From assembly GCF_058153355.1 (NCBI RefSeq), contig NZ_CM177019.1: a stretch of 64,000 nt of DNA. One strand, 5' to 3'. How positions within the stretch are numbered: position 1 is the stretch's first letter; the number at the start of each line of letters is the position of its first letter. Positions 1-64,000 of the stretch are shown here, piece after piece. The notes under the pieces are model-generated. The model worked only from the letters and a program-made list of their open reading frames with translations. It was not told the DNA's origin and did not search any database. The position numbers and the translations under genes are program-made.

Positions 1-373
1 GGCTGGGTAAAGCCATCTTTCAGAAGTTTAAAAATCAGCTCATCCGGCTGAACTGCCGCAGAACGGCCCATCTCCTGAAAAATCGGCGCATAAATACCCA
101 GATTGTCATCCTCGAAGTCATCACGGGAAATACCCACGGTGCCTTCAAACGTTTTATTGGCGATAGAGTAGCCATGCGCTTCCATTTGCTGAATGGTTCG
201 CTTACCCACCCATTCTTTCAGGGTCGGGAATTTACCCAGCCAGCCATAGGTATTACTGCGGGTGGAAGAGTTCACCACCATTGCAATTTTGCTGTACTGC
301 GACGGGGCGTCTTCAAGACCGCCCTGAAAATCCTTACGCCAGGAGGTCATCAGGGCTTTAATGGATGCCGGGG
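1..373 (-). CDS. T: Mu major head subunit T (gp34), N-terminal part only; gene runs off the window edge
   Basis: Reverse-strand translation from ATG at 373 gives MIVTPASIKALMTSWRKDFQGGLEDAPSQYSKIAMVVNSS...; lies directly downstream of I as in Mu. Confidence 0.8.
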
Positions 374-379
374 TGACAA

Positions 380-1465
380 TCATTTTTCTTGTTCCTGTTT
401 CATTTTCAGATACTCAGCCTCAGTAATGCCGAGCGCCTTCACTGCTGCCTGTTCATCAGCAGACAGCACCGCCACTGCCGGTTTTTCCTGTGACAGGTTT
501 TGTACCGTTGTGGTCTGCATGGCAGATAACGCAGCGATGGGCTGTTTTTTCTCAAGCTGTGCCGACAGTGCCGCCACGCCAATCTGACCGCCAAGCTGTT
601 CCAGATAGGTACGTTCGCTTTTGAAAATGCGGCCTTCCTGTTCCGCCTTGTCCAGAACGGCGCTCAGGCTGGCTGTGGCGCTTTGTGCAGTCGCCTGTGC
701 CAGTTCATCACGCAGGGCGTTGTAGCTTTCCACCGGGACGTATTTCGTCAGGTCAACGGCGGCGTTCTGTGCCTTTTCCAGTTCGGCGGATAACGACGCC
801 ACTTTCCCGGCATTACTTTCCAGCGTGTCCAGTGCGGTCAGTGCCGCTGTTGCCTGTTCATCGGTGATGTCTGCATTTTCGGGGACAGTCACCCCAAGAC
901 GCGCAAGCAGCTTGCGCAGCGTTTCATTCATGGGTTTGTTCTCCTGTTGAAGGATGTCGGGAAGGTCTGCCGCCAGTGCGGTCAGCTTTTTCATGCCGGT
1001 GGCACCGGGGTCATTGGTCAGCGCAGCAAGGCGGATTTGCAGCACCGCACCGGTGGCGGTGTCATACGGAAAAACCGCAGAGAGATAACCAAATTCGCCG
1101 TCATCGATGCGCTGCTGGGCCGCCGCCGTCCAGCGTGGGTGGATAAATAACCCTTCACCTTCACGCCACTGCATTTCATCGGCGTTAAACCAGCCAGCCG
1201 CGACGAGTTGTTCCGGGGGTAATCCTTTGTCCTTACGTAGCTGGTTATGCTCGTAATCAATCAGCACGTCCTGGTTGAGCGCGCGAACGCCTTCAACCAG
1301 ACGCCCGGCAATCTCACCGTCGATGAACCACCCCTGACCGTCTGTCACATCAAACGGACGACCATCACGGGCACTGAAATGACCGGCAGGCAATAGCTGG
1401 CACCAGCCGTCATCGTCAATGGACAGCGCACTCAGTGCGGCAATGCCAATCGCGTGTTTTTTCAT
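380..1465 (-). CDS. I: Mu protease/scaffold protein I (gp32; scaffold Z nested in the C-terminal part)
   Basis: ORF track 361 aa, MKKHAIGIAALSALSIDDDGWCQLLPAGHF...; position between G and T. Confidence 0.9.
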   Translation of the reverse strand: MKKHAIGIAALSALSIDDDGWCQLLPAGHFSARDGRPFDVTDGQGWFIDGEIAGRLVEGVRALNQDVLIDYEHNQLRKDKGLPPEQLVAAGWFNADEMQWREGEGLFIHPRWTAAAQQRIDDGEFGYLSAVFPYDTATGAVLQIRLAALTNDPGATGMKKLTALAADLPDILQQENKPMNETLRKLLARLGVTVPENADITDEQATAALTALDTLESNAGKVASLSAELEKAQNAAVDLTKYVPVESYNALRDELAQATAQSATASLSAVLDKAEQEGRIFKSERTYLEQLGGQIGVAALSAQLEKKQPIAALSAMQTTTVQNLSQEKPAVAVLSADEQAAVKALGITEAEYLKMKQEQEK

Positions 1466-1661
1466 GTCCTGCTGCTCATCATGGTTTGTGAGCAGTCAGT
1501 TTGCGGGTGGTGCGGGAAAATCTGGGGTTATGCTATTTGAGTAATGGAGAAAGAAAGTGGAAGGAAGATAAAACGGGATTCATACACCGTTAAATACCGG
1601 TTTAAAAATCCCCTGGCGCGTTTTAAAAAATCTGTGCGGCTGATTTCATGTCTGATTCAGT
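1466..1661 (-). promoter_or_regulatory. Mu G-I intergenic region; expected site of the centre-of-genome strong gyrase site and the C-dependent late promoter P_I
   Basis: 196-bp non-coding gap about 17.8-18.0 kb from the Mu left end; assignment from established Mu biology, exact motifs not mapped. Confidence 0.4.
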
Positions 1662-2132
1662 TTATTGCCTCAGAGCGGCGCTGACGCGTTTTCTGATGGC
1701 ATCAAAAATTTCCTGTTCCCCGGTCTTATCCAGCCCCATATAAGGACGCGCAGGAACGCCTGCCGGGCGGGGTGCCATATCGGGTGTACCTCCCCACTGA
1801 TGAATGGCAGCATAAATTTTTGGCGAACCAATCAGGGCATAATCCTGTCCATAATCGGTGGTAATGCTGCGTGCCAGATCGCCATGCAGGGTAAGGATAC
1901 TGCCCGGAACAAAACCATGATCCTGACGCCATGCCTGCCACGAATCGCTCCACGCTTCCCAGCCTTTCCCTGTATCCGGGTCTGCCTGCCGTTCAAATGC
2001 CTGTTCCGTGGATGACAGCAGCGCCGCAGCCATCACACGGGGAATGGCGCGGTCACGTGTAACGGTTCCCAGTTCATCCAGTGCAAGCTGAATACGTCGC
2101 ACATCCACGGCAACGTTCATATCAAGACTCAC
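1662..2132 (-). CDS. G: Mu G protein (gp31), virion morphogenesis
   Basis: ORF track 156 aa, MSLDMNVAVDVRRIQLALDELG...; synteny F-G-I. Confidence 0.85.
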   Translation of the reverse strand: MSLDMNVAVDVRRIQLALDELGTVTRDRAIPRVMAAALLSSTEQAFERQADPDTGKGWEAWSDSWQAWRQDHGFVPGSILTLHGDLARSITTDYGQDYALIGSPKIYAAIHQWGGTPDMAPRPAGVPARPYMGLDKTGEQEIFDAIRKRVSAALRQ

Positions 2133-3448
2133 TTATTCACCTCCACATGCCCCTCCAGTACGTCAATCATCCCGTCAGCAATCGCGGTTTCAAGCGACTG
2201 TGCAGATACGCGGCTGATACTGACCAGCACATCCGCACGGTCATTCTGCCTGCCGACTGTCTGTGATGTTCTGACCACAATCCGGGCCATGCCGTCACGG
2301 GTTGCCACAACATACAGCAACTGGTGGTTCTCCCTGTCCCACAATACTGCCTGTGGTTTTGCCATCAGCGACGGCAGATGCTGTAAATCCTCCGGTTTCA
2401 GGGCGGCATCAGCAGTGGTCGCCAGACTTTTCCCGTTCATCACAAGCAGACGGGCTGGCATATTCCCGGTGCGCTGATGTACGGCTTCAGCTACCGATTC
2501 CGTCATAAAACCCAGTGCCCGGATTTCATGACCGGTCTGACGTGATCCTGCCAGGCGTTTAAGCCAGAGGGAAAAAGCAAGCTGACGCTCCCGGCTGTTA
2601 TTCAGCGTCTGAACAACCTGCTCACGCAACTGCGCGTCGCGAATTTCCACCAGTTTTCGAATCAGTGCCTGATCCGTACCAAATGCCGCCGAACCGGGGT
2701 TATATGACCAGCCCACATCCGGCGTCATTTTTACCCGACCGTTGTCAAACGTGGTTGACGATGTGCGGAAAATCTCTCCGGTGCTTTCATCCGTACCGGC
2801 ATCCACTTCGCGGGTATTCATGAATGACGCACCATAACTGACCTGTAGCCCCAGTTCTTTCATGCGGGCCGCAGACAGCGCCCGGACGCGACAGCGGCAG
2901 TTCCAGCCATTGGGCGGGTAATGCGTCTGCCAGAAAATGTCGTCATACCGGAAAACCATATTGTGCAGCCGCGCATGTTCCGGGCGTGTTCTGCCATCCA
3001 TAACGGCAACGTACTGCCAGTACGGGTACAAATCGGCGGTATTCATCATCTGCGCATAACGTCCTGCCCCATACGCCGTACGGGTATTGACGTTATAAAT
3101 GGTTGCCAGACGACGCGGACTGCCCAGCTCGATTACCTTCGCGTTTCCGTCTGCATCCACGATGATTTGTTTTCCCCACCATCCGAGTTTTTGCAGCCGG
3201 GGGGCCAGTGTGCGGGTAAATTCCTCACGGGTGATGCCTTCACTGACAGCCCGCTCCACTTCCTCACGGATTGTGGTCAGGACATCCATCCGGGTGGCTT
3301 TGGCAACGGTAAAGGCGCGGGCGTGCGCGTCTGCCAGTTGTTCGTACCAGTTCCAGGTGATGTTGTAGCCTTTGGCGCGGAAATACGCGACAGCCTCCTT
3401 TGGCGGGAGGCGTGCGGCATACGCCAGATCAATGGTCTGCTGCGGCAT
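2129..3448 (-). CDS. F: Mu F protein (gp30), head morphogenesis
   Basis: ORF track 2129..3484 begins at a GTG; the ATG at 3448 (MPQQTIDLAY...) has a GGGGG Shine-Dalgarno 7 nt upstream, so the shorter start is preferred. Confidence 0.8.
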   Translation of the reverse strand: MPQQTIDLAYAARLPPKEAVAYFRAKGYNITWNWYEQLADAHARAFTVAKATRMDVLTTIREEVERAVSEGITREEFTRTLAPRLQKLGWWGKQIIVDADGNAKVIELGSPRRLATIYNVNTRTAYGAGRYAQMMNTADLYPYWQYVAVMDGRTRPEHARLHNMVFRYDDIFWQTHYPPNGWNCRCRVRALSAARMKELGLQVSYGASFMNTREVDAGTDESTGEIFRTSSTTFDNGRVKMTPDVGWSYNPGSAAFGTDQALIRKLVEIRDAQLREQVVQTLNNSRERQLAFSLWLKRLAGSRQTGHEIRALGFMTESVAEAVHQRTGNMPARLLVMNGKSLATTADAALKPEDLQHLPSLMAKPQAVLWDRENHQLLYVVATRDGMARIVVRTSQTVGRQNDRADVLVSISRVSAQSLETAIADGMIDVLEGHVEVNK

Positions 3449-4967
3449 CCAGACGCCCCCATATATCGGCAACAAAAATGGCACGGGTCAGCATGTCGAT
3501 AAGTTCTGCATCATCCATCTGCGGATATAATGAAGCAGCTTTGTTCATGGCGGCTTCCGGGCCATCTTTCAGCACAGAAAAAATGACGGGTTTCAGCAGG
3601 GGATCAACCGAACGCTGCCAGTCTTCCGGTGAGACGCCCATCCGGTCGATATCATCCTCCTGCGGGATATCTTCAGCGGATAATGCGGCCTCTTTCTGCG
3701 GACCGTTATCCGGGACAACCGGTTGAGCAGTAAACACGGCTTCATCACCGACCGGCTGTGGAATATGAAGTTTTTCCTGTATCCAGGAGACCGGAATACG
3801 CATTCCCGCCGCCAGTTTCGGAATGGCGTCAGACAGTGCCGTAATATCACCCGCTTCACTGGTATCAAACACAATGCCCGGCAGGCGGTTAATATCAATG
3901 GTGCTGTCACTGTTCAGTGCCAGCAGGGGATAAATCAGGTCACGGTTAATACTGCGGGCAAGCTGGCCCACATCCGCGTTACGGATTTCCCGGCGAACCT
4001 CATCATGCACTTCACCCAGCGACCGTGCACCTTTATCGCCAGCCTCTGTGGTCAGGGTGCCGCCCAGAATGGCTTTTGAAATCGCTTTTTCTGCCCAGCC
4101 AATCATCGCCATAAAGGGGTCTGACTGACCATCTGCGGCGCTCTGAAAATCCAGCGTCATCCCCATCGGAATAATGCCGCCGGCACGTCGCCCGATATCC
4201 ATCACGGCCTGCATCAGCGTGGCTTTCTCGCGGTTCGTTGAGCCGGTCGGATATTTACCGACGCGCATGGGGAGTCCGTAAATTTCCAGAAACTCTGCAA
4301 AATCACGCACGGAATAGTTTTTAAAAATAAAAGGCCAGATAAGCGTGCGCACAAGGCCATTGGTGCCGACATACCCGGTGCGGGATTTGGCCCGGTGCAT
4401 AAACCAGCCGAACGGTTGCAGCTCCAGCCCGTGATAAGACGCATCACGCAGGCGTAATTCGTTCAGATTGTCGGGGTTCGCACAGAACAGCGCCGGATCG
4501 CGATGATGCAGCGCCACCGGCACGCGCATTTTGCCCAGCCAGCCCCATTCAATCTCCTGCATGGAATAACCCTTGAGAATGGCATCACCGGCATCAAACA
4601 GGGCATCTTCAAACCACGCCGCATCATGCAGATATTCATTCAGCATGTCGGCGTCTTTTTTCTCCTGTGCGCTGGCATCACGTGCCGGAGCGATGCGCCA
4701 TTCCAGCGCCTGAATGGCAAGGCGGCGCTTGCTCAGTTCGGAAAAAAGGTGGGTGTCCTTTTCTTCCATATCAAAGGCCAGGTCAGCCTGTGCGGTCAGA
4801 TCACCGCGTTCGGCATCACGCAGCATCTGCGCGGCCCGGTTCGGCGTCACACCACTGGAAGGATGCTCCTGCGTACGCTTCATGACCATTGCCAGCTCAT
4901 CGCTGCGGGTCTGCATTTCATCGTCAAAATCAAACGGCTGCCCGGAAATATCCAGAATACGGCCCAT
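3429..4967 (-). CDS. H: Mu portal protein H (gp29)
   Basis: ORF track 512 aa, MGRILDISGQPFDFDDEMQTRSDELAMV...; between terminase and F. Confidence 0.9.
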   Translation of the reverse strand: MGRILDISGQPFDFDDEMQTRSDELAMVMKRTQEHPSSGVTPNRAAQMLRDAERGDLTAQADLAFDMEEKDTHLFSELSKRRLAIQALEWRIAPARDASAQEKKDADMLNEYLHDAAWFEDALFDAGDAILKGYSMQEIEWGWLGKMRVPVALHHRDPALFCANPDNLNELRLRDASYHGLELQPFGWFMHRAKSRTGYVGTNGLVRTLIWPFIFKNYSVRDFAEFLEIYGLPMRVGKYPTGSTNREKATLMQAVMDIGRRAGGIIPMGMTLDFQSAADGQSDPFMAMIGWAEKAISKAILGGTLTTEAGDKGARSLGEVHDEVRREIRNADVGQLARSINRDLIYPLLALNSDSTIDINRLPGIVFDTSEAGDITALSDAIPKLAAGMRIPVSWIQEKLHIPQPVGDEAVFTAQPVVPDNGPQKEAALSAEDIPQEDDIDRMGVSPEDWQRSVDPLLKPVIFSVLKDGPEAAMNKAASLYPQMDDAELIDMLTRAIFVADIWGRLDAAADH

Positions 4968-6622
4968 TACCAGCCCCCTCGTTCAAACTGGTGATAATCA
5001 TCAAAATCATCGTTATCAACATCATCACCACGGTGGCGTGGTGGCAGCGCCTGTATGCTGTCCTCGTCGATAACAAAACCATTCATATAAGACGCTCTGA
5101 CAGCCATACAGAGCGCCACGGCAAAGTCGCCATGTCGTCGGCCTTTACCACCTTCATCTTTTGTGCGCCCCTTATCAATCTGCGGAATACCTTTGTCCAC
5201 CTTGATGTGGAGCAGGTCATCAAGAGTGGTCTGGTGCCGGGCAATCGTGATGTTCTGCGCTTCAAACTCGCCTTTCAGTTTTGGCATCCACTCCTGATAC
5301 CAGGATGCGGTCAGATTCACACAGTCGATCATCTCCGGGCCATAAATCAGACGGGCGGCTTCTGCCAGATAACCGCCGTTACCGGTGGCATCAAATGCAG
5401 CGCCGGTAAAACGGGGCAAACGGGACAGAATGAATAAAAGGATTTGTCGCTGCTGGTCATAGGTCACATTACGCAGCTCCACGCGGAAACATTCGCGTTT
5501 GCGTAAGTCAGGAGTGATGGCAAGCGGAACAAACACCGTCAGGTCGCCACGGCGTGCAAAGTCTTCGCCCAGTACGTGTTTATTGAGCGGCGACAGCGCA
5601 TCGAGCAACGGGAGCAGCTCCTGTTCACACCAGTCCTGAACGATGCCGTGGCGCATTTGTGGTGTCAGCGATTCAAAATCGTCCGGGGCTTCAAAACGCA
5701 GAATCGGGATATCCCGCGCTGGCGTCATGGCGGCTTCAATCAGCACGCGTGACAGATAAGCGCCCCCGGATTTTTTAGGAATGCAGCCGTATTCCTCGTC
5801 GGCACTCTCTTTATTCGGCGCATTCCGGTACAGGCCATCACGCCAGGCTTTTTCCGCTTCCGGCGACCACGGCTGATTCGTGACGTAACAGATACGTCGG
5901 TACAACCCGTCAGCGATGGCATCATCCAGCGTGATGCGGTGAACGCTGTAATCCTTGCGCCCCTCGCGCGCATCCTGAATGTACTGGTTAAACAGGTTAT
6001 CGACGCCGTTATGTGTCGATATGATCCGCACGCGGGCACCCCACATGGTGAGAGCAAAGGCCGCTTTCAGGAGTTCGTCCAGGGCTTCATGAAATGCCGC
6101 CTCATCAATCACCACGTCCCCCTGCAAACCACGCAGGTTAGACGGACGGCTTGACAGCGCCTGCACCTTAAATCCGCTGTTAGGGAAACGGATCATATAA
6201 GTGAGGATTTCTTCTTTTTTGTCGCTGTCCCAGAAGGTCTGCTCCCAGACATCAGCCTTTGCCAGCTGGTTAAAGGCGCGGGCAAACAGGGCACAGGCGG
6301 CGATATATTCCAGCGCCATTTCCTGACGGGAACCCACATAAAAGACGTTGCGACCGCCACGGCGGCGCGGCTTTGCTGCCGTCATGACATTGCGGCCCGC
6401 TTCGGCCCATGTCAGACCGGTACGACGGGATTTTTCAGCGATGCAAATCTGGCTTTCATCCTCAAACCAGCGGCGCTGATAGCCCAGAAAAACCGGTTCA
6501 TTGCGGGGCTGTGCTTCCCCGATATCGGTCACGATATTCACGCCGAGCAGTTCGGCTTCCTCACGCAGGTTGATTTTTCGGGGGGCATGAAGGGCTTTAA
6601 GGTTGTTTTCTCTGGTGTTCAT
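4967..6622 (-). CDS. Mu large terminase subunit (gp28)
   Basis: Track ORF is 615 aa, but an internal ATG at 6622 (MNTRENNLKALHAP...) sits just downstream of the gp27 stop, giving 552 aa; position upstream of portal. Confidence 0.85.
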   Translation of the reverse strand: MNTRENNLKALHAPRKINLREEAELLGVNIVTDIGEAQPRNEPVFLGYQRRWFEDESQICIAEKSRRTGLTWAEAGRNVMTAAKPRRRGGRNVFYVGSRQEMALEYIAACALFARAFNQLAKADVWEQTFWDSDKKEEILTYMIRFPNSGFKVQALSSRPSNLRGLQGDVVIDEAAFHEALDELLKAAFALTMWGARVRIISTHNGVDNLFNQYIQDAREGRKDYSVHRITLDDAIADGLYRRICYVTNQPWSPEAEKAWRDGLYRNAPNKESADEEYGCIPKKSGGAYLSRVLIEAAMTPARDIPILRFEAPDDFESLTPQMRHGIVQDWCEQELLPLLDALSPLNKHVLGEDFARRGDLTVFVPLAITPDLRKRECFRVELRNVTYDQQRQILLFILSRLPRFTGAAFDATGNGGYLAEAARLIYGPEMIDCVNLTASWYQEWMPKLKGEFEAQNITIARHQTTLDDLLHIKVDKGIPQIDKGRTKDEGGKGRRHGDFAVALCMAVRASYMNGFVIDEDSIQALPPRHRGDDVDNDDFDDYHQFERGGW

Positions 6623-6629
6623 AACCCTC

Positions 6630-7220
6630 TCATGCCTTACCCAGCAGCACATCACGGATACGCTGCTCCAGCTCTTCGCTGATGCCATCCTGCCCGCGCA
6701 GTTCTTCACTGACGGCGTTTGCCGCTTCTTCTGCGAATGCCTGGCGGATTTCTTTCTCGCGCCGGTGGCTGGACATTGCCGTGGATTCCAGACGCTGTGC
6801 CGCCAGCATGGCATTTTTCAGCAGGTCAATATCCACGTCAGATTCCGGGTTTTCGATTTGCCGCATCATGGCCTTAAAAAGCTGGCTGCGGGCCATTTCC
6901 AGAATCAGCTTTGTGGTTTCTCCCATTGGCTTGTCGCCAAGTTCTGCGGTCAGTGCTGACGTCATTTCACGCATCTGTCGCAGGTTATGGCCTACCTGCT
7001 CGACGTTCGTCGCGTAACGATTCAGACCGGAACGGGAGAGTTTCATCTCATCCGGCAGGCCAGCGTCTTCAATCAGTGCGTTAATTTCTTCCAGAATGCG
7101 GGCCTGTGGGATCGCCTTATCACGCAGCATTTCATGCAGCGTTTTACGTACGTTTTCCGGCAGTAAATCCACTTTTGAAGCCCGGCCCCGTGTTTTCCTG
7201 TCCATCACGCCTCCTGTCAT
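6630..7220 (-). CDS. Mu gp27, DNA-binding small terminase-like protein
   Basis: ORF track 196 aa, charged helical protein immediately upstream of the large terminase gene. Confidence 0.7.
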   Translation of the reverse strand: MTGGVMDRKTRGRASKVDLLPENVRKTLHEMLRDKAIPQARILEEINALIEDAGLPDEMKLSRSGLNRYATNVEQVGHNLRQMREMTSALTAELGDKPMGETTKLILEMARSQLFKAMMRQIENPESDVDIDLLKNAMLAAQRLESTAMSSHRREKEIRQAFAEEAANAVSEELRGQDGISEELEQRIRDVLLGKA

Positions 7221-7507
7221 GCACGGGGACGCGGACGCTTGACACCGGCAACGCGGGCGCGGCCTTCCGCCACATCCTGACCTCGGGAGGTCAGCGTTAC
7301 GACATAAAAGCCGCGCAGGTTTTCCACGGTGACCAGTTGCTGCTCTGCCAGCCAGTCAATCTGGCCGCGAACCACATCGCGGGAAACGTTGTGTCCGTAT
7401 GCATCCAGACAGTCCTGAAGGATGGATTCGTTGGCTTCGTTATTGCAGTCCATCAGGGAACGCAGGATGACCAGACGACGGTCTTCAGTCAGAATATCGT
7501 TAATCAT
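7217..7507 (-). CDS. Mu gp26-position hypothetical protein
   Basis: ORF track 96 aa; start overlaps the upstream gene stop (ATGA). Confidence 0.6.
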   Translation of the reverse strand: MINDILTEDRRLVILRSLMDCNNEANESILQDCLDAYGHNVSRDVVRGQIDWLAEQQLVTVENLRGFYVVTLTSRGQDVAEGRARVAGVKRPRPRA

Positions 7508-7821
7508 GAATTACTCCGGTTTACTGCGTTTTCAAGCAGCAGCTCCAGTTGATGGGAAAATGACTGCACCCGCTGGGACAGCACCCGGATATCGCCGGAC
7601 AGCTCTGCAATACGCAGGCGCATTTCGTGTACATCTTCTGTGCCGGGGATGCTGGCGTAGCGGGTTTCCATTTCGGTCATCCGGTTTTCAAGACGCTCCA
7701 CACGCTCAGTGCTGGCAAAACTACGACGCATTGCCCAGACGGCCCCACCGGCCACAACAGGCAACAGGTAAGGCCATAACGCTAAAACTGAAATCAAATC
7801 CATTATTCTGCTCCACGGCAC
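7504..7821 (-). CDS. Mu gp25-position membrane protein (releasin or holin-like lysis accessory)
   Basis: ORF track 105 aa with N-terminal hydrophobic segment LISVLALWPYLLPVVAGGAVWAM, then a charged coiled region. Confidence 0.6.
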   Translation of the reverse strand: MPWSRIMDLISVLALWPYLLPVVAGGAVWAMRRSFASTERVERLENRMTEMETRYASIPGTEDVHEMRLRIAELSGDIRVLSQRVQSFSHQLELLLENAVNRSNS

Positions 7822-7997
7822 CAGTGGCAGTAGTTCGCCATCGGCTGCTGTCTCAGCACATCAGGCCGCAGCTCACGACCGCAACCGGCACACAATACAG
7901 GCGGGTCATACGCCGCCGGGCGGGGAATATCACGGGTATCCCCCTGCCAGAGTTCAGCGAGCAGCAGCGCCACCGCCCGGTTCTGGTCTTCGTTCAT
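7803..7997 (-). CDS. Mu gp24-position small zinc-ribbon protein
   Basis: ORF track 64 aa with CAGC...CHWC cysteine pairs. Confidence 0.5.
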   Translation of the reverse strand: MNEDQNRAVALLLAELWQGDTRDIPRPAAYDPPVLCAGCGRELRPDVLRQQPMANYCHWCRGAE

Positions 7998-8295
7998 AAA
8001 TTTCTTTCCTTCGGGTCTCCTGTTCCCGGACTGATGCCTTGTCGCGGTTGCACTGCCCGAGCGCCATCAACAGGTCAGCATTCCAGAGAAGGGATGCTCC
8101 CCACGTCAGGGGCTGTGGCATGGGCGGAACGGGCGTTGCTTCCGTCAGTTCTGCATCAGTTTCGGGCAGGATCACCACCGATGGCACGGGTGCGTTTTTC
8201 GAGTTCCCGCAACCTGTCAGCAGCAACGGCAGGCACAGGACGAGTGCTGCAATTGTCACCGGTAATGGCGGTTGTAATTTTTTGTTTTGCATCAT
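7954..8295 (-). CDS. Mu o-spanin outer-membrane lipoprotein (gp23.1), partly overlapping the i-spanin gene in another frame
   Basis: Inside track ORF 7954..8430: MMQNKKLQPPLPVTIAALVLCLPLLLTGC has a signal peptide plus LTGC lipobox, followed by a proline-rich mature region. Confidence 0.65.
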   Translation of the reverse strand: MMQNKKLQPPLPVTIAALVLCLPLLLTGCGNSKNAPVPSVVILPETDAELTEATPVPPMPQPLTWGASLLWNADLLMALGQCNRDKASVREQETRRKEIYERRPEPGGGAAAR

Positions 8296-8542
8296 GATGT
8301 TCTGTCTCATCTTCCAGCCGCGCGGCACGATTTGCGGCACGGATAGCGGAAAATACCTGCATCGTCTGTTCCTGACTGTGTAACAACCATTCAGCAGTGT
8401 GGCGGGCCTGTTGCTCCGTCTGTAATTCACGGCGCAGCGTCTGGTTATCGTGGCGGGTGCTGTCCAGCCTGTGCCACAACACCCCGGACAGAACGGCGGT
8501 AAACACGGCTGCCAGCAGTAAACTTTTACTGGCGAAGGTCAT
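8156..8542 (-). CDS. Mu i-spanin (gp23)
   Basis: ORF track 128 aa with N-terminal TM helix (LLLAAVFTAVLSGVLW) and a charged coiled-coil; immediately downstream of the endolysin. Confidence 0.7.
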   Translation of the reverse strand: MTFASKSLLLAAVFTAVLSGVLWHRLDSTRHDNQTLRRELQTEQQARHTAEWLLHSQEQTMQVFSAIRAANRAARLEDETEHHDAKQKITTAITGDNCSTRPVPAVAADRLRELEKRTRAIGGDPARN

Positions 8543-9044
8543 CCGCCCCCCTGATATTCCAGATTGCCATTTCCACTTCGCGACGGTTCATCAGTCCTTT
8601 CCATTTATGGCCTGCGGCAAACACCCAGCGGGCCATCTGGTCACGTGCTCCGGCGTAATCACCGGCATTGAGTTTTTTCAGCAGCGTTGATTTACTGAAT
8701 GCGGTAACACCGGTGTTGAAAATAAACGTTGCCAGCGCCGTTTTCTGATATGGCGTCAGCGGCACCCTGACAAGACGATCGATTGCCGCATAAACCGGTT
8801 TTAAATCACTGTCGAGGAGAGCCATACACTCCGCATGGCTGTAACGGCGCATTTCAATATCCGGCCCGGTATGTCCCACACAGACCGTAAGCACACCGGC
8901 AATATCGCGGTAAGGCAGATAAGCGATATTTTCCAGATGGATCAGAGACTGACGGGTCATTTCCTGATAACCACCCACACCGCCACCGGCAATTGTTACA
9001 GCCAGCAGTGCGGCTTTCAGTTTTTTTGGGATCTCCGCCATCAT
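8526..9044 (-). CDS. lys: Mu endolysin Lys (gp22), SAR-type lysozyme
   Basis: ORF track 172 aa, MMAEIPKKLKAALLAVTIAGGGVGGYQEM..., N-terminal signal-anchor-release helix followed by a lysozyme domain. Confidence 0.9.
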   Translation of the reverse strand: MMAEIPKKLKAALLAVTIAGGGVGGYQEMTRQSLIHLENIAYLPYRDIAGVLTVCVGHTGPDIEMRRYSHAECMALLDSDLKPVYAAIDRLVRVPLTPYQKTALATFIFNTGVTAFSKSTLLKKLNAGDYAGARDQMARWVFAAGHKWKGLMNRREVEMAIWNIRGADDLRQ

Positions 9045-9135
9045 GCTTCCCTGAAAAAATGCGCTGATGGCAGTCTAAAAAATCAGGTGACAGGTGCGGG
9101 ATTATGGTGACAGGAAATAACCGGCAGGATGCCGG
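9045..9135 (-). promoter_or_regulatory. C-lys intergenic region, expected location of C-dependent late promoter Plys
   Basis: 91-bp gap between C stop and lys start; assignment from Mu biology. Confidence 0.4.
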
Positions 9136-9558
9136 TTATTTCTGGCTTTCAGGTGAGAACAGGTCAGGCTGATGACGTCGTGTATGCAGCTTTCTCTGGC
9201 GGGCAATAATCTGGTAGATCTGCGGCTGGGACAGGCGATACTGGCGACGCAGTTCTTCCATGTTACGACCATTGAACTGGCAGTAAAGCAAATCGTCGCG
9301 TAACGCGGTCAGGATCGTATCGCCGCAGGGGATGTAAAACTGCCGCCCGCCCAGAAAACAGGACAGGGCAACGGCCTGTTTACGGGCAAGCTCACGGGGA
9401 TTGCTGACGTTCTGGCGTTTCAGTTCGTTTTCCAGAACATCAATCAGATCAACCACCGAACGGGGCCAGCGTGATTCCAGTTCCGGGGCCGGGATGTTAT
9501 CAATATGTCCGATTAACTGGCGAATTGCCGGATCGTGTTCAAATAAATCATGCTGCAT
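9136..9558 (-). CDS. C: Mu late transcription activator C
   Basis: ORF track 140 aa, MQHDLFEHDPAIRQLIGHIDNIPAPELESRWPR...; shares its C-terminal fold with Mor (..FNGRN..EL..Y). Confidence 0.9.
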   Translation of the reverse strand: MQHDLFEHDPAIRQLIGHIDNIPAPELESRWPRSVVDLIDVLENELKRQNVSNPRELARKQAVALSCFLGGRQFYIPCGDTILTALRDDLLYCQFNGRNMEELRRQYRLSQPQIYQIIARQRKLHTRRHQPDLFSPESQK

Positions 9559-9670
9559 ATTTTCCCCCGGTTAACAGACAGAAAGATACACCACGGCACT
9601 GATGGTTATCAGAACCACAAGGGCAATCACTTTTATCGCACTCATCAGCGTGGACGGACCGAAACATTCA

Positions 9671-9901
9671 TCACTGAATTTTCTGTACACAATATTTTTC
9701 CTTATAACGTTGGCAGTGGTGAAGAATTTCCGGCATATCAACCGACTGCCAGCCTTTCATGTAATAACTTCCGTGGGTGCCATCATGACCGGTATAGTCG
9801 CGGGGCGAAGGCCGTGGCCCACCGGCGACACGGTGTAAAACCTCCTGACGCAGCCGCTCACGTCTGCCAAGATGAAAGGATGCATTCCAGCCTTTACCCA
9901 T
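9671..9901 (-). CDS. Hypothetical small protein in the mor-C interval (uncertain coding)
   Basis: ORF track 76 aa; region should also hold the middle promoter Pm; overlaps a plus-strand ORF. Confidence 0.3.
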   Translation of the reverse strand: MGKGWNASFHLGRRERLRQEVLHRVAGGPRPSPRDYTGHDGTHGSYYMKGWQSVDMPEILHHCQRYKEKYCVQKIQ

Positions 9902-9978
9902 GATGATTTCCCCCGGTACGGTTATTCATCACAGGATATTGAGGACGTAAAAAAAGCCGGATTAACCGGCTTTACTGT

Positions 9979-10368
9979 TTACAGTAGTGAGGGCTGGTAC
10001 TGGCGGTATTTCAGCCGTCGCATCCGGCGAATGGCCTTGTAAACCGTATTGAAAGTGACACCATAACGGGTGGTCAGTTCGCTGACGTTGCGACCGTTAA
10101 AATCATTCCAGATACGCAAATCCCGAATCAGCGAGTCCAGAACCTGACCGCGTGGAATGTAGACCTGACCGCCGCCCAGATGCTTACAGATAGCCACAAC
10201 AATCTCCAGTGAATGGGCAGGATCAACACCCAGCCGGGACAATTCCCCGCGCAGTAAATCGTTCAGCTCCGCCAGCAGTGCCGGAAAGCGTGACGTATCC
10301 TCGGCGGGATTGTCAAGATGTGCCAGGATGGTGTCATCCTGCAAATCACCAAATAAATCTTCCGTCAT
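9979..10368 (-). CDS. mor: Mu middle operon regulator Mor
   Basis: ORF track 129 aa, MTEDLFGDLQDDTILAHLDNPAEDTSRF... Confidence 0.9.
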   Translation of the reverse strand: MTEDLFGDLQDDTILAHLDNPAEDTSRFPALLAELNDLLRGELSRLGVDPAHSLEIVVAICKHLGGGQVYIPRGQVLDSLIRDLRIWNDFNGRNVSELTTRYGVTFNTVYKAIRRMRRLKYRQYQPSLL

Positions 10369-10916
10369 TGTGCCATCCTCCGTGTCTTTCTGGCATGGGC
10401 ATAAGCCGCCGTCATGGCATCATAGCCGCGCAGTTCACGCCCGGACGGACTGACCGGCAACGGAAGCTCGTGACGGGAAAAGGCTTCACGAATACAGCGG
10501 ATGTGCCACTGCTTGAGTGTTTCGAGGACTGTCAGCAGCGTGTCGCCATGACACCACGCCAGTGTGGAAACGCCCTGTCCGCCGTTGCGTTTCGCGGTCA
10601 GGCGCTGAACATATTTATCCAGCGCCACATCACCGCCATCGGTAATAAAACCGTCTTCTGCCATCTGCTGCCAGACTTTGTATACCTTCTCGCGGGGCGT
10701 GACATGCCCCTTAAAGCGGCGACGTGGATGTTTATTCTGCTTCTTAAAGCCGCGTTCTTTCATGGCATCAATCACCTGTTCCAGTTGCGTAACCGTCAGC
10801 TCGCGGCAACTGATTTTGCCCGTTTTCTGCATCAGAAAGGCGCGGTAAGTATCGTCGCCGAGTTGTAGCTCCCGACGGGCGACATGGATTAATTTAATCA
10901 GGGATGTGCGATTCAT
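10365..10916 (-). CDS. gemA: Mu GemA
   Basis: ORF track 183 aa, MNRTSLIKLIHVARRELQLGDDTYRAFL...; immediately upstream of mor with ATGA overlap. Confidence 0.8.
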   Translation of the reverse strand: MNRTSLIKLIHVARRELQLGDDTYRAFLMQKTGKISCRELTVTQLEQVIDAMKERGFKKQNKHPRRRFKGHVTPREKVYKVWQQMAEDGFITDGGDVALDKYVQRLTAKRNGGQGVSTLAWCHGDTLLTVLETLKQWHIRCIREAFSRHELPLPVSPSGRELRGYDAMTAAYAHARKTRRMAQ

Positions 10917-10985
10917 GATCGTACCTCCGGAAAGAGGCGGTGCTGCAACACCGCCTGAATTTACACATCAATCAGAGAGGATTTT

Positions 10986-11252
10986 ATGGAAAATAATGTA
11001 CAACCTTATGATGTTGCAGGTTATGCGATTGCATCAGCACTGGTGCGCCTTCTGGTGAAGAAGGCGATCATCACCGCAGAAGAGGGCCAAGCCATTTTCA
11101 GCTCTTCAGCAGAGATTTTAAAAGATGCGCCTGCAATAAGAACAAGCCGCCGCGAAAACATGCAACTGTCAAAGATCATGGAAGACATTATCAGTTCGTT
11201 AGACCCAGATGCTGACGGATCTCAAAAGCCTCAAACACATGAGCGTCAGTAA
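10986..11252 (+). CDS. Plus-strand hypothetical protein inside the Mu early operon, antisense to the early transcript
   Basis: ORF track 88 aa; ATG preceded by GAGAGG Shine-Dalgarno 7 nt upstream; 3' end overlaps the convergent ORF 11191..11493 by 62 nt. Confidence 0.35.
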   Translation: MENNVQPYDVAGYAIASALVRLLVKKAIITAEEGQAIFSSSAEILKDAPAIRTSRRENMQLSKIMEDIISSLDPDADGSQKPQTHERQ

Positions 11253-11493
11253 CAATATCCTGGTCTGATAACCCCAGCCTGCGGCGGATGTACTCCTCGC
11301 GGGCTGTTTCATTTTGCAGTGCCACTACTGTTTCCAGACGATTCATTTCGCGGTTGATAATGTCACGGACTTCTCTGGCGGTGAGATTATGCTTAATACC
11401 ATATTCAACGATAGCGCGAACACGTTCCAGCATCCCTTTTTCAGCCATGACGTTATCAATATTAAGGGGAGTAAATTTATCTTCATTGTTCAT
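11191..11493 (-). CDS. Mu semi-essential region hypothetical protein
   Basis: ORF track 100 aa; ATGA overlap with the upstream ORF. Confidence 0.5.
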   Translation of the reverse strand: MNNEDKFTPLNIDNVMAEKGMLERVRAIVEYGIKHNLTAREVRDIINREMNRLETVVALQNETAREEYIRRRLGLSDQDIVTDAHVFEAFEIRQHLGLTN

Positions 11494-11813
11494 TTTGCGG
11501 CCCTCAGAATAAATTCAGGATAAAATTTCAGACTCATTTGCCGTAACACATCCAGTGCAGCAACGGCTGCTGATTTATCGTTGCCATCAGCAATAGCGCG
11601 GAGATTTTCAATAATCCAGTGAGGACTCAGTGACTCAGCAACAATACCGAGTCGGTACGCCATGACCTCATCAATTGCACGGTTATAAGACGGGGCGTAT
11701 ACCGCCGCCACAAAGTTACCGATCACATCTTCAGGAAAACCCGCCGCCGTCAACAACGCTGTCAGTTCCTCGGATTTTGTAAATACGCCATTATTCATTC
11801 TGTTCACCTTCAC
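11490..11813 (-). CDS. Mu semi-essential region hypothetical protein
   Basis: ORF track 107 aa. Confidence 0.55.
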   Translation of the reverse strand: MKVNRMNNGVFTKSEELTALLTAAGFPEDVIGNFVAAVYAPSYNRAIDEVMAYRLGIVAESLSPHWIIENLRAIADGNDKSAAVAALDVLRQMSLKFYPEFILRAAK

Positions 11814-11982
11814 AATTCATGCACGCCGTGTCATCGCCCATATCGCAGTGGTTGCATTTCTGCCCGCCACAATGGGGACACTCTTTCAGATATTCAGGGG
11901 ATTCATTACCGCAGGTCGGGCATTCCTGTTTCACCGTGGTGAATTTCCCCAGCCACGAATACGATGTTTCATTGTTTTCCAT
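11791..11982 (-). CDS. Mu semi-essential region small zinc-ribbon protein
   Basis: Track ORF 11791..12054; internal start MENNETSYSW at 11982 has a GGAGG Shine-Dalgarno; CPTCG...CPHCGGQKCNHC...CMNC cysteine clusters. Confidence 0.5.
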   Translation of the reverse strand: MENNETSYSWLGKFTTVKQECPTCGNESPEYLKECPHCGGQKCNHCDMGDDTACMNCEGEQNE

Positions 11983-12520
11983 TGTTTGCCTCCGCCTGCT
12001 CCAGTGCCATAACTGGTGCGTCAGAACAGTCAAGAATGAGATAGCGCAGTACATGGTCGGTGATATTCCATGCGCTTGAGCTGCAAATAAAACGCCCCAG
12101 CCGGATATCGATATAAGCCATCACAAAACGGGGCATTCCCTGTTTGCACATCTCGTCATCCACTTCTGCAACGATGTGAACGGATTCACAGGTCAGTACG
12201 CCTGTCGCAAACTCTTTTGCCAGCGCGGGGATAGTATTACCTTCCACCCAGGGTAATGAGCGACGCCAGTTGCACCACACCGCATCATCAACGGCAGGCT
12301 GCTCAGTTGCGTTTCGTCTTACAGGCGGCGTCGGACGCGGGCGCGGAACGTCATAAAATCCGTTGCATTCGGTGAGCACTCCGGCATCAACCGCATCCCG
12401 CAGGAAATACACCATTGACGAGGGCAGCATCTTCATTTTTTCAGCCAGAACCCCGCAGGTCAGACGCCCGTAAGCCAGTAATAATGTGCTGACCCCATTC
12501 AGAACTTTTGCATCAATCAC
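11969..12520 (-). CDS. Mu semi-essential region hypothetical protein
   Basis: ORF track 183 aa. Confidence 0.55.
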   Translation of the reverse strand: MIDAKVLNGVSTLLLAYGRLTCGVLAEKMKMLPSSMVYFLRDAVDAGVLTECNGFYDVPRPRPTPPVRRNATEQPAVDDAVWCNWRRSLPWVEGNTIPALAKEFATGVLTCESVHIVAEVDDEMCKQGMPRFVMAYIDIRLGRFICSSSAWNITDHVLRYLILDCSDAPVMALEQAEANNGKQ

Positions 12521-12523
12521 CGG

Positions 12524-13078
12524 TTATTCCTCCGTCAGTGCCACAAATTCAGAATGTTTAATACGCTGGCATTCGGAGGGAACTGGTCCTTTAACCTCAC
12601 CGTCCAGAAGGCGCACCTCAAACAAAATGCCGAATCCATCACGGGTGTGGTGCATCTCCCAGAGCGATTTGAAATCCCACATATTGGGTATGACATCAAC
12701 CCCAAGTTCATTGCACAGCCAGCCCGGAAAATCCGGGTATTTACCGAGCTGATTTTCATAGCCCCGGATAAGCTCCGCGTGTTCCCGGCCTGCTGGTGTT
12801 GTCATATCCGGCATCGCTGCCCATAACTGAATATCACCAATAAAAAGTGTCCTTGATTTAATCTCCCATCCTTCCGGTGGTAAACGGTTAAACCAGACAC
12901 GCGTAACCCTCTCAGGCCCTTTGTCACCAGACAAAAACACACCGCTTGCTTTCACTGATTGCTGTAATGACGCAATAATCTCACCACGCTTAACAGAAAC
13001 CTCTTTCAGCCAGCGAATCGTATAACCGTTAGCGGCTGCGTCACTCAGTTTAAAATAAGCACATGCTTTCATTTTCAT
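12524..13078 (-). CDS. Mu semi-essential region hypothetical protein
   Basis: ORF track 184 aa. Confidence 0.55.
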   Translation of the reverse strand: MKMKACAYFKLSDAAANGYTIRWLKEVSVKRGEIIASLQQSVKASGVFLSGDKGPERVTRVWFNRLPPEGWEIKSRTLFIGDIQLWAAMPDMTTPAGREHAELIRGYENQLGKYPDFPGWLCNELGVDVIPNMWDFKSLWEMHHTRDGFGILFEVRLLDGEVKGPVPSECQRIKHSEFVALTEE

Positions 13079-13169
13079 TCTCTCCGGTTCTGATTAAGGC
13101 GCGAGTCGTCCCCTGACGCATCGCGCCATAATTAAACGAATGTGAATTAATTAAATATTAATGGTGGTA

Positions 13170-13694
13170 TTAAATACCGGCTTCCTGTTCAAACGGAATA
13201 ATGGAAAAATCTTCAATTCCCGATTTAACTGTAATTCCGGCAACACCTGCGACCGCTTTCGGTTCCAGTAAAATCGCTTCCTTGTTGATTTCCTGCTTCG
13301 TGCGAATAAAGCGTTGCAGGCCAAGACGCTCCAGCGTTTCCATCACTGCATCCATACCACGAATACTTACTGATGGTGGACGGACCCGCCACGATACATC
13401 ACCGGTGACAAGATTTGCCGTTTTCACTTTGCCGCCGTTTGTCAGTTCGTCGCGGTTCGCTTCACACCATCCCTGAACGCCTTTTGAAAGGGTTTCAATA
13501 TCGGTTTTAATCGGTGCAATCCGGGCTGCAAATTTCTCCGTAATTTCCGCGATGGCATCATTCATTTCCGTTTCCAGACGTGATGCTTCGCGCTGTAAGT
13601 CCCCGATGCGTTTAATATCGGTAATCACCGCATCGCGGTTTTGTGGCACATAAGCCGCTGCGGCACTTTTGATACGTTTTGCTGGTTTAGCCAT
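13170..13694 (-). CDS. gam: Mu Gam, DNA-end-binding host nuclease inhibitor (Ku-like)
   Basis: ORF track 174 aa, MAKPAKRIKSAAAAYVPQNRDAVITDIKRIGDLQREASRLETEMNDAIAEI... Confidence 0.9.
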   Translation of the reverse strand: MAKPAKRIKSAAAAYVPQNRDAVITDIKRIGDLQREASRLETEMNDAIAEITEKFAARIAPIKTDIETLSKGVQGWCEANRDELTNGGKVKTANLVTGDVSWRVRPPSVSIRGMDAVMETLERLGLQRFIRTKQEINKEAILLEPKAVAGVAGITVKSGIEDFSIIPFEQEAGI

Positions 13695-13713
13695 AAATTA
13701 AAGCTCCTGTTAA

Positions 13714-14013
13714 TTAATATCCGCTGTATACAATGCTGGATACAGCTCGATTGCTTAATTCCATCTTTCGGGCAATGACATGAATATCCAGCCCTTCTTT
13801 ATAAAGTTCACGACATAAATATTTGTCGTGTTCACTGATTCGGTATACACACAATGATATTCCGTGCCTTCTGGCATGTGCCCGGAGGGCGGTTGTGGCG
13901 ACTTTCAGTTTTTCCGCCATTTCTTCAACGGTCATTTTCCCGACGTTGGCTTCGATAAATTCCCGGTCTTCGCGTGACCAGCGCTTACGATTACACTTCA
14001 TGTCAGCCACCAT
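13714..14013 (-). CDS. Mu early region hypothetical protein with a putative helix-turn-helix
   Basis: ORF track 99 aa; segment MTVEEMAEKLKVATTALRAHARRHGISL resembles an HTH. Confidence 0.55.
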   Translation of the reverse strand: MVADMKCNRKRWSREDREFIEANVGKMTVEEMAEKLKVATTALRAHARRHGISLCVYRISEHDKYLCRELYKEGLDIHVIARKMELSNRAVSSIVYSGY

Positions 14014-14433
14014 TCAGTACAGCAGAGGCTCGCGCAGTGATGCCGGAATATGCCGCAGCGATAACTGAACCGCTTTCAGGGCAAGCGAGGAATAACAGCA
14101 GCGCGCCCGGCCTTTTGCCATTAACCGGTAATCGCGCCAGATACGCTGCCACATTTCACGGGCTTCAGGGTCTGATGCGCAGATGTATTCCCGGTCCATG
14201 ACGTACTCCCATAAATCCACGTTGAACGCACCGCCAAATGCAATGGCGCGGGATATGCTTTCGCCGCAATAACGCGCACAGATGCTGTAATGGTCGAAAG
14301 CAATCAGGTAAGTCTTTTCACCACAATCATCAACTTTCCGGGCGTAAATAAATCCGCGTAATTCACCACCGTTGTTATTGCGTCCCTGAATTCGGATTAA
14401 TGCCTGAATTTCATTTCGGATTTTGACGTTCAT
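14014..14433 (-). CDS. Mu early region hypothetical protein
   Basis: ORF track 139 aa. Confidence 0.55.
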   Translation of the reverse strand: MNVKIRNEIQALIRIQGRNNNGGELRGFIYARKVDDCGEKTYLIAFDHYSICARYCGESISRAIAFGGAFNVDLWEYVMDREYICASDPEAREMWQRIWRDYRLMAKGRARCCYSSLALKAVQLSLRHIPASLREPLLY

Positions 14434-14453
14434 TGTCAGCGCTCCTTTGCGAA

Positions 14454-14723
14454 TTAATGTTTAACCGCATTCACCGGATGTGGTACTAAATCACATTCAG
14501 CCTCCATACCCACTTTCTTCATAGTGGTCAGCATCTCATCTTTGGCCTTTTTAATAATTTCAGGAGCCATAGTCAGGACGATATTTGCCAGTAAATCATG
14601 AGGCCCGGTATTTTCCGTTGGCGAGATATCTGCAAGACATGCTTTTGCATCCAGAACTTCTCTGCGCCCATTGCAACCTTCACAACTTTCCAGCCATGTA
14701 AACTCAAAGATAACTTTTGCCAT
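14454..14723 (-). CDS. Mu early region hypothetical protein
   Basis: ORF track 89 aa, cysteine-containing (CEGCNGRRE). Confidence 0.5.
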   Translation of the reverse strand: MAKVIFEFTWLESCEGCNGRREVLDAKACLADISPTENTGPHDLLANIVLTMAPEIIKKAKDEMLTTMKKVGMEAECDLVPHPVNAVKH

Positions 14724-14734
14724 TTTGTTTCCCC

Positions 14735-14989
14735 TTATTGATTCTGAATAACTGCGCTGGCTTTTACCTTCGCGCCTTTTACCTGCTTAAAGAAAACCGC
14801 GCTGCACCACGGACAACATGCAAAGGAGTCCCATACTTCATTTTCTGGTGAGCATTGCGTCATAATTTGCTCTTTGCACTTGGGGCAATTAAATGCAGTC
14901 AGAGCCACATTGTTATTCTGTACCCGTTTAACCCATTCAATATATTTTCCAGCTTTAGTACACATCGTTATCTCCAGATAATCTGGCAA
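14735..14989 (-). CDS. Mu early region small zinc-finger-like protein
   Basis: ORF track 84 aa with CPKC and CCPWC motifs. Confidence 0.5.
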
Positions 14990-15195
14990 CCATTAAGACG
15001 GGCCGTCCATACAGAACGGGCCACCCCGGACTTATGCTCCATAATTCTGACCGCGTTTTTTACCAGTTCCACCGGTGGGTAAGTGATTTCAAGAATCGGA
15101 CGCGCCACGCCGAGATATGATTCATTTACATGACTCCCGCGCGCCTGTAACCAGTTCTGCGCATCCGTTGCCATTTTTATATTTCGGGCCATCAT
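14968..15195 (-). CDS. kil: Mu Kil-position protein (first gene after B)
   Basis: ORF track 75 aa immediately downstream of B; assignment by position and size. Confidence 0.5.
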
Positions 15196-15210
15196 AATTT
15201 CTTCTCCTTC

Positions 15211-16149
15211 TTAATTACGCAGCAGCGTTAAAATATCAACGTCCAGGTCTAATTCACGGAAAGCCTGACGCAGATAATCTTCGTTAACACGCTCACCTTT
15301 ACCATGAGCCGTCATGGCGGCAAGGCGAAGCGAATGATTCAGAATGCGAAGCGCACCGGGTTTCTGTGCAATTTGCTGTAACAACTCCAGTTCTTTTTCG
15401 CCGTTAATATGCCAGGCATCCGCAATAGCTTTTACATCGGCTTTTTTGGTTTTATTAATTGCAGTGGGCTTTGCAATACGGGAAAACAGACGGGCAAATT
15501 CAACCGTTCTGTTGCCCCCCGTCATATTTGAATAAACGCGGTGATTGCCCATCAGCACAAGGCCAGTGCGGGTTGATTCCTGTAACAGGCGGAGTTCTTC
15601 CAGAGCTTCAGCACCAAGATGATCAGCTTCGTCGATGATAACCAGCCCCTGTGTACCTTCAAGGCGGCGTCGCAGGGCGCGGGAGAGCGGCCCTTTACGG
15701 CGTGGTGCGTCATTCATTCCCAGCTCAAACGCCAGTTCAGTAAGACATTCCAGAACGCTGGCACAGGATGGCGTAATGGTGATCATCCAGACATTGTTAT
15801 TGGTGCGGCGATATTCACGGGCCGCTTCGGTTTTGCCCACACCAGGATTGCCACATACAACAGCAATACTTTCAGTCAGGCTGGCAAAACGCATACTTGT
15901 CCAGATTTGTTTTACCGTCTGCGTTTCCACAAAGCGGGGCGGTTCCGGTAGTTCTGCGACTGCATGATATTTTTCCAACCAGCGTTGCAGTATTTGTGCA
16001 ACACGTTCGTTATCCCCGTTGTACTTATCATTGATAAAACTACTGATAGTCCCGGTAGAAAGTCCGCTCTCAAGGGCAATTTGTTTAAAGGTGGTTTCTT
16101 CATTTTCTACAAGGGTGCGCAGTCCTGCGCGAATATCTGAAATATTCAT
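15211..16149 (-). CDS. B: Mu transposition ATPase / target DNA activator MuB
   Basis: ORF track 312 aa, MNISDIRAGLRTLVENEETTFKQIALESGLS..., Walker A GNPGVGKTE. Confidence 0.95.
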   Translation of the reverse strand: MNISDIRAGLRTLVENEETTFKQIALESGLSTGTISSFINDKYNGDNERVAQILQRWLEKYHAVAELPEPPRFVETQTVKQIWTSMRFASLTESIAVVCGNPGVGKTEAAREYRRTNNNVWMITITPSCASVLECLTELAFELGMNDAPRRKGPLSRALRRRLEGTQGLVIIDEADHLGAEALEELRLLQESTRTGLVLMGNHRVYSNMTGGNRTVEFARLFSRIAKPTAINKTKKADVKAIADAWHINGEKELELLQQIAQKPGALRILNHSLRLAAMTAHGKGERVNEDYLRQAFRELDLDVDILTLLRN

Positions 16150-16187
16150 CTGAATAACCTCGTAATTAAATTTTGTTAAAACGTTAA

Positions 16188-18179
16188 TTAAATGACTTTT
16201 TTACGTCTGTTCTGTTCCAGAATATCCAGCGAATGATTCAGATATTCATCACGCTCAGTTTCGTATTCATCATCACGCTCCTGATTCTTCACCCGTTCCG
16301 TATTACCGGAAGGCCGGAAAATGCTTACAATTCGTGATTCTGGTGCTTCAGGTTCGGCTATCTGCGGCAGCAGCTCTGCCACTTCCAGTGCATCCATTTG
16401 TTTCTGTGCCTTAATCGCTGCTTTCGTCGCAGATTTCAGTTGTTTCTGGCGGCGGCGATATTCACGGCCTGCCGCAGCATCATTAAACGCAACAGGTGCC
16501 AGACATTCCGCTTCACAGATAAACCGACCGTCCAGGGTGTAGCAATAAACCGTGCTGTGTAACTGCTGTGGATCAAATCTGACCACAACTTTTTTCACTC
16601 CGGCATTCATTAACGCCATGTTGTAATAAACGTTTTTCGCGCCTTTAAGGGAGCCGCCAACTTTAAGCGCGAACTCGCCTTTACGTGAAACGTTCACCGC
16701 CTCGGCAGGCAGTAACAGCATCCGTTTTTGCTCTTCGGTAGGCTTACGCACAATCGTTCTGGCGTATTCACGCTCAAAAACGTCATCAAACGAAAGTTTG
16801 CCCCCGCACATTTCTGTTTCTCGGCCTGTTCTGGCATTGAACATCGCCACACCTTCGGCAAGGGTTTTCAGAAACAGCTCTGCATCAACAGCGCGGTCGC
16901 CATAGTTATCAGGTTTTGCCTGCGGATTAGGCCCCGTATATGCGCCAGCCAGTGCCGGATGTTTATCAACGTATTCCTCAAGGCCACCAACACCGAAAGC
17001 ACGTTCTACAGGTTTTGCCTGGCCCCAGCCTTTACCGGCAACAACGCTTGTCCAGTGCATGGTCGCCCCCATCAGTAAAAACAGCCCCTTTGGATCGTCC
17101 TCTTTCACCTTAAAGCGGTAGCGATTGGGCGCGCCCCCCGTCAGCCATTTATTCGCAGCACCACGGGTGTTATCAATGGTGATGTGAAAATCCTCCGGGA
17201 TGCCGTAGCGTGTCACTACATCCATGAACGAGAGGCGAATTGAATCGATGTTCTCGCTAACATCGCAGCGCCAGCCCAGAATTTTTCGGGTTTTCACATC
17301 CTGCCAGAACCATGTTTTCGGGCGGATCACATCACCGTTAAACCAGCGTACAAAGACGTTATGCAGATAACCGTCGCCGTTGATCCACTGCATGGCGTCC
17401 AGGTGTTCCACAGTTCGTTGCTGTGCCGGTATCAGATGCATCAGTGCATGTTCACCTTCACGGCAGGCAACAACCATTGCCCCGTCCAGTTGCTGAATCC
17501 GGCGAAATGCCGTGGCTCGGGAGGGAATACTCCAGCCATGCTCGCGGGCTGCCAGTTCCAGACGCTCATAACATTTGCGGAAGGCGGGTTTTTCCGGTCG
17601 CAGATAATCTGCAATCAGAAACTGCCAGGCATCCTCGTCAAATTCACTTTTGTGAACATTGCGACGGGATGCTCCACGTCCATCAACAAGTGCAGCCGCC
17701 CAGTCAGGCTTCGCAAACTTCTGTACCTGGTAATACTTGTCCCGCAAAGTGGATGCGCTGACCTGGTAATGCCCTGCAACGGTCGCAAAAGCCGTTTTCG
17801 TTGAAATCCCCTGGTTCAGCATTTCGTCTGCAGCCTGAACCGCAGGCAACCATTTTTCAGCAAGTCTGCGCTGGGAATCGCTGGCGTTATCCCATTTGCT
17901 CCACAGTGCCTCACGATCATAATCATGGGCTTCCAGCGTGGGGCGGGCGATTTCAAAATACCCCTGACTTGTTTCAATCTCTCCTTGTCTCAGCAATAAC
18001 GCCGCTTTCGCTTCAACAGGTAAAGAGTTCGCATTGTATTCAATTGCTTTACCACCTTTGACACCTGCTCTAGTGCGGTTTTGCCATCCTTGCTTTTTAG
18101 CAACATAAATCACACCAGCCGATGTTTTCGGCAAACCAGGAAGATTCGCACACTCTTTCGGTGATACCCAAAGTTCCAT
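16188..18179 (-). CDS. A: Mu transposase MuA
   Basis: Track ORF 666 aa; canonical 663-aa MuA begins at [23 protein letters not shown] (ATG at 18179). Confidence 0.95.
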
Positions 18180-18180
18180 G

Positions 18181-18408
18181 TTATTCACCTGCTTGATATC
18201 GGCTAGGCCAGATTACTTCCGGTTTAGTTTCTAAGGCGTTAGCAATAATCTGCTCACCCTTTGGCCAGTGTCGTTCTAGCGCATTAGCTAATGTAGTTGG
18301 CGCATAACCGAACTGCCGGGAAAGAGCTGATAAAGAGAGCTTTCTTTTCTTAAGTCCCGCAATCACATCCGCTCGATGCCAATCACGGGCCTTTTCGTTG
18401 GAACACAT
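18181..18408 (-). CDS. ner: Mu Ner, early-transcription negative regulator
   Basis: ORF track 75 aa, [36 protein letters not shown]... Confidence 0.9.
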
Positions 18409-18577
18409 TTAAAAACCCTCCTAAGTTTTGTAATCTATAAAGTTAGCAATTTAACTAAGTGTAAAAACTTAGCTAGCTTGCTAAAAAGATAATTACTGAA
18501 AAGCTTTTTGTAAAGTTACTTTTTAGTAAATTTCTTTGATTACTGATTAATGCATTGATAAATAAGGGGTTTAAATT
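18409..18577. promoter_or_regulatory. Mu early operator/promoter region (O1-O3, divergent Pe and Pc, Ner and IHF sites, transposition enhancer)
   Basis: AT-rich divergent intergenic region between c and ner with repeated CTTTT/AAGT-type repressor half-sites. Confidence 0.7.
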
Positions 18578-19168
18578 TTGAAAAGTAACTTTATAGAAAA
18601 AGACGATACTGAAAAGTCAATTTGGTGTTCGCCGCAAGAAATTATGGCTGCTGATGGTATGCCTGGATCTGTTGCTGGTGTTCACTATCGAGCAAATGTT
18701 CAAGGCTGGACGAAGCGAAAAAAGGAAGGTGTCAAGGGGGGGAAAGCTGTTGAATACGATGTGATGTCTATGCCCACCAAAGAACGAGAGCAAGTTATTG
18801 CGCACTTGGGGTTATCCACACCGGATACTGGTGTTCAAGCCAATGAGAAACAGGATTCTTCGGAACTGATAAACAAATTAACCACAACCTTAATCAATAT
18901 GATTGAAGAGCTGGAACCAGATGAAGCACGCAAGGCACTGAAACTTTTAAGTAAAGGGGGGTTGTTGGCGTTAATGCCTCTTGTATTTAATGAACAGAAA
19001 CTTTACAGCTTTATAGGATTTTCACAGCAAAGTATTCAGACGTTGATGATGTTAGATGCATTACCTGAAGAAAAACGCAAAGAGATTTTGTCAAAGTATG
19101 GGATTCATGAACAGGAAAGTGTTGTAGTACCTTCACAGGAACCACAGGAGGTAAAAAAAGCCGTATAA
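18578..19168 (+). CDS. c: Mu repressor c
   Basis: ORF track 196 aa, MKSNFIEKDDTEKSIWCSPQEIMAADGMPGSVAGVHYRANVQGW... Confidence 0.95.
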   Translation: MKSNFIEKDDTEKSIWCSPQEIMAADGMPGSVAGVHYRANVQGWTKRKKEGVKGGKAVEYDVMSMPTKEREQVIAHLGLSTPDTGVQANEKQDSSELINKLTTTLINMIEELEPDEARKALKLLSKGGLLALMPLVFNEQKLYSFIGFSQQSIQTLMMLDALPEEKRKEILSKYGIHEQESVVVPSQEPQEVKKAV

Positions 19169-19319
19169 CAACCATGAACCAGCTAAAACATACTTCACCT
19201 CACATAATCACACATGTAACATACCTAAACGGCATAAGCTGATTTGTGATATGAGTCATTTGGTGACAGCCTGGTTGTTATCGGTTTTGAACGTTTTTTG
19301 AAGCTGTTATTGAAATGAT

Positions 19320-19506
19320 TTGCAGTGTTTTTGTTTTTCGTATTTTGAATGAAACAAAAGCAATTTTTTACTATCTTTCGCGTTTCATTGATTAACGACT
19401 AAAATTTGCGCTACAGGCTTGCAAGCCCCACCAAATCTAATCCCATCAGATCCCGAATAATCCAATGTCCTCCCGGTTTTTTTCGTACTTCAAGTGAATC
19501 AATACA
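19320..19506. repeat. Mu left end (attL) with transposase binding sites L1-L3; terminus at 19506
   Basis: Sequence ...cccggtttttttcgtacttcaagtgaatcaataca is the reverse complement of the canonical Mu left terminus. Confidence 0.85.
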
Positions 19507-19540
19507 CCGGGTATGTCGTTATTCAATAAAGGTGCCTCGT

Positions 19541-20443
19541 ATGCAAATCACCAACATGCATTGCAGTGGACAAACCGTTTCACTTGCCGCGGGGGATTAT
19601 CACGCGACTATCGTGACGGTTGGTGCTGGTCTGGCTGAATTAACTTTTCAGGGTTGTCATTTAGTCATCCCGCACAAACCCGAAGAGATGCCGCTGGCGC
19701 ATCTGGGTAAAGTGCTTATTCCGTGGCCGAACCGGATCGCCAACGGCTGTTACCGCTATCAGGGACAGGAATATCAGTTACCCATTAATGAACATAGTTC
19801 AAAAGCCGCTATTCACGGGCTGCTTGCCTGGCGAGACTGGCAAATTAGCGAATTAACCGCCACCAGCGTTACCCTGACAGCTTTTCTACCGCCCAGTTAC
19901 GGCTATCCGTTTATGCTGGCTTCGCAGGTTGTTTATTCGCTCAATGCTCGCACGGGCCTTTCCGTTGAGATCGCAAGCCAGAATATTGGTACTGTGACCG
20001 CACCTTATGGTGTGGGTATTCATCCTTATTTAACCTGCAACTTAACATCTGTTGATGACTATCTTTTCCAGCTTCCGGCAGAACAGGTTTATGCCGTCGA
20101 TGAGCACGCAAATCCGACAACGCTTCACCACGTTGATGAGCTGAATTTAAATTTCACGCGGGCGACAAAAATAGCCGCGACAAAAATAGACCATACCTTT
20201 AAAACCGCTAATGATCTGTGGGAAATGACCATTACCCATCCACAGCAGGCGCTGTCGGTGAGTCTTTGTTCCGATCAACCCTGGGTGCAGGTTTATAGCG
20301 GCGAAAAATTACAGCGTCAGGGACTGGCAGTTGAACCTATGAGTTGCCCGCCTAACGCCTTTAATTCAGGTATCGACTTATTATTACTGGAACCAGGAAA
20401 AACGCACCGCCTGTTTTTTAATATTCACGGGCAGCACAATTAA
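19541..20443 (+). CDS. yihR: Aldose 1-epimerase family protein (sulfoquinovose mutarotase YihR-like)
   Basis: ORF track 19406..20443; the Mu end at 19506 lies inside that ORF, so the ATG at 19541 with AAAGG Shine-Dalgarno is used; GIHPYL epimerase-type motif; synteny with yihQPO. Confidence 0.8.
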   Translation: MQITNMHCSGQTVSLAAGDYHATIVTVGAGLAELTFQGCHLVIPHKPEEMPLAHLGKVLIPWPNRIANGCYRYQGQEYQLPINEHSSKAAIHGLLAWRDWQISELTATSVTLTAFLPPSYGYPFMLASQVVYSLNARTGLSVEIASQNIGTVTAPYGVGIHPYLTCNLTSVDDYLFQLPAEQVYAVDEHANPTTLHHVDELNLNFTRATKIAATKIDHTFKTANDLWEMTITHPQQALSVSLCSDQPWVQVYSGEKLQRQGLAVEPMSCPPNAFNSGIDLLLLEPGKTHRLFFNIHGQHN

Positions 20444-20503
20444 TTTTATTAAGAAAAGAACGAGATTATTGTTTAGGGTTGTATTTACACAACAGGAAAT
20501 ATT

Positions 20504-21379
20504 ATGGACTTTTTTACGTTATTTTCGCCAGATGGGGCCATGCTGGAAACAAACGTGGTATGTATCGTTATCGCGTTGATGTTTCTTTATACCTTTGTGG
20601 GGATATGCGCGGGATTTGGTGGCGGTTTAACCACCATGCCACTCGTCACGTTAATGCTCCCCGTAAAAATGGCAACACCACTTTCGGTAATTGTCGGCAC
20701 CGCAACCGCCTTGTACGCCACCTGGCTATCACGCAAAGAAACGGATTGGCGCTCGGCAATGGTGCTGATTATTTTCTCATTTTTGGGAATACCCGTCGGT
20801 TTATATGCGCTGTCATATTTACCCGACCATTTTATGAAAGTGGGCTTAGGTGGATTTCTTATCCTCTACTCCTTTTACAGCATGTTTATTCCTCGCTTGC
20901 CGATTTATGACCGTAACTGGATCGCCGCACCTATCGGCGCAGTAGCTGGCGCATTAGGCGCGGCGTTCTCAACCAACGGGCCGCCGATGGTTATCTACGG
21001 GATGCTGCGTAACTTAGGTCCGGCGGCATTTCGCGGCACTCTGAACGCTTTCTTCACCGCAAACAACATCGCGGTGATCGGCGGGCTGGCGACCAGCGGA
21101 ATTTTGACTGTTTCTATCTTTAAACTGGTGCTGTTTTGTATTCCCACCATGATCCTCGGTTCACTGATTGGACAATATGTGCATAAACGCATTTCGGTCA
21201 AAGTGTTTCGTGTGATGGTCTTTTTATTGTTGATTGCCTCCGGTTCTATGTTGATAAAAGGTGCGTTGGGAATTCCCGCCGCTGCCGCACTTCTGCCTCC
21301 GTTTACCTTGTTAGTTATACTGCAACTGGCATTTGGTAAAAAAGTGGCGGCAATCCGCCGGGCTGAAGAAAGTAAATAA
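20504..21379 (+). CDS. TauE/SafE (DUF81) family anion/sulfite exporter-like membrane protein
   Basis: ORF track 291 aa, multi-TM with duplicated glycine-rich motifs (GICAGFGGGLTTMPL; GAVAGALGAAFSTNGPP). Confidence 0.75.
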   Translation: MDFFTLFSPDGAMLETNVVCIVIALMFLYTFVGICAGFGGGLTTMPLVTLMLPVKMATPLSVIVGTATALYATWLSRKETDWRSAMVLIIFSFLGIPVGLYALSYLPDHFMKVGLGGFLILYSFYSMFIPRLPIYDRNWIAAPIGAVAGALGAAFSTNGPPMVIYGMLRNLGPAAFRGTLNAFFTANNIAVIGGLATSGILTVSIFKLVLFCIPTMILGSLIGQYVHKRISVKVFRVMVFLLLIASGSMLIKGALGIPAAAALLPPFTLLVILQLAFGKKVAAIRRAEESK

Positions 21380-21485
21380 TCATTATGCGGGTTTTAATTT
21401 ATACCTTCACACATTCTTTAATTAATGAAACCTGTAATAACAGGATGGCATGAAATATTAGTTTTATACTCTATGGAGATTATTT

Positions 21486-23522
21486 ATGGATACGCCACGC
21501 CCACAGTTATTAGATTTTCAATTTCATCAGAATAACGACAGTTTTACTCTACGTTTTCAAGACCGTCTTATTTTAATCCATAGCAAAGATAATCCTTGCT
21601 TATCGATTGGCTCAGGTATAGCGGATATCGATATGTTCCGCGGTAATTTCAGCATTAAAGATAAATTGCAGGAGAAGATTGCGCTCACCGACGCCATCGT
21701 CAGCCAGTCACCGGATGGCTGGTTAATCCATTTCAGCCGTGGTTCTGACATTAGCGCCACGCTGCGTATCTCTGCCGACGATCAGGGCCGTTTATTGCTG
21801 GAACTACAAAACGACAACCATCACCACAACCGCATCTGGCTGCGTCTTGCCGCACAACCAGAGGACCATATCTACGGCTGCGGCGAACAATTCTCCTACT
21901 TTGATCTGCGCGGCAAACCGTTCCCGCTATGGACCAGTGAACAAGGCGTTGGTCGCAACAAACAAACCTATGTCACCTGGCAGGCCGACTGCAAAGAGAA
22001 CGCGGGCGGCGACTATTACTGGACTTTCTTCCCGCAGCCTACTTTTGTCAGCACGCAGAAGTATTACTGCCATGTCGATAACAGCTGCTATATGAACTTC
22101 GACTTCAGTGCTCCGGAATACCATGAACTGGCATTGTGGGAAGACAATGCCACCCTGCGTTTTGAATGTGCGGACACATACATCTCCCTGTTGGAAAAAT
22201 TAACCGCCCTGCTGGGACGTCAGCCAGAACTGCCCGACTGGATTTATGACGGGGTAACGCTAGGTATTCAGGGCGGGACAGATGTATGCCAGAAGAAACT
22301 GGATACCATGCGTAACGCGGGTGTGAAGGTCAACGGCATCTGGGCGCAGGACTGGTCCGGGATCCGCATGACCTCGTTTGGCAAACGTGTGATGTGGAAC
22401 TGGAAGTGGAACAGTGAAAACTACCCACAGTTAGATTCCCGCATCAAGCAATGGAAAGAAGAAGGCGTGCAGTTCCTCGCCTACATCAACCCGTATGTTG
22501 CCAGCGATAAGGACCTCTGCGCCGAGGCGGCTTCACATGGCTATCTGGCAAAAGATGCCTCTGGCGGTGACTATCTGGTGGAATTTGGGGAGTTTTACGG
22601 CGGCGTTGTCGATTTGACCAATCCTGAAGCATATTCCTGGTTCAAAGAAGTCATCAAGAAAAACATGATCGAATTGGGCTGCGGCGGCTGGATGGCAGAT
22701 TTTGGCGAATACTTGCCGACCGATACGTATCTGCATAACGGCGTTAGCGCCGAAATTATGCATAACGCCTGGCCCGCACTGTGGGCGAAATGTAACTACG
22801 AAGCCCTTGAAGAAACGGGCAAGCTTGGCGAGATCCTTTTCTTTATGCGCGCCGGTTCTACCGGTAGCCAGAAATACTCCACCATGATGTGGGCGGGCGA
22901 CCAGAACGTCGACTGGAGTCTGGACGATGGCCTGGCGTCGGTTGTTCCGGCGGCGCTCTCGCTGGCGATGACCGGGCATGGCCTGCATCACAGTGACATT
23001 GGCGGTTACACCACCCTGTTTGAGATGAAGCGCAGCAAAGAGCTGCTGCTGCGCTGGTGCGATTTCAGCGCCTTCACGCCGATGATGCGCACCCACGAAG
23101 GTAACCGTCCTGGCGACAACTGGCAGTTTGACGGCGACGCGGAAACCATCGCCCATTTTGCCCGTATGACCACCGTCTTCACCACCCTGAAACCTTACCT
23201 CAAAGACGCCGTCGCGCTGAATGCGAAGTCCGGCCTGCCGGTTATGCGCCCGCTGTTCCTGCATTACGAAGACGACGCGCAGACCTACACCCTGAAATAT
23301 CAGTACCTGTTAGGCCGCGACATTCTGGTCGCTCCGGTGCATGAACAAGGCCGTAGCGACTGGACGCTCTATCTGCCGGAGGATAACTGGGTCCACGCCT
23401 GGACAGGTGAAGCGTTCCGGGGCGGGGAAGTTACCGTTAATGCGCCCATCGGTAAACCGCCGGTCTTTTATCGCGCCGATAGCGAATGGGCGGCACTGTT
23501 CGCGTCGTTAAAAAGCATCTAA
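21486..23522 (+). CDS. yihQ: Sulfoquinovosidase (GH31 alpha-glucosidase family)
   Basis: ORF track 678 aa; GH31-like sequence; synteny. Confidence 0.9.
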   Translation: MDTPRPQLLDFQFHQNNDSFTLRFQDRLILIHSKDNPCLSIGSGIADIDMFRGNFSIKDKLQEKIALTDAIVSQSPDGWLIHFSRGSDISATLRISADDQGRLLLELQNDNHHHNRIWLRLAAQPEDHIYGCGEQFSYFDLRGKPFPLWTSEQGVGRNKQTYVTWQADCKENAGGDYYWTFFPQPTFVSTQKYYCHVDNSCYMNFDFSAPEYHELALWEDNATLRFECADTYISLLEKLTALLGRQPELPDWIYDGVTLGIQGGTDVCQKKLDTMRNAGVKVNGIWAQDWSGIRMTSFGKRVMWNWKWNSENYPQLDSRIKQWKEEGVQFLAYINPYVASDKDLCAEAASHGYLAKDASGGDYLVEFGEFYGGVVDLTNPEAYSWFKEVIKKNMIELGCGGWMADFGEYLPTDTYLHNGVSAEIMHNAWPALWAKCNYEALEETGKLGEILFFMRAGSTGSQKYSTMMWAGDQNVDWSLDDGLASVVPAALSLAMTGHGLHHSDIGGYTTLFEMKRSKELLLRWCDFSAFTPMMRTHEGNRPGDNWQFDGDAETIAHFARMTTVFTTLKPYLKDAVALNAKSGLPVMRPLFLHYEDDAQTYTLKYQYLLGRDILVAPVHEQGRSDWTLYLPEDNWVHAWTGEAFRGGEVTVNAPIGKPPVFYRADSEWAALFASLKSI

Positions 23523-23567
23523 TCACGTCCGCCCGTGGGGAAACTCACGGGCAAAGGGAGAACAACG

Positions 23568-24953
23568 ATGAGTCACATCACAACGGAAGATCCGGCTACT
23601 TTACGTCTGCCCTTTAAAGAGAAACTCTCTTACGGTATCGGCGATCTGGCCTCTAACATCCTGCTGGATATCGGCACGCTTTATCTTTTGAAGTTTTATA
23701 CCGACGTTCTGGGGCTGCCCGGTACCTATGGCGGCATTATCTTTTTGATTTCGAAGTTCTTTACTGCGTTTACCGATATGGGTACCGGCATCATGCTCGA
23801 TTCCCGACGCAAGATCGGTCCAAAAGGTAAGTTCCGTCCTTTTATTCTGTATGCGTCATTCCCGGTCACCTTACTGGCGATCGCCAACTTTGTCGGCACA
23901 CCGTTTGATGTCACCGGTAAAACGGTGATGGCCACTATCCTGTTTATGCTCTACGGGCTGTTTTTCAGCATGATGAACTGCTCTTATGGCGCAATGGTCC
24001 CCGCTATTACCAAAAACCCCAACGAACGCGCATCACTGGCGGCATGGCGTCAGGGTGGCGCTACATTGGGCCTGCTGCTTTGTACGGTGGGATTCGTGCC
24101 GGTTATGAATCTTATCGAGGGTAATCAGCAACTTGGCTATATCTTCGCCGCCACGCTGTTTTCACTGTTCGGCCTGCTGTTTATGTGGATCTGCTATTCG
24201 GGCGTGAAAGAGCGTTATGTCGAAACGCAACCTGCAAATCCGGCGCAAAAGCCTGGCTTGTTGCAGTCTTTCCGCGCAATTGCGGGTAACCGCCCACTGT
24301 TCATTCTGTGTATTGCCAACCTCTGCACCTTAGGGGCGTTTAACGTCAAGCTCGCCATCCAGGTCTATTACACCCAGTACGTACTTAACGATCCCATCCT
24401 GTTGTCGTATATGGGATTTTTCAGCATGGGCTGTATTTTCATCGGCGTGTTCCTGATGCCTGGCGCAGTCAGACGTTTTGGTAAGAAGAAGGTCTATATC
24501 GGCGGTCTGCTGATCTGGGTGCTGGGCGATCTGCTCAACTATTTCTTCGGCGGCGGCTCGGTTAGCTTTGTGGCGTTCTCCTGCCTGGCATTCTTCGGCT
24601 CGGCGTTTGTTAACAGCCTGAACTGGGCACTGGTTTCTGACACCGTCGAGTACGGCGAGTGGCGCACCGGTGTGCGTTCGGAAGGTACGGTCTACACCGG
24701 CTTCACCTTCTTTCGCAAAGTTTCTCAGGCGCTGGCAGGCTTCTTCCCTGGCTGGATGCTGACGCAAATCGGCTATGTACCAAACGTCGCCCAGGCTGAC
24801 CACACCATTGAAGGGTTGCGCCAGCTGATCTTCATCTACCCAAGCGCACTGGCGGTAGTCACCATTGTTGCGATGGGTTGCTTCTACAGCCTGAACGAGA
24901 AGATGTACGTCCGCATTGTAGAAGAAATAGAAGCCCGTAAACGCACGGCATAA
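23568..24953 (+). CDS. yihP: GPH-family sugar/sulfonate transporter YihP
   Basis: Track ORF 23535..24953; ATG at 23568 with AAGGGAG Shine-Dalgarno; paralogous to the downstream yihO. Confidence 0.85.
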   Translation: MSHITTEDPATLRLPFKEKLSYGIGDLASNILLDIGTLYLLKFYTDVLGLPGTYGGIIFLISKFFTAFTDMGTGIMLDSRRKIGPKGKFRPFILYASFPVTLLAIANFVGTPFDVTGKTVMATILFMLYGLFFSMMNCSYGAMVPAITKNPNERASLAAWRQGGATLGLLLCTVGFVPVMNLIEGNQQLGYIFAATLFSLFGLLFMWICYSGVKERYVETQPANPAQKPGLLQSFRAIAGNRPLFILCIANLCTLGAFNVKLAIQVYYTQYVLNDPILLSYMGFFSMGCIFIGVFLMPGAVRRFGKKKVYIGGLLIWVLGDLLNYFFGGGSVSFVAFSCLAFFGSAFVNSLNWALVSDTVEYGEWRTGVRSEGTVYTGFTFFRKVSQALAGFFPGWMLTQIGYVPNVAQADHTIEGLRQLIFIYPSALAVVTIVAMGCFYSLNEKMYVRIVEEIEARKRTA

Positions 24954-24993
24954 ATAATAAACAACGCCCTGCGGGGCGTTATAAGGAGTGATT

Positions 24994-26397
24994 ATGTCTG
25001 ACCATAATCCACTGACATTAAAACTGAATCTGCGGGAAAAAATCGCTTATGGCATGGGCGACGTCGGTTCGAATTTAATGCTTAGCATCGGCACTCTGTA
25101 TCTCCTCAAATTTTATACCGATGAATTAGGGATGCCTGCTTACTATGGCGGGATTATCTTTCTGGTGGCGAAATTCTTTACCGCGTTTACCGATATGCTC
25201 ACCGGATTTTTACTCGACTCGCGGAAAAATATTGGGCCTAAAGGCAAATTTCGTCCCTTTATTTTATATGCAGCGGTTCCGGCGGCGTTAATTGCAACGC
25301 TCCAGTTTATCGCCACCACTTTTAGTTTGCCGATTAAAACGACGATTGCCACCGCGCTGTTTATGATGTTTGGACTTTCATACAGTCTGATGAACTGCTC
25401 GTATGGCGCGATGATCCCAGCAATTACCAAAAACCCCAATGAGCGCGCGCAGCTTGCGGCTTACCGCCAGGGTGGTGCAACCATAGGGCTATTGATTTGT
25501 ACCGTAGCATTTATTCCATTGCAGTCGCTTTTTTCTGACTCCACTGTCGGTTATGCCTGCGCGGCACTGATGTTCTCCATTGGTGGCTTTATTTTTATGA
25601 TGCTGTGCTACAGAGGCGTCAAAGAGCATTATGTGGACACGACGCCAACCGGACATAAAGCCAGTATTCTCAAATCTTTTTGCGCGATATTTCGTAATCC
25701 GCCATTGCTGGTTTTATGCATTGCTAACCTGTGTACCCTGGCGGCATTTAATATCAAACTGGCAATTCAGGTCTATTACACCCAGTATGTGCTGAATGAT
25801 ATTAATTTATTGTCGTGGATGGGATTCTTCAGTATGGGATGCATCCTCATCGGCGTATTGCTGGTGCCATTAACTGTAAAATATTTTGGTAAAAAACAGG
25901 TTTATTTAGCTGGCATGGTGCTGTGGGCGGTGGGGGATATCCTGAATTATTTCTGGGGCAGTAACTCTTTCACTTTCGTCATGTTCTCTTGTGTCGCCTT
26001 TTTTGGTACGGCCTTTGTAAACAGCCTGAACTGGGCGCTGGTACCGGATACCGTAGATTATGGTGAATGGAAAACAGGTATACGTGCCGAAGGTTCTGTT
26101 TATACCGGTTATACCTTCTTTCGTAAAATTTCAGCCGCACTTGCTGGCTTCTTGCCAGGCATTATGCTGACGCAAATCGGTTATGTTCCCAACATCGCGC
26201 AAAGCGATGCAACATTACAGGGTTTGCGTCAGCTCATTTTTATTTGGCCTTGTGCGCTGGCGATAATTGCTGCATTGACGATGGGATTCTTTTACACGCT
26301 CAATGAAAAACGTTTTGCGATGATTATTGAGGAAGTTAACCAACGCAAAAATAAAGAAATTAAGACAGAAGAAAAAACGGCTTCCGTAACGTTATAA
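24994..26397 (+). CDS. yihO: GPH-family sulfoquinovose transporter YihO
   Basis: Track ORF 24988..26397; ATG at 24994 after AAGGAG. Confidence 0.85.
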   Translation: MSDHNPLTLKLNLREKIAYGMGDVGSNLMLSIGTLYLLKFYTDELGMPAYYGGIIFLVAKFFTAFTDMLTGFLLDSRKNIGPKGKFRPFILYAAVPAALIATLQFIATTFSLPIKTTIATALFMMFGLSYSLMNCSYGAMIPAITKNPNERAQLAAYRQGGATIGLLICTVAFIPLQSLFSDSTVGYACAALMFSIGGFIFMMLCYRGVKEHYVDTTPTGHKASILKSFCAIFRNPPLLVLCIANLCTLAAFNIKLAIQVYYTQYVLNDINLLSWMGFFSMGCILIGVLLVPLTVKYFGKKQVYLAGMVLWAVGDILNYFWGSNSFTFVMFSCVAFFGTAFVNSLNWALVPDTVDYGEWKTGIRAEGSVYTGYTFFRKISAALAGFLPGIMLTQIGYVPNIAQSDATLQGLRQLIFIWPCALAIIAALTMGFFYTLNEKRFAMIIEEVNQRKNKEIKTEEKTASVTL

Positions 26398-26463
26398 AAA
26401 CAATAGCCGCTATGACCATCTACAGGGATGGCGGCCTTCCTACATATAAAAAATGGATTTAAT

Positions 26464-27156
26464 ATGAAAAAGTTAAATGCAATAATTTTATTATCCTCTC
26501 TGACTTCCGCATCGGTATTCGCAGGCGCATACGTCGAAAACAGGGAGGCATATAATCTCGCCTCCGATCAGGGCGAGGTTATGCTACGTGTGGGTTATAA
26601 CTTCGATATGGGCGCGGGTATCATGTTAACCAATACCTACAACTTTCAGCGAGAAGATGAACTAAAACATGGATATAACGAAATCGAAGGTTGGTATCCT
26701 TTATTTAAACCAACCGATAAATTAACCATCCAGCCCGGTGGCTTAATTAATGATAAGAGCGCCGGTTCCGGTGGTGCTGTTTATCTGGATGTTAACTACA
26801 AATTTGCCCCGTGGTTTAACCTGACGGTACGCAACCGTTTTAACCATAATAACTACAGCACAACCGATTTAAACGGTGATCTGGATAATAATGACAGCTA
26901 CGAGATTGGTAACTACTGGAACTTTATTATTACCGATAAGTTCTCATATACCTTTGAACCGCATTATTTTTATAATATTAATGATTTCAACAGCAGCAAT
27001 GGCACCAAGCATCACTGGGAAATCACTAACACCTTCCGTTACCGAATTAATGAGCACTGGCTGCCCTATATTGAATTGCGCTGGTTAGACCGCAACGTCG
27101 AGCCGTACCACCGCGAGCAAAACCAGATCCGTATCGGGACGAAGTATTTCTTCTGA
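26464..27156 (+). CDS. ompL: Outer membrane porin OmpL
   Basis: Track ORF 26428..27156; signal peptide MKKLNAIILLSSLTSASVFA; C-terminal YFF beta-barrel signature. Confidence 0.85.
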   Translation: MKKLNAIILLSSLTSASVFAGAYVENREAYNLASDQGEVMLRVGYNFDMGAGIMLTNTYNFQREDELKHGYNEIEGWYPLFKPTDKLTIQPGGLINDKSAGSGGAVYLDVNYKFAPWFNLTVRNRFNHNNYSTTDLNGDLDNNDSYEIGNYWNFIITDKFSYTFEPHYFYNINDFNSSNGTKHHWEITNTFRYRINEHWLPYIELRWLDRNVEPYHREQNQIRIGTKYFF

Positions 27157-27168
27157 TGTAAAAATGTA

Positions 27169-27198
27169 AAAAGCCGCTGATATTTAAGCGGCTTTTTA
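27169..27198 (+). terminator. Rho-independent terminator after ompL
   Basis: Hairpin aagccgct-gatattt-aagcggctt followed by a T-run. Confidence 0.7.
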
Positions 27199-27336
27199 CA
27201 CAGATATTCACAATATAAATAACTCCCCATAATTATATAACCGCGTTGATTATAAAATATTCCTCGTCCTCTCTATCAAAGTCATTGACTACCAGGTAAG
27301 ATCTTTTCCACTGCAACACTCACAAGGAATGAGAAA

Positions 27337-28185
27337 ATGGAAAAGAAATTTTTTATGGATTGGGATAATGAAATCCCGCAAGAAGAGTTTATTAACAATA
27401 TTTTAGCCGATGAAGACCTGCCTAAAATCCGCTCTCTGATTATTGGTCGTTGGGGGGAGTGCTGGGATGAGGAAAGTTGCCAACCAATAATCGACATGTT
27501 TGTTGAACATGCCGAACGCTTTGCTCATCTCGAATCCCTATTTATCGGCGATATGGAAAGCGAAGAGTGTGAAATTTCGTGGATAAAACAAGGGGATTAT
27601 TCTCGTCTGTATGCTGCGCTGCCGAACCTGAAAAAGCTGACAATTAAAGGTACTCAGGGCCTGGAACTGGGAGAAATCGCCCATGACAAACTGGAGCATC
27701 TGGAAATTATCTCTGGCGGTACGCCGTGTGACGTGTTCGCCTCATTGCAAAATGCCCAACTGCCTGCGTTAAAAACACTTATCGTTTATATTGGCGTTGA
27801 GAATTATGGTTTTGATGCATCGCTGGATATCGTAATGAAGCTGGCGTCGAAATCCCTCTTCCCGAGCCTGACGCATCTTGGCCTGGTGAACAGCGAAGAG
27901 CAAAACGAAATCGTCCGCCGCGTGCTGGAAAGCGACATTCTGCCGCAACTGGAAGTGCTGGCACTCTCCTGCGGTACGCTTACCGACGAAGGTGCAGAGC
28001 ATCTTCTCAAACATGCCGATCGCCTTAGCCATCTGAAACTGCTGGATTTGTACCATCATTACCTGACAGAAGAGATGCAGAAAAAACTGCAAAAAACACT
28101 GACATGTACTCTCGAATTATCAGAAGCGCTAACGCCTGAAGTCTATGATGACGAAATTTATATGCATGCGATGTATACCGAATAA
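27337..28185 (+). CDS. Leucine-rich-repeat (ribonuclease-inhibitor-like) cytoplasmic protein; first gene of non-K-12 operon
   Basis: ORF track 282 aa; repeated LxxLxxLxL units (LPNLKKLTIKG, LEHLEIISG, LPALKTLIVY, FPSLTHLGLVN, LPQLEVLALSCGTLTDEGAEHLL, LSHLKLLDL); AAGGA Shine-Dalgarno. Confidence 0.7.
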   Translation: MEKKFFMDWDNEIPQEEFINNILADEDLPKIRSLIIGRWGECWDEESCQPIIDMFVEHAERFAHLESLFIGDMESEECEISWIKQGDYSRLYAALPNLKKLTIKGTQGLELGEIAHDKLEHLEIISGGTPCDVFASLQNAQLPALKTLIVYIGVENYGFDASLDIVMKLASKSLFPSLTHLGLVNSEEQNEIVRRVLESDILPQLEVLALSCGTLTDEGAEHLLKHADRLSHLKLLDLYHHYLTEEMQKKLQKTLTCTLELSEALTPEVYDDEIYMHAMYTE

Positions 28186-29232
28186 ATGACATTTATTGGG
28201 AGAGAGTCATCTCTCCCATTATTTATCACAGAAAAGGAATTCTTCGTGATTACGCTAATTGGTCATCCTGAAAGCAAACGCACATTTTATTTTTGCCAGG
28301 CAGCGTCACGCTTACAGGAACATATCAACGTAGTGAGCTATGATCAAGCACTTACCCTGCTCTTAAATAAAGGCATGGTAAAAATCGATCCCCCCTTACA
28401 TCAGGAAACAGATATTCGCTTAATTAATACGGTTAGCCAAAACTATATTACTTTTTTACAAAAAATGGCTACCAGAAGGGAGATCCGTTTTATTAACTCA
28501 CCAGAAGGTATTATTCATCTTCTGGATAAACGCCACTGTAAGCAACGATTAGTCGAACACGCGATCCCGACACCGCCAATATTAGCGGATGATATCCGTA
28601 GCTACGATCAACTGATCGCCTGTATGCGCAGCGAAAAGGTTTATCGCGTGTTTATTAAGCCGAATTTCGGATCAGGGGCCGCCGGGGTGCTGGCTTTGAG
28701 TCTACATCCCGGCGATAACCGTCAGGCGCTTTATTGCGCCATCCAGGTTGCAGGTGACAGGCTGGTGAACAGTAAACATATTATCCGCTATGAAAACAGC
28801 GGTGATATTACGTTGATTGTGAATGCTATTTTACAACAAGACAATATTATCGAACGCTGGCTGGCAAAAGCCAGAGTGGGCAATAAAAGCTACGATTTAC
28901 GCATAGTGTACGTTAATGGTGAAATCGTCTGGCGGGTTGTCAGAACATCATCACAGCCGATCACCAATTTGCATCTGCAAAATGAAGCCATTCGTTTTGC
29001 CGATCTTAATTTACCCGCAGAAAAAGTGGCTGACATTGACACGCTTTGTCTCAACGCCATGAAACTCTACCCGGACGTACACATTGCCGGGCTTGATGTA
29101 TTACTCACGCAAAACTTAACCCCCTATATTATCGAAATTAACGGCCAGGGCGATCTTATTTATCAGGACACCTGCGAACAAAATATGATTTATCAACGCC
29201 AGATTCAGGTAATGAGAGAACACCATGTATAA
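28186..29232 (+). CDS. ATP-grasp ligase, RimK-like
   Basis: ORF track 348 aa; KPNFGSGAAGV and EINGQGD ATP-grasp motifs; alternative GTG start at 28246 with AAAGGAA Shine-Dalgarno. Confidence 0.75.
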   Translation: MTFIGRESSLPLFITEKEFFVITLIGHPESKRTFYFCQAASRLQEHINVVSYDQALTLLLNKGMVKIDPPLHQETDIRLINTVSQNYITFLQKMATRREIRFINSPEGIIHLLDKRHCKQRLVEHAIPTPPILADDIRSYDQLIACMRSEKVYRVFIKPNFGSGAAGVLALSLHPGDNRQALYCAIQVAGDRLVNSKHIIRYENSGDITLIVNAILQQDNIIERWLAKARVGNKSYDLRIVYVNGEIVWRVVRTSSQPITNLHLQNEAIRFADLNLPAEKVADIDTLCLNAMKLYPDVHIAGLDVLLTQNLTPYIIEINGQGDLIYQDTCEQNMIYQRQIQVMREHHV

Positions 29233-30097
29233 CGTAACAGACGAAGTCCCGGAAAATACCCGCACGGCAATCCATTCCTGCGATGGCGAAATCAATATGA
29301 ATGATTTGATAGCCAGGGAGGCGAATGTTCTGTTTGTAGTGCTTGATTCCCTGCGTTTTGATATTGCGTTTCAGGAACAAGAGGCGGGCAATACGCCGAA
29401 CATTAACCGCTATGGTCGCTGGATAAAGTGCGAAGCCGCTGGCAATTTTACCTGGCCTTCGCATCATTCGATGTTTTCTGGTTTTATGCCTAAGCCGCTG
29501 GAAGCCGCACCGGGCCATTCAATGCTCTTTTTTCCCAAAGATATTGGCTTAGGGCGTTTAGGGCCAAAAAATGCATTCGCATTCAGCGAAGAGACGTGGA
29601 TTAAAGGGCTGGAAAACAAAGGTTACCGCACTATCTGCGTGGGTGGCATCTCCTTTTTTAATAACCGCTCAGGGATGGGAAAAGTGTTCCCGGCGATGTT
29701 TAAAGAGAGTTACTGGTATCCTAATTTCTCCTGCACGGTGAAAGAGAGCATGGATAATCAGCTCACCTTAATTAACAAAAAGGTGAACGCTGAACAGCCG
29801 CTGATGATGTATATCAATATCGACACCATTCATTATCCGAATCATTTTTATATTGAAAATGCCAAACCTGGCGATACGGTAGAAACTCACGCCGCTGCCC
29901 TGCATTATATTGATGCCAGAATCGAAAAACTTTTCGATATCTTTCGGCAAACCGGGCGGGAAACGTTAGTTATTCTCTGTTCCGATCATGGCACCTGCTA
30001 CGGGGAAGACGGTAAATATTTCCACAGTTTTAACCATCCGATTGTGAATACCGTACCCTATTTTCACTTTGTGTTAGACGGCAAAGACCATGAATAA
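29225..30097 (+). CDS. Alkaline-phosphatase-superfamily metalloenzyme, type I phosphodiesterase / nucleotide pyrophosphatase (NPP)-like
   Basis: ORF track 290 aa; VVLDSLRFD metal-ligand motif, NFTWPSHHSMFSG (Thr nucleophile context), C-terminal CSDHG. Confidence 0.65.
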   Translation: MYNVTDEVPENTRTAIHSCDGEINMNDLIAREANVLFVVLDSLRFDIAFQEQEAGNTPNINRYGRWIKCEAAGNFTWPSHHSMFSGFMPKPLEAAPGHSMLFFPKDIGLGRLGPKNAFAFSEETWIKGLENKGYRTICVGGISFFNNRSGMGKVFPAMFKESYWYPNFSCTVKESMDNQLTLINKKVNAEQPLMMYINIDTIHYPNHFYIENAKPGDTVETHAAALHYIDARIEKLFDIFRQTGRETLVILCSDHGTCYGEDGKYFHSFNHPIVNTVPYFHFVLDGKDHE

Positions 30098-31232
30098 TGA
30101 ATCGATTTATCAGCAATATATGTACAGTTACCCGCATAAGACCGCTTATCGGGAATTAAACAATATTGCTTTTGCGGATGTGAAATCGCGTATTTACGAG
30201 CATAAAACACATCTCTATATTCATATGCCTTTTTGCCAGAGCCGCTGCGGGTTTTGTAATCTCTTTACCTGCACGGGGGCAGACAATGCCTTTATCGACA
30301 ACTACATAGAAGCAATTATTATCCAGGCCCGGCAAATGCAACTTGCGCCTGTAGACTGGGCCAGTTTTACCATTGGCGGCGGTACGCCACTACTGCTTAA
30401 TACCGGGCAACTGTCACGGTTGTTTCGCGGGGTGTTTGACGAATTACAGGTCGATGCGCAGATTTTTAAGGCAATTGAAACATCGCCTTCCGATACCACC
30501 GCCGAAAAGGTCGCGTTATTGCGCCAGCTTGCGGTAAGCCGCGGCAGGGGTAATTTCCCGATAATCAATATTGATATTATTTACGGTATTCCTGGTCAAA
30601 CAGCCGCAAGTTTAATGGCGTCGCTTAATCAGGCATTAGATTATCAGCCTGACGAACTTTTTTTGTACCCGCTGTATAACATGCCGCGCCAGCCGGATAT
30701 GTATAGCCTCTATATTGAAGCCCGCGATCGCTTATTGCATGAAGGTTATACGCAAACGTCAATGCGCCGTTTTGTGCGGGTGAATAATGAGTCGACGGCT
30801 GAAAGTTGTGGCTTTGAAAATTCGCTGGCGCTTGGCGCGGGCGGGCGCAGTTATCTTGGCAATTTACATTACTGCACGCCGTGGTCGCAAAACCAGCCCG
30901 CATCGCGGCAAATTGTCACGGATTTTATCGCCCGGCCAGATAAGACCCAGATTCACCACGGCTATGTACTTTCACAAGCAGAAATGAAGCGGCGTTTTAT
31001 TATCAAGAATCTCTTTTTCTATAAGGGGCTTTCGTTACGGGATTATCAGCATCAGTTCTTCTCTGAGGTATTAAGCGATTTTCCCCTGCTGGGAGATTTC
31101 ATCAAACAAGATTACTGCCACCAGCAGGATAATCGTATTCTGCTCACCGCGCAGGGTTTAGCGCTTTCGGACCAGCTTGGCCCGCTGTTTATCTCCCCGG
31201 AAGTTCGCAGGCTGGAGACGCATAAACGATGA
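30090..31232 (+). CDS. HemN-like radical SAM enzyme (HemN/HemW/class C rSAM methyltransferase family)
   Basis: ORF track 380 aa; YIHMPFCQSRCGFC CxxxCxxC motif, FTIGGGTP, IDIIYGIPGQT; parallels hemN in this window (YVHIPFCHKLCYFC). Confidence 0.8.
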   Translation: MNNESIYQQYMYSYPHKTAYRELNNIAFADVKSRIYEHKTHLYIHMPFCQSRCGFCNLFTCTGADNAFIDNYIEAIIIQARQMQLAPVDWASFTIGGGTPLLLNTGQLSRLFRGVFDELQVDAQIFKAIETSPSDTTAEKVALLRQLAVSRGRGNFPIINIDIIYGIPGQTAASLMASLNQALDYQPDELFLYPLYNMPRQPDMYSLYIEARDRLLHEGYTQTSMRRFVRVNNESTAESCGFENSLALGAGGRSYLGNLHYCTPWSQNQPASRQIVTDFIARPDKTQIHHGYVLSQAEMKRRFIIKNLFFYKGLSLRDYQHQFFSEVLSDFPLLGDFIKQDYCHQQDNRILLTAQGLALSDQLGPLFISPEVRRLETHKR

Positions 31233-32086
31233 CGCTCAAGCAGATCCAGACGCTGATTTATCGCGGCGAGATAAAGTCGTGTAATTATCGCTGTGGTTAT
31301 TGCCCTTTTCATAAACAAGACCGCAATGATAAACAGCAGGATGAAGTGGCATTATGGCGCATGGTTGAACATTTACCGGCGCTGGGTTCACCATTAAATG
31401 TATTTATTACGCCCTACGGCGAAGCATTGCGTTATCGTTATTATATGGCGGCGATGGCGGAAATCAGCCGCTATTCCCATGTGCAGGCGGTGGGTATTCA
31501 GACCAACGCCTCTTTTAATTTATCCACCTTAGTCGCGACTTTTCAGCACTCTCAGGGCGATTTAGCAAAGCTGCGGCTGTGGTGTTCGTTTCATCCTTCC
31601 CAGGTCAGTAAAGAAGTTTTCCTTAAACAGTTACTGGCAATTAAGGACACGGGGATTACCTGTTCTGTGGGGGCCGTCGCCAGCGTAGCCGACTATGACG
31701 AATTACAGTGGTTACGCGCGCATCTTCCTCCCGATATCTATTTCTGGCTAAACGCCAATGAGCGCGATAAAAGGCCCACCAGCGACGAAAGAAATAGCCA
31801 GTTTCAGTTGCTGGACCCGCTTTATTATCTGGAAACCAGCCTCTGGCCTGCCAATGTCGAGTTTTGTCTGGGCGGCAAAAAGAGCGTGTTTATGAATGCT
31901 GATGGCGATCTCTTCGCCTGTAATATCAGCAAAATTAAGATTGGCAATTTATATCAACAGCAACTTTCATCTCCGGCTTGTATGTCCAGGCACTGTCACT
32001 GTTATCTGGCTTATCACCTGCGTGAGGATATTCCGGCCCTCTCACAATTTGATGCTGAACGCTGCTTTCGGATCTTCTCGTTATGA
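31229..32086 (+). CDS. Small radical SAM-like protein with viperin-like cluster motif
   Basis: ORF track 285 aa; N-terminal CNYRCGYCPFH (CxxxCxxC); C-terminal cysteines CNISK...CMSRHCHC; ATGA overlap with the upstream gene. Confidence 0.55.
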   Translation: MTLKQIQTLIYRGEIKSCNYRCGYCPFHKQDRNDKQQDEVALWRMVEHLPALGSPLNVFITPYGEALRYRYYMAAMAEISRYSHVQAVGIQTNASFNLSTLVATFQHSQGDLAKLRLWCSFHPSQVSKEVFLKQLLAIKDTGITCSVGAVASVADYDELQWLRAHLPPDIYFWLNANERDKRPTSDERNSQFQLLDPLYYLETSLWPANVEFCLGGKKSVFMNADGDLFACNISKIKIGNLYQQQLSSPACMSRHCHCYLAYHLREDIPALSQFDAERCFRIFSL

Positions 32087-32778
32087 TCTGGCGGTTAATC
32101 GCGCTCGATTTAGACGGCACATTGCTGAACAGCAAGAAGATGATTTCCCCTGCGTCTGTTTCGGCACTGCAAAGCGCACAACAGGCAGGTGTGAAGATTA
32201 TCCTTGCCACCGGACGTTCGCACAGCAAAGCCCTGCCTTATTACCAACAATTGCAGTTAACCGAGCCGATGATTTGCTGTAACGGCAGCTATCTTTATCA
32301 TCCGCGCCAGCGGCAAATATTGCGTCCGCTGGCGCTTGATATCCACAAGGTGGAACAACTACGACTCTGGTTTTCACAACAAATATTGCAGCCAAATATT
32401 TATACGTACGATGATTTTGTTTTGCAGATTAGCCTGATACACCGCAAGACTTCGTTATTGCGCCAGACAGAGGAATTTGCCCGGCAAGAATTATCGCTGG
32501 CCTGTAGCTGGTCCTGGCATCATCAACTGGATATTACTCAGGCGGGGTGCGATAAAGGCAAAAGTCTGCTCTGGTATGCCCAGCAGCAAAATATCGCGCT
32601 GGATGAAATTATTGCCTTTGGCGACAACGATAATGATGCGGGGATGCTGCGGATGGTAGGCAAAGGGATTGCGATGGGCAATGGCAGTTCGCTGGCAAAA
32701 GTCAGTGCTGACCGCGTTATTGGTCACAACAACACAGATGCTATTGCGGATTTTCTTGATGCGCAGGGTTTCAGATGA
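32083..32778 (+). CDS. HAD-superfamily Cof-type (IIB) phosphatase
   Basis: ORF track 231 aa; LIALDLDGTLL (DxDGT) and FGDNDNDAGM motifs. Confidence 0.8.
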   Translation: MIWRLIALDLDGTLLNSKKMISPASVSALQSAQQAGVKIILATGRSHSKALPYYQQLQLTEPMICCNGSYLYHPRQRQILRPLALDIHKVEQLRLWFSQQILQPNIYTYDDFVLQISLIHRKTSLLRQTEEFARQELSLACSWSWHHQLDITQAGCDKGKSLLWYAQQQNIALDEIIAFGDNDNDAGMLRMVGKGIAMGNGSSLAKVSADRVIGHNNTDAIADFLDAQGFR

Positions 32779-32821
32779 CGCCTGATGCGATGCTGGCGCA
32801 TCTTATCAGGCCTACAAAAGC

Positions 32822-32851
32822 AAAAAACCTGCCATCGCTGGCAGGTTTTTT
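32822..32851. terminator. Bidirectional Rho-independent terminator between the island operon and typA, next to a REP-like element
   Basis: aaaaaacctgccatcgctggcaggtttttta hairpin flanked by A- and T-runs. Confidence 0.75.
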
Positions 32852-32868
32852 ATGACTAAAAAACGAAA

Positions 32869-34692
32869 TTAATCGTCTTTCGGTGCGCGGTTGGCGCGAC
32901 GACGATCGTTTTCCGTCAGGTGACGTTTACGAATACGGATAGAGGTCGGAGTCACTTCTACCAGTTCGTCATCATCGATGAACTCCAGAGCTTGTTCCAG
33001 AGTCATGCGGATAGGCGGAACCAGAACAACGGCTTCGTCAGTACCGGAAGCACGCATGTTGGTCAGTTTCTTACCGGTCAGACAGTTTACAGTCAGGTCG
33101 TTAGAGCGGCTATGAATACCGATAATCTGACCTTCGTAAACTTCTGCACCGTGACCGAGGAACAGCTTACCGCGATCCTGCAGACCGAACAGCGCGAACG
33201 CGACCGCTTTACCCTGACCGTTAGAGATCAGTACACCGTTCTGACGCTGTCCCACTTCGCCCGGACGTACGTCGTCGTAGTGGCTGAAGGTGGAGTACAG
33301 CAGACCAGTACCGGAAGTCATGGTCATGAACTCAGAACGGAAGCCAATCAGACCACGGCTTGGGATCACGTAGTCGAGACGTACGCGGCCTTTACCGTCT
33401 GGATTCATGTTTTTCAGGTCGCCTTTACGTTCGCCCAGCGCCTGCATCACAGAACCCTGATGCTGTTCTTCAACGTCCAGAGTCACGTTTTCATACGGCT
33501 CTTGTTTACGACCGTCGATTTCACGGAAGATAACTTTCGGACGGGATACCGCCAGTTCGAAACCTTCACGACGCATGTTTTCGATCAGAACAGACAGGTG
33601 CAGTTCGCCACGACCAGAAACGCGGAACGCATCGGCGTCTTCAGTTTCTTCTACGCGCAGCGCAACGTTGTGTACCAGTTCTTTGTTCAGACGATCCAGG
33701 ATCTGACGAGACGTTACGAACTTACCTTCTTTACCGCAGAACGGCGAGGTGTTAACGCAGAAGAACATAGAAACGGTCGGCTCATCAACGGAGAGTGCCG
33801 GCAGCGCTTCAACGTTTTGCGTGTCGCAAACGGTGTCAGAAATGTTCAGTTCGCCCAGGCCCGTGATCGCCACGATATCGCCAGCTTCCGCCAGATCGGT
33901 TTCGATACGTTCCAGACCGAGGTGGCCCAGCACTTTACCGACTTTCGCGTTGCGGGTTTTGCCTTCGCTATCGATGATAGTAACTTGCTGGTTCGGCTTC
34001 ACTTTACCGCGCTTGATGCGGCCAATGCCGATAACGCCAACATAGCTGTTGTAATCGAGCTGAGAAATCTGCATCTGGAACGGACCGTCAAGGTCAACGT
34101 CCGGCGCAGGAACGTGGTCAACAATTGCCTGATACAGCGGGGTCATGTCTTCCGCCATATCTTCGTGGTCCAGACCGGCGATACCGTTCAGCGCAGAAGC
34201 GTAAACGATCGGGAAGTCCAGCTGCTCGTCGGTCGCGTCGAGGTTAACGAACAGGTCGAATACCTGATCCACAACCCAGTCAGGACGCGCGCCAGGGCGG
34301 TCAACTTTGTTGATAACAACAATCGGCTTCAGGCCATAAGCAAACGCTTTTTTGGTTACGAAGCGCGTTTGCGGCATCGGGCCGTCAAATGCGTCAACCA
34401 CCAGCAGCACTGAGTCTACCATGGACATTACACGTTCAACTTCACCACCGAAGTCGGCGTGCCCCGGGGTATCAACGATGTTGATACGGTAATCATTCCA
34501 TTTGATAGCGGTGTTTTTCGCGAGGATGGTAATCCCACGCTCTTTCTCCAAATCGTTGGAGTCCATCACGCGCTCTTGGGTTTCGGCACGAGAGTCGAAC
34601 GTACCAGATTGTTGGAGCAGCTTGTCTACCAGGGTGGTTTTACCATGGTCTACGTGCGCGATGATGGCGATATTACGCAATTTTTCGATCAC
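32869..34692 (-). CDS. typA: Ribosome-associated translational GTPase BipA/TypA
   Basis: ORF track 607 aa, [26 protein letters not shown]... Confidence 0.95.
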
Positions 34693-34843
34693 AACTTTGC
34701 CTCAGGCATTAGAAATAGCGCGTTATTGTACACGGATTAATCGCACTACAAAACAGGATCACAAACATCCTCCGCAAACAAGTATTGCAGAGTCCCTTTG
34801 TGATCGCTTTCACGGAGCATAAAAAGGGTTATCCAAAGGTCAT

Positions 34844-34981
34844 TGCACCAATATGGTGCTTAATGTTTCCATTGAAGCACTATATTGGTGCAACATTCAC
34901 ATCATGGTGCAGCCCTTTTGCACGATGTTAAGCATGATAACGCCTTTTAGGGGCAATTTAAAAGTTGGCACAGTTTTCGCT
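34844..34981 (+). promoter_or_regulatory. glnA upstream region: NtrC enhancer sites and sigma54 promoter glnAp2
   Basis: TGCACCAATATGGTGCT at 34844..34860, further GCAC...GGTGCA half-sites, and TTGGCACAGTTTTCGC -24/-12 element at about 34965..34980. Confidence 0.8.
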
Positions 34982-35064
34982 TTATCTTTTTTACGGCGAC
35001 ACGGCCAAAATAATTGCAGATTTCGTTACCACGACGACCATGACCAATCCAGGAGAGTTAAAGT

Positions 35065-36474
35065 ATGTCCGCTGAACACGTACTGACGATGCTGAACGAG
35101 CACGAAGTGAAGTTTGTTGATTTGCGCTTCACCGATACCAAAGGTAAAGAACAGCACGTCACTATCCCTGCTCATCAGGTGAATGCTGAATTCTTCGAAG
35201 AAGGCAAAATGTTTGACGGCTCCTCGATTGGCGGCTGGAAAGGCATTAACGAATCCGACATGGTGCTGATGCCAGACGCATCCACCGCAGTGATTGACCC
35301 GTTCTTCGCGGACTCTACCCTGATTATCCGTTGCGATATCCTTGAACCAGGCACCCTGCAAGGCTATGACCGTGACCCGCGTTCCATCGCGAAGCGCGCT
35401 GAAGATTACCTGCGTTCTACTGGCATTGCCGACACCGTACTGTTCGGGCCAGAACCTGAATTCTTCCTGTTCGATGACATCCGTTTCGGCGCGTCTATCT
35501 CCGGTTCTCATGTTGCCATCGACGATATCGAAGGTGCATGGAACTCCTCCACCAAATATGAAGGTGGTAACAAAGGTCACCGTCCGGCAGTGAAAGGCGG
35601 TTACTTCCCGGTTCCGCCGGTAGACTCTGCTCAGGATATCCGTTCTGAAATGTGTCTGGTGATGGAACAGATGGGCCTGGTAGTTGAAGCCCATCACCAC
35701 GAAGTAGCGACTGCTGGTCAGAACGAAGTGGCAACCCGCTTCAATACCATGACCAAAAAAGCTGACGAAATTCAGATCTACAAATATGTTGTGCACAACG
35801 TGGCGCACCGCTTCGGTAAAACCGCGACCTTTATGCCAAAACCGATGTTCGGTGATAACGGCTCCGGTATGCACTGCCACATGTCACTGTCTAAAAACGG
35901 CGTCAACCTGTTCGCGGGCGACAAATATGCAGGTCTGTCTGAGCAGGCGTTGTACTACATTGGCGGCGTAATCAAACACGCTAAAGCAATTAACGCCCTG
36001 GCAAACCCGACCACCAACTCTTACAAGCGTCTGGTCCCGGGCTACGAAGCACCAGTAATGCTGGCTTACTCTGCGCGTAACCGTTCTGCGTCTATCCGTA
36101 TTCCAGTGGTTTCTTCTCCGAAAGCACGTCGTATCGAAGTACGTTTCCCGGATCCGGCGGCTAACCCGTACCTGTGCTTTGCTGCCCTGCTGATGGCCGG
36201 TCTTGATGGTATCAAGAACAAGATCCACCCAGGCGAAGCCATGGACAAAAACCTGTATGACCTGCCGCCAGAAGAAGCGAAAGAGATCCCACAGGTTGCT
36301 GGTTCTCTGGAAGAAGCACTGAACGAACTGGATCTGGACCGCGAGTTCCTGAAAGCCGGTGGTGTGTTCACTGATGAAGCGATCGATGCGTACATCGCTC
36401 TGCGTCGCGAAGAAAATGACCGCGTGCGTATGACTCCGCATCCGGTAGAGTTTGAGCTGTACTACAGCGTCTAA
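35065..36474 (+). CDS. glnA: Glutamine synthetase
   Basis: ORF track 469 aa, [31 protein letters not shown]... Confidence 0.97.
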
Positions 36475-36562
36475 TAGTTGAAGTTGTACTACCCGGTGCA
36501 AAGAAGGCCGGGATTTAGTTGCCGTGGAAACTTTCAGCCCATCTCTGCATGGGCTTTTTTCT
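36475..36562 (+). ncRNA. glnZ: glnA 3'UTR with terminator; putative GlnZ-type 3'UTR-derived sRNA
   Basis: Hairpin gcccatctctgcatgggc plus T-run at about 36537..36560 directly after the glnA stop; sRNA assignment by position only. Confidence 0.4.
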
Positions 36563-36610
36563 CCGTAACTTCTTTGATGCTTCGCGCTTTTTATCCGTAA
36601 AAAGCTATAA

Positions 36611-36627
36611 TGCACTAAAATGGTGCA
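36611..36627 (+). promoter_or_regulatory. NtrC binding site at the glnL promoter
   Basis: TGCACTAAAATGGTGCA palindrome. Confidence 0.7.
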
Positions 36628-36648
36628 ACCTGTTCAGGAGACTGCTTT

Positions 36649-37698
36649 ATGGCAACAGGCACGCAGCCCGATGCTGGGCAGATCCTCAACTCGCTGATTA
36701 ACAGTATTTTGTTAATTGATGACAACCTGGCGATCCATTACGCCAACCCCGCCGCACAACAACTGCTCGCTCAAAGCTCCCGCAAATTGTTTGGTACACC
36801 GTTACCGGAACTGTTGAGCTACTTCTCATTAAATATCGAGCTGATGCAAGAAAGTCTTGAGGCGGGGCAAGGTTTTACCGATAACGAAGTGACGCTGGTC
36901 ATCGACGGGCGCTCGCATATCCTTTCTGTGACGGCCCAGCGTATGCCGGACGGCATGATCCTGCTGGAGATGGCACCGATGGATAACCAGCGCCGCTTAA
37001 GTCAGGAACAGCTACAGCACGCCCAGCAGGTTGCTGCCCGTGATTTAGTGCGCGGCCTGGCACATGAGATTAAAAATCCGCTTGGCGGTTTACGTGGCGC
37101 GGCCCAGTTGCTCAGCAAAGCATTACCTGACCCGTCACTACTCGAATATACCAAAGTGATTATCGAACAGGCGGACCGGCTGCGAAATCTGGTCGACCGT
37201 CTGTTGGGGCCGCAACTGCCCGGTACGCGCGTTACCGAAAGTATTCACAAAGTGGCTGAACGCGTGGTGACGCTGGTGTCGATGGAACTGCCGGACAACG
37301 TGCGGTTGATTCGTGATTACGACCCCAGCCTGCCGGAACTGGCGCACGACCCGGATCAAATTGAACAGGTATTGCTGAATATTGTGCGCAATGCGCTACA
37401 GGCACTGGGGCCGGAAGGTGGTGAAATCATTCTGCGTACCCGCACCGCGTTTCAACTGACCTTACACGGCGAGCGCTATCGGCTGGCGGCGCGGATTGAT
37501 GTGGAAGATAACGGGCCAGGCATTCCGCCTCATTTGCAGGATACGCTGTTTTACCCGATGGTCAGCGGCCGCGAAGGTGGCACCGGGCTTGGCTTATCCA
37601 TCGCCCGTAATTTGATTGATCAGCATTCAGGCAAAATTGAATTTACCAGTTGGCCAGGTCATACCGAGTTCTCGGTTTACCTGCCTATCAGGAAATAA
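36649..37698 (+). CDS. glnL: Nitrogen regulation sensor kinase NtrB
   Basis: ORF track 349 aa with histidine-kinase H-box (LAHEIKNPL). Confidence 0.95.
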
Positions 37699-37709
37699 AG
37701 GTGACGTTT

Positions 37710-39119
37710 ATGCAACGAGGGATAGTCTGGGTAGTCGATGACGATAGTTCCATCCGTTGGGTGCTTGAACGTGCGCTCGCTGGAGCGGGTTTAACCTGTA
37801 CGACATTTGAGAACGGCGCGGAAGTACTGGAGGCGCTGGCGAGCAAAACGCCGGATGTGCTGCTTTCAGATATCCGTATGCCGGGAATGGACGGGCTTGC
37901 GCTGCTCAAGCAGATTAAACAGCGCCATCCGATGCTTCCGGTCATCATTATGACCGCACATTCCGATCTGGATGCTGCCGTCAGCGCCTATCAACAAGGG
38001 GCGTTTGATTATCTGCCCAAACCGTTTGATATCGACGAAGCCGTGGCGCTGGTTGAGCGCGCCATCAGCCATTATCAGGAACAGCAGCAACCGCGTAATG
38101 TTCAGCTTAACGGCCCGACGACCGATATCATCGGCGAAGCGCCAGCCATGCAGGACGTGTTCCGGATTATCGGTCGGCTTTCACGTTCTTCTATTAGCGT
38201 GCTGATTAACGGCGAATCCGGCACCGGTAAAGAACTGGTCGCTCATGCCCTGCATCGCCACAGTCCTCGAGCCAAAGCGCCGTTTATCGCGCTGAATATG
38301 GCGGCTATCCCGAAGGATTTGATCGAATCAGAACTGTTCGGTCACGAGAAAGGCGCGTTTACCGGCGCGAATACTATTCGTCAGGGGCGTTTTGAACAGG
38401 CCGATGGCGGCACGTTATTCCTCGATGAAATTGGCGATATGCCGCTCGATGTACAGACGCGTTTGCTGCGCGTGCTGGCAGACGGTCAGTTTTATCGCGT
38501 TGGCGGCTATGCGCCGGTGAAAGTGGATGTGCGGATTATCGCTGCAACCCATCAGAATCTCGAACAGCGGGTACAGGAAGGCAAGTTCCGTGAGGATTTG
38601 TTCCACCGCCTGAACGTTATCCGCGTTCATCTGCCGCCGCTGCGTGAGCGTCGGGAAGATATTCCCCGTCTGGCACGCCATTTTTTACAGGTTGCCGCGC
38701 GCGAACTGGGCGTAGAAGCGAAGTTGCTGCATCCGGAAACCGAAGCCGCGCTGACGCGTCTGGCATGGCCGGGTAACGTGCGCCAGCTGGAAAACACCTG
38801 CCGTTGGTTAACGGTGATGGCCGCCGGGCAGGAAGTGTTGATTCAGGATTTGCCTGGCGAACTGTTTGAATCAACGGTTGCGGAGAGTACTCCGCAAATG
38901 CAACCGGACAGTTGGGCAACGCTGTTAGCGCAGTGGGCAGACAGAGCGCTGCGTTCCGGTCATCAAAATTTGCTTTCCGAAGCGCAGCCTGAGCTTGAGC
39001 GGACGTTACTGACGACCGCGTTGCGACATACGCAGGGGCATAAACAGGAAGCGGCGCGGCTACTTGGCTGGGGGCGTAACACCCTGACGCGGAAGTTAAA
39101 AGAGCTGGGGATGGAGTGA
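37710..39119 (+). CDS. glnG: Nitrogen regulation response regulator NtrC (sigma54 activator)
   Basis: Track ORF 37650..39119; ATG at 37710 gives [23 protein letters not shown]...; [11 protein letters not shown]+ motif. Confidence 0.95.
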
Positions 39120-39230
39120 TTCACAGCTTGTGTGTAAAGATTGATTATTGAGCGCAAATTGCTGGTATTTTGCGCTTTACTGTTCCGATAAGTTCAGTAT
39201 GATCTTGCCCGGAAAACGGGGAGAGTCATT

Positions 39231-39341
39231 ATGCTGGAATCAATAATTAATCTGGTATCGAGTGGCGCAGTTGACAGCCACACACCGCAAACTGCCGTTG
39301 CTGCCGTGCTGTGTGCTGCGATGATTGGGCTGTTTAGCTGA
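39231..39341 (+). CDS. yshB: Small membrane protein YshB (36 aa), absent from the ORF track
   Basis: ATG at 39231 after GGGGAGAG; translation MLESIINLVSSGAVDSHTPQTAVAAVLCAAMIGLFS; position between glnG and hemN. Confidence 0.75.
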   Translation: MLESIINLVSSGAVDSHTPQTAVAAVLCAAMIGLFS

Positions 39342-39470
39342 AGCTCGTTGTTTATGCCGGATGCGGAGAAAGTCGTAGGCCTGATAAGACGCGACCAGCG
39401 TCGCATCAGGCATCATGCTCAGATGCCGGATGCAGCGTAAACGCCTTATCCGGCCTACAAAAGCAATAAT
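39342..39470. repeat. REP (repetitive extragenic palindromic) elements
   Basis: gccggatgcgg...cgcatcaggc and cgccttatccggcctac REP-type palindromes. Confidence 0.7.
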
Positions 39471-39569
39471 TTCAACAGGTTTTCTTAACCAGCGCATCAA
39501 GCAATCTTGTTCTCAGCACATTGATGGCGCTTTCGTTTTCTACTTTGTAAACGAAGCGCCATTCACCAT

Positions 39570-40943
39570 TTAAATCACCCGTGAGAACTGCTGCATCCGC
39601 GCTTTCTGGCGCAGATAGGTATCAAAGCACATGCAAATGTTGCGGATCAGCAGGCGACCTTTCGCCGTTACCTGAATCCCCTTCTCATCCACATCCACCA
39701 GCCCATCTTTTGCTAACGGGGCAAGCAGCTTGAGATCTTCTGCAAAGTAGTCAGCGAAGAGCAAATCCCACTGTTGCTCAATAGGGGCGTAATCCAGACG
39801 GAAGTTGCAGATGAGCGACTTAATCACATCGCGGCGAATACAGTCATCACGCGTTAGCGCAATACCACGCCACAGCGCATTGCCTTGTTCATCCACTTGC
39901 TGATAGTACTGCTTCAACTCTTTCTGGTTCTGCGCGTAGCAGTCGCCAATCATGCTGATGGCGGAAACGCCCATCCCCAGCAGATCGGTATCGCCCTGAG
40001 TGGTGTAGCCCTGGAAGTTACGATGCAGCACGCCTTCACGCTGGGCCACCGCCAGCTCGTCATCCGGACGGGCAAAGTGATCCATACCGATAAACTGATA
40101 GCCCGATTGTGTCAGGAAGGCGATGGTTTCCTGCAGGATATCCAGTTTTTGCTGTGGACTCGGCAGGTCAGCATCTTTGATTTTTCGCTGAGCAGCAAAA
40201 ATGGTCGGCAGATGCGCATAGTTAAAGACGCTCAGACGATCGGGGTTCAGCTCCGCCACGCGTTTCAGGGTAAAAGCGAAACTCTCCGGCGTCTGTTTCG
40301 GCAGGCCGTAAATCAGGTCGATGTTGGTGGAGGTAAAGCCAATCTCACGCGCATGGTTAAGCAGTGCAAAGATGAACTCTTCATCCTGCTCGCGGTTAAC
40401 CAGACGTTGCACTTCTTTATTGAAGTCCTGCACGCCCATGCTCAGGCGATTAAAGCCTTCGGCGCGTAAATGATCGAGTACATCCAGTTCGATTTCCCGC
40501 GGATCGACTTCGATCGAAATCTCCGCATCGGCATTGAACTGGAAGTTTTCGCGCAGCAGCTTCATCAGGCGGCTGATTTGCGCTTTGTTCAGATACGTCG
40601 GCGTACCACCGCCCCAGTGCAATTGGCTGACGTGACGCCCGGCGAACAGCGGTGCACGATGGACGATTTCTTGCTCCAGTGCGTCCAGATACTGATCGGC
40701 CTTGTGCTGCTGGCGAGTAACAATCTTATTGCAACCGCAGAAGTAACAAAGCTTATGGCAGAACGGGATATGTACGTAGAGAGATAATGGACGCTCAGGA
40801 TAGCGCGCCACGGCTTGTAAAAACGCCTGTTCGCCGAAGTCTTCTGAAAACTCCAGCGCGGTTGGGTACGAGGTGTATCGTGGCCCGGAATAGTTATATT
40901 TCTGGATCAGGGCCAGATCCCAGTCGATTTGCTGTACAGACAT
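39570..40943 (-). CDS. hemN: Oxygen-independent coproporphyrinogen III oxidase (radical SAM)
   Basis: Track ORF 39570..40949; MSVQQIDWDLALIQKYNYSGPRYTSYPTA...; CxxxCxxC motif. Confidence 0.95.
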   Translation of the reverse strand: MSVQQIDWDLALIQKYNYSGPRYTSYPTALEFSEDFGEQAFLQAVARYPERPLSLYVHIPFCHKLCYFCGCNKIVTRQQHKADQYLDALEQEIVHRAPLFAGRHVSQLHWGGGTPTYLNKAQISRLMKLLRENFQFNADAEISIEVDPREIELDVLDHLRAEGFNRLSMGVQDFNKEVQRLVNREQDEEFIFALLNHAREIGFTSTNIDLIYGLPKQTPESFAFTLKRVAELNPDRLSVFNYAHLPTIFAAQRKIKDADLPSPQQKLDILQETIAFLTQSGYQFIGMDHFARPDDELAVAQREGVLHRNFQGYTTQGDTDLLGMGVSAISMIGDCYAQNQKELKQYYQQVDEQGNALWRGIALTRDDCIRRDVIKSLICNFRLDYAPIEQQWDLLFADYFAEDLKLLAPLAKDGLVDVDEKGIQVTAKGRLLIRNICMCFDTYLRQKARMQQFSRVI

Positions 40944-41131
40944 GCTCACTCCTTCCGATGGCGTCTCTGGCGGCTACGGCGTACCGGCGGATGCCCGTTT
41001 CGAGTCATCAGCCGGTTGCGCAGCCACTTTTGTCGCCGCGACAACCGCTGTAGTTTAACGAATAACCACACCAGATAACATATAACCGGAAGGGTTATCA
41101 GCAGAACGGGAAGGCCCACGGCGGCAATCCG

Positions 41132-41641
41132 TTAGTTGCCCCGCAGCAGACGCATCATGTCTTCTTGCTTCTCGTCTTCTTCCTCTTCTTCGTCATCGTC
41201 ATAAGAGAGGCCGAGTTTCTGCATCAACTCATCAATACGATCCAGTTTGGCATCCACCCAGGATTGCTCTTCGGCGCTCAGGGTTTCGCCTGCCTCCAGA
41301 CGTTCCAGCAGCGCATCCAGACGCTCATCCGTTTCCAGTAACTCCAACTCCGCCTGCGGTGAAAGCATAGGTTTCTCACTCTTCGGTTTGTGCTGTTTGG
41401 TGACTTTTTCAGTCACGCCCAATGGAATAGGGGTTTTACTGCCAATACGTGGATCTTTCGGTGCGTTCTGGCCTTTGCTGCCTGACGTGGTGTTACCGCC
41501 CGCTGCGCGGCTGCCCGGCGCATGACCACGACGTTTTTTCTGACGCTTGCGGTCACGAGCTTCCTGATCCAGCTCCTCGCGTGTTTTTCGACGCGCTTTT
41601 GCATGACCTTTGCTGCGTGAGTTTGAAGATGATGGTTTCAT
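41132..41641 (-). CDS. yihI: Der GTPase-activating protein YihI
   Basis: Track ORF extends to 41704; the ATG at 41641 ([19 protein letters not shown]...) matches the known N-terminus. Confidence 0.85.
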
Positions 41642-41704
41642 AATGGTTCGTCTTTTAGCCGTTTTATTCAGTATAGATTTGCGGCGGAATCTAACAGAAA
41701 GCAA

Positions 41705-41952
41705 GCAAAGAAAAAAGGCGACAGATTACTCTGTCGCCTTTTTTCCTGACTCATAACCCTTAACGGGTCTTACAATCCTTGCAGGCCGCCAACACACCCT
41801 GTTTTTCCATTAGCCGGAACAATCCGTGTTGATTCCATTTCCGTTTAATTACGTCTCCGGACGTTTGTCTTCCTGACAATCCTCTGTCTTCGCCTCCTGG
41901 CGCTCCTGACCCTCATCCTGAGTCATTGTTCCTGTTAGCGTCCTCGCTCTAT
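41705..41952 (-). ncRNA. csrC: CsrC sRNA (CsrA-sequestering)
   Basis: Minus strand from 41952 reads ATAGAGCGAGGACGCTAACAGGAACAATGACTCAGGATGAGGGTCAGGAGCGCCAGGAGG... with multiple GGA motifs; terminator hairpin at 41711..41744. Confidence 0.85.
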
Positions 41953-42222
41953 GGGTGCTACTTTACGCCTTTGCTTTAAACAAACAATCAACCGCCATCA
42001 GTATTTGCACATTTTCAGAGTTTTATATAAAAGCAATTAACTGATTTATATAGCTTATTTGACATGCATCGCAGAATTTTCTCTGCTATTTCGCATAAAG
42101 ACTATCGGCAATGTCTCACAAAGCGTATGGCTTTTACTTACAACGCTCACGCCGAAAAATCCGCCTTTTATTATGGTTCAGGTATAATCGCCGCAAAGCT
42201 TTGACTGACGGAGACGACCGCT

Positions 42223-42855
42223 TTGACTAATTTGAATTATCAACAGACGCATTTTGTGATGAGTGCGCCTGATATTCGCCACCTACCTTCCGATACCGGA
42301 ATTGAAGTGGCTTTTGCAGGCCGTTCCAACGCAGGTAAATCCAGCGCGCTGAACACGCTGACTAACCAGAAAAGCCTGGCGCGGACCTCAAAAACCCCAG
42401 GGCGCACCCAGCTTATCAACCTGTTTGAAGTGGCTGACGGCAAGCGTCTGGTTGACCTGCCCGGCTATGGCTACGCGGAAGTCCCGGAAGAGATGAAGCG
42501 CAAATGGCAACGCGCGCTCGGCGAGTACCTCGAAAAACGTCAGAGCCTGCAAGGCCTGGTGGTACTCATGGATATTCGCCATCCGTTGAAAGACCTCGAT
42601 CAGCAGATGATTGAGTGGGCGGTAGACAGTAATATCGCCGTACTGGTGCTGCTGACCAAAGCGGACAAACTGGCAAGCGGCGCACGTAAAGCACAATTGA
42701 ATATGGTGCGTGAAGCAGTGCTGGCGTTTAACGGTGATGTGCAGGTTGAAACGTTCTCTTCGCTGAAGAAGCAAGGCGTGGACAAGCTGCGGCAGAAACT
42801 GGATACCTGGTTTAGCGAGATGCAGCCTGTAGAAGAAACGCAGGACGGCGAATAA
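42223..42855 (+). CDS. engB: Ribosome biogenesis GTP-binding protein EngB/YihA (TTG start)
   Basis: ORF track 210 aa, [24 protein letters not shown]...; [10 protein letters not shown]1 motif. Confidence 0.9.
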
Positions 42856-42980
42856 TTTTCTTGCCTTAATGCTTGTGCCGGATGTGGCGTATCCGGCCCG
42901 TAAATTCAATAGATTACACTTCTACCGTTGGCCTGATAATCAGTGCGCATCAGGCATTACAGATCTTTTCTTTCGCCCAA

Positions 42981-43089
42981 TAAAAAACGCCCCAGTCATT
43001 ACTGACTGGGGCGGCTAAAATATTCAGCCAAATCCGATTACGTGAAGTAAAAGGTCTGAAAGATAGAACATCTTACCTCTGTACCCTAC
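42981..43089 (-). ncRNA. spf: Spot 42 sRNA
   Basis: Minus strand reads GTAGGGTACAGAGGTAAGATGTTCTATCTTTCAGACC...GCCCCAGTCAGTAATGACTGGGGCGTTTTTTA, the canonical 109-nt Spot 42 with its terminator. Confidence 0.95.
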
Positions 43090-43236
43090 GCGACTAACTT
43101 TACTCTTTTTTGTTCAGTTCAGAAAGCATTTTTTGTAATTTTTTTTCAGTTGTTGCATAGGAATTTCTAATAGCCATCACAAAACGTGACAGCTTATGTT
43201 GCTTACTTACGAAAAAAGGGCATGTTCAGGCGAATC

Positions 43237-46023
43237 TTAGTGCGCCTGATCCCAGTTTTCGCCACTCCCCACTTCCACCAGCAACGGCACATCCAGACGG
43301 GTACAGTTTTCCATCAGTTGATGAATCTGTTTCGCGACGGCATCGACATCATCTTTATGAACTTCAAATACCAGTTCATCGTGTACCTGCATAATCATAC
43401 GCACACGCGGTTGCTCAGCTTGTAACCACGCATCAACGGCAATCATCGCTCGTTTGATAATGTCGGCGGCGGTTCCCTGCATTGGCGCGTTAATGGCTGC
43501 ACGTTCAGCCGCTGCACGACGAGCACCATTGCTGGATTTGATATCCGGCAGATACAGACGGCGTCCGTCCAGCGTTTCAACGTAGCCCTGTTCTTTCGCC
43601 TGCGCACGGGTGCGCTCCATATACTCCAGCACGCCTGGGTAGCGTTCGAAGTAAAGGTCCATGTACTTCTGCGCTTCTTTACGTGGAATGTTCAATTGTC
43701 GCGCCAGACCGAAAGCACTCATGCCATAAATCAGACCAAAGTTGATCGCTTTCGCGCTACGACGTTGCTCGCTGGTGACGGTTTCCAGTGGCAAACCAAA
43801 CACTTCTGCCGCCGTAGCCCGGTGGATATCTTTTCCTTCCGCGAATGCGGTCAGCAAGCCTTTGTCACGCGAGAGATGCGCCATAATGCGCAGTTCAATC
43901 TGCGAGTAGTCCGCCGAGACAATCACATAATCCTCTGGCGCAATAAACGCCTGGCGGATACGACGACCTTCTTCGTTACGCACCGGAATGTTTTGCAGGT
44001 TAGGATCGGTTGACGATAAACGTCCCGTTGCGGTTACTGCCTGGTGATAAGAGGTATGTACACGCCCGGTTTTCGGGTTGATCATCAGCGGCAGCTTGTC
44101 GGTGTAGGTCGATTTCAGCTTCGCCAGACCACGATACTCCAGAATCACTTTTGGCAACGGATAGTCCAGCGCCAGTTCTTCCAGTACCTCTTCCGACGTT
44201 GACGGCGCACCACCCGGCGTTTTCTTCAGCGGTTTAATGCCCTGTTTTTCAAACAGAATGGTTTGTAACTGCTTGGTGGAAGAAAGGTTAAATTCTTCAC
44301 CTGCAATTTCATGCGCTTTCTTTTCCAGCTCAGCCAGACGTAGAGTGAGCTCTTCAGAATGATTATGAAGCACTTTCGGATCGATCTTCACACCGTTACG
44401 TTCAATGCGTGAAAGCACCGGCACCAGCGGCATTTCGATGTTCTCGAAGACGTTCAACGGCCCTTTGTGTTTTTGCAGATCCGGCCACATTTTCAGATGC
44501 AGCTGCAAGGTGACATCGGCATCTTCGGCTGCGTAACGTCCGGCCTCTTCGAGGGCAATCTGGTTAAAGGTCAGTTGATTTTTGCCTTTACCGGCAATCT
44601 CTTCAAAAGTGATGGTTTTGTGCTTCAACCAACGTTCCGCGAGGCTGTCCATATCGTGACGCCCGGCAACGCTATTGAGAATGTAGGATTCAAGCATGGT
44701 ATCAAACGCAATCCCACGCAGCTCAATGCCGTAATTCGCCAGAATACCGCGATCGTATTTTAGGTTTTGCCCAACCTTCAGCGCCTTTTCATCTTCCAGC
44801 AGCGGTTTTAGCAACTCGAGTGCACGCCCGCGAGAGATTTGATCGGGCGCATCAAGATAATCATGAGCAACCGGAATATATGCCGCTACGCCTGGCTCGA
44901 TAGCAAAAGAAAGCCCGACCAGGTTGGCAGAGATGTTATCGAGGCTGTCGGTTTCGGTATCAAATGCAAATACCGGCGCTTTTTCCAGCTTCGCAATCCA
45001 CGCTTTCAGTATTTCTTCATCAAGGATGGTGACGTAGTTGTCATAAGAAATCACCGTTGCCGTCACTTCTGGCGCTTCGTCTGCAACACTGGTTTCCTGC
45101 GGCTTCGCGGCTGGTTTTTCCCCTTTAGCCTGTAACCATTTGCCCGCTTCGACATCAGCAGTCCAGCGTTTGAACTCATACTTTTTGAACAGCCCCAACA
45201 ACTCTTCCGCCGCCGGTTGCTGCACTTCCAGTTGTTCACAGGTCAGCTCCAGTTCAACGTCGGTTTTAATCGTCGCCAGCTGGTAAGAGAGATAAGCCAC
45301 TTCTTTGTTTTGCTCGAGCTTCGCTGCCATTGTTTTCGCGCCACGGAAGCTCAACCCAGCAATTTTTTCTGGCTCGGCATACAGCGTATCCAGTCCGCCA
45401 AGACCTTGCAGCAATGCCTGCGCGGTTTTTTCACCAACGCCCGGTACGCCAGGGATGTTATCGGAGGAGTCACCCATCAGCGCCAGGAAATCGATGATCA
45501 GTTCTGGCGGCACGCCGTACTTATTCACCACCTCTTCCGGTCCGAGGATGGTATTCGTCATGGTATTGATAAGCGTAATATTTGGCGTCACCAGCTGCGC
45601 CATATCTTTATCGCCAGTGCTGATCAGCACCGGACGCCCGGCTTTTTCGGCTTCGCGCGCCAGAGTACCGATAACGTCGTCCGCTTCTACGCCAGAAACC
45701 GCCAGCAGCGGCAGTCCCATCGCTTTGACCATCGCGTGCAGAGGTTCGATTTGTGCTCGCAGATCGTCCGGCATTGGCGGGCGATGTGATTTGTAATGTT
45801 CAAACAGTTCATCACGAAAGGTTTTTCCCTTGGCGTCAAAGACCACCGCTGCATGCGTCGGTTTATATTGCATGATTAGACTGCGCAGCATGTTGAGGAC
45901 ACCATACATCGCACCGGTCGGCTCGCCTGCGCTGTTAGTCAGCGGGGGAAACGCGTGATATGCGCGATAAAGATAAGATGAACCATCTACAAGGATAAGT
46001 GGATTTTGGGGGATCTGAACCAT
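43237..46023 (-). CDS. polA: DNA polymerase I
   Basis: ORF track 928 aa, [45 protein letters not shown]... Confidence 0.97.
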
Positions 46024-46145
46024 AATGTCCGTGCCTGTTTATCAGATTATGGGTAAAGGATGCCACAGACAGGATGAAAACATGAGTTTTTCACCGCTTT
46101 TCGTGAAAATCTTTTGTAGATCTTCTGGATCGCTCGCAAATCGTC

Positions 46146-46296
46146 ATGTGGATAACTTTGTGCATAAATTATTTACATCACTTTTAATTTATTATCATGC
46201 TTTTTACAGCATGATGTTTGTCTTTGCTTTTCATACAGTTAAATATAAAGCCATCCCTAATAATTGTGATAATGGGATTTTTTCTAATGTGGATAG
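46146..46296. promoter_or_regulatory. polA promoter region with DnaA boxes
   Basis: TGTGGATAA at 46146..46154 and TGTGGATAG at 46288..46296, reverse complements of the TTATCCACA consensus. Confidence 0.6.
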
Positions 46297-46386
46297 ATAT
46301 GAATTATTTTTCTCCTTAAGGATCATCCGTTATTTGGGGCGTTTTCTGCTAAAATCGGCGCCTTGCGCTTCTTTAGCGCACTGTCT

Positions 46387-47319
46387 ATGGCTAACCTTTT
46401 GAATAAATTCATTATGACGAGAATACTCGCTGCGATAACCCTTTTGCTGAGTATCGTATTGACCATTTTGGTCACTATTTTTTGCTCCGTCCCGATCATC
46501 ATTGCCGGGATTGTAAAACTATTGCTACCTGTGCCAGTCATTTGGCGAAAGGTTTCGCGTTTTTGTGATTTTATGATGTATTGCTGGTGTGAAAGTCTGG
46601 CGGTATTACTGCATCTGAACCCACACCTGCAATGGGAAGTTCACGGGCTGGAAGGGTTAAGTAAGAAGAACTGGTATCTGCTTATTTGTAACCACCGTAG
46701 TTGGGCAGATATTGTCGTACTGTGCGTGCTGTTTCGTAAGCACATTCCGATGAATAAATATTTCCTCAAGCAGCAGCTTGCCTGGGTGCCATTTCTTGGC
46801 CTGGCATGCTGGGCGCTGGATATGCCGTTTATGAAGCGTTATTCCCGCGCTTATTTATTACGTCATCCGGAACGACGTGGTAAAGATGTTGAAACCACCC
46901 GGCGTTCTTGTGAAAAGTTTCGCCTGCACCCCACCACCATTGTCAATTTCGTTGAAGGCTCCCGTTTCACGCAAGAAAAACATCAGCAAACCCACTCCAC
47001 TTTTCAAAACTTGTTGCCACCAAAGGCGGCAGGCATTGCGATGGCGCTAAATGTACTGGGTAAACAATTCGATAAACTGCTTAATGTTACGCTGTGTTAT
47101 CCGGACAATAACCGTCAGCCGTTCTTCGATATGTTAAGCGGTAAACTGACGCGAATTGTCGTACATGTGGATTTGCAGCCTATTTCCGATGAGTTACATG
47201 GCGACTACATCAATGACAAAAGCTTTAAGCGCCATTTTCAGCAATGGCTGAACTCACTGTGGCAGGAAAAAGACCGGCTTCTGACGTCGTTGATGTCATC
47301 ACAGCGGCAGGACAAGTAA
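46387..47319 (+). CDS. yihG: Acyltransferase-family inner-membrane protein YihG
   Basis: Track ORF 46363..47319; [22 protein letters not shown]...; start chosen by recall of the roughly 310-aa K-12 protein. Confidence 0.8.
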
Positions 47320-47359
47320 ATTTTGCTCGCCTCTGAATGAGCAGAGGCGAGTGAGTATT

Positions 47360-48790
47360 TTAATGAACAAAACGTCCGGCACGAGACATAAATTCTTCTT
47401 CGCTCATCTCCTGTCCGTTAAAAACAACTTTACCCGGTGTATAACGCAGTTGCAGCGAGGCGGTATTGTTGTCAATCGTGATTAACTGAAACATCTGACC
47501 TAATGTCATCATCCCGCTGATTTGTTTATCAGCCTGCTTTTGCGCTTTTTCCGCATCCATGCCTTCAGATAAATTAAGCTGTTTTGCGGTTTCTGTGACA
47601 ACATTAAGCGGTAACTTCACGTCAAAATTGAGCGATTTAATATCTTTGTTTGTGGATGATGAAGATTTGGCTGGGTCGGCAATACTGATATCCAGATTGG
47701 CATTTAGTTCGCCGAGTGCGTTCTTCCATCTTACCGGTTGTTTAATGGTCGGCTCACTTTTTTGTAATAACGGTAAATACTCTTTGAACAATGCAGCATT
47801 CACTTCTTGCAGAGCAACTTCATCGTTTGCTAACTCAGGGTGTGCAGCAAGCTGCTTCTGCATCGCAATGTTATACTGAATGATAAATTGGCGCACCGCT
47901 GAGGGATCAATAGATTCCGCAATCAAGGACCACTCACCACTACCGAGTTGCTGATTCCCTTTTGTTAACTTATCAAGTTCGTAGGTCAGATTGACATTGA
48001 TATAATCTTTGTCTTTAACGCGATCCAGCCTGGTTTTTGCAACGAAAGCATCGATTTGGGCAACGTCTTCTCCCTGATTGATAATGTTAATCTTGTTAAA
48101 TTTCGACTCGCTTTCGCCAACCGGAAATTTCTTTTCTTCTAATCGCGTCAGAGAATCAATGGTAAAACTTTTCGCTGTTACTTTGTTCAATGGCGATAAT
48201 TCCAGAACAAGATCTTCGACTTTGCCTTCAATATCCAGATTAAACAATGAACTACCATCACCATTAAAAGTAAACTGGCCTTCACCAAAAGAAAAATTTC
48301 CATATTTTGCAGGGGCAACATCTAATGTCGTGGAGAATGAGCCACCAAACGCGAATCGCAATGTCGCTTCCACGGGCGATTTATTTTTTGCGGCGATAAA
48401 TAGCGGTTGTGTCAGTTCATTATTCACTAAGTTCACTTTTGCCGCTGCCAGTACGGGGATGACATTACCACGCATTAACATTGTGATGGGCAACGGACCG
48501 TGCTCAACATCCACATCAAATGCAACTTTCTGGCCTGGCTTGATATTGAGATCGGGTGCACCGTTATCAAATGTCATTTGCATTTGAAAATGAGAATTAA
48601 AAAAGCCTTTGTCAAAGTTTTTATAACTTAACGTCATATCGTAGGCATGTTCACCTTTCTTTTTAGCATCGTTAAAATCTTTAATAAACTTTTCGACACC
48701 AGGCTGAATTTGCGTACCTGTGTACCATGTGCCACCACCCCAGATTACGGCTAACGCAACAATAACACCTGTAGCTGACTTACGTATCAT
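47360..48790 (-). CDS. yihF: DUF945-family protein YihF
   Basis: Track ORF 47360..48832; N-terminal signal/TM segment MIRKSATGVIVALAVIWGGGTWY. Confidence 0.8.
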   Translation of the reverse strand: MIRKSATGVIVALAVIWGGGTWYTGTQIQPGVEKFIKDFNDAKKKGEHAYDMTLSYKNFDKGFFNSHFQMQMTFDNGAPDLNIKPGQKVAFDVDVEHGPLPITMLMRGNVIPVLAAAKVNLVNNELTQPLFIAAKNKSPVEATLRFAFGGSFSTTLDVAPAKYGNFSFGEGQFTFNGDGSSLFNLDIEGKVEDLVLELSPLNKVTAKSFTIDSLTRLEEKKFPVGESESKFNKINIINQGEDVAQIDAFVAKTRLDRVKDKDYINVNLTYELDKLTKGNQQLGSGEWSLIAESIDPSAVRQFIIQYNIAMQKQLAAHPELANDEVALQEVNAALFKEYLPLLQKSEPTIKQPVRWKNALGELNANLDISIADPAKSSSSTNKDIKSLNFDVKLPLNVVTETAKQLNLSEGMDAEKAQKQADKQISGMMTLGQMFQLITIDNNTASLQLRYTPGKVVFNGQEMSEEEFMSRAGRFVH

Positions 48791-48944
48791 ATAAATATTC
48801 CCTGATAAAACAGCAAAACTTTGAATATCCACTTATGCTGAAATAATGTCCAGCGGCAGGACGCATTATCAGAATGTATTTATATTTATTAAATAATAAA
48901 AAAAGCCCGTGAATATTCACGGGCTTTATGTAATTTACATTGAA

Positions 48945-49571
48945 TTATTTTTTCTCGGACAGATATTTCACAGTATCAGCATACTGCTGAACAAAAACAT
49001 CCATATTGCTGGTATCCATACCCTGCGGATTCAGCTGATATTTACCGTTAACAAACATCGCCGGAACGCCACGCAATTGCACGTCAGCTGCAGCTTTTTC
49101 CTGCTGAGCGACCAGGGATTTCACCACGAAGCTGTTCCACGCCGCGTCGTACTCTTCACCTTTAATACCTGCGTTGATAAATACATCGCGGATATCAGAT
49201 GCTGAACGAATGGTCTGGGTTTTCTGTACGCCTTCAAACAGCGGAACAGTGACTTTGTCTTCCACGCCCAGTGCCATCGCCACTGCCCATGCCTGAGTCA
49301 GATCTTTGCCCAGGTCACCCCCCATGAAGTTGACGTGGTATTTAGTCATCTTCACGCCTTCCGGCAGTTTTTTCTTCACGTTATCAGAAATATGCAGAAC
49401 TTCTTCAAACTGATAGCAGTGCGGGCAGAAGAAAGAGAAAAACTCCAGCACTTGCGGCGCGCCAGCTACCGGTTTTTCCAGGGTAGTGTACTGTTTACCA
49501 TCTTCATACTGCGCCGCCGATGCGCTAAACGCTAAAACTAAACCAGCCAGCGCCAGCCAAATCTTTTTCAT
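48945..49571 (-). CDS. dsbA: Periplasmic thiol:disulfide oxidoreductase DsbA
   Basis: ORF track 208 aa with CPHC active site. Confidence 0.95.
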
Positions 49572-49587
49572 GATCTACTCTCTCCGA

Positions 49588-50574
49588 TTAATACATAGGT
49601 GTTAATTGCAAAGGGGGTTCTTGTAGAACTTTTGCCTGTTCTATAAAAGTCGCCGTCTGTCGCAGCCAGTAATCTTCCCCGGTTAACCACGGGAAATTTT
49701 TCGGGAACGCGGGATCAGCCCAACGCCGCATTAGCCAGGCAAGATAATAAACCAAACGCATGGCGCGTAAAGGTTCAATCAGTCCGATTTCAGCGGTGTC
49801 GAACTCGCTAAATTCTTCATAAGCCTCAATAATAGTTTCCAGTTGCATCCGCTGCTCGGCTTTATCGCCATTGAGCAACATCCACAAATCCTGAATAGCC
49901 GGACCATTACGTGCATCATCCAGATCAACAAACATTGGACCATCGCGCCAGAGGATATTCCCGGCGTGGCAGTCTCCATGTAGCCGCAGAACGGTGAAAT
50001 CTTCCCGCCAATGTGCTGTAACGGCGGCGATCAGCTCATCTGTCGCTTTCAGGAATGCCGCTTTCAACCCGGAAGGTATCAGTGTAGCGTCCTCAAACAG
50101 CTTGCGTGGCTCAATGAGATATTCATTCAGACCGATGGTCGGGCGATGGATAAAAAGCTGTTTGCGCCCCGTCTGGTGCATACGCCCTAAATAACGCCCA
50201 ACAGCTTCCATCTGATCGATATTATCAGCTTCGAACTGGCGACCACCGACGCTTGGAAAAACAGCGAAATAAAATCCCTGATGATTCAATAAAGTCTGAC
50301 CGTTAAAGGCCACAGGCGCTGCGACCGGAACTTCATCGTTAACCAGCTGCAACGCAAATTGATGTTCTTCGAGGATTTGATCGGCTGTCCAACGTTCAGG
50401 GCGATAAAATTTGACGACAAAACGTCGACGATCTTCGTCCTGAAATTGATAGACACGGTTTTCATAGCTGTTAAGCGGGGTAAGACCGGAATCCACCCGG
50501 ATCCCATGCTCAAACAGAGCGTCCATGATGGTATCCGGGTGTAGTGTCTGGAAAGTAAAAGCGCTGTTGTTCAT
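49588..50574 (-). CDS. srkA: Stress-response Ser/Thr kinase SrkA (YihE)
   Basis: ORF track 328 aa; synteny upstream of dsbA. Confidence 0.9.
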   Translation of the reverse strand: MNNSAFTFQTLHPDTIMDALFEHGIRVDSGLTPLNSYENRVYQFQDEDRRRFVVKFYRPERWTADQILEEHQFALQLVNDEVPVAAPVAFNGQTLLNHQGFYFAVFPSVGGRQFEADNIDQMEAVGRYLGRMHQTGRKQLFIHRPTIGLNEYLIEPRKLFEDATLIPSGLKAAFLKATDELIAAVTAHWREDFTVLRLHGDCHAGNILWRDGPMFVDLDDARNGPAIQDLWMLLNGDKAEQRMQLETIIEAYEEFSEFDTAEIGLIEPLRAMRLVYYLAWLMRRWADPAFPKNFPWLTGEDYWLRQTATFIEQAKVLQEPPLQLTPMY

Positions 50575-50650
50575 CCCATCATCCGGAAAACATTACGAAT
50601 GATGAAGGATATCATTTCACGATGATTTTGGTGGCACCGCTTACAAGCTT

Positions 50651-50920
50651 TTACTCTTTAATTACGCCGCGAGCGCGTAACAGCGCCGTTTTGAAATCTT
50701 CTTCATAATCTTTCTGCAAACCCGGGATCACCGCATCTTTCGCGGAATCACGCATTTTCAGGTGATAGATCAGAATGTCATCCGTCAAATCCGCCAGTTC
50801 GCCGTCAAAACCTGACTCTTTCGCCAGTTTCTGCAAAAATTGCAGCAGGTTAAGGTCTGGCTCTTTTTGCCAGGCTGGCTGGAGGAGTTCAATAACTTCA
50901 TTCAGACGTTTACATTTCAT
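50651..50920 (-). CDS. yihD: YihD (DUF1040) protein
   Basis: Track ORF 99 aa; internal start [23 protein letters not shown] gives 89 aa. Confidence 0.8.
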
Positions 50921-50989
50921 AGTAATGCTCCTTACTCTTGAGACAGACACGTTAGCAGGGTCAATCCCACAATAAAAGAGGCGATATCG

Positions 50990-51574
50990 GTGAATCTGAT
51001 GACGACGATAACAGGCGTTGTGCTGGCGGGCGGTAAAGCCAGACGAATGGGCGGCGTAGATAAAGGATTGCTTGAATTAAACGGCAAACCATTATGGCAA
51101 CATGTCGCTGACGCGCTTATGACGCAGCTCTCTCACGTCATGGTTAATGCTAATCGTCATCAGGAAATCTATCAGGCAAGCGGTCTGAAAGTGATTGAAG
51201 ATACACTGGCGGATTACCCAGGCCCTCTGGCAGGAATGCTTTCAGTAATGCAGCAGGAAGCGGGGGAGTGGTTTTTGTTTTGCCCATGCGATACGCCTTA
51301 CATTCCCCCTGATTTAGCTGCCCGGCTTAATCATCAGCGCAAAGATGCGCCTGTCGTGTGGGTCCACGACGGTGAACGCGATCACCCGACTATTGCTCTG
51401 GTAAACCGCGCAATTGAGCCTTTATTACTGGAATATCTGCAAGCAGGAGAACGCCGGGTAATGGCATTTATGCGTCTGGCTGGCGGTCACGCGGTCGATT
51501 TCAGCGATCATAAAGATGCATTTGTAAACGTGAATACGCCAGAGGAGCTTGCCCGATGGCAGGAAAAACGATGA
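50990..51574 (+). CDS. mobA: Molybdenum cofactor guanylyltransferase MobA
   Basis: ORF track 194 aa, [22 protein letters not shown]... Confidence 0.95.
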
Positions 51575-52083
51575 TACCGTTACTCGCCTTTGCCGCGTGG
51601 AGCGGCACTGGAAAAACTACGCTGCTGAAAAAACTGATCCCGGCATTATGCGCCAGAGGGATCCGTCCAGGGCTGATTAAGCATACGCACCATGATATGG
51701 ATGTTGATAAACCGGGCAAAGATAGCTATGAGCTGCGCAAGGCTGGCGCGGCACAAACCATCGTTGCCAGCCAGCAGCGATGGGCCTTGATGACGGAAAC
51801 ACCAGACGAAGAAGAGCTGGATCTACATTTTCTCGCAAGTCGAATGGATACCTCAAAACTGGATTTGATTCTGGTCGAAGGGTTTAAGCATGAAGAGATC
51901 GCAAAGATTGTGCTGTTTCGCGATGGAGCCGGACATCGACCGGAAGAATTAGTGATAGACAGACATGTTATTGCTGTAGCCAGTGATGTGCCGCTTAATC
52001 TTGATGTCGCGTTACTGGATATTAATGATGTTGAGGGGCTGGCTGATTTTGTGGTGGAGTGGATGCAAAATCAGGACGGATAA
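51571..52083 (+). CDS. mobB: Molybdopterin-guanine dinucleotide biosynthesis adapter MobB
   Basis: Track ORF 51556..52083; [22 protein letters not shown] (Walker A); ATGA overlap with mobA. Confidence 0.9.
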
Positions 52084-52140
52084 GCAAGAGTAGGCTGGAT
52101 AAAACGCGCCATGCGTCGCACCCGGCATTTTTTTCTGCAC

Positions 52141-52175
52141 CAACGCAAAAAGGCCATCCGTCAGGATGGCCTTCT
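52141..52175 (-). terminator. rrnA operon terminator
   Basis: Hairpin aaggccatccgtcaggatggcctt with flanking T-run on the transcribed strand, immediately 3' of the 5S gene. Confidence 0.75.
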
Positions 52176-52185
52176 GCTTGATTTG

Positions 52186-52305
52186 ATGCCTGGCAGTTCC
52201 CTACTCTCGCATGGGGAGACCCCACACTACCATCGGCGCTACGGCGTTTCACTTCTGAGTTCGGCATGGGGTCAGGTGGGACCACCGCGCTAAGGCCGCC
52301 AGGCA
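52186..52305 (-). rRNA. rrfA: 5S ribosomal RNA
   Basis: Reverse complement matches E. coli 5S (TGCCTGGCGGC...GGGAACTGCCAGGCAT), 120 nt. Confidence 0.95.
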
Positions 52306-52398
52306 AATTCTGTTTCATCAGACCGCTTCTGCGTTCTGATTTAATCTGTATCAGGCTGAAAATCTTCTCTCAATCCGCCAAAACACCTTCGGCGTTGT

Positions 52399-55303
<2,905 letters not shown>

Positions 55304-55486
55304 TCACAACCCGAAGATGTTTCTTGCGATTCATCATCGTGTTGCGAAAATTTGAGAGACTCACGAACAACTTTCGTTGTTCAGTGTTTCAATTTTCAGC
55401 TTGATCCAGATTTTTAAAGAGCAAAACTTCGCAGTGAACCTTTGCAGGTACACTCTGAAGTATTTTTTATTTAATCACTACAGAGA

Positions 55487-55562
55487 TGGTGGAGCTATGC
55501 GGGATCGAACCGCAGACCTCCTGCGTGCAAAGCAGGCGCTCTCCCAGCTGAGCTATAGCCCC
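55487..55562 (-). tRNA. alaT: tRNA-Ala (UGC)
   Basis: Reverse complement GGGGCTATAGCTCAGCTGGGAGAGCGCCTGCTTTGCACGCAGGAGGTCTGCGGTTCGATCCCGCATAGCTCCACCA. Confidence 0.95.
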
Positions 55563-55604
55563 ATAACATGTAGTTAAAACCTCTTCAAATTTGCGGTGCA
55601 AATT

Positions 55605-55681
<77 letters not shown>

Positions 55682-55749
55682 GTAGAGGTTTTACTGCTCA
55701 TTTTCATCAGACAATCTGTGTGAGCACTGCAAAGCACAGTTCTTTAAGG

Positions 55750-57291
<1,542 letters not shown>

Positions 57292-57422
57292 AAAAGTTTG
57301 ATGCTCAAAGAATTAAACTTCGTAATGAATTACGTGTTCACTCTTGAGACTTGGTATTCATTTTTCGTCTTGCGACGTTAAGAATCCGTATCTTCGAGTG
57401 CCCACACAGATTGTCTGATAAA

Positions 57423-57640
57423 TTGTTAAAGAGCAGTGCCGCTTCGCTTTTTCTCAGCGGCGCGGGGTGTGCATAATACGCTTTCCCGCTACAGAGTCAA
57501 GCATTTTTTGCTTTTCTCTGTCGAGATTCTCAGGAGAATCTCGCTGACCCGGCGGCGTGTTTGCCGTTGTTCCGTGTCAGTGGTGGCGCATTATAGGGAG
57601 TTATTCCGGCCTGACAAGAGGAAATTTAAAATAATTTTCC
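57423..57640 (-). promoter_or_regulatory. rrnA promoters P1 and P2 with UP element and leader boxA antiterminator
   Basis: P1 -35 TTGTCA (57612..57617) and -10 TATAAT (57590..57595); AT-rich UP element 57618..57640; P2 -35 TTGACT (57495..57500) and -10 TATTAT (57473..57478); boxA TGCTCTTTAACAA (57423..57435); all read on the minus strand. Confidence 0.85.
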
Positions 57641-57666
57641 GACCGCGCATTTTTTACTCTTTATGC

Positions 57667-58212
57667 TTATTTCAGCGTCGGTTTGTCGGTTAAATGGGCG
57701 ATTTCTCGGGCGAAATTCGCCACCTGCTGCCAATCGGTATAGACAACTTCTTTGCGCGTATCCGTTTCACCGCCTGACATCTTCATAATCAGCTTGATCA
57801 TAAAGCGGTCGTACCAGCGGTAACGTGGATAACGTAGCGCCCCGGCAATGACGGCACAGCGATCGGGACGCCATTGTGAACTCATCAGAAACTTCCGCGC
57901 GTAGCTGTTGGTCTGTGGAGTACGCTTCTCCGGTTTACGCGCCACCAGGTTTACGGAGTAAAAGGCGCTCGGCATCGAATTCAGCCGCGTCGCATGCTTT
58001 TTGACAAATTCCTGGAACGCAGAGTGGTAGTGACCATAGCGAATAGAAGCACCAATGACCACGCGATCGTAGTTTTCCCACTGGGGTTCTTCAATGCGAT
58101 GCACATTAGCGACATCTGCCTGGATCCCCAGTTCTTTCAGTTCCGAAGCCAGGTAGGCGGCAATCTCGCGCGTTTGTCCGTCCCTTGTTGAGAAAAGAAT
58201 TAATGTTTTCAC
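57667..58212 (-). CDS. hemG: Protoporphyrinogen oxidase HemG (flavodoxin-like)
   Basis: ORF track 181 aa, [29 protein letters not shown]... Confidence 0.95.
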
Positions 58213-58223
58213 GTATTACTCCA

Positions 58224-59675
58224 TCATTCACGCCAGAAAGTCGGGGTAAAGAGCACCAGCAATGTAAAGACCTCGAGACGACCAAACAGCATATTGGCAA
58301 TCAGGATCCATTTAGCCACCGGGTTCATACTGGTAAAGTTATCAGCAACCACGCCAAGCCCTGGCCCCAGGTTATTCAATGTCGCAACAACCGAGGCAAA
58401 GGCAGAAAAGTCATCCACACCCGTGGCGATAATCGCCAGCATACTGACAATAAACACCAATGCATAGGCAGAGAAAAATCCCCAAACAGCTTCGAGGATA
58501 CGTTCCGGCAGTGCGCGATTCCCCAGCTTAATGCTGTAAACGGCGTTCGGATGCACCAGTCGTTTCAGCTCACGGTTCCCCTGCTTAAACAGCAGCAGAA
58601 TGCGGATCACTTTCAGGCCACCGCCCGTAGACCCGGCGCAACCGCCAATAAATGCTGAACATAAAAGCAGTACCGGCAAAAAGAGCGGCCAGCGGGCAAT
58701 GCTGTCAGTCGTAAACCCGGCGGTTGTCGCCATCGACACCACCTGGAAAAACGCCTGGTTAATTGTCATCAGCGCCGAACTATAGACATTATGAAACCAC
58801 AGCACGAGGGTACAAATAACCACCAGCGTAAACTGTACGCCGATAAACATGCGAAATTCCGGATCGCGCCAATAAACCTTCAGACTACGCCCACTTAACA
58901 GCGAAAAGTGCAGACCGTAGTTACAGCCGGAGATCAGCAGGAAGATAGCAATGATAGTGTTAATAGTCGGGCTGTCGAAATAACCGATACTGGCATCATG
59001 TGTCGAGAAGCCGCCAATAGCGATAGTCGCAAAGCTATGGCCGATGGCATCAAAGGCATCCATTCCGGCAAACCACAACGCCAGCGCACAGGCGACGGTC
59101 AGCAAGACATAAATCAACCACAGGGTTTTCGCCGTTTCCGCAATTCGCGGGCGCATTTTGTTATCTTTCAGCGGGCCGGGCATTTCCGCGCGATAGAGCT
59201 GCATCCCACCCACGCCGAGGATAGGCAGTATCGCAACCGCCAAAACGATGATCCCCATCCCGCCAAACCATTGCAGCATCTGGCGATAAAAGAGGATTGC
59301 GTGAGGAAGTGTATCCAGTCCCACCAGCGTAGTGGCCCCCGTGGTAGTCAGACCGGAGAAAGATTCAAAAAACGCATCGGTAATCGTGAGGTTTGGGCTT
59401 TCCGAAAAGATAAAAGGGAGCGCACCGACGCTACCCAACACGGTCCAGAACAGCACCACTATCAGAAACCCTTCACGGGATTTCAGTTCGCCCTTTTCTT
59501 TACGGTTCGGCCACCACAGCATAGAACCAATGGCAAGGGCGACAAAAAAGGTCTGGGTAAAGGCGCGGCCCGCACCATCCCGGTAGATGAGTGCTACCAG
59601 CCCAGGGATAATCATGGTCCCTGAAAATAAGATGACCAGTAGTCCAACAATTCGGGTAATGGCGCGAAAATGCAT
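58224..59675 (-). CDS. trkH: Potassium uptake protein TrkH
   Basis: ORF track 483 aa polytopic membrane protein; synteny. Confidence 0.93.
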   Translation of the reverse strand: MHFRAITRIVGLLVILFSGTMIIPGLVALIYRDGAGRAFTQTFFVALAIGSMLWWPNRKEKGELKSREGFLIVVLFWTVLGSVGALPFIFSESPNLTITDAFFESFSGLTTTGATTLVGLDTLPHAILFYRQMLQWFGGMGIIVLAVAILPILGVGGMQLYRAEMPGPLKDNKMRPRIAETAKTLWLIYVLLTVACALALWFAGMDAFDAIGHSFATIAIGGFSTHDASIGYFDSPTINTIIAIFLLISGCNYGLHFSLLSGRSLKVYWRDPEFRMFIGVQFTLVVICTLVLWFHNVYSSALMTINQAFFQVVSMATTAGFTTDSIARWPLFLPVLLLCSAFIGGCAGSTGGGLKVIRILLLFKQGNRELKRLVHPNAVYSIKLGNRALPERILEAVWGFFSAYALVFIVSMLAIIATGVDDFSAFASVVATLNNLGPGLGVVADNFTSMNPVAKWILIANMLFGRLEVFTLLVLFTPTFWRE

Positions 59676-59713
59676 CTCTGCCGCTTCCTTAGTTCTGCAA
59701 AATGAAGTGGGGA

Positions 59714-60331
59714 TTATTCTTCAATCGCTAACAATTGCAATGAACCACGGCTAAAATCCGCCAGTTTTGCGGAAAATTCAGCCACTTTCGCCGCCGGAAG
59801 CGCCACCCGCAGCAGAACGAATGCCTGATAATCACTGTTGATAATTTTGCCGCCACACTGCCCCAGCAACGCTTCAATGCCGGTTAACTGACTATATTCA
59901 CATTGCAAAGTATATTCGGTTAATGGCGTCTTGCGTTGGGTCGTTAGCTGGCGCAGTGCCTGATTCACGCCGCCGCCATACGCTTTCACTAACCCACCGG
60001 TGCCCAGCAATATGCCGCCGTAGTAGCGCACCACCACGGCGGTAATTTCCCCGACGCCGCTGCCCATAAGTTGGGCGAGCATCGGTTTACCTGCCGTTCC
60101 CGCCGGTTCCCCGTCATCAGAGAAACCCAGTTGTTGAGAATCATCCGGTGCGCCAGCTACCCACGCCACACAATGGTGGCGAGCATCGGGATGCTCTGCC
60201 CGCACCGATTCAACAAACGCTTTCGCCGCCTCAACGCCATCGGTATGCGCCAACAGCGTAATGAAGCGGCTCTTTTTGATCTCTTCAACGACCGTGACCG
60301 GTGCCGCAGGGATTAACCAGCTTTCCATCAC
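59714..60331 (-). CDS. yigZ: IMPACT-family protein YigZ
   Basis: ORF track 205 aa; synteny between trkH and pepQ. Confidence 0.85.
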
Positions 60332-61659
60332 GCCAGTTTCAGATCCCGGGTCATGTTTTCCACGTTGTTTTCGTGGATCACCACGTTGTCTTCGATACGA
60401 ATGCCACCAAACGGTTTCAGTGCTTCAATTTTCTGCCAGTTGAAGTGTTTGCTGAACTGCCCTTCACGCCACGGCGCCAGCAGCGATTCGATGAAGTAGA
60501 TACCCGGTTCGATGGTTAACACCATGCCCGGCTGGAGAATACGAGTGCAGCGCAGGTACGGATATTTTGCCGGTGCCGCGAGGTGCGTACCGCTATCATC
60601 CTGCATAAAACCAGCGACGTCATGCACCTGCAGGCCCAGCGGATGGCCGATACCATGCGGCATAAACGGTCCGGTAAGATCATTTTCGACCATCGCCTCT
60701 TCACTCATATCGGTGATGATTTGATGTTTACGCAGCAGTTTGGCGATACGCTGATGGAACTGGATGTGGTAATCCACATAGCTGACGCCTGCTTTCATGG
60801 TAGCGATCAGCGCCAGTTGTTCATCATTTACGTCTTTCACCAGCTGTGCGTAGTCGTTGTCGCTTTTTGCCGACCAGGTACGGGTCAAGTCAGCCGCATA
60901 GCCGTTATATTCTGCCCCGGCATCCAGCAGGAAGCTGCGCATCTCTTCCGGAGCCTGATGGTCCAGTTTGGTGTAATGCAGTACCGCAGCGTGTTCGTTG
61001 AGCGCCACAATGTTGCTGTAAGGCACGTCGGTATCACGATGACCGGTCGCGGTCAGATAGGCAATGTTGATATCGAACTCGCTCATGCCAGAACGGAACG
61101 CTTCTTCTGCCGCGCGATGACCGTTGACCGCCATTTTCTGCGCTTCACGCATACAGGCCAGTTCGTACTCGGTTTTGAAGGAGCGATAGTAATGCAGGTA
61201 GTCGATCACCCCTTTCGGGTTGATATTGCTGGCCTCAATGCCCAGTTGCAGCGCTCGTTCCGGCACCGGGCCGATATACCCGATATTGCCGCGCGCAGCA
61301 GGCAACAGACTACCAATACCATCGGCTTTCGGCAGCGCGATCACTTCTACATCTTCAGTCCAGAAGGAGGTCGGCAGTGGTTCGACGTTGTGCCAGTAAT
61401 CAACCGGCAGATAAAACCACAGTTTCGGCTTGTTCACGCCATCTACCAGCAGCCAGCAGTTTGGCACCTGAGTTACCGGCACCCACGCTTTGAATTGCGG
61501 GTTCACTTTAAACGGATAGGGATGATCGTCGAGAAAAACGTTGAACAGTTCGCCGGAGTGAATAAGTAACGCATCCAGCTTGAAGCGCGCCAGCGCATCG
61601 CGAGTCCGTTCCTGTAAGGTAGCTATATGATTTTTATAGAGCGAGGCCAGTGATTCCAT
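60328..61659 (-). CDS. pepQ: Xaa-Pro dipeptidase (prolidase) PepQ
   Basis: ORF track 443 aa; metallopeptidase M24 motifs ([13 protein letters not shown]). Confidence 0.95.
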
Positions 61660-61805
61660 TTTTTACCCTTCTGTTTTTTGACCTTAAGTCTCCGCATCTT
61701 AGCACAACGTTAATACAGAGCGTGATTTCTGCCGAGCGTGATCAGATTGGCATTTCTTTAATCTTTTATTTGCATATTTTTAACACAAAATACACACTTC
61801 GTTTC

Positions 61806-61822
61806 ATCTGGTACGACCAGAT
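61806..61822 (+). promoter_or_regulatory. FadR operator in the fadBA promoter
   Basis: ATCTGGTACGACCAGAT palindrome 26 bp upstream of the fadB start. Confidence 0.8.
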
Positions 61823-61847
61823 CACCTTGCGGATTCAGGAGACTGAC

Positions 61848-64000
61848 ATGCTTTACAAAGGCGACACCCTGTACCTTGACTGGCTGGAAGATGGCATTGC
61901 CGAACTGGTATTTGATGCCCCAGGTTCAGTTAATAAACTCGACACTGCGACCGTCGCCAGCCTCGGCGAGGCCATCGGCGTGCTGGAACAGCAATCAGAT
62001 TTAAAAGGGCTGCTGCTGCGTTCGAATAAAGCAGCCTTTATCGTCGGTGCTGATATCACCGAATTCTTGTCCCTGTTCCTCGTTCCTGAAGAACAGTTAA
62101 GCCAGTGGCTGCATTTTGCCAATAGCGTGTTTAATCGCCTGGAAGATCTGCCGGTGCCGACCATTGCTGCCGTCAACGGCTATGCGCTGGGCGGTGGCTG
62201 CGAATGTGTGCTGGCGACCGATTATCGTCTGGCGACGCCAGATCTGCGCATCGGTCTACCGGAAACCAAACTGGGCATCATGCCGGGCTTTGGCGGTTCT
62301 GTACGTATGCCACGTATGCTCGGTGCTGATAGTGCGCTGGAAATCATTGCCGCCGGTAAAGATGTCGGCGCGGATCAGGCGCTGAAAATCGGTCTGGTGG
62401 ATGGCGTAGTCAAAGCAGAAAAACTGGTTGAAGGCGCGAAGGCAATTTTACGTCAGGCCATTAACGGCGACCTCGACTGGAAAGCGAAACGTCAGCCGAA
62501 GCTGGAACCGCTAAAACTGAGCAAGATTGAAGCCACCATGAGCTTCACCATCGCTAAAGGAATGGTCGCACAAACAGCAGGGAAACATTACCCCGCACCC
62601 ATCACCGCAGTAAAAACCATTGAAGCGGCTGCCCGTTTTGGTCGTGAAGAAGCATTAAATCTGGAAAACAAAAGTTTTGTCCCGCTGGCGCATACCAACG
62701 AAGCTCGCGCACTGGTCGGCATTTTCCTTAACGATCAATATGTAAAAGGTAAAGCGAAGAAACTCACCAAAGATGTTGAAACCCCGAAACAGGCCGCTGT
62801 GCTGGGCGCAGGCATTATGGGCGGCGGCATCGCTTACCAGTCTGCGTGGAAAGGCGTGCCGGTTGTCATGAAAGATATCAACGACAAGTCGTTAACCCTC
62901 GGCATGACCGAAGCCGCGAAACTGCTGAACAAGCAGCTTGAGCGCGGCAAGATCGACGGTCTGAAACTGGCTGGCGTGATCTCCACGATTCATCCAACGC
63001 TCGACTACGCCGGGTTTGATCGCGTGGACGTTGTGGTAGAAGCGGTTGTCGAAAACCCGAAAGTGAAAAAAGCCGTGCTGGCAGAAACCGAGCAGAAAGT
63101 ACGCCCGGATACCGTGCTGGCTTCCAATACTTCAACCATTCCTATCAGCGAACTGGCCAACGCGCTGGAACGCCCGGAAAACTTCTGCGGGATGCATTTC
63201 TTTAACCCAGTGCACCGGATGCCGTTGGTGGAAATTATTCGCGGTGAGAAAAGCTCCGACGAAACCATCGCGAAAGTTGTCGCATGGGCGAGCAAGATGG
63301 GTAAAACGCCAATTGTGGTTAATGACTGCCCCGGCTTCTTTGTTAACCGCGTGCTGTTCCCCTATTTCGCCGGTTTCAGTCAGCTGCTGCGCGACGGCGC
63401 GGATTTTCGCAAGATCGACAAAGTGATGGAAAAACAGTTCGGCTGGCCGATGGGTCCGGCATACCTGCTGGATGTCGTGGGCATTGATACCGCGCATCAC
63501 GCCCAGGCAGTGATGGCAGCAGGTTTCCCGCAGCGGATGCAGAAAGATTATCGCGATGCCATCGACGCACTGTTTGATGCCAACCGTTTTGGTCAGAAGA
63601 ACGGCCTCGGTTTCTGGCGTTATAAAGAAGACAGCAAAGGTAAGCCGAAGAAAGAAGAAGACGCCGCCGTTGACGACCTGCTGGCAGAAGTCAGCCAGCC
63701 GAAGCGCGATTTCAGCGAAGAAGAGATTATCGCCCGCATGATGATCCCGATGGTCAACGAAGTGGTGCGTTGTCTGGAGGAAGGCATTATCGCCACTCCG
63801 GCAGAAGCCGATATGGCGCTGGTCTACGGCCTGGGCTTCCCTCCGTTCCACGGCGGCGCGTTCCGCTGGCTGGACACCCTCGGTAGCGCAAAATACCTCG
63901 ATATGGCACAACAATATCAGCACCTCGGCCCGCTGTATGAAGTGCCGGAAGGTCTGCGTAATAAAGCGCGTCATAACGAACCGTACTATCCCCCGGTTGA
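61848..64000 (+). CDS. fadB: Fatty acid oxidation complex alpha subunit FadB, N-terminal ~717 codons; gene runs off the window end
   Basis: ATG at 61848, [73 protein letters not shown]...; no stop before the window end. Confidence 0.95.

Follow-up and report, generated by a model that had tools for sequence, protein, structure and literature searches.

A predicted Twitch-type radical SAM enzyme of the STM4011 family, rather than a viperin, in a widespread six-gene operon

A six-gene operon around STM4011

STM4011 (31229..32086, + strand) is the fifth gene of a six-gene, translationally coupled operon in the window (the whole 64,000-nucleotide stretch of DNA analysed here). The gene order is an STM4015-family leucine-rich-repeat (LRR) protein, an STM4014-family ATP-grasp ligase, an STM4013-family hydrolase, a HemN-like radical SAM (rSAM) protein of the STM4012 family, STM4011 itself and a Cof-type HAD phosphatase; the four upstream products (STM4012 to STM4015) all score above their curated family cutoffs. 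A consensus scan places a weak sigma-70-like promoter candidate upstream of the operon (27207..27236, +; 9/12 matches), with the ompL terminator hairpin (27164-27201) just before it. At the other end, a terminator scan located a symmetric GC-rich hairpin with A/T runs on either side (32821..32852, unstranded), in the gap that separates the HAD gene from convergent typA; this is probably a bidirectional terminator that marks the end of the operon.

STM4015 (27337..28185, +) encodes an RNI-type LRR protein of 282 aa with a conserved acidic C-terminal tail, whose last 12 residues, DDEIYMHAMYTE-COOH (codons 28147..28182, +), we propose as an attachment or modification site from homologue conservation. 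All 69 non-redundant homologues end in Glu; Thr at -2 is shared by 67 of them, Met at -4 by 63 and Tyr or Trp at -8 by 64, and [AP]MLTE ends all 120 best database matches. Streptomyces, Deinococcus, Duganella and locus L006 have another tail subtype, ...RYVAVxE, in which the terminal Glu is kept. The LRR body (45-50% identity across phyla, dN/dS 0.11) is nearly as conserved as the tail, and most of the tail is ordered in an AF2 model (pLDDT about 91 over residues 271-280), so the tail could be structural. The repeats resemble NLR-type LRRs (NOD2, NLRP3), and STM4015 is fused to a WGR domain in Bacteroidales; some genomes carry tandem or multiple copies.

The STM4014 ligase (28246..29232, +; NF038074, 335 bits versus a cutoff of 175) is given here from the PGAP-equivalent start at 28246, the longest open reading frame beginning at 28186. 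Its next-best characterised NCBIfam families are MptN (5.5e-10), RimK (1e-9), LysX (1.3e-7) and CofF (3.8e-7), all far below their cutoffs. Similarity to RimK and LysX is weak (38 bits or less), and searching the PDB with an STM4014 profile, which gave weak matches to generic ATP-grasp enzymes only, did not strengthen the link. STM4013 (29225..30097, +; NF038075, 350 bits) is an STM4013/SEN3800-family hydrolase with a short alkaline-phosphatase/sulfatase fold and a Thr nucleophile (F-T76-W-P-S-H80); in the PDB, its nearest sequences are those of sulfatases (6j66, 3.6e-8). All 73 homologues share T76, H80, D41 and D254-H255.

The HemN-like (class C-type) rSAM protein STM4012 (30090..31232, +; NF006067, 425 bits in two matched stretches) carries a 96-bp in-frame deletion, with its junction at about 30543/30544. 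At 380 aa, compared with 412 aa in other E. coli, it lacks VSIGxQSFNDLELATLHRRHSAxNAHRALELL, which is conserved in a distant homologue (P0252); an undeleted allele is carried, for example, by NZ_CM148325.1. As STM4012 is missing this conserved 32-residue core segment, the pathway is probably inactive in the window's strain.

The sixth gene encodes a HAD-IIB phosphatase of 231 aa (32083..32778, +; TIGR00099, 183 bits versus a cutoff of 137; DxD motif 'DLDGT'). Its start ATG at 32083 overlaps the STM4011 stop codon (ATGA, 4 nt), and at 31229 the STM4011 start shares bases in like manner with the stop of the gene before it, bearing out the translational coupling to a HAD phosphatase put forward in a preliminary description of this DNA. 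That description also had STM4011 preceded by an NPP-type enzyme: the direct neighbour is the HemN-like gene, with the phosphodiesterase-like STM4013 two genes upstream, and the enzyme type agrees with the invariant Thr nucleophile, which points to phosphoryl transfer. Elsewhere the rSAM and HAD proteins form a single-chain fusion in 53/80 loci, the fused HAD being of the Cof/sugar-phosphatase type (PF08282, PF05116), and a HAD is absent in about 26/80.

STM4011 family, cysteine motifs and the viperin comparison

The 285-aa STM4011 open reading frame (ATG start) matches NF038073, the NCBIfam STM4011 family, with 299 bits versus a cutoff of 200, across residues 8-282 (model positions 2-277 of 278). 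The family is already catalogued and named, and by its sequence the gene is a real radical SAM enzyme. Residues 17-28 (S-C-N-Y-R-C-G-Y-C-P-F-H; DNA 31277-31312) hold the radical SAM [4Fe-4S] cluster loop C18-x3-C22-x2-C25 (CNYRCGYC; codons 31280..31303, +, read from the DNA), whose three cysteines are invariant in the family. Further along, ITPYGEAL retains P62, G64 and E65, invariant in the homologue alignment; judged from that alignment, it is the GGE-type SAM motif of the family in a YGE variant. STM4011 shows all the features by which the radical SAM superfamily is recognised: CX3CX2C, the GGE-type motif and a core that is a partial (beta-alpha)6 TIM barrel.

The C-terminal region (codons 31865..32002, +) follows the pattern C213-x12-G226-x4-C231 ... 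C251-x4-C256-x-C258, its residues invariant or nearly so, which supplies the C-x9-15-G-x4-C motif and further Cys ligands of SPASM/Twitch domains. In the family profile this region pairs Cys-for-Cys with the Twitch of SkfB (6EFN residues 320-389, 'KCEAKNCKC'; E = 0.00098), and Pfam SPASM gives a weak match (E = 0.0039). Five C-terminal cysteines, not seven, argue for Twitch rather than SPASM, and the pattern is that of a predicted auxiliary cluster with ligands matching SkfB. Across 35-57 aligned homologues, C18, C22, C25, C213, C231, C256 and C258 are invariant and C251 invariant or nearly so; the cysteine pattern has therefore been selected and is not a product of chance. We regard membership in the STM4011 family and the Twitch assignment as close to certain.

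The preliminary description had seen here a radical SAM-like protein with a CxxxCxxC motif near the N terminus, confirmed by the NF038073 match and the three invariant cysteines, and a C-terminal cysteine cluster that might bind an auxiliary Fe-S cluster, consistent in pattern with C231 in 'ACNISK' and C251, C256 and C258 in 'ACMSRHCHC'. C213, a further conserved C-terminal cysteine, did not figure in its list. It called ITPYGEAL, the YGE variant described above, non-canonical, and held the family assignment to be uncertain; the NF038073 placement is confident.

The main proposal of that description, a viperin or pVip-like enzyme, started from the cluster motif. A prokaryotic viperin-like enzyme would convert an NTP into a chain-terminating ddh-nucleotide for antiviral defence, with the neighbouring phosphatases processing the product. 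The CNYxCGxC loops of STM4011 and viperin are indeed very similar, and both proteins are radical SAM partial barrels. STM4011 nevertheless fails the viperin models by more than 150 bits: NF038283 gives 14.9 bits (cutoff 180) and the PADLOC pVip model 12.6 bits, each covering residues 16-47 only. Human viperin, the positive control (sequence validated against PDB 5VSL, 633 bits), scores 262 bits with NF038283, 220 with PADLOC pVip and 706 with TIGR04278. An hhalign comparison of STM4011 with viperin aligned 13 columns and no more, PDB profile searches returned no viperin chain at E<=10, and in fold searches viperin was present among the structural neighbours, not as the nearest. In viperin, a C-terminal extension closes the barrel over the NTP and holds no auxiliary cluster, whereas STM4011 has its five-Cys Twitch motif; nor does STM4011 have the defence or kinase context of viperins and pVips. 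Membership of the viperin family is set by HMM and by phylogeny with a MoaA outgroup (bioRxiv 10.1101/2023.09.13.557418). Both grounds for refutation named in the preliminary description apply: profile searches put STM4011 confidently in a non-viperin family, and neither PADLOC nor the flanks of the homologue loci revealed a defence context. We reject the viperin identity: it is almost certain that STM4011 is not a viperin, and the antiviral nucleotide pathway is barely conceivable.

Distribution and genomic neighbourhood

At least 515 genomes, counted at species level, carry the operon, among them Salmonella and Clostridia and Bacteroidales that are abundant in the human gut. The five core genes keep one order in Proteobacteria, Clostridia, Bacteroidales, Actinobacteria, Deinococcus and Planctomycetes (64/72 loci colinear), and annotations of other E. 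coli, of Streptomyces and of Deinococcus show this order too. A few genomes have STM4011 and STM4012 (sometimes with STM4013) and no nearby STM4015 or STM4014. In E. coli the cassette is accessory (157/5426 complete genomes, about 3%), at a fixed chromosomal position.

The flanks of 80 loci were screened for open reading frames of 100 aa or longer, and housekeeping genes make up these flanks. In 10/80 loci a MATE efflux pump is close to the cassette, and beyond it no further conserved gene recurs; in the same size range there is no recurrent small reading-frame family that could serve as a RiPP precursor. Neither within the cassette nor next to it is there a recurrent amidase or peptidase family, and the proteins that follow it in loci L003, L005 and L006 are unrelated to one another or to DUF6745. 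Among the cassette proteins, the Pfam scan covered STM4011 and STM4015; it found no RRE/PqqD domain in STM4011, the core of which begins at about residue 8.

Defence and mobile gene families likewise do not recur in the flanks. With PADLOC, none of the six proteins matched at E<=0.01, the lone match at E<=10 being the 12.6-bit pVip loop, and PHROGs returned one generic rSAM and one generic hydrolase family only. Two matches in phage collections, an 'UNVERIFIED_ORG' 5.9-kb fragment and a Salmonella contig, are mis-filed Salmonella DNA, and a phage association was rejected; plasmid matches are to large secondary replicons, mostly non-mobilisable. One metagenomic locus adjoins bpX-domain proteins and mobile-element genes. 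In the literature we found no function or publication for the cassette, just an unannotated sigma-54 ChIP site in STM4013 and a positive-selection table entry for STM4015.

Chemistry the cassette may carry out

Two characterised systems offer an analogy: they pair an acidic protein ending in an invariant Glu with an ATP-grasp enzyme of the RimK/LysX clade, and in the cassette such a protein has as its neighbour an ATP-grasp enzyme, STM4014, that may belong to this clade. In one, LysX joins its substrate to LysW at the terminal Glu; in the other, the C terminus of ribosomal protein S6 receives Glu from RimK. LysW is a 54-aa zinc-ribbon protein, whereas STM4015 is a 282-aa LRR solenoid; LysW/LysX are followed by a kinase, a reductase and an aminotransferase, the cassette instead having two radical SAM proteins and two phospho-enzymes, and a LysK-type releasing amidase is absent from it. 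In the mycofactocin (MftA/MftC), PQQ (PqqA/PqqE) and pearlin systems, a ribosomal product with an invariant C-terminal motif is modified by a SPASM/Twitch-type rSAM enzyme. Multiple precursor copies in some genomes are a trait these share with the cassette (STM4015). Their precursors are short peptides recognised through an RRE or PqqD, in contrast to a conserved folded LRR protein with no RRE detected and no peptidase in the cassette.

Relatives of STM4011 itself are distant. SkfB, the Twitch rSAM sactisynthase of the B. subtilis sporulation killing factor, is 12-13% identical and has an N-terminal domain that STM4011 lacks (412 versus 285 aa); compared with sactipeptide clusters, the cassette has no short Cys-containing precursor peptide and its partner genes are unlike. 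BlsE (a cytosylglucuronate decarboxylase, PDB 7VOB), BtrN, DesII, AbmM and MoaA reach 16% identity or less, and no family model of theirs matched; glycosyl- or nucleotidyl-transferase genes are absent from the cassette.

We suggest a scheme in which STM4011, with the HemN-like STM4012 as partner, would reductively cleave SAM to a 5'-deoxyadenosyl radical; a substrate positioned close to the Twitch cluster would lose a hydrogen atom to this radical. The likeliest scaffold or source of that substrate would be the STM4015 tail with its invariant terminal Glu. Like LysX with LysW, or RimK with S6, the RimK/LysX-like STM4014 would activate the carboxylate of this Glu and join an amine to it. Remodelling of the attached group, or of the tail, would then fall to the two rSAM enzymes, while STM4013 and the HAD would put a phosphate ester on an intermediate or take one off. 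The STM4015 tail may thus be what the cassette enzymes work on. As the best overall explanation, we give even chances to a Twitch rSAM enzyme that works, within its operon, on the STM4015 tail. Chemistry templated by the tail is, in our analysis, somewhat less assured than that. We hold more tentatively to its fuller form, an unrecognised protein-templated chemistry in which the tail of a folded LRR protein would be loaded by the ATP-grasp enzyme, and two rSAM enzymes and a Thr-nucleophile phosphotransferase or diesterase would build a C-terminal prosthetic group or a releasable small molecule. Against a tail-based model, the cassette has no amidase or protease able to release a product, a few genomes have the rSAM genes with no STM4015 or STM4014 close by, the resemblance of the ATP-grasp enzyme to RimK and LysX is weak, and the tail, mostly ordered in the AF2 model, is scarcely better conserved than the LRR body.

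The competing reading that we weigh most seriously, although we doubt it, is a pathway for a free small molecule: the rSAM enzymes, Thr-nucleophile enzyme, ATP-grasp and HAD would synthesise or break down a metabolite that is soluble and phosphorylated (a nucleotide, a nucleotide sugar or a sugar phosphate), with STM4015 only a scaffold or regulator and its tail structural. The fold searches speak for it, since the top neighbours of STM4011 include small-molecule Twitch-type enzymes whose substrates are nucleosides or sugar nucleotides (BlsE, MoaA, DesII, AbmM, BtrN), and viperin, also a neighbour, acts on a free nucleotide, as do the NPP/EptA-like Thr nucleophile of STM4013, the occasional MATE pump and the lack of an RRE or leader-binding domain in STM4011. 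The fused HAD, of the sugar-phosphatase type, is no less suited to an untethered small molecule than to a tethered one, yet about 26/80 loci lack the HAD. A free metabolite would also leave unexplained why STM4015 always ends in a free Glu, why it is tightly coupled to a RimK/LysX-like ligase and why it occurs in tandem copies.

Other readings fare worse. A new conflict or defence system, with the LRR protein (carrying WGR in some lineages) as sensor and the enzymes producing a toxic or signalling molecule, would suit the NLR-like repeats, the WGR fusion, the single locus beside bpX-domain genes and the accessory status in E. coli. We consider it improbable: the LRR is strongly conserved, unlike fast-evolving sensors, the E. 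coli chromosomal position is fixed, and the flanks show no recurrent defence or mobile family, and PADLOC and PHROGs gave no meaningful signal. Anaerobic sulfatase-maturating enzymes (anSMEs) make formylglycine, and STM4011 might in the same way oxidise the active-site residue of the sulfatase-fold STM4013. The position at issue, Cys or Ser in the sulfatase motif C-x-P-S-R, is Thr in 73/73 homologues, never Cys or Ser, with the motif Arg replaced by His, and this invariant Thr led us to reject anSME-type maturation. TIGR03942 gives 15.7 bits (cutoff 349), the single Twitch motif is not a seven-Cys SPASM, and four other genes would be left unexplained; such a maturase is highly improbable.

STM4011 as a viperin candidate is a false lead, and its demonstration as such spares effort. 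What stands in its place is more useful: a clearly delimited operon, complete in itself, that encodes two radical SAM enzymes and is widespread, found in Salmonella and gut bacteria. The invariant Glu tail and the rSAM-HAD fusions open the cassette to specific, inexpensive experiments. If the tail-templated model is true, it would extend carrier-protein or RiPP-like logic to a folded LRR scaffold, and would mean that gut bacteria and enteric pathogens carry out a new kind of radical chemistry.

Family assignment of STM4011

The STM4011 gene (31229–32086, + strand) begins with ATG and encodes the 285 residues of the preliminary description, carrying the cluster motif SCNYRCGYCPFH at residues 17–28 and the C-terminal cysteines listed there, to which C213 must be added. 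NCBIfam searching matches the protein over its whole length to NF038073, 'STM4011 family radical SAM protein' (299 bits, cutoff 200); Pfam gives weak matches only (Radical_SAM, E = 0.0013; SPASM, E = 0.0039). Two alignments of 57 and 35 homologues (30–92% identity to the query) leave C18, C22, C25, P62, G64, E65, Q91, N93, C213, C231, C256 and C258 invariant, with G226 and C251 invariant or almost so. The invariance of P62, G64 and E65 identifies 'ITPYGEAL' as the form that the GGE SAM-binding motif takes in this family.

The conserved C-terminal pattern, C213-x12-G226-x4-C231 ... C251-x4-C256-x-C258, matches the SPASM/Twitch signature C-x9-15-G-x4-C and, in a profile search against the PDB, pairs cysteine-for-cysteine with the Twitch domain of SkfB ('...FCTPGYLAWYIRADGYVTPC...KCEAKNCKC', E = 0.00098). 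A second CX2CX5CX3C block is absent; together with the five C-terminal cysteines and the 285-residue length, this points to a Twitch domain, predicted to bind one auxiliary cluster, in line with the auxiliary Fe-S site guessed at earlier. Judged by sequence, STM4011 is a member of a catalogued, uncharacterised Twitch radical SAM family.

A viperin or prokaryotic viperin (pVip) identity had been suggested from the cluster motif. The likeness is genuine at the cluster loop but stops there: a profile–profile alignment of the STM4011 family with viperin spans 13 columns, the loop itself. Our positive control, a human viperin sequence verified by comparison with viperin chains in the PDB (5VSL, 633 bits), scores 220 bits on the PADLOC pVip model, 262 bits on NF038283 (cutoff 180) and 706 bits on TIGR04278, whereas STM4011 reaches 12.6 bits on pVip and 14.9 bits on NF038283, with the match confined to residues 16–47. 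STM4011-family profile searches of all PDB sequences return no viperin chain at E ≤ 10, the best radical SAM matches being SkfB (C-terminal region) and BtrN (N-terminal core). The AF2 model is confident (pLDDT 94.9, pTM 0.92), and Foldseek against solved structures ranks SkfB first (TM 0.58), with viperins (TM 0.47–0.52) mixed among DesII, anSME, AbmM, BtrN and EpeE; on this predicted fold, viperin is one among many generic-core neighbours and no specific relative. Published delineation of viperins uses HMMs and phylogeny with a MoaA outgroup, and a (βα)6 barrel with a C-terminal extension (bioRxiv 10.1101/2023.09.13.557418); STM4011 falls outside on these counts. Viperins also lack an auxiliary-cluster domain, unlike STM4011 with its predicted one. 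The HMM scores beside the control, the short alignment, and the PDB profile and fold searches all speak against a viperin identity, which is refuted on the terms set beforehand.

A conserved operon and its partner enzymes

STM4011 shares ATGA overlaps with both neighbours: its start codon with the stop of the gene before it (31229–31232), and its stop with the start of a downstream Cof-type HAD-IIB phosphatase gene (NCBIfam; 32083–32086). The proposed phosphatase coupling therefore holds; the phosphodiesterase-like gene (29225–30097), by contrast, lies one gene farther upstream than described, the direct neighbour being a HemN-like radical SAM gene (30090–31232). Across 80 loci, HAD is fused to the STM4011 C terminus in 53, encoded by its own gene in one or two and missing from about 26; the link is real, not obligatory. 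All four upstream genes exceed NCBIfam cutoffs, as STM4012 (HemN-like radical SAM), the STM4013/SEN3800 hydrolase, STM4014 (ATP-grasp) and STM4015.

All five families are present in 66 of the 72 loci that have 4.3 kb or more of sequence upstream, and 64 of the 72 keep the order STM4015-4014-4013-4012-4011, which Streptomyces and Deinococcus annotations show identically. The cassette is strongly conserved. A single-chain STM4012–STM4011 fusion (P0252, 738 residues), the sole instance seen, may be artefactual, the product of a frameshift at the ATGA overlap. Scanning one genome per species finds relatives in at least 515 genomes. Lachnospiraceae and other Clostridia, together with Bacteroides, Phocaeicola and Parabacteroides, make up most of the matches listed; some are Peptococcaceae, Planctomycetaceae, Duganella and Superficieibacter. 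Plasmid and chromid records extend the range to Deinococcus, Streptomyces, Embleya, Nonomuraea, Methylobacterium and Paenibacillus, and at 50% identity the family forms 275 clusters (E ≤ 1e-30) in a set of 1.84 billion representatives.

In the 80 loci no other gene family is found repeatedly next to the cassette, the best candidate being a MATE pump (10/80). A DUF6745 protein and a conserved protein of ~105 residues (L087:1415–3037, −; L088:8891–10212, −; L039:1095–2617, +) adjoin it in Streptomyces, Deinococcus and a Planctomycete; the lineages with this pair, which may be additional system members, are those with the ...VAVxE tail subtype of STM4015 and no HAD. PADLOC gives no significant match for any of the six cassette proteins, and PHROGs returns generic families only. 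Two 'phage' records hold an STM4011 gene: a Salmonella contig and an unverified fragment (L089, OR850900.1; INPHARED 'UNVERIFIED_ORG: Salmonella phage S.Kent 1-2-1', 5.9 kb, unannotated) that carries the Salmonella STM4011 and most likely comes from the host chromosome and not from a phage. The only locus seen in a conflict-system or mobile context is the metagenomic contig L006, where genes for bpX0/bpX1/bpX3-domain proteins, a recombinase, an integrase and a transposase adjoin the cassette (1–3826 and 10796–18858).

STM4013 is nearest in sequence to sulfatases, but its formylglycine position is Thr in 73/73 homologues (F-T76-W-P-S-H80), which rules out a sulfatase needing a radical SAM maturase. 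Its Asp/His metal ligands are likewise invariant, and the two features together predict a phosphoryl-transfer enzyme of the alkaline-phosphatase superfamily. STM4014 is a divergent ATP-grasp protein with generic ATP-grasp matches only in profile searches of the PDB; the nearest characterised NCBIfam families are MptN, RimK, LysX and CofF, all four of which join an amino acid to the carboxylate of a terminal glutamate.

The cassette in Escherichia coli

The window is E. coli chromosome, running yihQ-yihP-yihO-ompL, cassette, typA-glnA-glnL-glnG. The ompL–typA interval is polymorphic, holding the cassette here (27157–32868) and yihL-yihM-yihN in K-12 (L090, NC_000913.3 4060231–4063602); RefSeq annotates the same cassette in 157 of 5426 complete E. 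coli genomes, and Salmonella has homologues of its genes. Symmetric hairpins with flanking A/T runs, after ompL (27164–27201) and between the HAD gene and convergent typA (32821–32852), bracket the operon and are probably bidirectional terminators. Elsewhere in the window, G+C falls to 0.42–0.44 at 18001–20000 and 46001–50000 (about 0.50–0.56 in the rest); these stretches may be horizontally acquired.

Within E. coli the cassette genes are under purifying selection (dN/dS 0.08–0.22 against a lineage ~5% diverged). In this strain STM4011 is intact, and STM4012 (30090–31232) carries a 96-bp in-frame deletion, leaving 380 residues against 412 in other E. coli. The junction (~30543/30544) is flanked by GCG.CAG microhomology, and the 32 lost residues, VSIGxQSFNDLELATLHRRHSAxNAHRALELL, belong to a segment (R-x-S-I-G-x-Q-S-F...LELL core) that other E. 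coli possess and that is conserved in the distant homologue P0252. Given this deletion, the pathway is probably inactive here.

The STM4015 tail and candidate chemistry

STM4015, an acidic leucine-rich-repeat (LRR) protein (pI 4.6; the cassette enzymes are near neutral or mildly basic), ends in a conserved tail. Among 69 non-redundant homologues, the terminal residue is Glu in all, preceded by Thr at −2 (67), Met at −4 (63), Pro or Ala at −5 (67) and Tyr or Trp at −8 (64); with the acidic run before it, the consensus is ...DEYDGEIYxx[AP]M[LI]TE-COOH. The window copy (codons 28147–28182) ends ...DDEIYMHAMYTE, Glu-terminated tails recur across loci L007–L088, and [AP]MLTE ends 120/120 best database matches. 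A second subtype from environmental phyla, also Glu-terminated (...RYVAVxE, ...WRFVALGE, ...RFISISE), occurs in Streptomyces, Deinococcus, Duganella, a Planctomycete and L006. Some genomes carry two or three tandem STM4015 genes, and P0082 (561 residues), a tandem duplication of the LRR body, bears the tail only at its true C terminus, on the last copy. We found no description of this tail in the searchable literature. Longer Bacteroidales homologues (L022, L035, L041, L048, L059) have an extra N-terminal WGR domain (PF05406, best E = 3e-20), a domain whose other known carriers are PARP-type proteins.

The combination of an invariant free Glu at the C terminus and a RimK/LysX-like ligase next to it recalls LysW/LysX carrier-protein biosynthesis, the action of RimK on ribosomal protein S6, and such C-terminally templated products as mycofactocin, PQQ and pearlins. 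From these resemblances we tentatively propose that the cassette chemistry is built on the STM4015 tail, a reading to which we give somewhat less than an even chance. STM4014 would load or extend the terminal Glu, HemN-like STM4012 and Twitch STM4011 would remodel the attached group by radical chemistry, and STM4013 and HAD would handle a phosphate ester. Against this, conservation of the LRR body nearly equals that of the tail, the structure model shows most of the tail as ordered, the likeness of STM4014 to RimK/LysX is weak, the cassette lacks a product-releasing enzyme, and STM4015 and STM4014 are not nearby in a few genomes. The main rival, which we regard as somewhat less likely, has the pathway act on a phosphorylated sugar or nucleotide in free form, STM4015 serving as scaffold or regulator; in spirit it keeps the earlier notion of a modified nucleotide processed by phosphatases while dropping viperin.

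Full-text literature searches yielded no functional study of the STM4011–STM4015 cassette; its genes are mentioned only where a sigma-54 ChIP site falls within STM4013 and where STM4015 is entered in a table of positive selection. The viperin claim on STM4011 is itself ordinary; the cassette, an operon conserved across many taxa and tractable to study, may follow a tail-templated logic.

Follow-up and report, generated by a model that had tools for sequence, protein, structure and literature searches.

The glnA-glnL intergenic region of an Escherichia coli genome very probably encodes the short form of the small RNA GlnZ

The glnA-glnL locus

The interval studied here, 36475..36648 of the window (the whole 64-kb stretch of DNA that was analysed), is exactly the 174-nt intergenic region between glnA and glnL. 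The RefSeq gene order around it is typA-glnA-glnL-glnG, and the RefSeq annotation of the window holds no feature in the glnA-glnL gap. Sequence similarity assigns the window to Escherichia coli; the 301 nt around the interval are 100% identical to E. coli 2013C-4282 (NZ_CP027579.1), and the same 301 nt show 95-99% identity to nearly all of 5426 complete E. coli genomes. The genes that bound the interval are as follows:

35065..36474, plus strand: glnA coding sequence, its mRNA being the parent of GlnZ; stop codon at 36472..36474
36636..36640, plus strand: Shine-Dalgarno sequence of glnL, AGGAG, preceding the ATG
36649..37698, plus strand: glnL (RefSeq); ATG at 36649..36651

Two open reading frames with TTG starts (36478..36600 and 36519..36701), both of which run through the terminator and the promoter described below, were dismissed as mechanical. 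Elsewhere in the window, a transposase gene and a truncated coding sequence lie on the minus strand at 11609..13423, between an alpha/beta hydrolase gene and fabY, and the segment 8457..10303, with small unnamed genes and nadS, resembles an accessory islet. At the corresponding locus of E. coli AMSHJX01, glnA and the 5' part of its 3'UTR are absent from the junction, and the region of the glnL promoter directly adjoins a truncated clsB; many of the neighbouring genes are frameshifted there, which may reflect a rearrangement or an assembly problem.

Organization of the glnA 3'UTR

[quoted passage not shown] The ends given below for the RNA, and the 85-nt reference length, were taken from PMC8092317 and PMC9731577. 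The parts of the 3'UTR are:

36475..36560, plus strand: very probably full-length GlnZ of the short O157/Class I/EsrF type, 86 nt, coinciding with the whole glnA 3'UTR (from the alignment with EsrF)
36492..36512, plus strand: 5' hairpin with arms 36492..36497 and 36507..36512 and a 9-nt loop, in the variable region
36513/36514, plus strand: candidate RNase E site GGGA/UUUAG, matching RN/WUU (the slash marks the cut), from a motif scan
36519..36530, plus strand: seed UUGCCGUGGAAA, identical to the published seed (PMC9731577)
36531..36535, plus strand: U-rich linker CUUUC between seed and terminator, with positions 78-94% conserved
36536..36560, plus strand: intrinsic terminator, with a stem-loop at 36536..36555 and a T-run at 36555..36560 (terminator scan, folding and conservation)
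36561..36564, plus strand: CTCC, directly after the T-run and past the 3' end mapped for GlnZ

The terminator scan describes a stem-loop of 7 pairs, 4 of them G-C, with a 6-nt loop and followed by a T tail, much as the earlier note had placed it (a hairpin and T-run at about 36537..36560). With an energy of -10.1 kcal/mol (z = -3.65), its fold was equalled by none of 200 shuffles. On the minus strand no T-run follows the reverse complement of the terminator, which is therefore unidirectional. The 5' hairpin folds with -10.6 kcal/mol (z = -2.06 against shuffles). The description of the region after the stop codon as structured thus applies to these two hairpins, the only elements of the 3'UTR that stand out from chance, and not to the 3'UTR as a whole, the fold of which shows no excess structure relative to shuffles (z = -0.67).

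The seed begins at position 45 of the UTR and is the sole exact match to UUGCCGUGGAAA in the 64-kb window. The minimum free energy fold of the full 86-nt RNA leaves the first and the last bases of the seed partly paired, and seed bases are unpaired with a mean probability of 0.61. The linker that follows probably belongs to an Hfq-binding module. The site at 36513/36514 is considered a candidate for RNase E because of its homology to the 5' end of K-12 GlnZ (UUUUAGUUGCC) and because of the approximately 50-nt GlnZ2 of Salmonella (PMC9731577); a cut at this position would yield a 47-nt short form, 36514..36560.

The window carries a rare allele of the short GlnZ

Three types of glnA 3'UTR, all with the seed, have been described in E. 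coli by Miyakoshi et al. (PMC9731577): the K-12 type of 197 nt, the O157 type of 85 nt and the O111 type of 230 nt. The short form is the Class I of Walling et al. (bioRxiv 10.1101/2022.04.01.486790), who equated it with EsrF, an RNA whose 85 nt in strain EDL933 were mapped by Jia et al. (PMC8092317) from the T that adjoins the glnA stop codon onwards. The O157 form has been seen on Northern blots by all three groups (PMC9731577; bioRxiv 10.1101/2022.04.01.486790; PMC8092317). Moreover, a small RNA from the glnA 3'UTR of EPEC was found in an Hfq RIL-seq study and judged to be a glnZ orthologue (PMC8550237).

The earlier note had suggested a comparison with published GlnZ sequences, for which we used EsrF of EDL933 (85 nt; L007:166-250, minus strand) as the reference. 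[quoted passage not shown] They align end to end, with 82 of the 85 positions of EsrF identical, no base differing from 36507 through 36560, and one extra base in the window, which accordingly has 86 nt. The differences are a T in place of C at 36497, the extra A at 36500, and a G in place of C at both 36503 and 36506; all four lie within the apex of the 5' hairpin, which is not conserved. Relative to EDL933, the stem of this hairpin is reduced from 7 to 6 pairs, including one G-U, and its energy changes from -14.9 to -10.6 kcal/mol; the weaker hairpin could alter the stability or the processing of the RNA. In the spacer after the terminator the window differs from EDL933 by three substitutions (36567, 36569 and 36574).

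Neither the REP element nor the O111 insertion is present in the 3'UTR of the window. A 3'UTR type could be assigned to 5421 of the 5426 complete E. coli genomes, as follows:

Short (O157) type: 2857 genomes, the commonest
K-12 type, with the REP insertion: 1571 genomes
O111 type, with an insertion: 993 genomes

The exact allele of the window occurs in 3 of the 5426 genomes, and relatives with one mismatch number fewer than about 64. In the O111-type UTR, represented by the APEC strain E. coli O78 E19057 (locus L003, about 212..356), the insertion of about 144 nt lies between the 5' hairpin and the seed; it is flanked by AGGTTCAAA repeats, and parts of it match at most 3 places per genome, so that the insertion may represent a small element, repeated or mobile.

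The GlnZ of K-12 (b4836, 194 nt, Class III) has the same seed and flanks (UUUAGUUGCCGUGGAAACUUU), terminator and parent gene, and its validated targets are sucA, glnP and aceE. Its seed, however, lies 7 nt from the 5' end and is followed by an insertion of about 110 nt, containing REP, before the terminator, whereas in the window the seed adjoins the terminator and REP is lacking. The seed also adjoins the terminator in GlnZ1 and GlnZ2 of Salmonella (Class II, 185-nt UTR), and the approximately 50-nt GlnZ2 would be the counterpart of the 47-nt product predicted for the window. In contrast, the 5' part of the Salmonella RNA is far longer and unrelated, and an extra G beside its seed abolishes the regulation of aceE; the window has U (36516). 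A comparable logic is seen in other Hfq small RNAs that RNase E releases from 3'UTRs, namely SroC (from gltI), CpxQ (from cpxP) and SdhX (from sucD), which use the promoter and the terminator of the parent mRNA and act in the same pathway as the protein it encodes (PMC9731577), although these RNAs differ from GlnZ in seeds, targets and parent genes.

Conservation of the seed and the terminator across the Enterobacterales

Conservation was assessed by a sampling that was blind to the seed, in which loci were retrieved solely by means of the C-terminal codons of GlnA and the stop codon, from at least 120 species genomes. Among the matches listed, the exact 12-nt seed was found within 400 nt of the glnA stop codon in 73 of 88 assessable Enterobacterales, with a further nine carrying a seed with one mismatch, and in none of 24 genomes that clearly lie outside the order (Cellvibrio, Vibrio, Aeromonas, Marinobacter and the like). 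The genera with the exact seed include Escherichia, Salmonella, Citrobacter, Enterobacter, Pantoea, Erwinia, Serratia, Yersinia, Pectobacterium, Dickeya, Edwardsiella and Hafnia. Again among the matches listed, six Enterobacterales lack a recognisable seed in the 400 nt that follow glnA, possibly as a result of lineage-specific losses: Enterobacter sp. BIGb0383, three Rosenbergiella species and two insect symbionts (L023, L026, L036, L130, L035 and L133).

The distance from the stop codon to the seed varies from 2 to 321 nt, and the length of the UTR from 52 to 364 nt, among the matches listed. In 79 loci, again among the matches listed, the seed is followed after 3-6 nt by AGCCCATC, a loop and GATGGGCT, by five or six T residues, and then by CTCC. 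Farther than 8 nt upstream of the seed the information content is about 0 bits, against about 2 bits over the seed and the terminator; in this 79-locus subset the columns of the seed are ascertained, unlike those of the flanks and the terminator. Across genera, conservation in the region of the 5' hairpin amounts to about 0 bits. What emerges from the survey is a clean picture of a conserved cassette of seed and terminator set in UTRs of very different lengths.

The terminator helix is 99.1% paired over 69 distinct sequences, in which four of its eight pairs are invariant and just two single compensatory events occur; because so few pairs covary and so many do not change, the helix is conserved mainly as sequence. 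The apical pair is a C-C mismatch in E. coli, whereas in most genera it is a C-G pair closing a tetraloop. Conservation extends past the mapped end of the RNA into CTCC (36561..36564), the positions of which are 74-99% conserved across the Enterobacterales; the spacer after it is variable.

Complementarity to the leaders of sucA, glnP and aceE

Targets were searched for with the segment 36514..36535 against the leaders of strain 2013C-4282, in sliding windows of 30 nt and with shuffled segments as controls. RNAduplex on whole intergenic target regions had proved non-discriminating, since 8-18% of the shuffled segments equalled the real one through long internal loops, and it was replaced by the sliding windows. 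The sites found, with coordinates relative to the ATG, are:

sucA, -48..-33: -20.4 kcal/mol, 1% of shuffled segments as good
glnP, -22..-11: -18.4 kcal/mol, 4.5% of shuffled segments as good
aceE, -105..-91: -20.7 kcal/mol, 0 of 200 shuffled segments as good

The site in glnP agrees with the published one, just upstream of the Shine-Dalgarno sequence, and the site in aceE includes C-99, a position validated by compensatory mutation. Moreover, the window keeps U, and not G, at 36516 beside the seed, the position that decides the regulation of aceE, and its GlnZ is predicted to retain the pairing with aceE. The pairing with sucA and aceE has been validated by compensatory mutations for the GlnZ of Salmonella and of K-12 (PMC9731577). 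EsrF of O157 is induced by nitrogen starvation and represses glnP, sucA and aceE, and its pairing with glnP has been confirmed by compensatory mutants (bioRxiv 10.1101/2022.04.01.486790). The window thus has the elements of the RNA, their conservation, and complementarity to the targets within the same genome.

Promoters of glnA and glnL and the proposed pathway

The regulatory sites around glnA and in the remainder of the interval are:

34844..34860, plus strand: NtrC enhancer box 1 of glnAp2, 1 mismatch
34876..34892, plus strand: NtrC enhancer box 2 of glnAp2, 2 mismatches
34966..34981, plus strand: sigma-54-type -24/-12 element TGGCAC-N5-TCGCT, attributed by position to glnAp2
36606..36611, plus strand: -10 element of the sigma-70 promoter glnLp, a perfect TATAAT, conserved across genera
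36611..36627, plus strand: NtrC operator TGCACTAAAATGGTGCA, 1 mismatch, conserved across genera

The consensus TGCACC-N4-TGGTGCA was used in the search for NtrC sites throughout the 64-kb window. With at most one mismatch there are two sites, the glnLp box and one upstream of glnA, amounting to four strand-matches against 0.11 expected, a count reached in none of 100 shuffles; with at most two mismatches, only the two glnAp2 boxes and the glnLp box are found. The two NtrC boxes precede the -24/-12 element by about 140 and 108 bp, and the glnA ATG lies 84 nt beyond it. Matches to the sigma-54 consensus are not in excess in the window (23 found, 26.7 expected), and the element is assigned to glnAp2 because of its position relative to the NtrC boxes rather than the number of matches. 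By this arrangement of sites, the parent transcript of glnA and GlnZ would be driven by the NtrC- and sigma-54-dependent promoter glnAp2. A match to the Rfam small RNA ES222 (RF02755; 133 bits) is seen at 34774..34881 on the minus strand, in the typA-glnA intergenic region and opposite to glnA; it overlaps the glnAp2 box at 34844..34860 and part of that at 34876..34892, so that a small RNA and the enhancer share DNA.

The earlier note had also pointed to an NtrC palindrome after the terminator, at the glnL promoter, and this is the box at 36611..36627, the operator of glnLp. The TATAAT and the NtrC box have one base in common, and the operator overlaps both the -10 element and the start region of glnLp, the identity of which is given in PMC9731577, citing Ueno-Nishio 1984. 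Together, the TATAAT and the NtrC box are glnLp, which is repressed by NtrC; they regulate glnLG and not GlnZ. GlnZ is not driven by this box, which follows the terminator, but derives from the glnA transcript by way of glnAp2, upstream of glnA.

For K-12, GlnZ is lost in mutants of ntrC and of the glnA promoter. [quoted passage not shown] For the window, expression, processing, Hfq dependence and target repression would be as in this literature on near-identical alleles. Under nitrogen limitation, phosphorylated NtrC at 34844..34892 would activate glnAp2 (34966..34981), and the glnA transcript would stop at the intrinsic terminator (36536..36560). RNase E, with Hfq, would free the 3'UTR near the stop codon and probably also cut GGGA/UUUAG (36513/36514). 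The single-stranded seed (36519..36530) of the freed RNA would then base-pair with the sucA, glnP and aceE leaders and repress these genes, with less consumption of 2-oxoglutarate and less uptake of glutamine while glutamine synthetase is being produced. The remaining 88 nt of the interval contain the sigma-70 promoter of glnL, where NtrC acts via the operator 36611..36627 to repress its own basal promoter.

Discussion

At the level of sequence, all the features of the published short-form GlnZ are present in the interval, and we are highly confident that 36475..36560 is GlnZ, the Hfq-dependent small RNA of the glnA 3'UTR, in its short O157/Class I/EsrF form. The rare hairpin allele of the window is expected to behave like the alleles that have been characterised. 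The RNA ties nitrogen assimilation to carbon flux, in that the mRNA for glutamine synthetase also releases an RNA that lowers 2-oxoglutarate dehydrogenase, pyruvate dehydrogenase and glutamine import. GlnZ has been published by three laboratories (2021-2022) and is annotated in K-12, so that its occurrence here adds no new biology. The interval consists of an already described small RNA and a known promoter and operator, and the sole local novelty is the rare allele at the hairpin apex, in the part that is not conserved.

A different account of the same 85-nt RNA has been given by Jia et al. (2021; PMC8092317), for whom EsrF is a primary transcript that starts from its own promoter in the 3' part of glnA, is under repression by NtrC, responds to high ammonium by induction and activates flhB via the motif GGGAUUUAG, thereby promoting motility and virulence. 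This account draws on 5' and 3' RACE, resistance to terminator exonuclease, levels that were unchanged in the absence of the glnA promoter and binding to the flhB leader in gel shifts (PMC8092317). In the window the motif GGGAUUUAG is intact (36510..36518), and upstream of the predicted 5' end of K-12 GlnZ213 there is a weak -10-like sequence, TAGAGT (36446..36451). We nevertheless consider this account unlikely to describe the RNA of the window. Two independent laboratories saw O157 GlnZ/EsrF induced by nitrogen limitation and not by high ammonium, and in K-12 the RNA disappears without the glnA promoter or ntrC, as noted above, while a PglnZ-lacZ fusion is nearly silent. The motif that would pair with flhB, moreover, falls where the UTR shows little conservation between genera. 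A scan for sigma-70 promoters on the plus strand from 34700 to 37000 returned no promoter-like site, but it also misses glnLp, whose poor -35 element gave no match, and it therefore weighs little either way on a promoter belonging to EsrF itself.

The terminator is strong and conserved, its deletion slightly lowers GlnA in K-12, and the UTR as a whole is not unusually structured, all of which would suit a plain terminator or mRNA-stabilising hairpin for glnA, the short RNA being left over from decay, inert and without a role in trans. Such a terminator alone would not need the single-stranded 12-mer which, 3-6 nt before it, is exact in 73 of the 88 Enterobacterales (among the matches listed) while other parts of the UTR are unconserved; nor does an inert product agree with the complementary sites that the same genome has in the leaders of three targets or with the compensatory mutations that confirm the pairing of O157 EsrF with glnP and of Salmonella and K-12 GlnZ with sucA and aceE. 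We regard this reading as extremely unlikely. The element could also act mainly in cis, as an attenuator that sets the read-through from glnA into glnLG, and hence the dosage of NtrBC, the conserved sequence serving that end. The terminator has been described as being of moderate strength and stands between glnA and glnLG, and CTCC is conserved past the 3' end of the small RNA. However, levels of NtrC in K-12 are essentially unchanged by deletion of GlnZ, by deletion of the terminator, or when the UTR is swapped for that of O157 or O111, and the complementarity of the seed to unlinked targets would be left unexplained; a role mainly in cis is accordingly very unlikely.

Set against these, GlnZ remains the reading we favour, with one possible extension. 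Because the stem is conserved as sequence across the order and CTCC is conserved beyond the 3' end of the RNA, the module of seed and terminator may have more than its described roles, such as a sequence-specific partner or a part in glnALG read-through. Separately, the rare hairpin-apex allele could change the processing or the stability of GlnZ. We think it distinctly unlikely that either applies.

GlnZ and neighbouring small RNAs in sequence databases

The K-12 RefSeq annotation has the ncRNA glnZ (b4836) at the homologous place; GlnZ is unannotated by RefSeq in the strain of the window and in all three of the sequence types checked outside K-12. Rfam 15 contains no model for GlnZ, and the sequences of the window, EDL933 and K-12 give only sub-threshold matches, to Ysr49 or, in K-12, to the REP-like naRNA4. 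The match of the window to Ysr49 (RF02766) reaches 28.8 bits (E = 0.006), under the gathering threshold of 95 bits, because only the 3' part with seed and terminator aligns; the score for EDL933 is 34.1 bits. In Yersinia similis, Ysr49 scores 151 bits over 124 nt (L115, 5303..5426), of which the first is separated from the glnA stop codon by one base; seed and terminator are those of GlnZ. Two further Yersinia species, in which the UTR is short, fall below the threshold. By its position, its seed and its terminator, Ysr49 is the Yersinia orthologue of GlnZ, a link for which we found no paper in the literature. The RNA of the window is an orthologue by position and seed, but it falls outside the family in Rfam's definition.

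Other known RNAs and repeats were met in the window. The small RNA CsrC (278 bits) lies at 41699..41952 on the minus strand; RefSeq places on top of it a frameshifted pseudogene of a "hypothetical protein" (41760..41926), which is probably a spurious coding-sequence call. A REP-type naRNA4 element occupies 39378..39455 on the minus strand, between yshB (39231..39341) and hemN, and the small RNA Spot 42 (123 bits) is found at 42981..43099, also on the minus strand.

Follow-up and report, generated by a model that had tools for sequence, protein, structure and literature searches.

Gene content of the interval

The interval under study (positions 39231 to 43089 of the window, the latter being the whole 64,000-nucleotide stretch of DNA that was analysed) belongs to a segment with the gene order glnG-yshB-hemN-yihI-csrC-yihA-spf-polA, which is part of the E. 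coli core genome and is inverted with respect to MG1655. The order of spf, spfP, csrC, yihI and yshB is common to the MG1655 annotation and the window, and 5423 of the 5426 complete E. coli genomes contain the 4.15-kb segment with a coverage of at least 80%. The yshB gene lies on the plus strand, while csrC, spf and yihI lie on the minus strand, the strands having been left unspecified in the first-pass annotation of this DNA. Base-by-base mapping onto MG1655 yielded no mismatch in the 111 nt of spf, one in the 246 nt of csrC and two, both synonymous, in the 111 nt of yshB, with higher divergence for the flanking coding sequences (yihI, 1.4%; hemN, 1.8%; yihA, 4.1%). A terminator scan also identified intrinsic terminators at the 3' ends of both RNAs.

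The proposal that yshB, csrC and spf can be recognized from the sequence was borne out, all three being present at, or no more than 2 nt from, the positions first assigned to them. A covariance-model scan against Rfam, which had been suggested as the appropriate check, placed both CsrC and Spot 42 far above their gathering thresholds. Thus, the three calls are correct, and all three are already known E. coli genes. That the interval consists of three previously characterized E. coli core-genome genes is assigned a probability of approximately 97%, with no contradicting evidence found. Identity, boundaries, motifs and conservation of the three genes are established here, and their mechanisms are taken from published work on the same genes. 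Generic lists of open reading frames (ORFs) miss all three, as had been stated; as a count of what is invisible to such a list, however, the statement falls short, since a 57-codon ORF between yihI and hemN was also missed, as it escapes the 60-residue ORF threshold. The value of the three calls is one of annotation hygiene only. The RNA genes csrC and spf are missed as such by both ORF lists and the NCBI annotation pipeline (PGAP), so that a correct reading of the region requires a covariance-model pass.

Spot 42 and the SpfP peptide

The spf gene, encoding the Spot 42 small RNA (sRNA), occupies positions 42979..43089 on the minus strand, and its 111 nt are all identical to those of MG1655 b3864. 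The match to the Rfam model RF00021 (42981..43099, minus strand) covers model positions 1-115 of 115 with a score of 122.8 bits (gathering threshold, 80; E = 3.6e-24). The initial placement at 42981..43089 had the correct 5' end and a 3' end 2 nt shorter than that of MG1655, which corresponds to the classical 109-nt form of the RNA. The folding z-score is −5.08, and the intrinsic terminator (42988..43013, minus strand) is a stem-loop of 11 pairs, 8 of them G-C, followed by UUUUUUAUU, as detected by the terminator scan. The 3' end is expected to fall in the U-tract at 42979-42987. The polA-spf-yihA synteny is that of MG1655, and of 17 other genera or species, 16 have a Spot 42 match at this locus. 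Upstream of spf, the best match to the CRP consensus (TGTGATGGCTATTAGA, 43181..43166, centred at about −84) agrees at 8 of 10 positions and is not diagnostic.

Within Spot 42, starting from nucleotide 19 of the RNA, lies spfP (43024..43071, minus strand), a 15-codon ORF (MFYLSDLLLHVIGFG) that includes His10 and encodes a peptide identical to that of MG1655 b4837, annotated as 'dual-function small protein SpfP'. The initial identification of spf as an sRNA is thus correct as to identity and incomplete in treating the gene as purely non-coding, spfP having been overlooked. In PGAP-annotated genomes, a 48-nt coding sequence is indeed found at the spfP position, labelled 'spot 42 RNA, inhibition of DNA synthesis'. 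The peptide is identical at 15 of 15 positions in 76 related loci, with a 12 of 12 partial match in one truncated locus. This conservation provides no independent evidence of coding because the RNA is itself conserved (92-100% identity in all but one of the loci having the RNA), so that peptide and RNA conservation are inseparable, as would also be expected if Spot 42 were purely non-coding and the ORF incidental. Nevertheless, the latter reading is judged to be quite improbable, given that spfP is now annotated in MG1655 and that detection of the protein, genetic separation of the coding and base-pairing activities and binding of the protein to CRP have been reported (PMC8916003).

For the identical RNA of K-12, base pairing that depends on Hfq is established, with galK among the targets (PMC8916003). 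By extension to the present gene, Spot 42 would act as an Hfq-dependent base-pairing sRNA, repressed by cAMP-CRP, that lowers the expression of genes for non-preferred carbon sources, galK among them. The 15-residue SpfP that it encodes would bind CRP and reinforce the same feed-forward loop.

CsrC and the start of yihI

The csrC gene, for a CsrA-sequestering sRNA of 246 nt, was placed at 41707..41952 on the minus strand, between yihA (engB) and yihI, by mapping of MG1655 b4457. The match to the Rfam model RF00084 (41699..41952, minus strand) extends over model positions 1-255 of 255, with a score of 277.9 bits (gathering threshold, 61; E = 1.2e-87). The first-pass coordinates, 41705..41952, agree at the 5' end and run 2 nt beyond the 3' end annotated in MG1655, a difference that is within the normal uncertainty of a 3' end in a U-tract. 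The sole mismatch with respect to K-12 is at nucleotide 144 (window position 41809), a U here in place of an A in K-12, with a GGA motif following directly on its 3' side; the allele of the window is found, 100% identical, in other E. coli strains.

The RNA contains 14 GGA motifs, as compared with 8.9 ± 2.0 in dinucleotide shuffles, of which 19 out of 2000 reach 14. In the Rfam consensus structure, the motifs fall in hairpin loops and linkers, with at least five in hairpin loops, and the folding z-score is −6.98. The intrinsic terminator (41708..41747, minus strand), with GC core GGCGACAGAGUAAUCUGUCGCC and an A-run/U-run extension, was found by the terminator scan and is the terminal hairpin of the Rfam consensus; the 3' end of the RNA is expected in the U-tract at 41705-41713. 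Upstream of the gene, an element for the binding of UvrY, of the BarA-UvrY system, is present at 42103..42142 (minus strand) as TGTAAG-N16-TGTGAGACATTGCCGATA, an exact match to the published E. coli csrC sequence (PMC4682653); it is the single exact match in the window, with none expected in shuffles. Of 17 other genera or species, 13 gave CsrC-clan matches at this locus, namely Yersinia and each of the 12 Enterobacteriaceae that were tested.

The Csr circuitry, including the binding and antagonism of CsrA by the near-identical CsrC of K-12, has been described in E. coli (PMC4682653). With these properties, csrC is expected to yield an sRNA of about 245 nt exposing GGA motifs in hairpin loops and single-stranded linkers, where they would bind and sequester CsrA dimers and relieve the control that CsrA exerts on its mRNA targets. 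Transcription would be activated by phosphorylated UvrY acting on the upstream repeat and would end at the intrinsic terminator directly before yihI.

The yihI gene (41132..41641, minus strand), which encodes the Der GTPase-activating protein of 169 residues, was assigned by mapping onto MG1655 and by NCBIfam NF003560, with a score of 169.2 bits against a cutoff of 90. As had been observed, the ORF in the track extends to 41704, starting there from a TTG, and its trimming to the ATG at 41641 is supported by the start annotated in MG1655, by the family model and by the lack of conservation of the extension across genera. The 21 additional codons run up to the U-tract of the csrC terminator and overlap the Rfam CsrC match by 6 nt. 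If the longer form (190 residues) were the true gene, csrC and yihI would abut or overlap; the frame is indeed open from 41704 both in the window and in a small number of relatives (E. albertii, Citrobacter and Raoultella). However, the alignment to the family model begins at residue 2 of the 169-residue form, the ATG is the start in both MG1655 and PGAP annotations, and in Salmonella, Klebsiella, Enterobacter, Kosakonia and others the frame is closed by a stop 2-8 codons before the conserved MK(K/P)... start. The first base of the longer gene would also lie 3 nt past the annotated csrC 3' end, within the stretch that the Rfam CsrC model covers, and such a gene is considered to be highly improbable.

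In RefSeq/PGAP genomes, csrC and spf carry no ncRNA annotation, and a frameshifted 'hypothetical protein' pseudogene is placed over csrC. That the latter (41760..41926, minus strand) is a real decayed protein gene, with no RNA gene at the site, can hardly be entertained: in the 30 genomes listed as a sample of the 5425 matching records, the match does coincide with a 'hypothetical protein' in every case, with a frameshift and an internal stop in the one record examined closely, but the region of the window has only fragments of 39 and 25 residues, these bases lie within a full-length match to the CsrC covariance model, and MG1655 has an ncRNA there.

As to the promoters of the two RNA genes, a simple sigma-70 scan of the minus strand flagged none for csrC or spf; a TAAAGT −10 element, read by eye only, is present 7 nt upstream of the mapped +1 of both. 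Sub-threshold Rfam matches to Thr_leader, mir-3926, BjrC68, NsiR1 and SpF25 were all on the csrC and spf terminators, that is, on hairpin-plus-U-tract shapes, and were set aside as due to chance.

The small membrane protein YshB

The yshB coding sequence (39231..39341, plus strand) is an ATG to TGA ORF encoding a small membrane protein of 36 residues (MLESIINLVSSGAVDSHTPQTAVAAVLCAAMIGLFS), and it maps exactly onto MG1655 b4686, giving coordinates identical to those first proposed. The protein is identical to YshB of MG1655. It matches NCBIfam NF033841, a curated equivalog, with 72.1 bits against a cutoff of 34, residues 1-36 being aligned on profile positions 1-40, and no Pfam family was found for it. 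Hydropathy peaks in the C-terminal 15-residue window (residues 22-36; mean Kyte-Doolittle value, 2.37). Of 80 Enterobacterales loci, 56 have an ortholog in this place, between glnG and hemN, and none was found at that position in the other 24, e.g. in Raoultella, Buttiauxella, Cedecea and Yersinia. As far as Serratia, Pectobacterium and Brenneria, the ORF is retained together with the motif SH[TS]PQ.A.AA.LCA..., with ortholog lengths of 35, 36, 40 or 45 codons and with length changes that keep the reading frame.

A possible promoter-like sequence, TTTACT-16-TATGAT (39176..39203, plus strand), from a consensus scan, and a possible Shine-Dalgarno sequence, GGGGAGAG (39218..39225, plus strand; core GGAG 7 nt before the ATG), read directly from the sequence, are no more than pattern matches, and the region shows no excess of promoter-like sites over the shuffle expectation.

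YshB has been treated as a small membrane protein and found to be a substrate of the intramembrane protease RseP, which cleaves it both in vivo and in vitro; in Salmonella, the homolog promotes replication inside host cells (PMC10470546). The gene is accordingly best described as encoding a 36-residue protein of the YshB small-membrane-protein family with a predicted C-terminal hydrophobic helix. The probability that yshB is just a chance 36-codon ORF in the glnG-hemN spacer is practically nil, in spite of its very short length, the lack of a Pfam family and the 24 loci in which no ortholog was found at this position, for the curated equivalog cutoff is passed twofold, the gene is present in both MG1655 and PGAP annotations, the two differences from K-12 leave the protein unchanged, the ORF and its motif extend to Serratia, Pectobacterium and Brenneria with frame-preserving length changes, and published experiments detect and use the protein (PMC10470546).

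A 57-codon ORF between yihI and hemN

The spacer between yihI and hemN is filled by a 57-codon ORF (40946..41119, minus strand) with a GTG start, whose predicted product has one hydrophobic helix and an Arg/Lys-rich tail. It corresponds to MG1655 coordinates of about 4,051,869-4,052,042, is absent from both MG1655 and PGAP annotations, and is conserved across Enterobacterales, out to Yersinia, Serratia and Pectobacterium, with 57 gap-free orthologs and a crude pairwise pN/pS of 0.49. The product is identical to X067, a ribosome-profiling candidate of EHEC EDL933, according to the supplement of the paper (Neuhaus et al. 2016, PMC4765031). No Pfam family was found for the 57-residue product; a HemY_N match, obtained for the Yersinia ortholog only and below threshold (14.9 bits versus 31), was treated as chance.

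The ORF starts 12 nt after the yihI stop. It ends 2 nt before the hemN ATG with a TGA that closely follows AAGGAG, the Shine-Dalgarno sequence of hemN. Since 57 of 70 loci have the ORF in the frame of yihI, a YihI extension produced by stop-codon readthrough was considered. This was rejected as the main reading because the yihI stop is TAA in most loci, because the ORF lies in a different frame in 13 loci and because a start codon is available in most loci (ATG or GTG at the homologous codon, or TTG three codons upstream).

A helix that would mask the hemN Shine-Dalgarno sequence is put forward as a hypothesis: it is 94.6% paired in 48 distinct sequences as opposed to 39-58% in slid controls, values that refer to a helix derived from the E. 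coli fold and with almost no compensatory change. It is tentatively proposed, with odds that we place below even, that the 57-codon ORF is a genuine gene under selection, for a small membrane protein conserved Enterobacterales-wide, and that translation may be chained from yihI to hemN, with ribosomes melting a conserved long-range helix formed by CCUUCCGGU, within the ORF, and AUCGGAAGGAG, at the hemN Shine-Dalgarno sequence. Ribosomes translating the ORF would, by melting the helix, gate the synthesis of the oxygen-independent coproporphyrinogen oxidase encoded by hemN. If the ORF is real, anaerobic heme biosynthesis would gain a small membrane protein or else a coupling leader. The ORF is still unannotated at a locus studied for decades and is the only element of the interval with some discovery value.

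Comparison with known systems

The 57-codon ORF has the 57-residue sequence and the GTG start of X067, as given in the supplement of Neuhaus et al. (2016, PMC4765031); the range of its conservation and the location of its stop by the hemN ribosome-binding site were worked out here, and no description of them was found in the parts of that paper that were consulted. YshB is the same 36-residue protein, in the same glnG-hemN position, as K-12 b4686 of family NF033841, with no difference. Similarly, Spot 42 reproduces RF00021 and K-12 b3864 (111 of 111 nt), with the polA-yihA position, the terminator and an intact spfP (b4837), and with no sequence difference. CsrC, which is paralogous in function to CsrB, corresponds to RF00084 and K-12 b4457 with 245 of 246 nt identical, a full-length model match, the yihA-yihI position, GGA-rich hairpins, a terminator and the upstream UvrY site.

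Gene order and K-12 divergence

The MG1655 reference annotation was mapped base by base onto the window, and the whole window was scanned with Rfam 15 at gathering thresholds. The gene order glnG, yshB, hemN, yihI, csrC, yihA, spf, polA is that of MG1655 on the opposite strand, and the stretch 39100..43250 is matched at a coverage of at least 80% in 5423 of 5426 complete E. coli genomes; the interval belongs to the core genome of E. coli or of a very close relative. The first-pass annotation had recognized yshB, csrC and spf here from the sequence. The observation is confirmed and its interpretation supported, with three corrections due: the strands have to be stated, the 3' ends of the two RNAs shifted by 2 nt and spfP added. 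Since yshB, csrC and spf are textbook genes of E. coli, the finding was known before. The covariance-model check that had been proposed returned both RNAs above the gathering threshold, as full-model matches on the minus strand (CsrC, RF00084, 41699..41952, 277.9 bits against 61, E=1.2e-87; Spot 42, RF00021, 42981..43099, 122.8 bits against 80, E=3.6e-24).

Differences from K-12 amount to 0/111 positions in spf, 1/246 in csrC, 26/633 in yihA, 7/510 in yihI and 25/1374 in hemN. The low divergence of csrC and spf compared with the flanking coding sequences fits strong constraint over the whole length of the two RNAs. The yihA gene (42223..42855, plus strand) diverges by 4.1%, two to three times the values of hemN (1.8%) and yihI (1.4%), while the neighbouring csrC and spf are nearly invariant, and the top identity of the whole region to complete E. 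coli genomes is only 99.1%; yihA may be a recombinant or divergent allele. Outside the 39231-43089 interval, the Rfam scan also matched the ES222 sRNA (RF02755; 34774..34881, minus strand; 133 bits, threshold 62), and StyR-44 (RF01830; 55311..55419) directly upstream of the 23S gene in a complete rRNA operon (52188..57291, minus strand; 16S, two tRNAs at 55490..55562 and 55608..55681, 23S and 5S).

The small membrane protein gene yshB

The coordinates first proposed for yshB, 39231..39341, coincide exactly with those of mapped MG1655 b4686, which lies on the plus strand with two differences, both synonymous. The 36-residue product matches the NCBIfam equivalog NF033841, 'YshB family small membrane protein', at 72.1 bits (cutoff 34), and the search against Pfam returned no family; over its C-terminal 15 residues the Kyte-Doolittle hydropathy averages 2.37. 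By pattern match only, the gene is preceded by a Shine-Dalgarno sequence, GGGGAGAG, with the GGAG core 7 nt 5' of the ATG, and by a promoter-like TTTACT-16-TATGAT at 39176..39203. Among 80 loci from other Enterobacterales, collected with HemN as probe, 56 carry an orthologue between hemN and glnG, extending to Serratia, Pectobacterium and Brenneria, with 35, 36, 40 or 45 codons, an intact frame and the conserved core SH[TS]PQ.A.AA.LCA. YshB has been handled as a small membrane protein and is a substrate of the S2P protease RseP, which cuts it both in vivo and in vitro (PMC10470546); its Salmonella homologue reportedly promotes virulence as well as intracellular replication (PMC10470546, citing Bomjan et al. 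2019, PMC6689311). Between the convergent yshB and hemN (39570..40943, minus strand) a cluster of REP/BIME palindromes occupies 39348..39462 on both strands, and naRNA4 (RF02564) matches it at 39378..39455 on the minus strand (81.2 bits, threshold 59.5) and more weakly on the plus strand.

The yihI start and a 57-codon open reading frame before hemN

The mechanical open reading frame of yihI does reach 41704, where it starts at a TTG, and its trimming to the ATG at 41641 (gene at 41132..41641, minus strand) is backed by several observations. The alignment to the YihI family model sets in at residue 2 of the 169-residue form, the ATG is the start given in both the MG1655 and the PGAP annotation, and a stop codon interrupts the frame 2-8 codons before the conserved MK... 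N-terminus in Salmonella, Klebsiella, Enterobacter, Kosakonia and others; furthermore, the TTG extension starts 3 nt past the annotated 3' end of csrC, within the Rfam CsrC match.

The 188-nt spacer between yihI and hemN is filled almost entirely by a 57-codon frame (40946..41119, minus strand), whose GTG start lies 12 nt past the yihI stop and whose TGA stands immediately past the hemN Shine-Dalgarno AAGGAG, 2 nt ahead of the hemN ATG. The product would consist of one hydrophobic helix followed by an Arg/Lys-rich tail of net charge +14. It has no entry in the MG1655 or PGAP annotation and no Pfam or NCBIfam family, and a database of 5.8 billion proteins holds only 17 clusters of it, none informatively named. 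The single difference of the spacer from K-12 is synonymous in this frame. Of 79 Enterobacterales loci, 70 have the frame open with a conserved ...CYL.WLF.KL.RLS.R... core, those of Yersinia, Serratia and one Pectobacterium among them. In 57 of these 70 it shares the reading frame of yihI, and the gap-free 57-codon architecture is kept in 57 loci. For 16 representative genera drawn from these gap-free loci, pN/pS was 0.49 for this frame, compared with 1.29 and 1.12 for the two shifted ones (hemN, 0.13). At the homologous start position, 23 loci have ATG, 18 have GTG and 8 have ATY, with a TTG three codons upstream in most of the others. The frame is not new to the literature: its sequence is identical to X067, one of 72 ribosome-profiling candidates of EHEC EDL933, with a GTG start, placed in the yihI transcription unit, and with a translatome RPKM of 162 and a ribosomal coverage value of 0.64 (PMC4765031). 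This conserved, still unannotated frame is the one lead worth passing on.

The minimum-free-energy fold of the E. coli sequence predicts a long-range helix (40951..41096, minus strand) between CCUUCCGGU, the Thr-Leu-Pro-Val codons of the frame, and the hemN Shine-Dalgarno region, AUCGGAAGGAG. Such a helix may mask the hemN Shine-Dalgarno until the upstream frame is translated. Pairing is kept at 94.6% over 48 distinct orthologous sequences, one of which is the source of the helix, against 39-58% in slid controls. Because of that derivation and because compensatory change is almost nil, translational coupling and Shine-Dalgarno unmasking are put forward as hypotheses only.

Spot 42 and SpfP

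MG1655 spf (b3864, 111 nt) maps to 42979..43089 on the minus strand without mismatches. The interval first assigned to it, 42981..43089, has the exact 5' end, and at the 3' end stops 2 nt short of the annotation, which corresponds to the classical 109-nt form (PMC8916003). The terminator at 43013..42988 (minus strand) is followed by UUUUUUAUU, folding gives z=-5.08, and at this locus 16 of 17 other genera or species have an Rfam match to Spot 42. A consensus search upstream of spf gave no convincing CRP site. In Pectobacterium and Brenneria, Fwd6_3p_UTR (RF02740) matches directly upstream of Spot 42 (comparison loci L073, 1563..1678, 150 bits, and L074, 1211..1326, 115 bits).

The sRNA identity of spf stands, but not its listing as a plain sRNA, as MG1655 annotates within it spfP (b4837; 43024..43071, minus strand), encoding MFYLSDLLLHVIGFG. 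The 15-residue SpfP was shown by Aoyama et al. to bind CRP and to prevent operons such as galETKM from being activated, reinforcing the feed-forward loop of Spot 42 base pairing (PMC8916003). The peptide is identical at 15/15 residues in 76 related loci, which is not independent evidence of coding since, with one exception, these loci show 92-100% identity over the RNA as well. The PGAP annotation gives the 48-nt spfP coding sequence the name 'spot 42 RNA, inhibition of DNA synthesis', and the PGAP-annotated RefSeq genomes carry neither csrC nor spf as ncRNA features.

CsrC

With a single mismatch, csrC (b4457, 246 nt) maps to 41707..41952 on the minus strand, so that of the initial call (41705..41952) the 5' end is exact and the 3' end lies 2 nt past the annotation; this discrepancy and that of spf both fall within terminator U-tracts. 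An 18-pair terminator hairpin lies at 41747..41708 (minus strand), and the RNA folds far better than its shuffles (-87.7 kcal/mol, z=-6.98). In RefSeq E. coli, PGAP places a frameshifted 'hypothetical protein' pseudogene over csrC (41760..41926, minus strand; 3261..3427 in comparison locus L001).

Among the 17 other genera or species, RF00084 was found at the same yihA-yihI locus in 12/12 Enterobacteriaceae tested (84-302 bits), and the Yersinia locus matched its clan-mate RF02767; in Pectobacterium, Brenneria, Serratia and Budvicia the Rfam scan gave no CsrC-clan match at threshold. The sole K-12 difference, at nt 144 (41809, minus strand), is a U here and an A in K-12 and adjoins a GGA on its 5' side (AUGGA as opposed to AAGGA). 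Several other E. coli strains match the 631-nt region 41600..42230, nt 144 included, at 100% identity, so the variant is an ordinary allele.

The UvrY-binding element described for E. coli csrC, TGTAAG, 16 bp, TGTGAGACATTGCCGATA (PMC4682653), occurs exactly once in the window, at 42103..42142 (minus strand), upstream of csrC. GGA triplets number 14 in the RNA, where dinucleotide-preserving shuffles give 8.9 +/- 2.0, and the Rfam consensus structure sets them in the loops of a series of short hairpins and in the intervening linkers. This is the architecture with which CsrA dimers are sequestered by CsrB and CsrC (PMC4682653).

Follow-up and report, generated by a model that had tools for sequence, protein, structure and literature searches.

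The polA–yihG intergenic region

The window, a stretch of 64,000 nucleotides from contig NZ_CM177019.1 (NCBI RefSeq assembly GCF_058153355.1), carries the genes polA and yihG on either side of a 363-bp spacer (46024..46386; Table 1). The spacer has a GC content of 36% against 50% for the window; the sequence-only reading had called it an AT-rich region upstream of polA. A segment of 601 bases around the spacer matches annotated E. coli chromosomes at 100% identity and occurs in 5,425 of the 5,426 complete E. coli genomes. K-12 has the same polA/yihG arrangement in the opposite orientation. The few spacer differences between the window and K-12 leave the promoter and the three DnaA boxes described below (A, B and C) unchanged.

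Both promoters of the spacer have been mapped. The genome-wide transcription start site (TSS) map of Mendoza-Vargas et al. (2009) places the polA start at -27 from the ATG, with a -10 element given as 'ctgtGGCATCCTttac' (GGCATCCT). This start is one base away from the previously known polAp and is marked 'Known ... polAp -1' in the supplement (PMC2760140). The same supplement gives a yihG start at -24 from the ATG with the -10 element 'ttctGCTAAAATctgc' / 'GCTAAAAT' (PMC2760140). Therefore the two promoters are divergent, with the DnaA boxes upstream of polAp. The identical annotated chromosomes and the published starts of both genes bear out the earlier description of the spacer as a polA–yihG divergent promoter region. 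polAp itself is a weak extended -10 promoter (TGnCATCCT) with no recognisable -35 element. Its CATCCT hexamer occupies 46057..46062, and T-15 and G-14 are at 46065 and 46064, respectively.

Two other promoter assignments were rejected. A generic promoter scan returned a single weak -35/-10 pair on the minus strand (46270..46242). Such pairs are rarer in the spacer than in shuffled sequences and this one does not match the mapped TSS, so it was disregarded. A sigma-54 or sigma-32 reading of TGGCATCCT/CCCATAAT was dismissed on inspection, as the GG/GC spacing is wrong. In addition, the CCCATAAT part is not conserved beyond Enterobacteriaceae, and the element has been published as a sigma-70 -10.

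An Rfam scan of the spacer found no RNA family. The Spot 42 sRNA gene (spf) is located directly downstream of polA at 42981..43099 on the minus strand (RF00021, 122.8 bits), as it is in K-12. A mechanical ORF of 125 amino acids on the plus strand (46025..46402) covers the whole spacer. It is very unlikely to be a gene, because the spacer is unconserved and carries indels between genera. A terminator-like sequence on the plus strand, made of a 9-bp inverted repeat with a T-rich run behind it, lies between boxes C and B (46193..46216); it is degraded in E. albertii and missing from other genera.

Table 1 Features of the polA–yihG region (window coordinates; TSS, transcription start site)
Feature	Position	Strand	Location relative to landmarks	Description or basis
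polA CDS	43237..46023	-		DNA polymerase I, 928 aa; ORF and annotation of 100%-identical E. coli records and K-12
polAp TSS	46050	-	27 nt 5' of ATG	PMC2760140, mapped onto the window
polAp extended -10	46057..46067	-		TGTGgCATCCT; published -10 and conservation
GATC (Dam) pair	46119..46122 and 46128..46131		24 and 33 bp downstream of box A	9 bp apart
DnaA box A	46147..46155	-	-97..-105 from polA TSS	TTATCCACA (TGTGGATAA on plus strand); exact consensus
DnaA box B	46159..46167	-	-109..-117 from polA TSS	TTATGCACA; 1 mismatch, fits TTWTNCACA
IHF-like site	46229..46241	+	-179..-191 from polA TSS, mid-spacer	TTTCATACAGTTA; 2 mismatches to WATCAANNNNTTR
DnaA box C	46288..46296	-	-238..-246 from polA TSS	CTATCCACA (TGTGGATAG on plus strand); 1 mismatch, at position 1
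yihG -10	46350..46355	+		TAAAAT; PMC2760140
yihG TSS	46363	+	24 nt 5' of ATG	PMC2760140
yihG CDS	46387..47319	+		acyltransferase; annotation of identical E. coli records and K-12, translation

Three DnaA boxes on the polA strand

All three DnaA boxes are oriented with polA. Two near-consensus boxes had been claimed in this region, and a motif scan recovered both together with a third, box B, that was absent from the claim. Box C lies exactly where it had been placed. Box A had been put one base off, at 46146..46154, and is an exact match rather than a near-consensus one. The comparison with the published promoter mapping sets the boxes upstream of polAp, at -97..-117 and -238..-246, in agreement with the earlier proposal.

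Box B precedes box A on the same strand with a gap of 3 bp, in the arrangement TTATGCACA-aag-TTATCCACA (46147..46167). The B+A pair is a double DnaA box as defined in PMC11317965, namely two boxes in the same orientation 2 or 3 bp apart. Nowhere else in the 64-kb window do two boxes form such a pair with one total mismatch or none. Box C, upstream of box A by 141 bp, is at about -71 relative to the yihG TSS. We compared the spacer with 20,000 dinucleotide-preserving shuffles. Three sites with at most one mismatch were observed, compared with a mean of 0.11 in the shuffles. The probability of three or more such sites is 5e-5, and three on one strand occurred in at most 1 of the 20,000 shuffles.

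A further box-like sequence, TTATTTACA, is found at 46169..46177 on the plus strand. It has two mismatches and the opposite orientation, and it stands head-to-head with box B at a distance of 1 bp. This arrangement recalls DARS box I/II; elsewhere only an A-rich tract is conserved at this place.

The whole window contains 31 9-mers within one mismatch of TTATCCACA, compared with 12.7 +/- 3.3 in shuffles. A second exact box is located at 18812..18820 on the plus strand, and 18878..18886 on the same strand was flagged alongside. By collinearity, the exact box at 18812 would fall in or near yihV, at about 4.074 Mb of K-12. An origin-proximal zone of high DnaA-box density has been described (PMC12371093), and the excess of boxes in the window fits this zone.

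DnaA binding and reported regulation of polA

Binding of DnaA to this locus is on record. A 2024 ChIP-seq study of K-12 reported 16 DnaA-bound regions, among them 'polA' at 4046831 with a 123-fold coverage over the control. The double DnaA box listed for this peak in Table 1 of the study is tTTATGCACAaagTTATCCACAt (PMC11317965). We found tTTATGCACAaagTTATCCACAt at 4046822..4046842 of K-12 NC_000913.3, with its centre at 4046832, and the window carries the identical sequence. The coverage reported for other promoters is 124 for purH, 25 for mioC, 14 for nrdA and 5 for dnaA (PMC11317965). At polA, the ChIP-seq data are evidence of binding and not of regulation, and they do not separate box C from boxes A and B.

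The footnote to Table 1 of PMC11317965 names NC_000913.2 as the reference. It is in NC_000913.3, however, that the polA double box matches its tabulated position, and the datA box pair of that version is a few bp at most from the tabulated datA peak. The coordinates of that table therefore appear to be those of version 3.

For regulation, the source that PMC11317965 and a 2021 review give for the stimulation of polA transcription by DnaA is Quinones et al. (1997, Mol Microbiol 23:1193, PMID 9106210). A 2025 study places polA in the positively regulated DnaA regulon. In the 2025 proteomics, deletion of datA, DARS1 and DARS2 altered the DnaA-ATP levels and DnaA binding, while most of the DnaA regulon stayed at wild-type protein levels. 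Three proteins were named as changed in these three-locus deletions, and PolA was not among them. Therefore the regulatory effect of DnaA on PolA may be small or condition-specific. The authors of the 2025 study suggested that promoter boxes may also titrate DnaA.

The earlier suggestion that the boxes are consistent with reported DnaA-dependent regulation of polA is thus supported by the K-12 ChIP-seq peak, the TSS map and the cited stimulation by DnaA. We consider it very probable that this stretch is the known DnaA-regulated polA promoter region, the core finding being already published and nothing in it being new for E. coli.

Conservation of the boxes across Gammaproteobacteria

We sampled 80 loci whose PolA N-termini are close relatives of the E. 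coli one (of at least 595 detected), taken from contigs of one genome per species. An exact TTATCCACA is present 92-185 bp upstream of the polA start at 36 of the 80 loci. These belong to Enterobacterales, Vibrionales, Alteromonadales and one unclassified gammaproteobacterial genome. A second, weaker box 3 bp upstream of box A accompanies it at 34 of the 36 (at most three total mismatches). The remaining 44 loci, from Pasteurellaceae, Pseudomonas, Halomonas, Cellvibrionales and others, have no such box arrangement.

Box C was followed in 30 genus-level representatives through its core, TCCACA. In 29 of them the core precedes box A by 129-148 bp on the same strand, compared with 0.13 genomes of 30 predicted by shuffling. 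The C-to-A offset is 141-143 bp in 19 of the 30 representatives, including all 16 from Enterobacterales and Vibrionales. No further TCCACA occurs on the same strand between -330 and -20 in the 30 representatives. An unanchored MAFFT alignment was made for 24 genera and has a mean column identity of 37%. Invariant in it are TCCACA in box C, ACA in box B, box A over its whole length of nine bases, GCAT..T in the -10 element and a single base of the start codon. The spacer from C to B retains no conserved sequence, and its length is kept. Since the distal box C is conserved, the sequence-only reading was justified in flagging it; the DnaA-bound double box, however, is made up of A and the overlooked B, and not of A and C.

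These comparisons bear on two alternatives. The boxes might be chance matches in AT-rich intergenic DNA, which yields many partial matches to an AT-rich consensus; even among the exact boxes of K-12, only 13 of 32 are DnaA-bound (PMC11317965). There is practically no room for chance at polA, however, where three sites occur together at a shuffle P of 5e-5, the ChIP peak is centred on the B+A pair, and the box columns are invariant across three orders in a spacer that is otherwise unalignable. The shuffles, the ChIP peak, the invariant columns and the conservation of box C in 29 of 30 representatives refute the chance reading.

The second alternative concerns box C, which might serve the divergent yihG promoter, with DnaA repressing or activating yihG, and be unrelated to polA. 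In E. coli its centre is about 71 bp upstream of the yihG TSS, a plausible position for an activator, but yihG is the divergent neighbour at only 8 of the 80 loci, all in Enterobacteriaceae. At other loci, where the neighbours were identified from ORF N-terminal sequences only, box C stays in place with respect to box A beside dsbA-like, yihF-like or unrelated ORFs on either strand. Because the neighbouring gene varies and the position of box C stays, box C is tied to polA and not to yihG. This neighbour-independent conservation refutes a role at yihG as the reason why box C is conserved, and we regard the alternative as highly improbable.

The promoter follows the boxes as well. The motif TGGCAT(C/G/T)CT is present in 34 of 37 box-carrying sequences (the 36 loci and the window) and at 0 of the 44 loci without boxes. 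The promoter and the boxes are inherited as one unit.

A central IHF-type site and nearby GATC sites

In many other Enterobacterales and in some Vibrionales, a sequence with no or one mismatch to WATCAANNNNTTR is located at -86..-88 from box A, on the opposite strand. Over 16 genera, the mean number of IHF mismatches at this fixed offset is 1.38, compared with a median of 4.25 over all spacer offsets. Alteromonadales show a weaker IHF signal at -76 on the other strand (2.15 vs 4.6 mismatches). The layout of the module is box C, about 55 bp, the IHF-type site, about 75 bp, and the double box B+A. The E. coli site at 46229..46241 would be the counterpart, and its binding by IHF is put forward as a hypothesis from the motif and its position. 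We found no report of IHF occupancy at polA in the accessible literature.

GATC sites recur near the boxes. The E. coli pair lies at -69..-81 from the polA TSS, and its offsets of +24/25 and +33/34 from box A recur in several genera of Enterobacteriaceae. In Vibrionales and Photorhabdus one or more GATC sites instead come right after box C, as a pair 11 bp apart in four of the Vibrionales genera. Over all modules, 73 GATC sites were observed compared with 32 expected, an excess of about 2.25-fold. Judged from this recurrence, the GATC pairs may confer control by Dam and SeqA. The AGATCT at 46118..46123, which includes the first GATC, was considered as a conserved ATP-DnaA box and rejected, as only the GATC core recurs.

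Distance to the promoter and a proposed mechanism

The distance from box A to TGGCAT falls into classes of about 48, 52, 59, 71, 82, 90 and 137 bp. Providencia illustrates how the unit and the promoter can move apart: the C-to-A distance stays at 142 bp, and box A is 137 bp from the promoter, 47 bp farther. Over all loci, which are phylogenetically related, the box-A-to-promoter distance shows a helical periodicity with R = 0.70 at 10.6 bp. The corresponding p value is about 0.006 on distinct values and about 0.11 on the seven classes. With only seven classes and related genomes, the steps of about 10.6-11 bp are suggestive only. If the phasing is real, the centre of box A would lie near -59, -70, -82, -93 or -102. 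Class I activators work from such positions, as in CRP-type activation.

A possible sequence of events at the E. coli promoter can be proposed. DnaA binds the double box B+A (46147..46167), whose centre is at about -107 from the polAp TSS, and according to the published report this binding stimulates transcription from polAp. DnaA might act here as an upstream activator of the class I type on one face of the helix. Box C, the central IHF-type bend site and B+A would form a unit of fixed length, with C about 142 bp from A. A third DnaA molecule, on box C, could join the complex across the DNA bend and stabilise its occupancy, as at datA and in the left half of oriC. The nearby GATC pairs may make the unit sensitive to Dam methylation and SeqA after passage of the replication fork. 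For an activator that acts directly, a site with its centre at -107 is remote from the promoter, which counts against this explanation; the mechanism of far-upstream activation by DnaA has been called poorly understood (PMC11317965).

A different reading of the same unit is that C, the IHF-like site and B+A act mainly on DnaA itself, as a high-affinity, origin-near titration site or as a datA/DARS-like element that changes the nucleotide state, regulation of polA being secondary or incidental. Several observations would suit such a role. The ChIP coverage at polA is similar to that at purH and well above the values for the classical regulated promoters nrdA, mioC and dnaA. The layout is datA-like in its common orientation, its 3-bp pair, its central IHF-type site on the opposite strand and its span of 140-160 bp, and the internal spacing is kept while the promoter distance varies over 47-137 bp. 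Box-like 9-mers are also in excess in the window (31 against 12.7 expected). Moreover, most of the regulon is at wild-type level when DnaA-ATP is perturbed and titration by promoter boxes was suggested by the authors of that work, so this reading keeps some weight. It is nevertheless unlikely, in our view. The unit goes with one and the same unusual -10 element, always on its upstream side at 47-137 bp and in a single orientation, and it is found at 0 of the 44 loci where the promoter is absent, which points to a promoter-linked role. The distance classes, in addition, look helically phased. The order of the boxes is reversed relative to datA, which has its single box on the 3' side of the pair, against the 5' side here; the opposite-orientation box of the DARS cores has no conserved equivalent; and the literature searched reports neither DDAH nor ADP-release activity for the polA locus.

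Returning to regulation of polA as the preferred reading, we can carry it one step further, tentatively and with less than even confidence. The promoter of polA may hold an ancient DnaA-IHF module of the datA/oriC kind that predates the split of Enterobacterales, Vibrionales and Alteromonadales. A looped DnaA oligomer on this module would tie the expression of polA to the replication cycle, possibly together with DnaA availability or nucleotide state.

We believe that the comparative result is of moderate interest for the DnaA field. polA is among the loci most strongly bound by DnaA outside oriC, datA and DARS2, and it has a three-box layout with fixed spacing and a central IHF-type site. This architecture is conserved in three gammaproteobacterial orders, whatever the neighbouring gene. 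The unit offers a simple, testable model for far-upstream activation by DnaA and raises the question of whether promoter-linked DnaA sites act as datA-like complexes. No description of a three-box unit with an IHF-type site was found in the accessible literature. The fixed-spacing unit, co-inherited with the extended -10 element, is possibly unreported; it would add modestly to what is known, without amounting to a new type of system.

Comparison with known DnaA elements

The closest known system is the published DnaA site of E. coli polAp, which is the same locus with the identical tTTATGCACAaagTTATCCACAt, the same published TSS and the same -10 element. The box C, the IHF-like site, the 142-bp spacing and the conservation across orders go unmentioned in the accessible literature on it, which excludes Quinones et al. 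(1997).

Other promoters with double boxes, namely those of purH, nrdA, nrdD and mioC, likewise have two boxes in the same orientation 2-3 bp apart and a strong DnaA ChIP signal. As at polA, the gene downstream of each of these double boxes belongs to DNA or nucleotide metabolism. At purH (K-12 4207742..4207885), a same-strand candidate with two mismatches, TGATTCACA, is located about 135 bp upstream and is a loose echo of box C. No match to the IHF consensus with at most one mismatch lies between the purH double box and the distal candidate.

DARS1 and DARS2 resemble the polA unit in having a three-box DnaA cluster that includes a double box, and DARS2 also uses IHF. DARS cores need a box I in the opposite orientation (review). 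The polA boxes, by contrast, all have one orientation, and the only inverted 9-mer, TTATTTACA, departs from the consensus at two positions and finds no conserved counterpart in other genera. Membership in the DARS group was therefore rejected for lack of a conserved inverted box.

The likeness to datA goes further. As we read the K-12 sequence, datA begins with box 7 - gag - box 2 (4392732..4392752), continues with an IHF site (4392809..4392821, opposite strand) and has box 3 at 4392906; its boxes share one orientation and span 162 bp. These elements are essential and their spacing is optimised (review). The weak box and the consensus box separated by 3 bp in datA correspond to box B - aag - box A at polA. 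In both cases the boxes share an orientation, a single extra box is 140-160 bp away, and the IHF site, or at polA the IHF-like sequence, is about midway on the opposite strand. The order, however, differs: datA runs pair, IHF-binding site, single box over 162 bp, whereas polA runs single box, IHF-like site, pair over 141 bp. Furthermore, datA follows a tRNA operon and does not form part of a promoter, and the IHF match of E. coli polA is degenerate.

The left half of oriC (R1, the IHF site, R5M and low-affinity sites) also has an IHF-type site between boxes and a strict spacing. The distance between boxes is much longer at polA, where the unit is upstream of a promoter. On these comparisons we would file the polA unit neither as datA nor as DARS; at most it may be like the bent DnaA complex of datA or of the left half of oriC.
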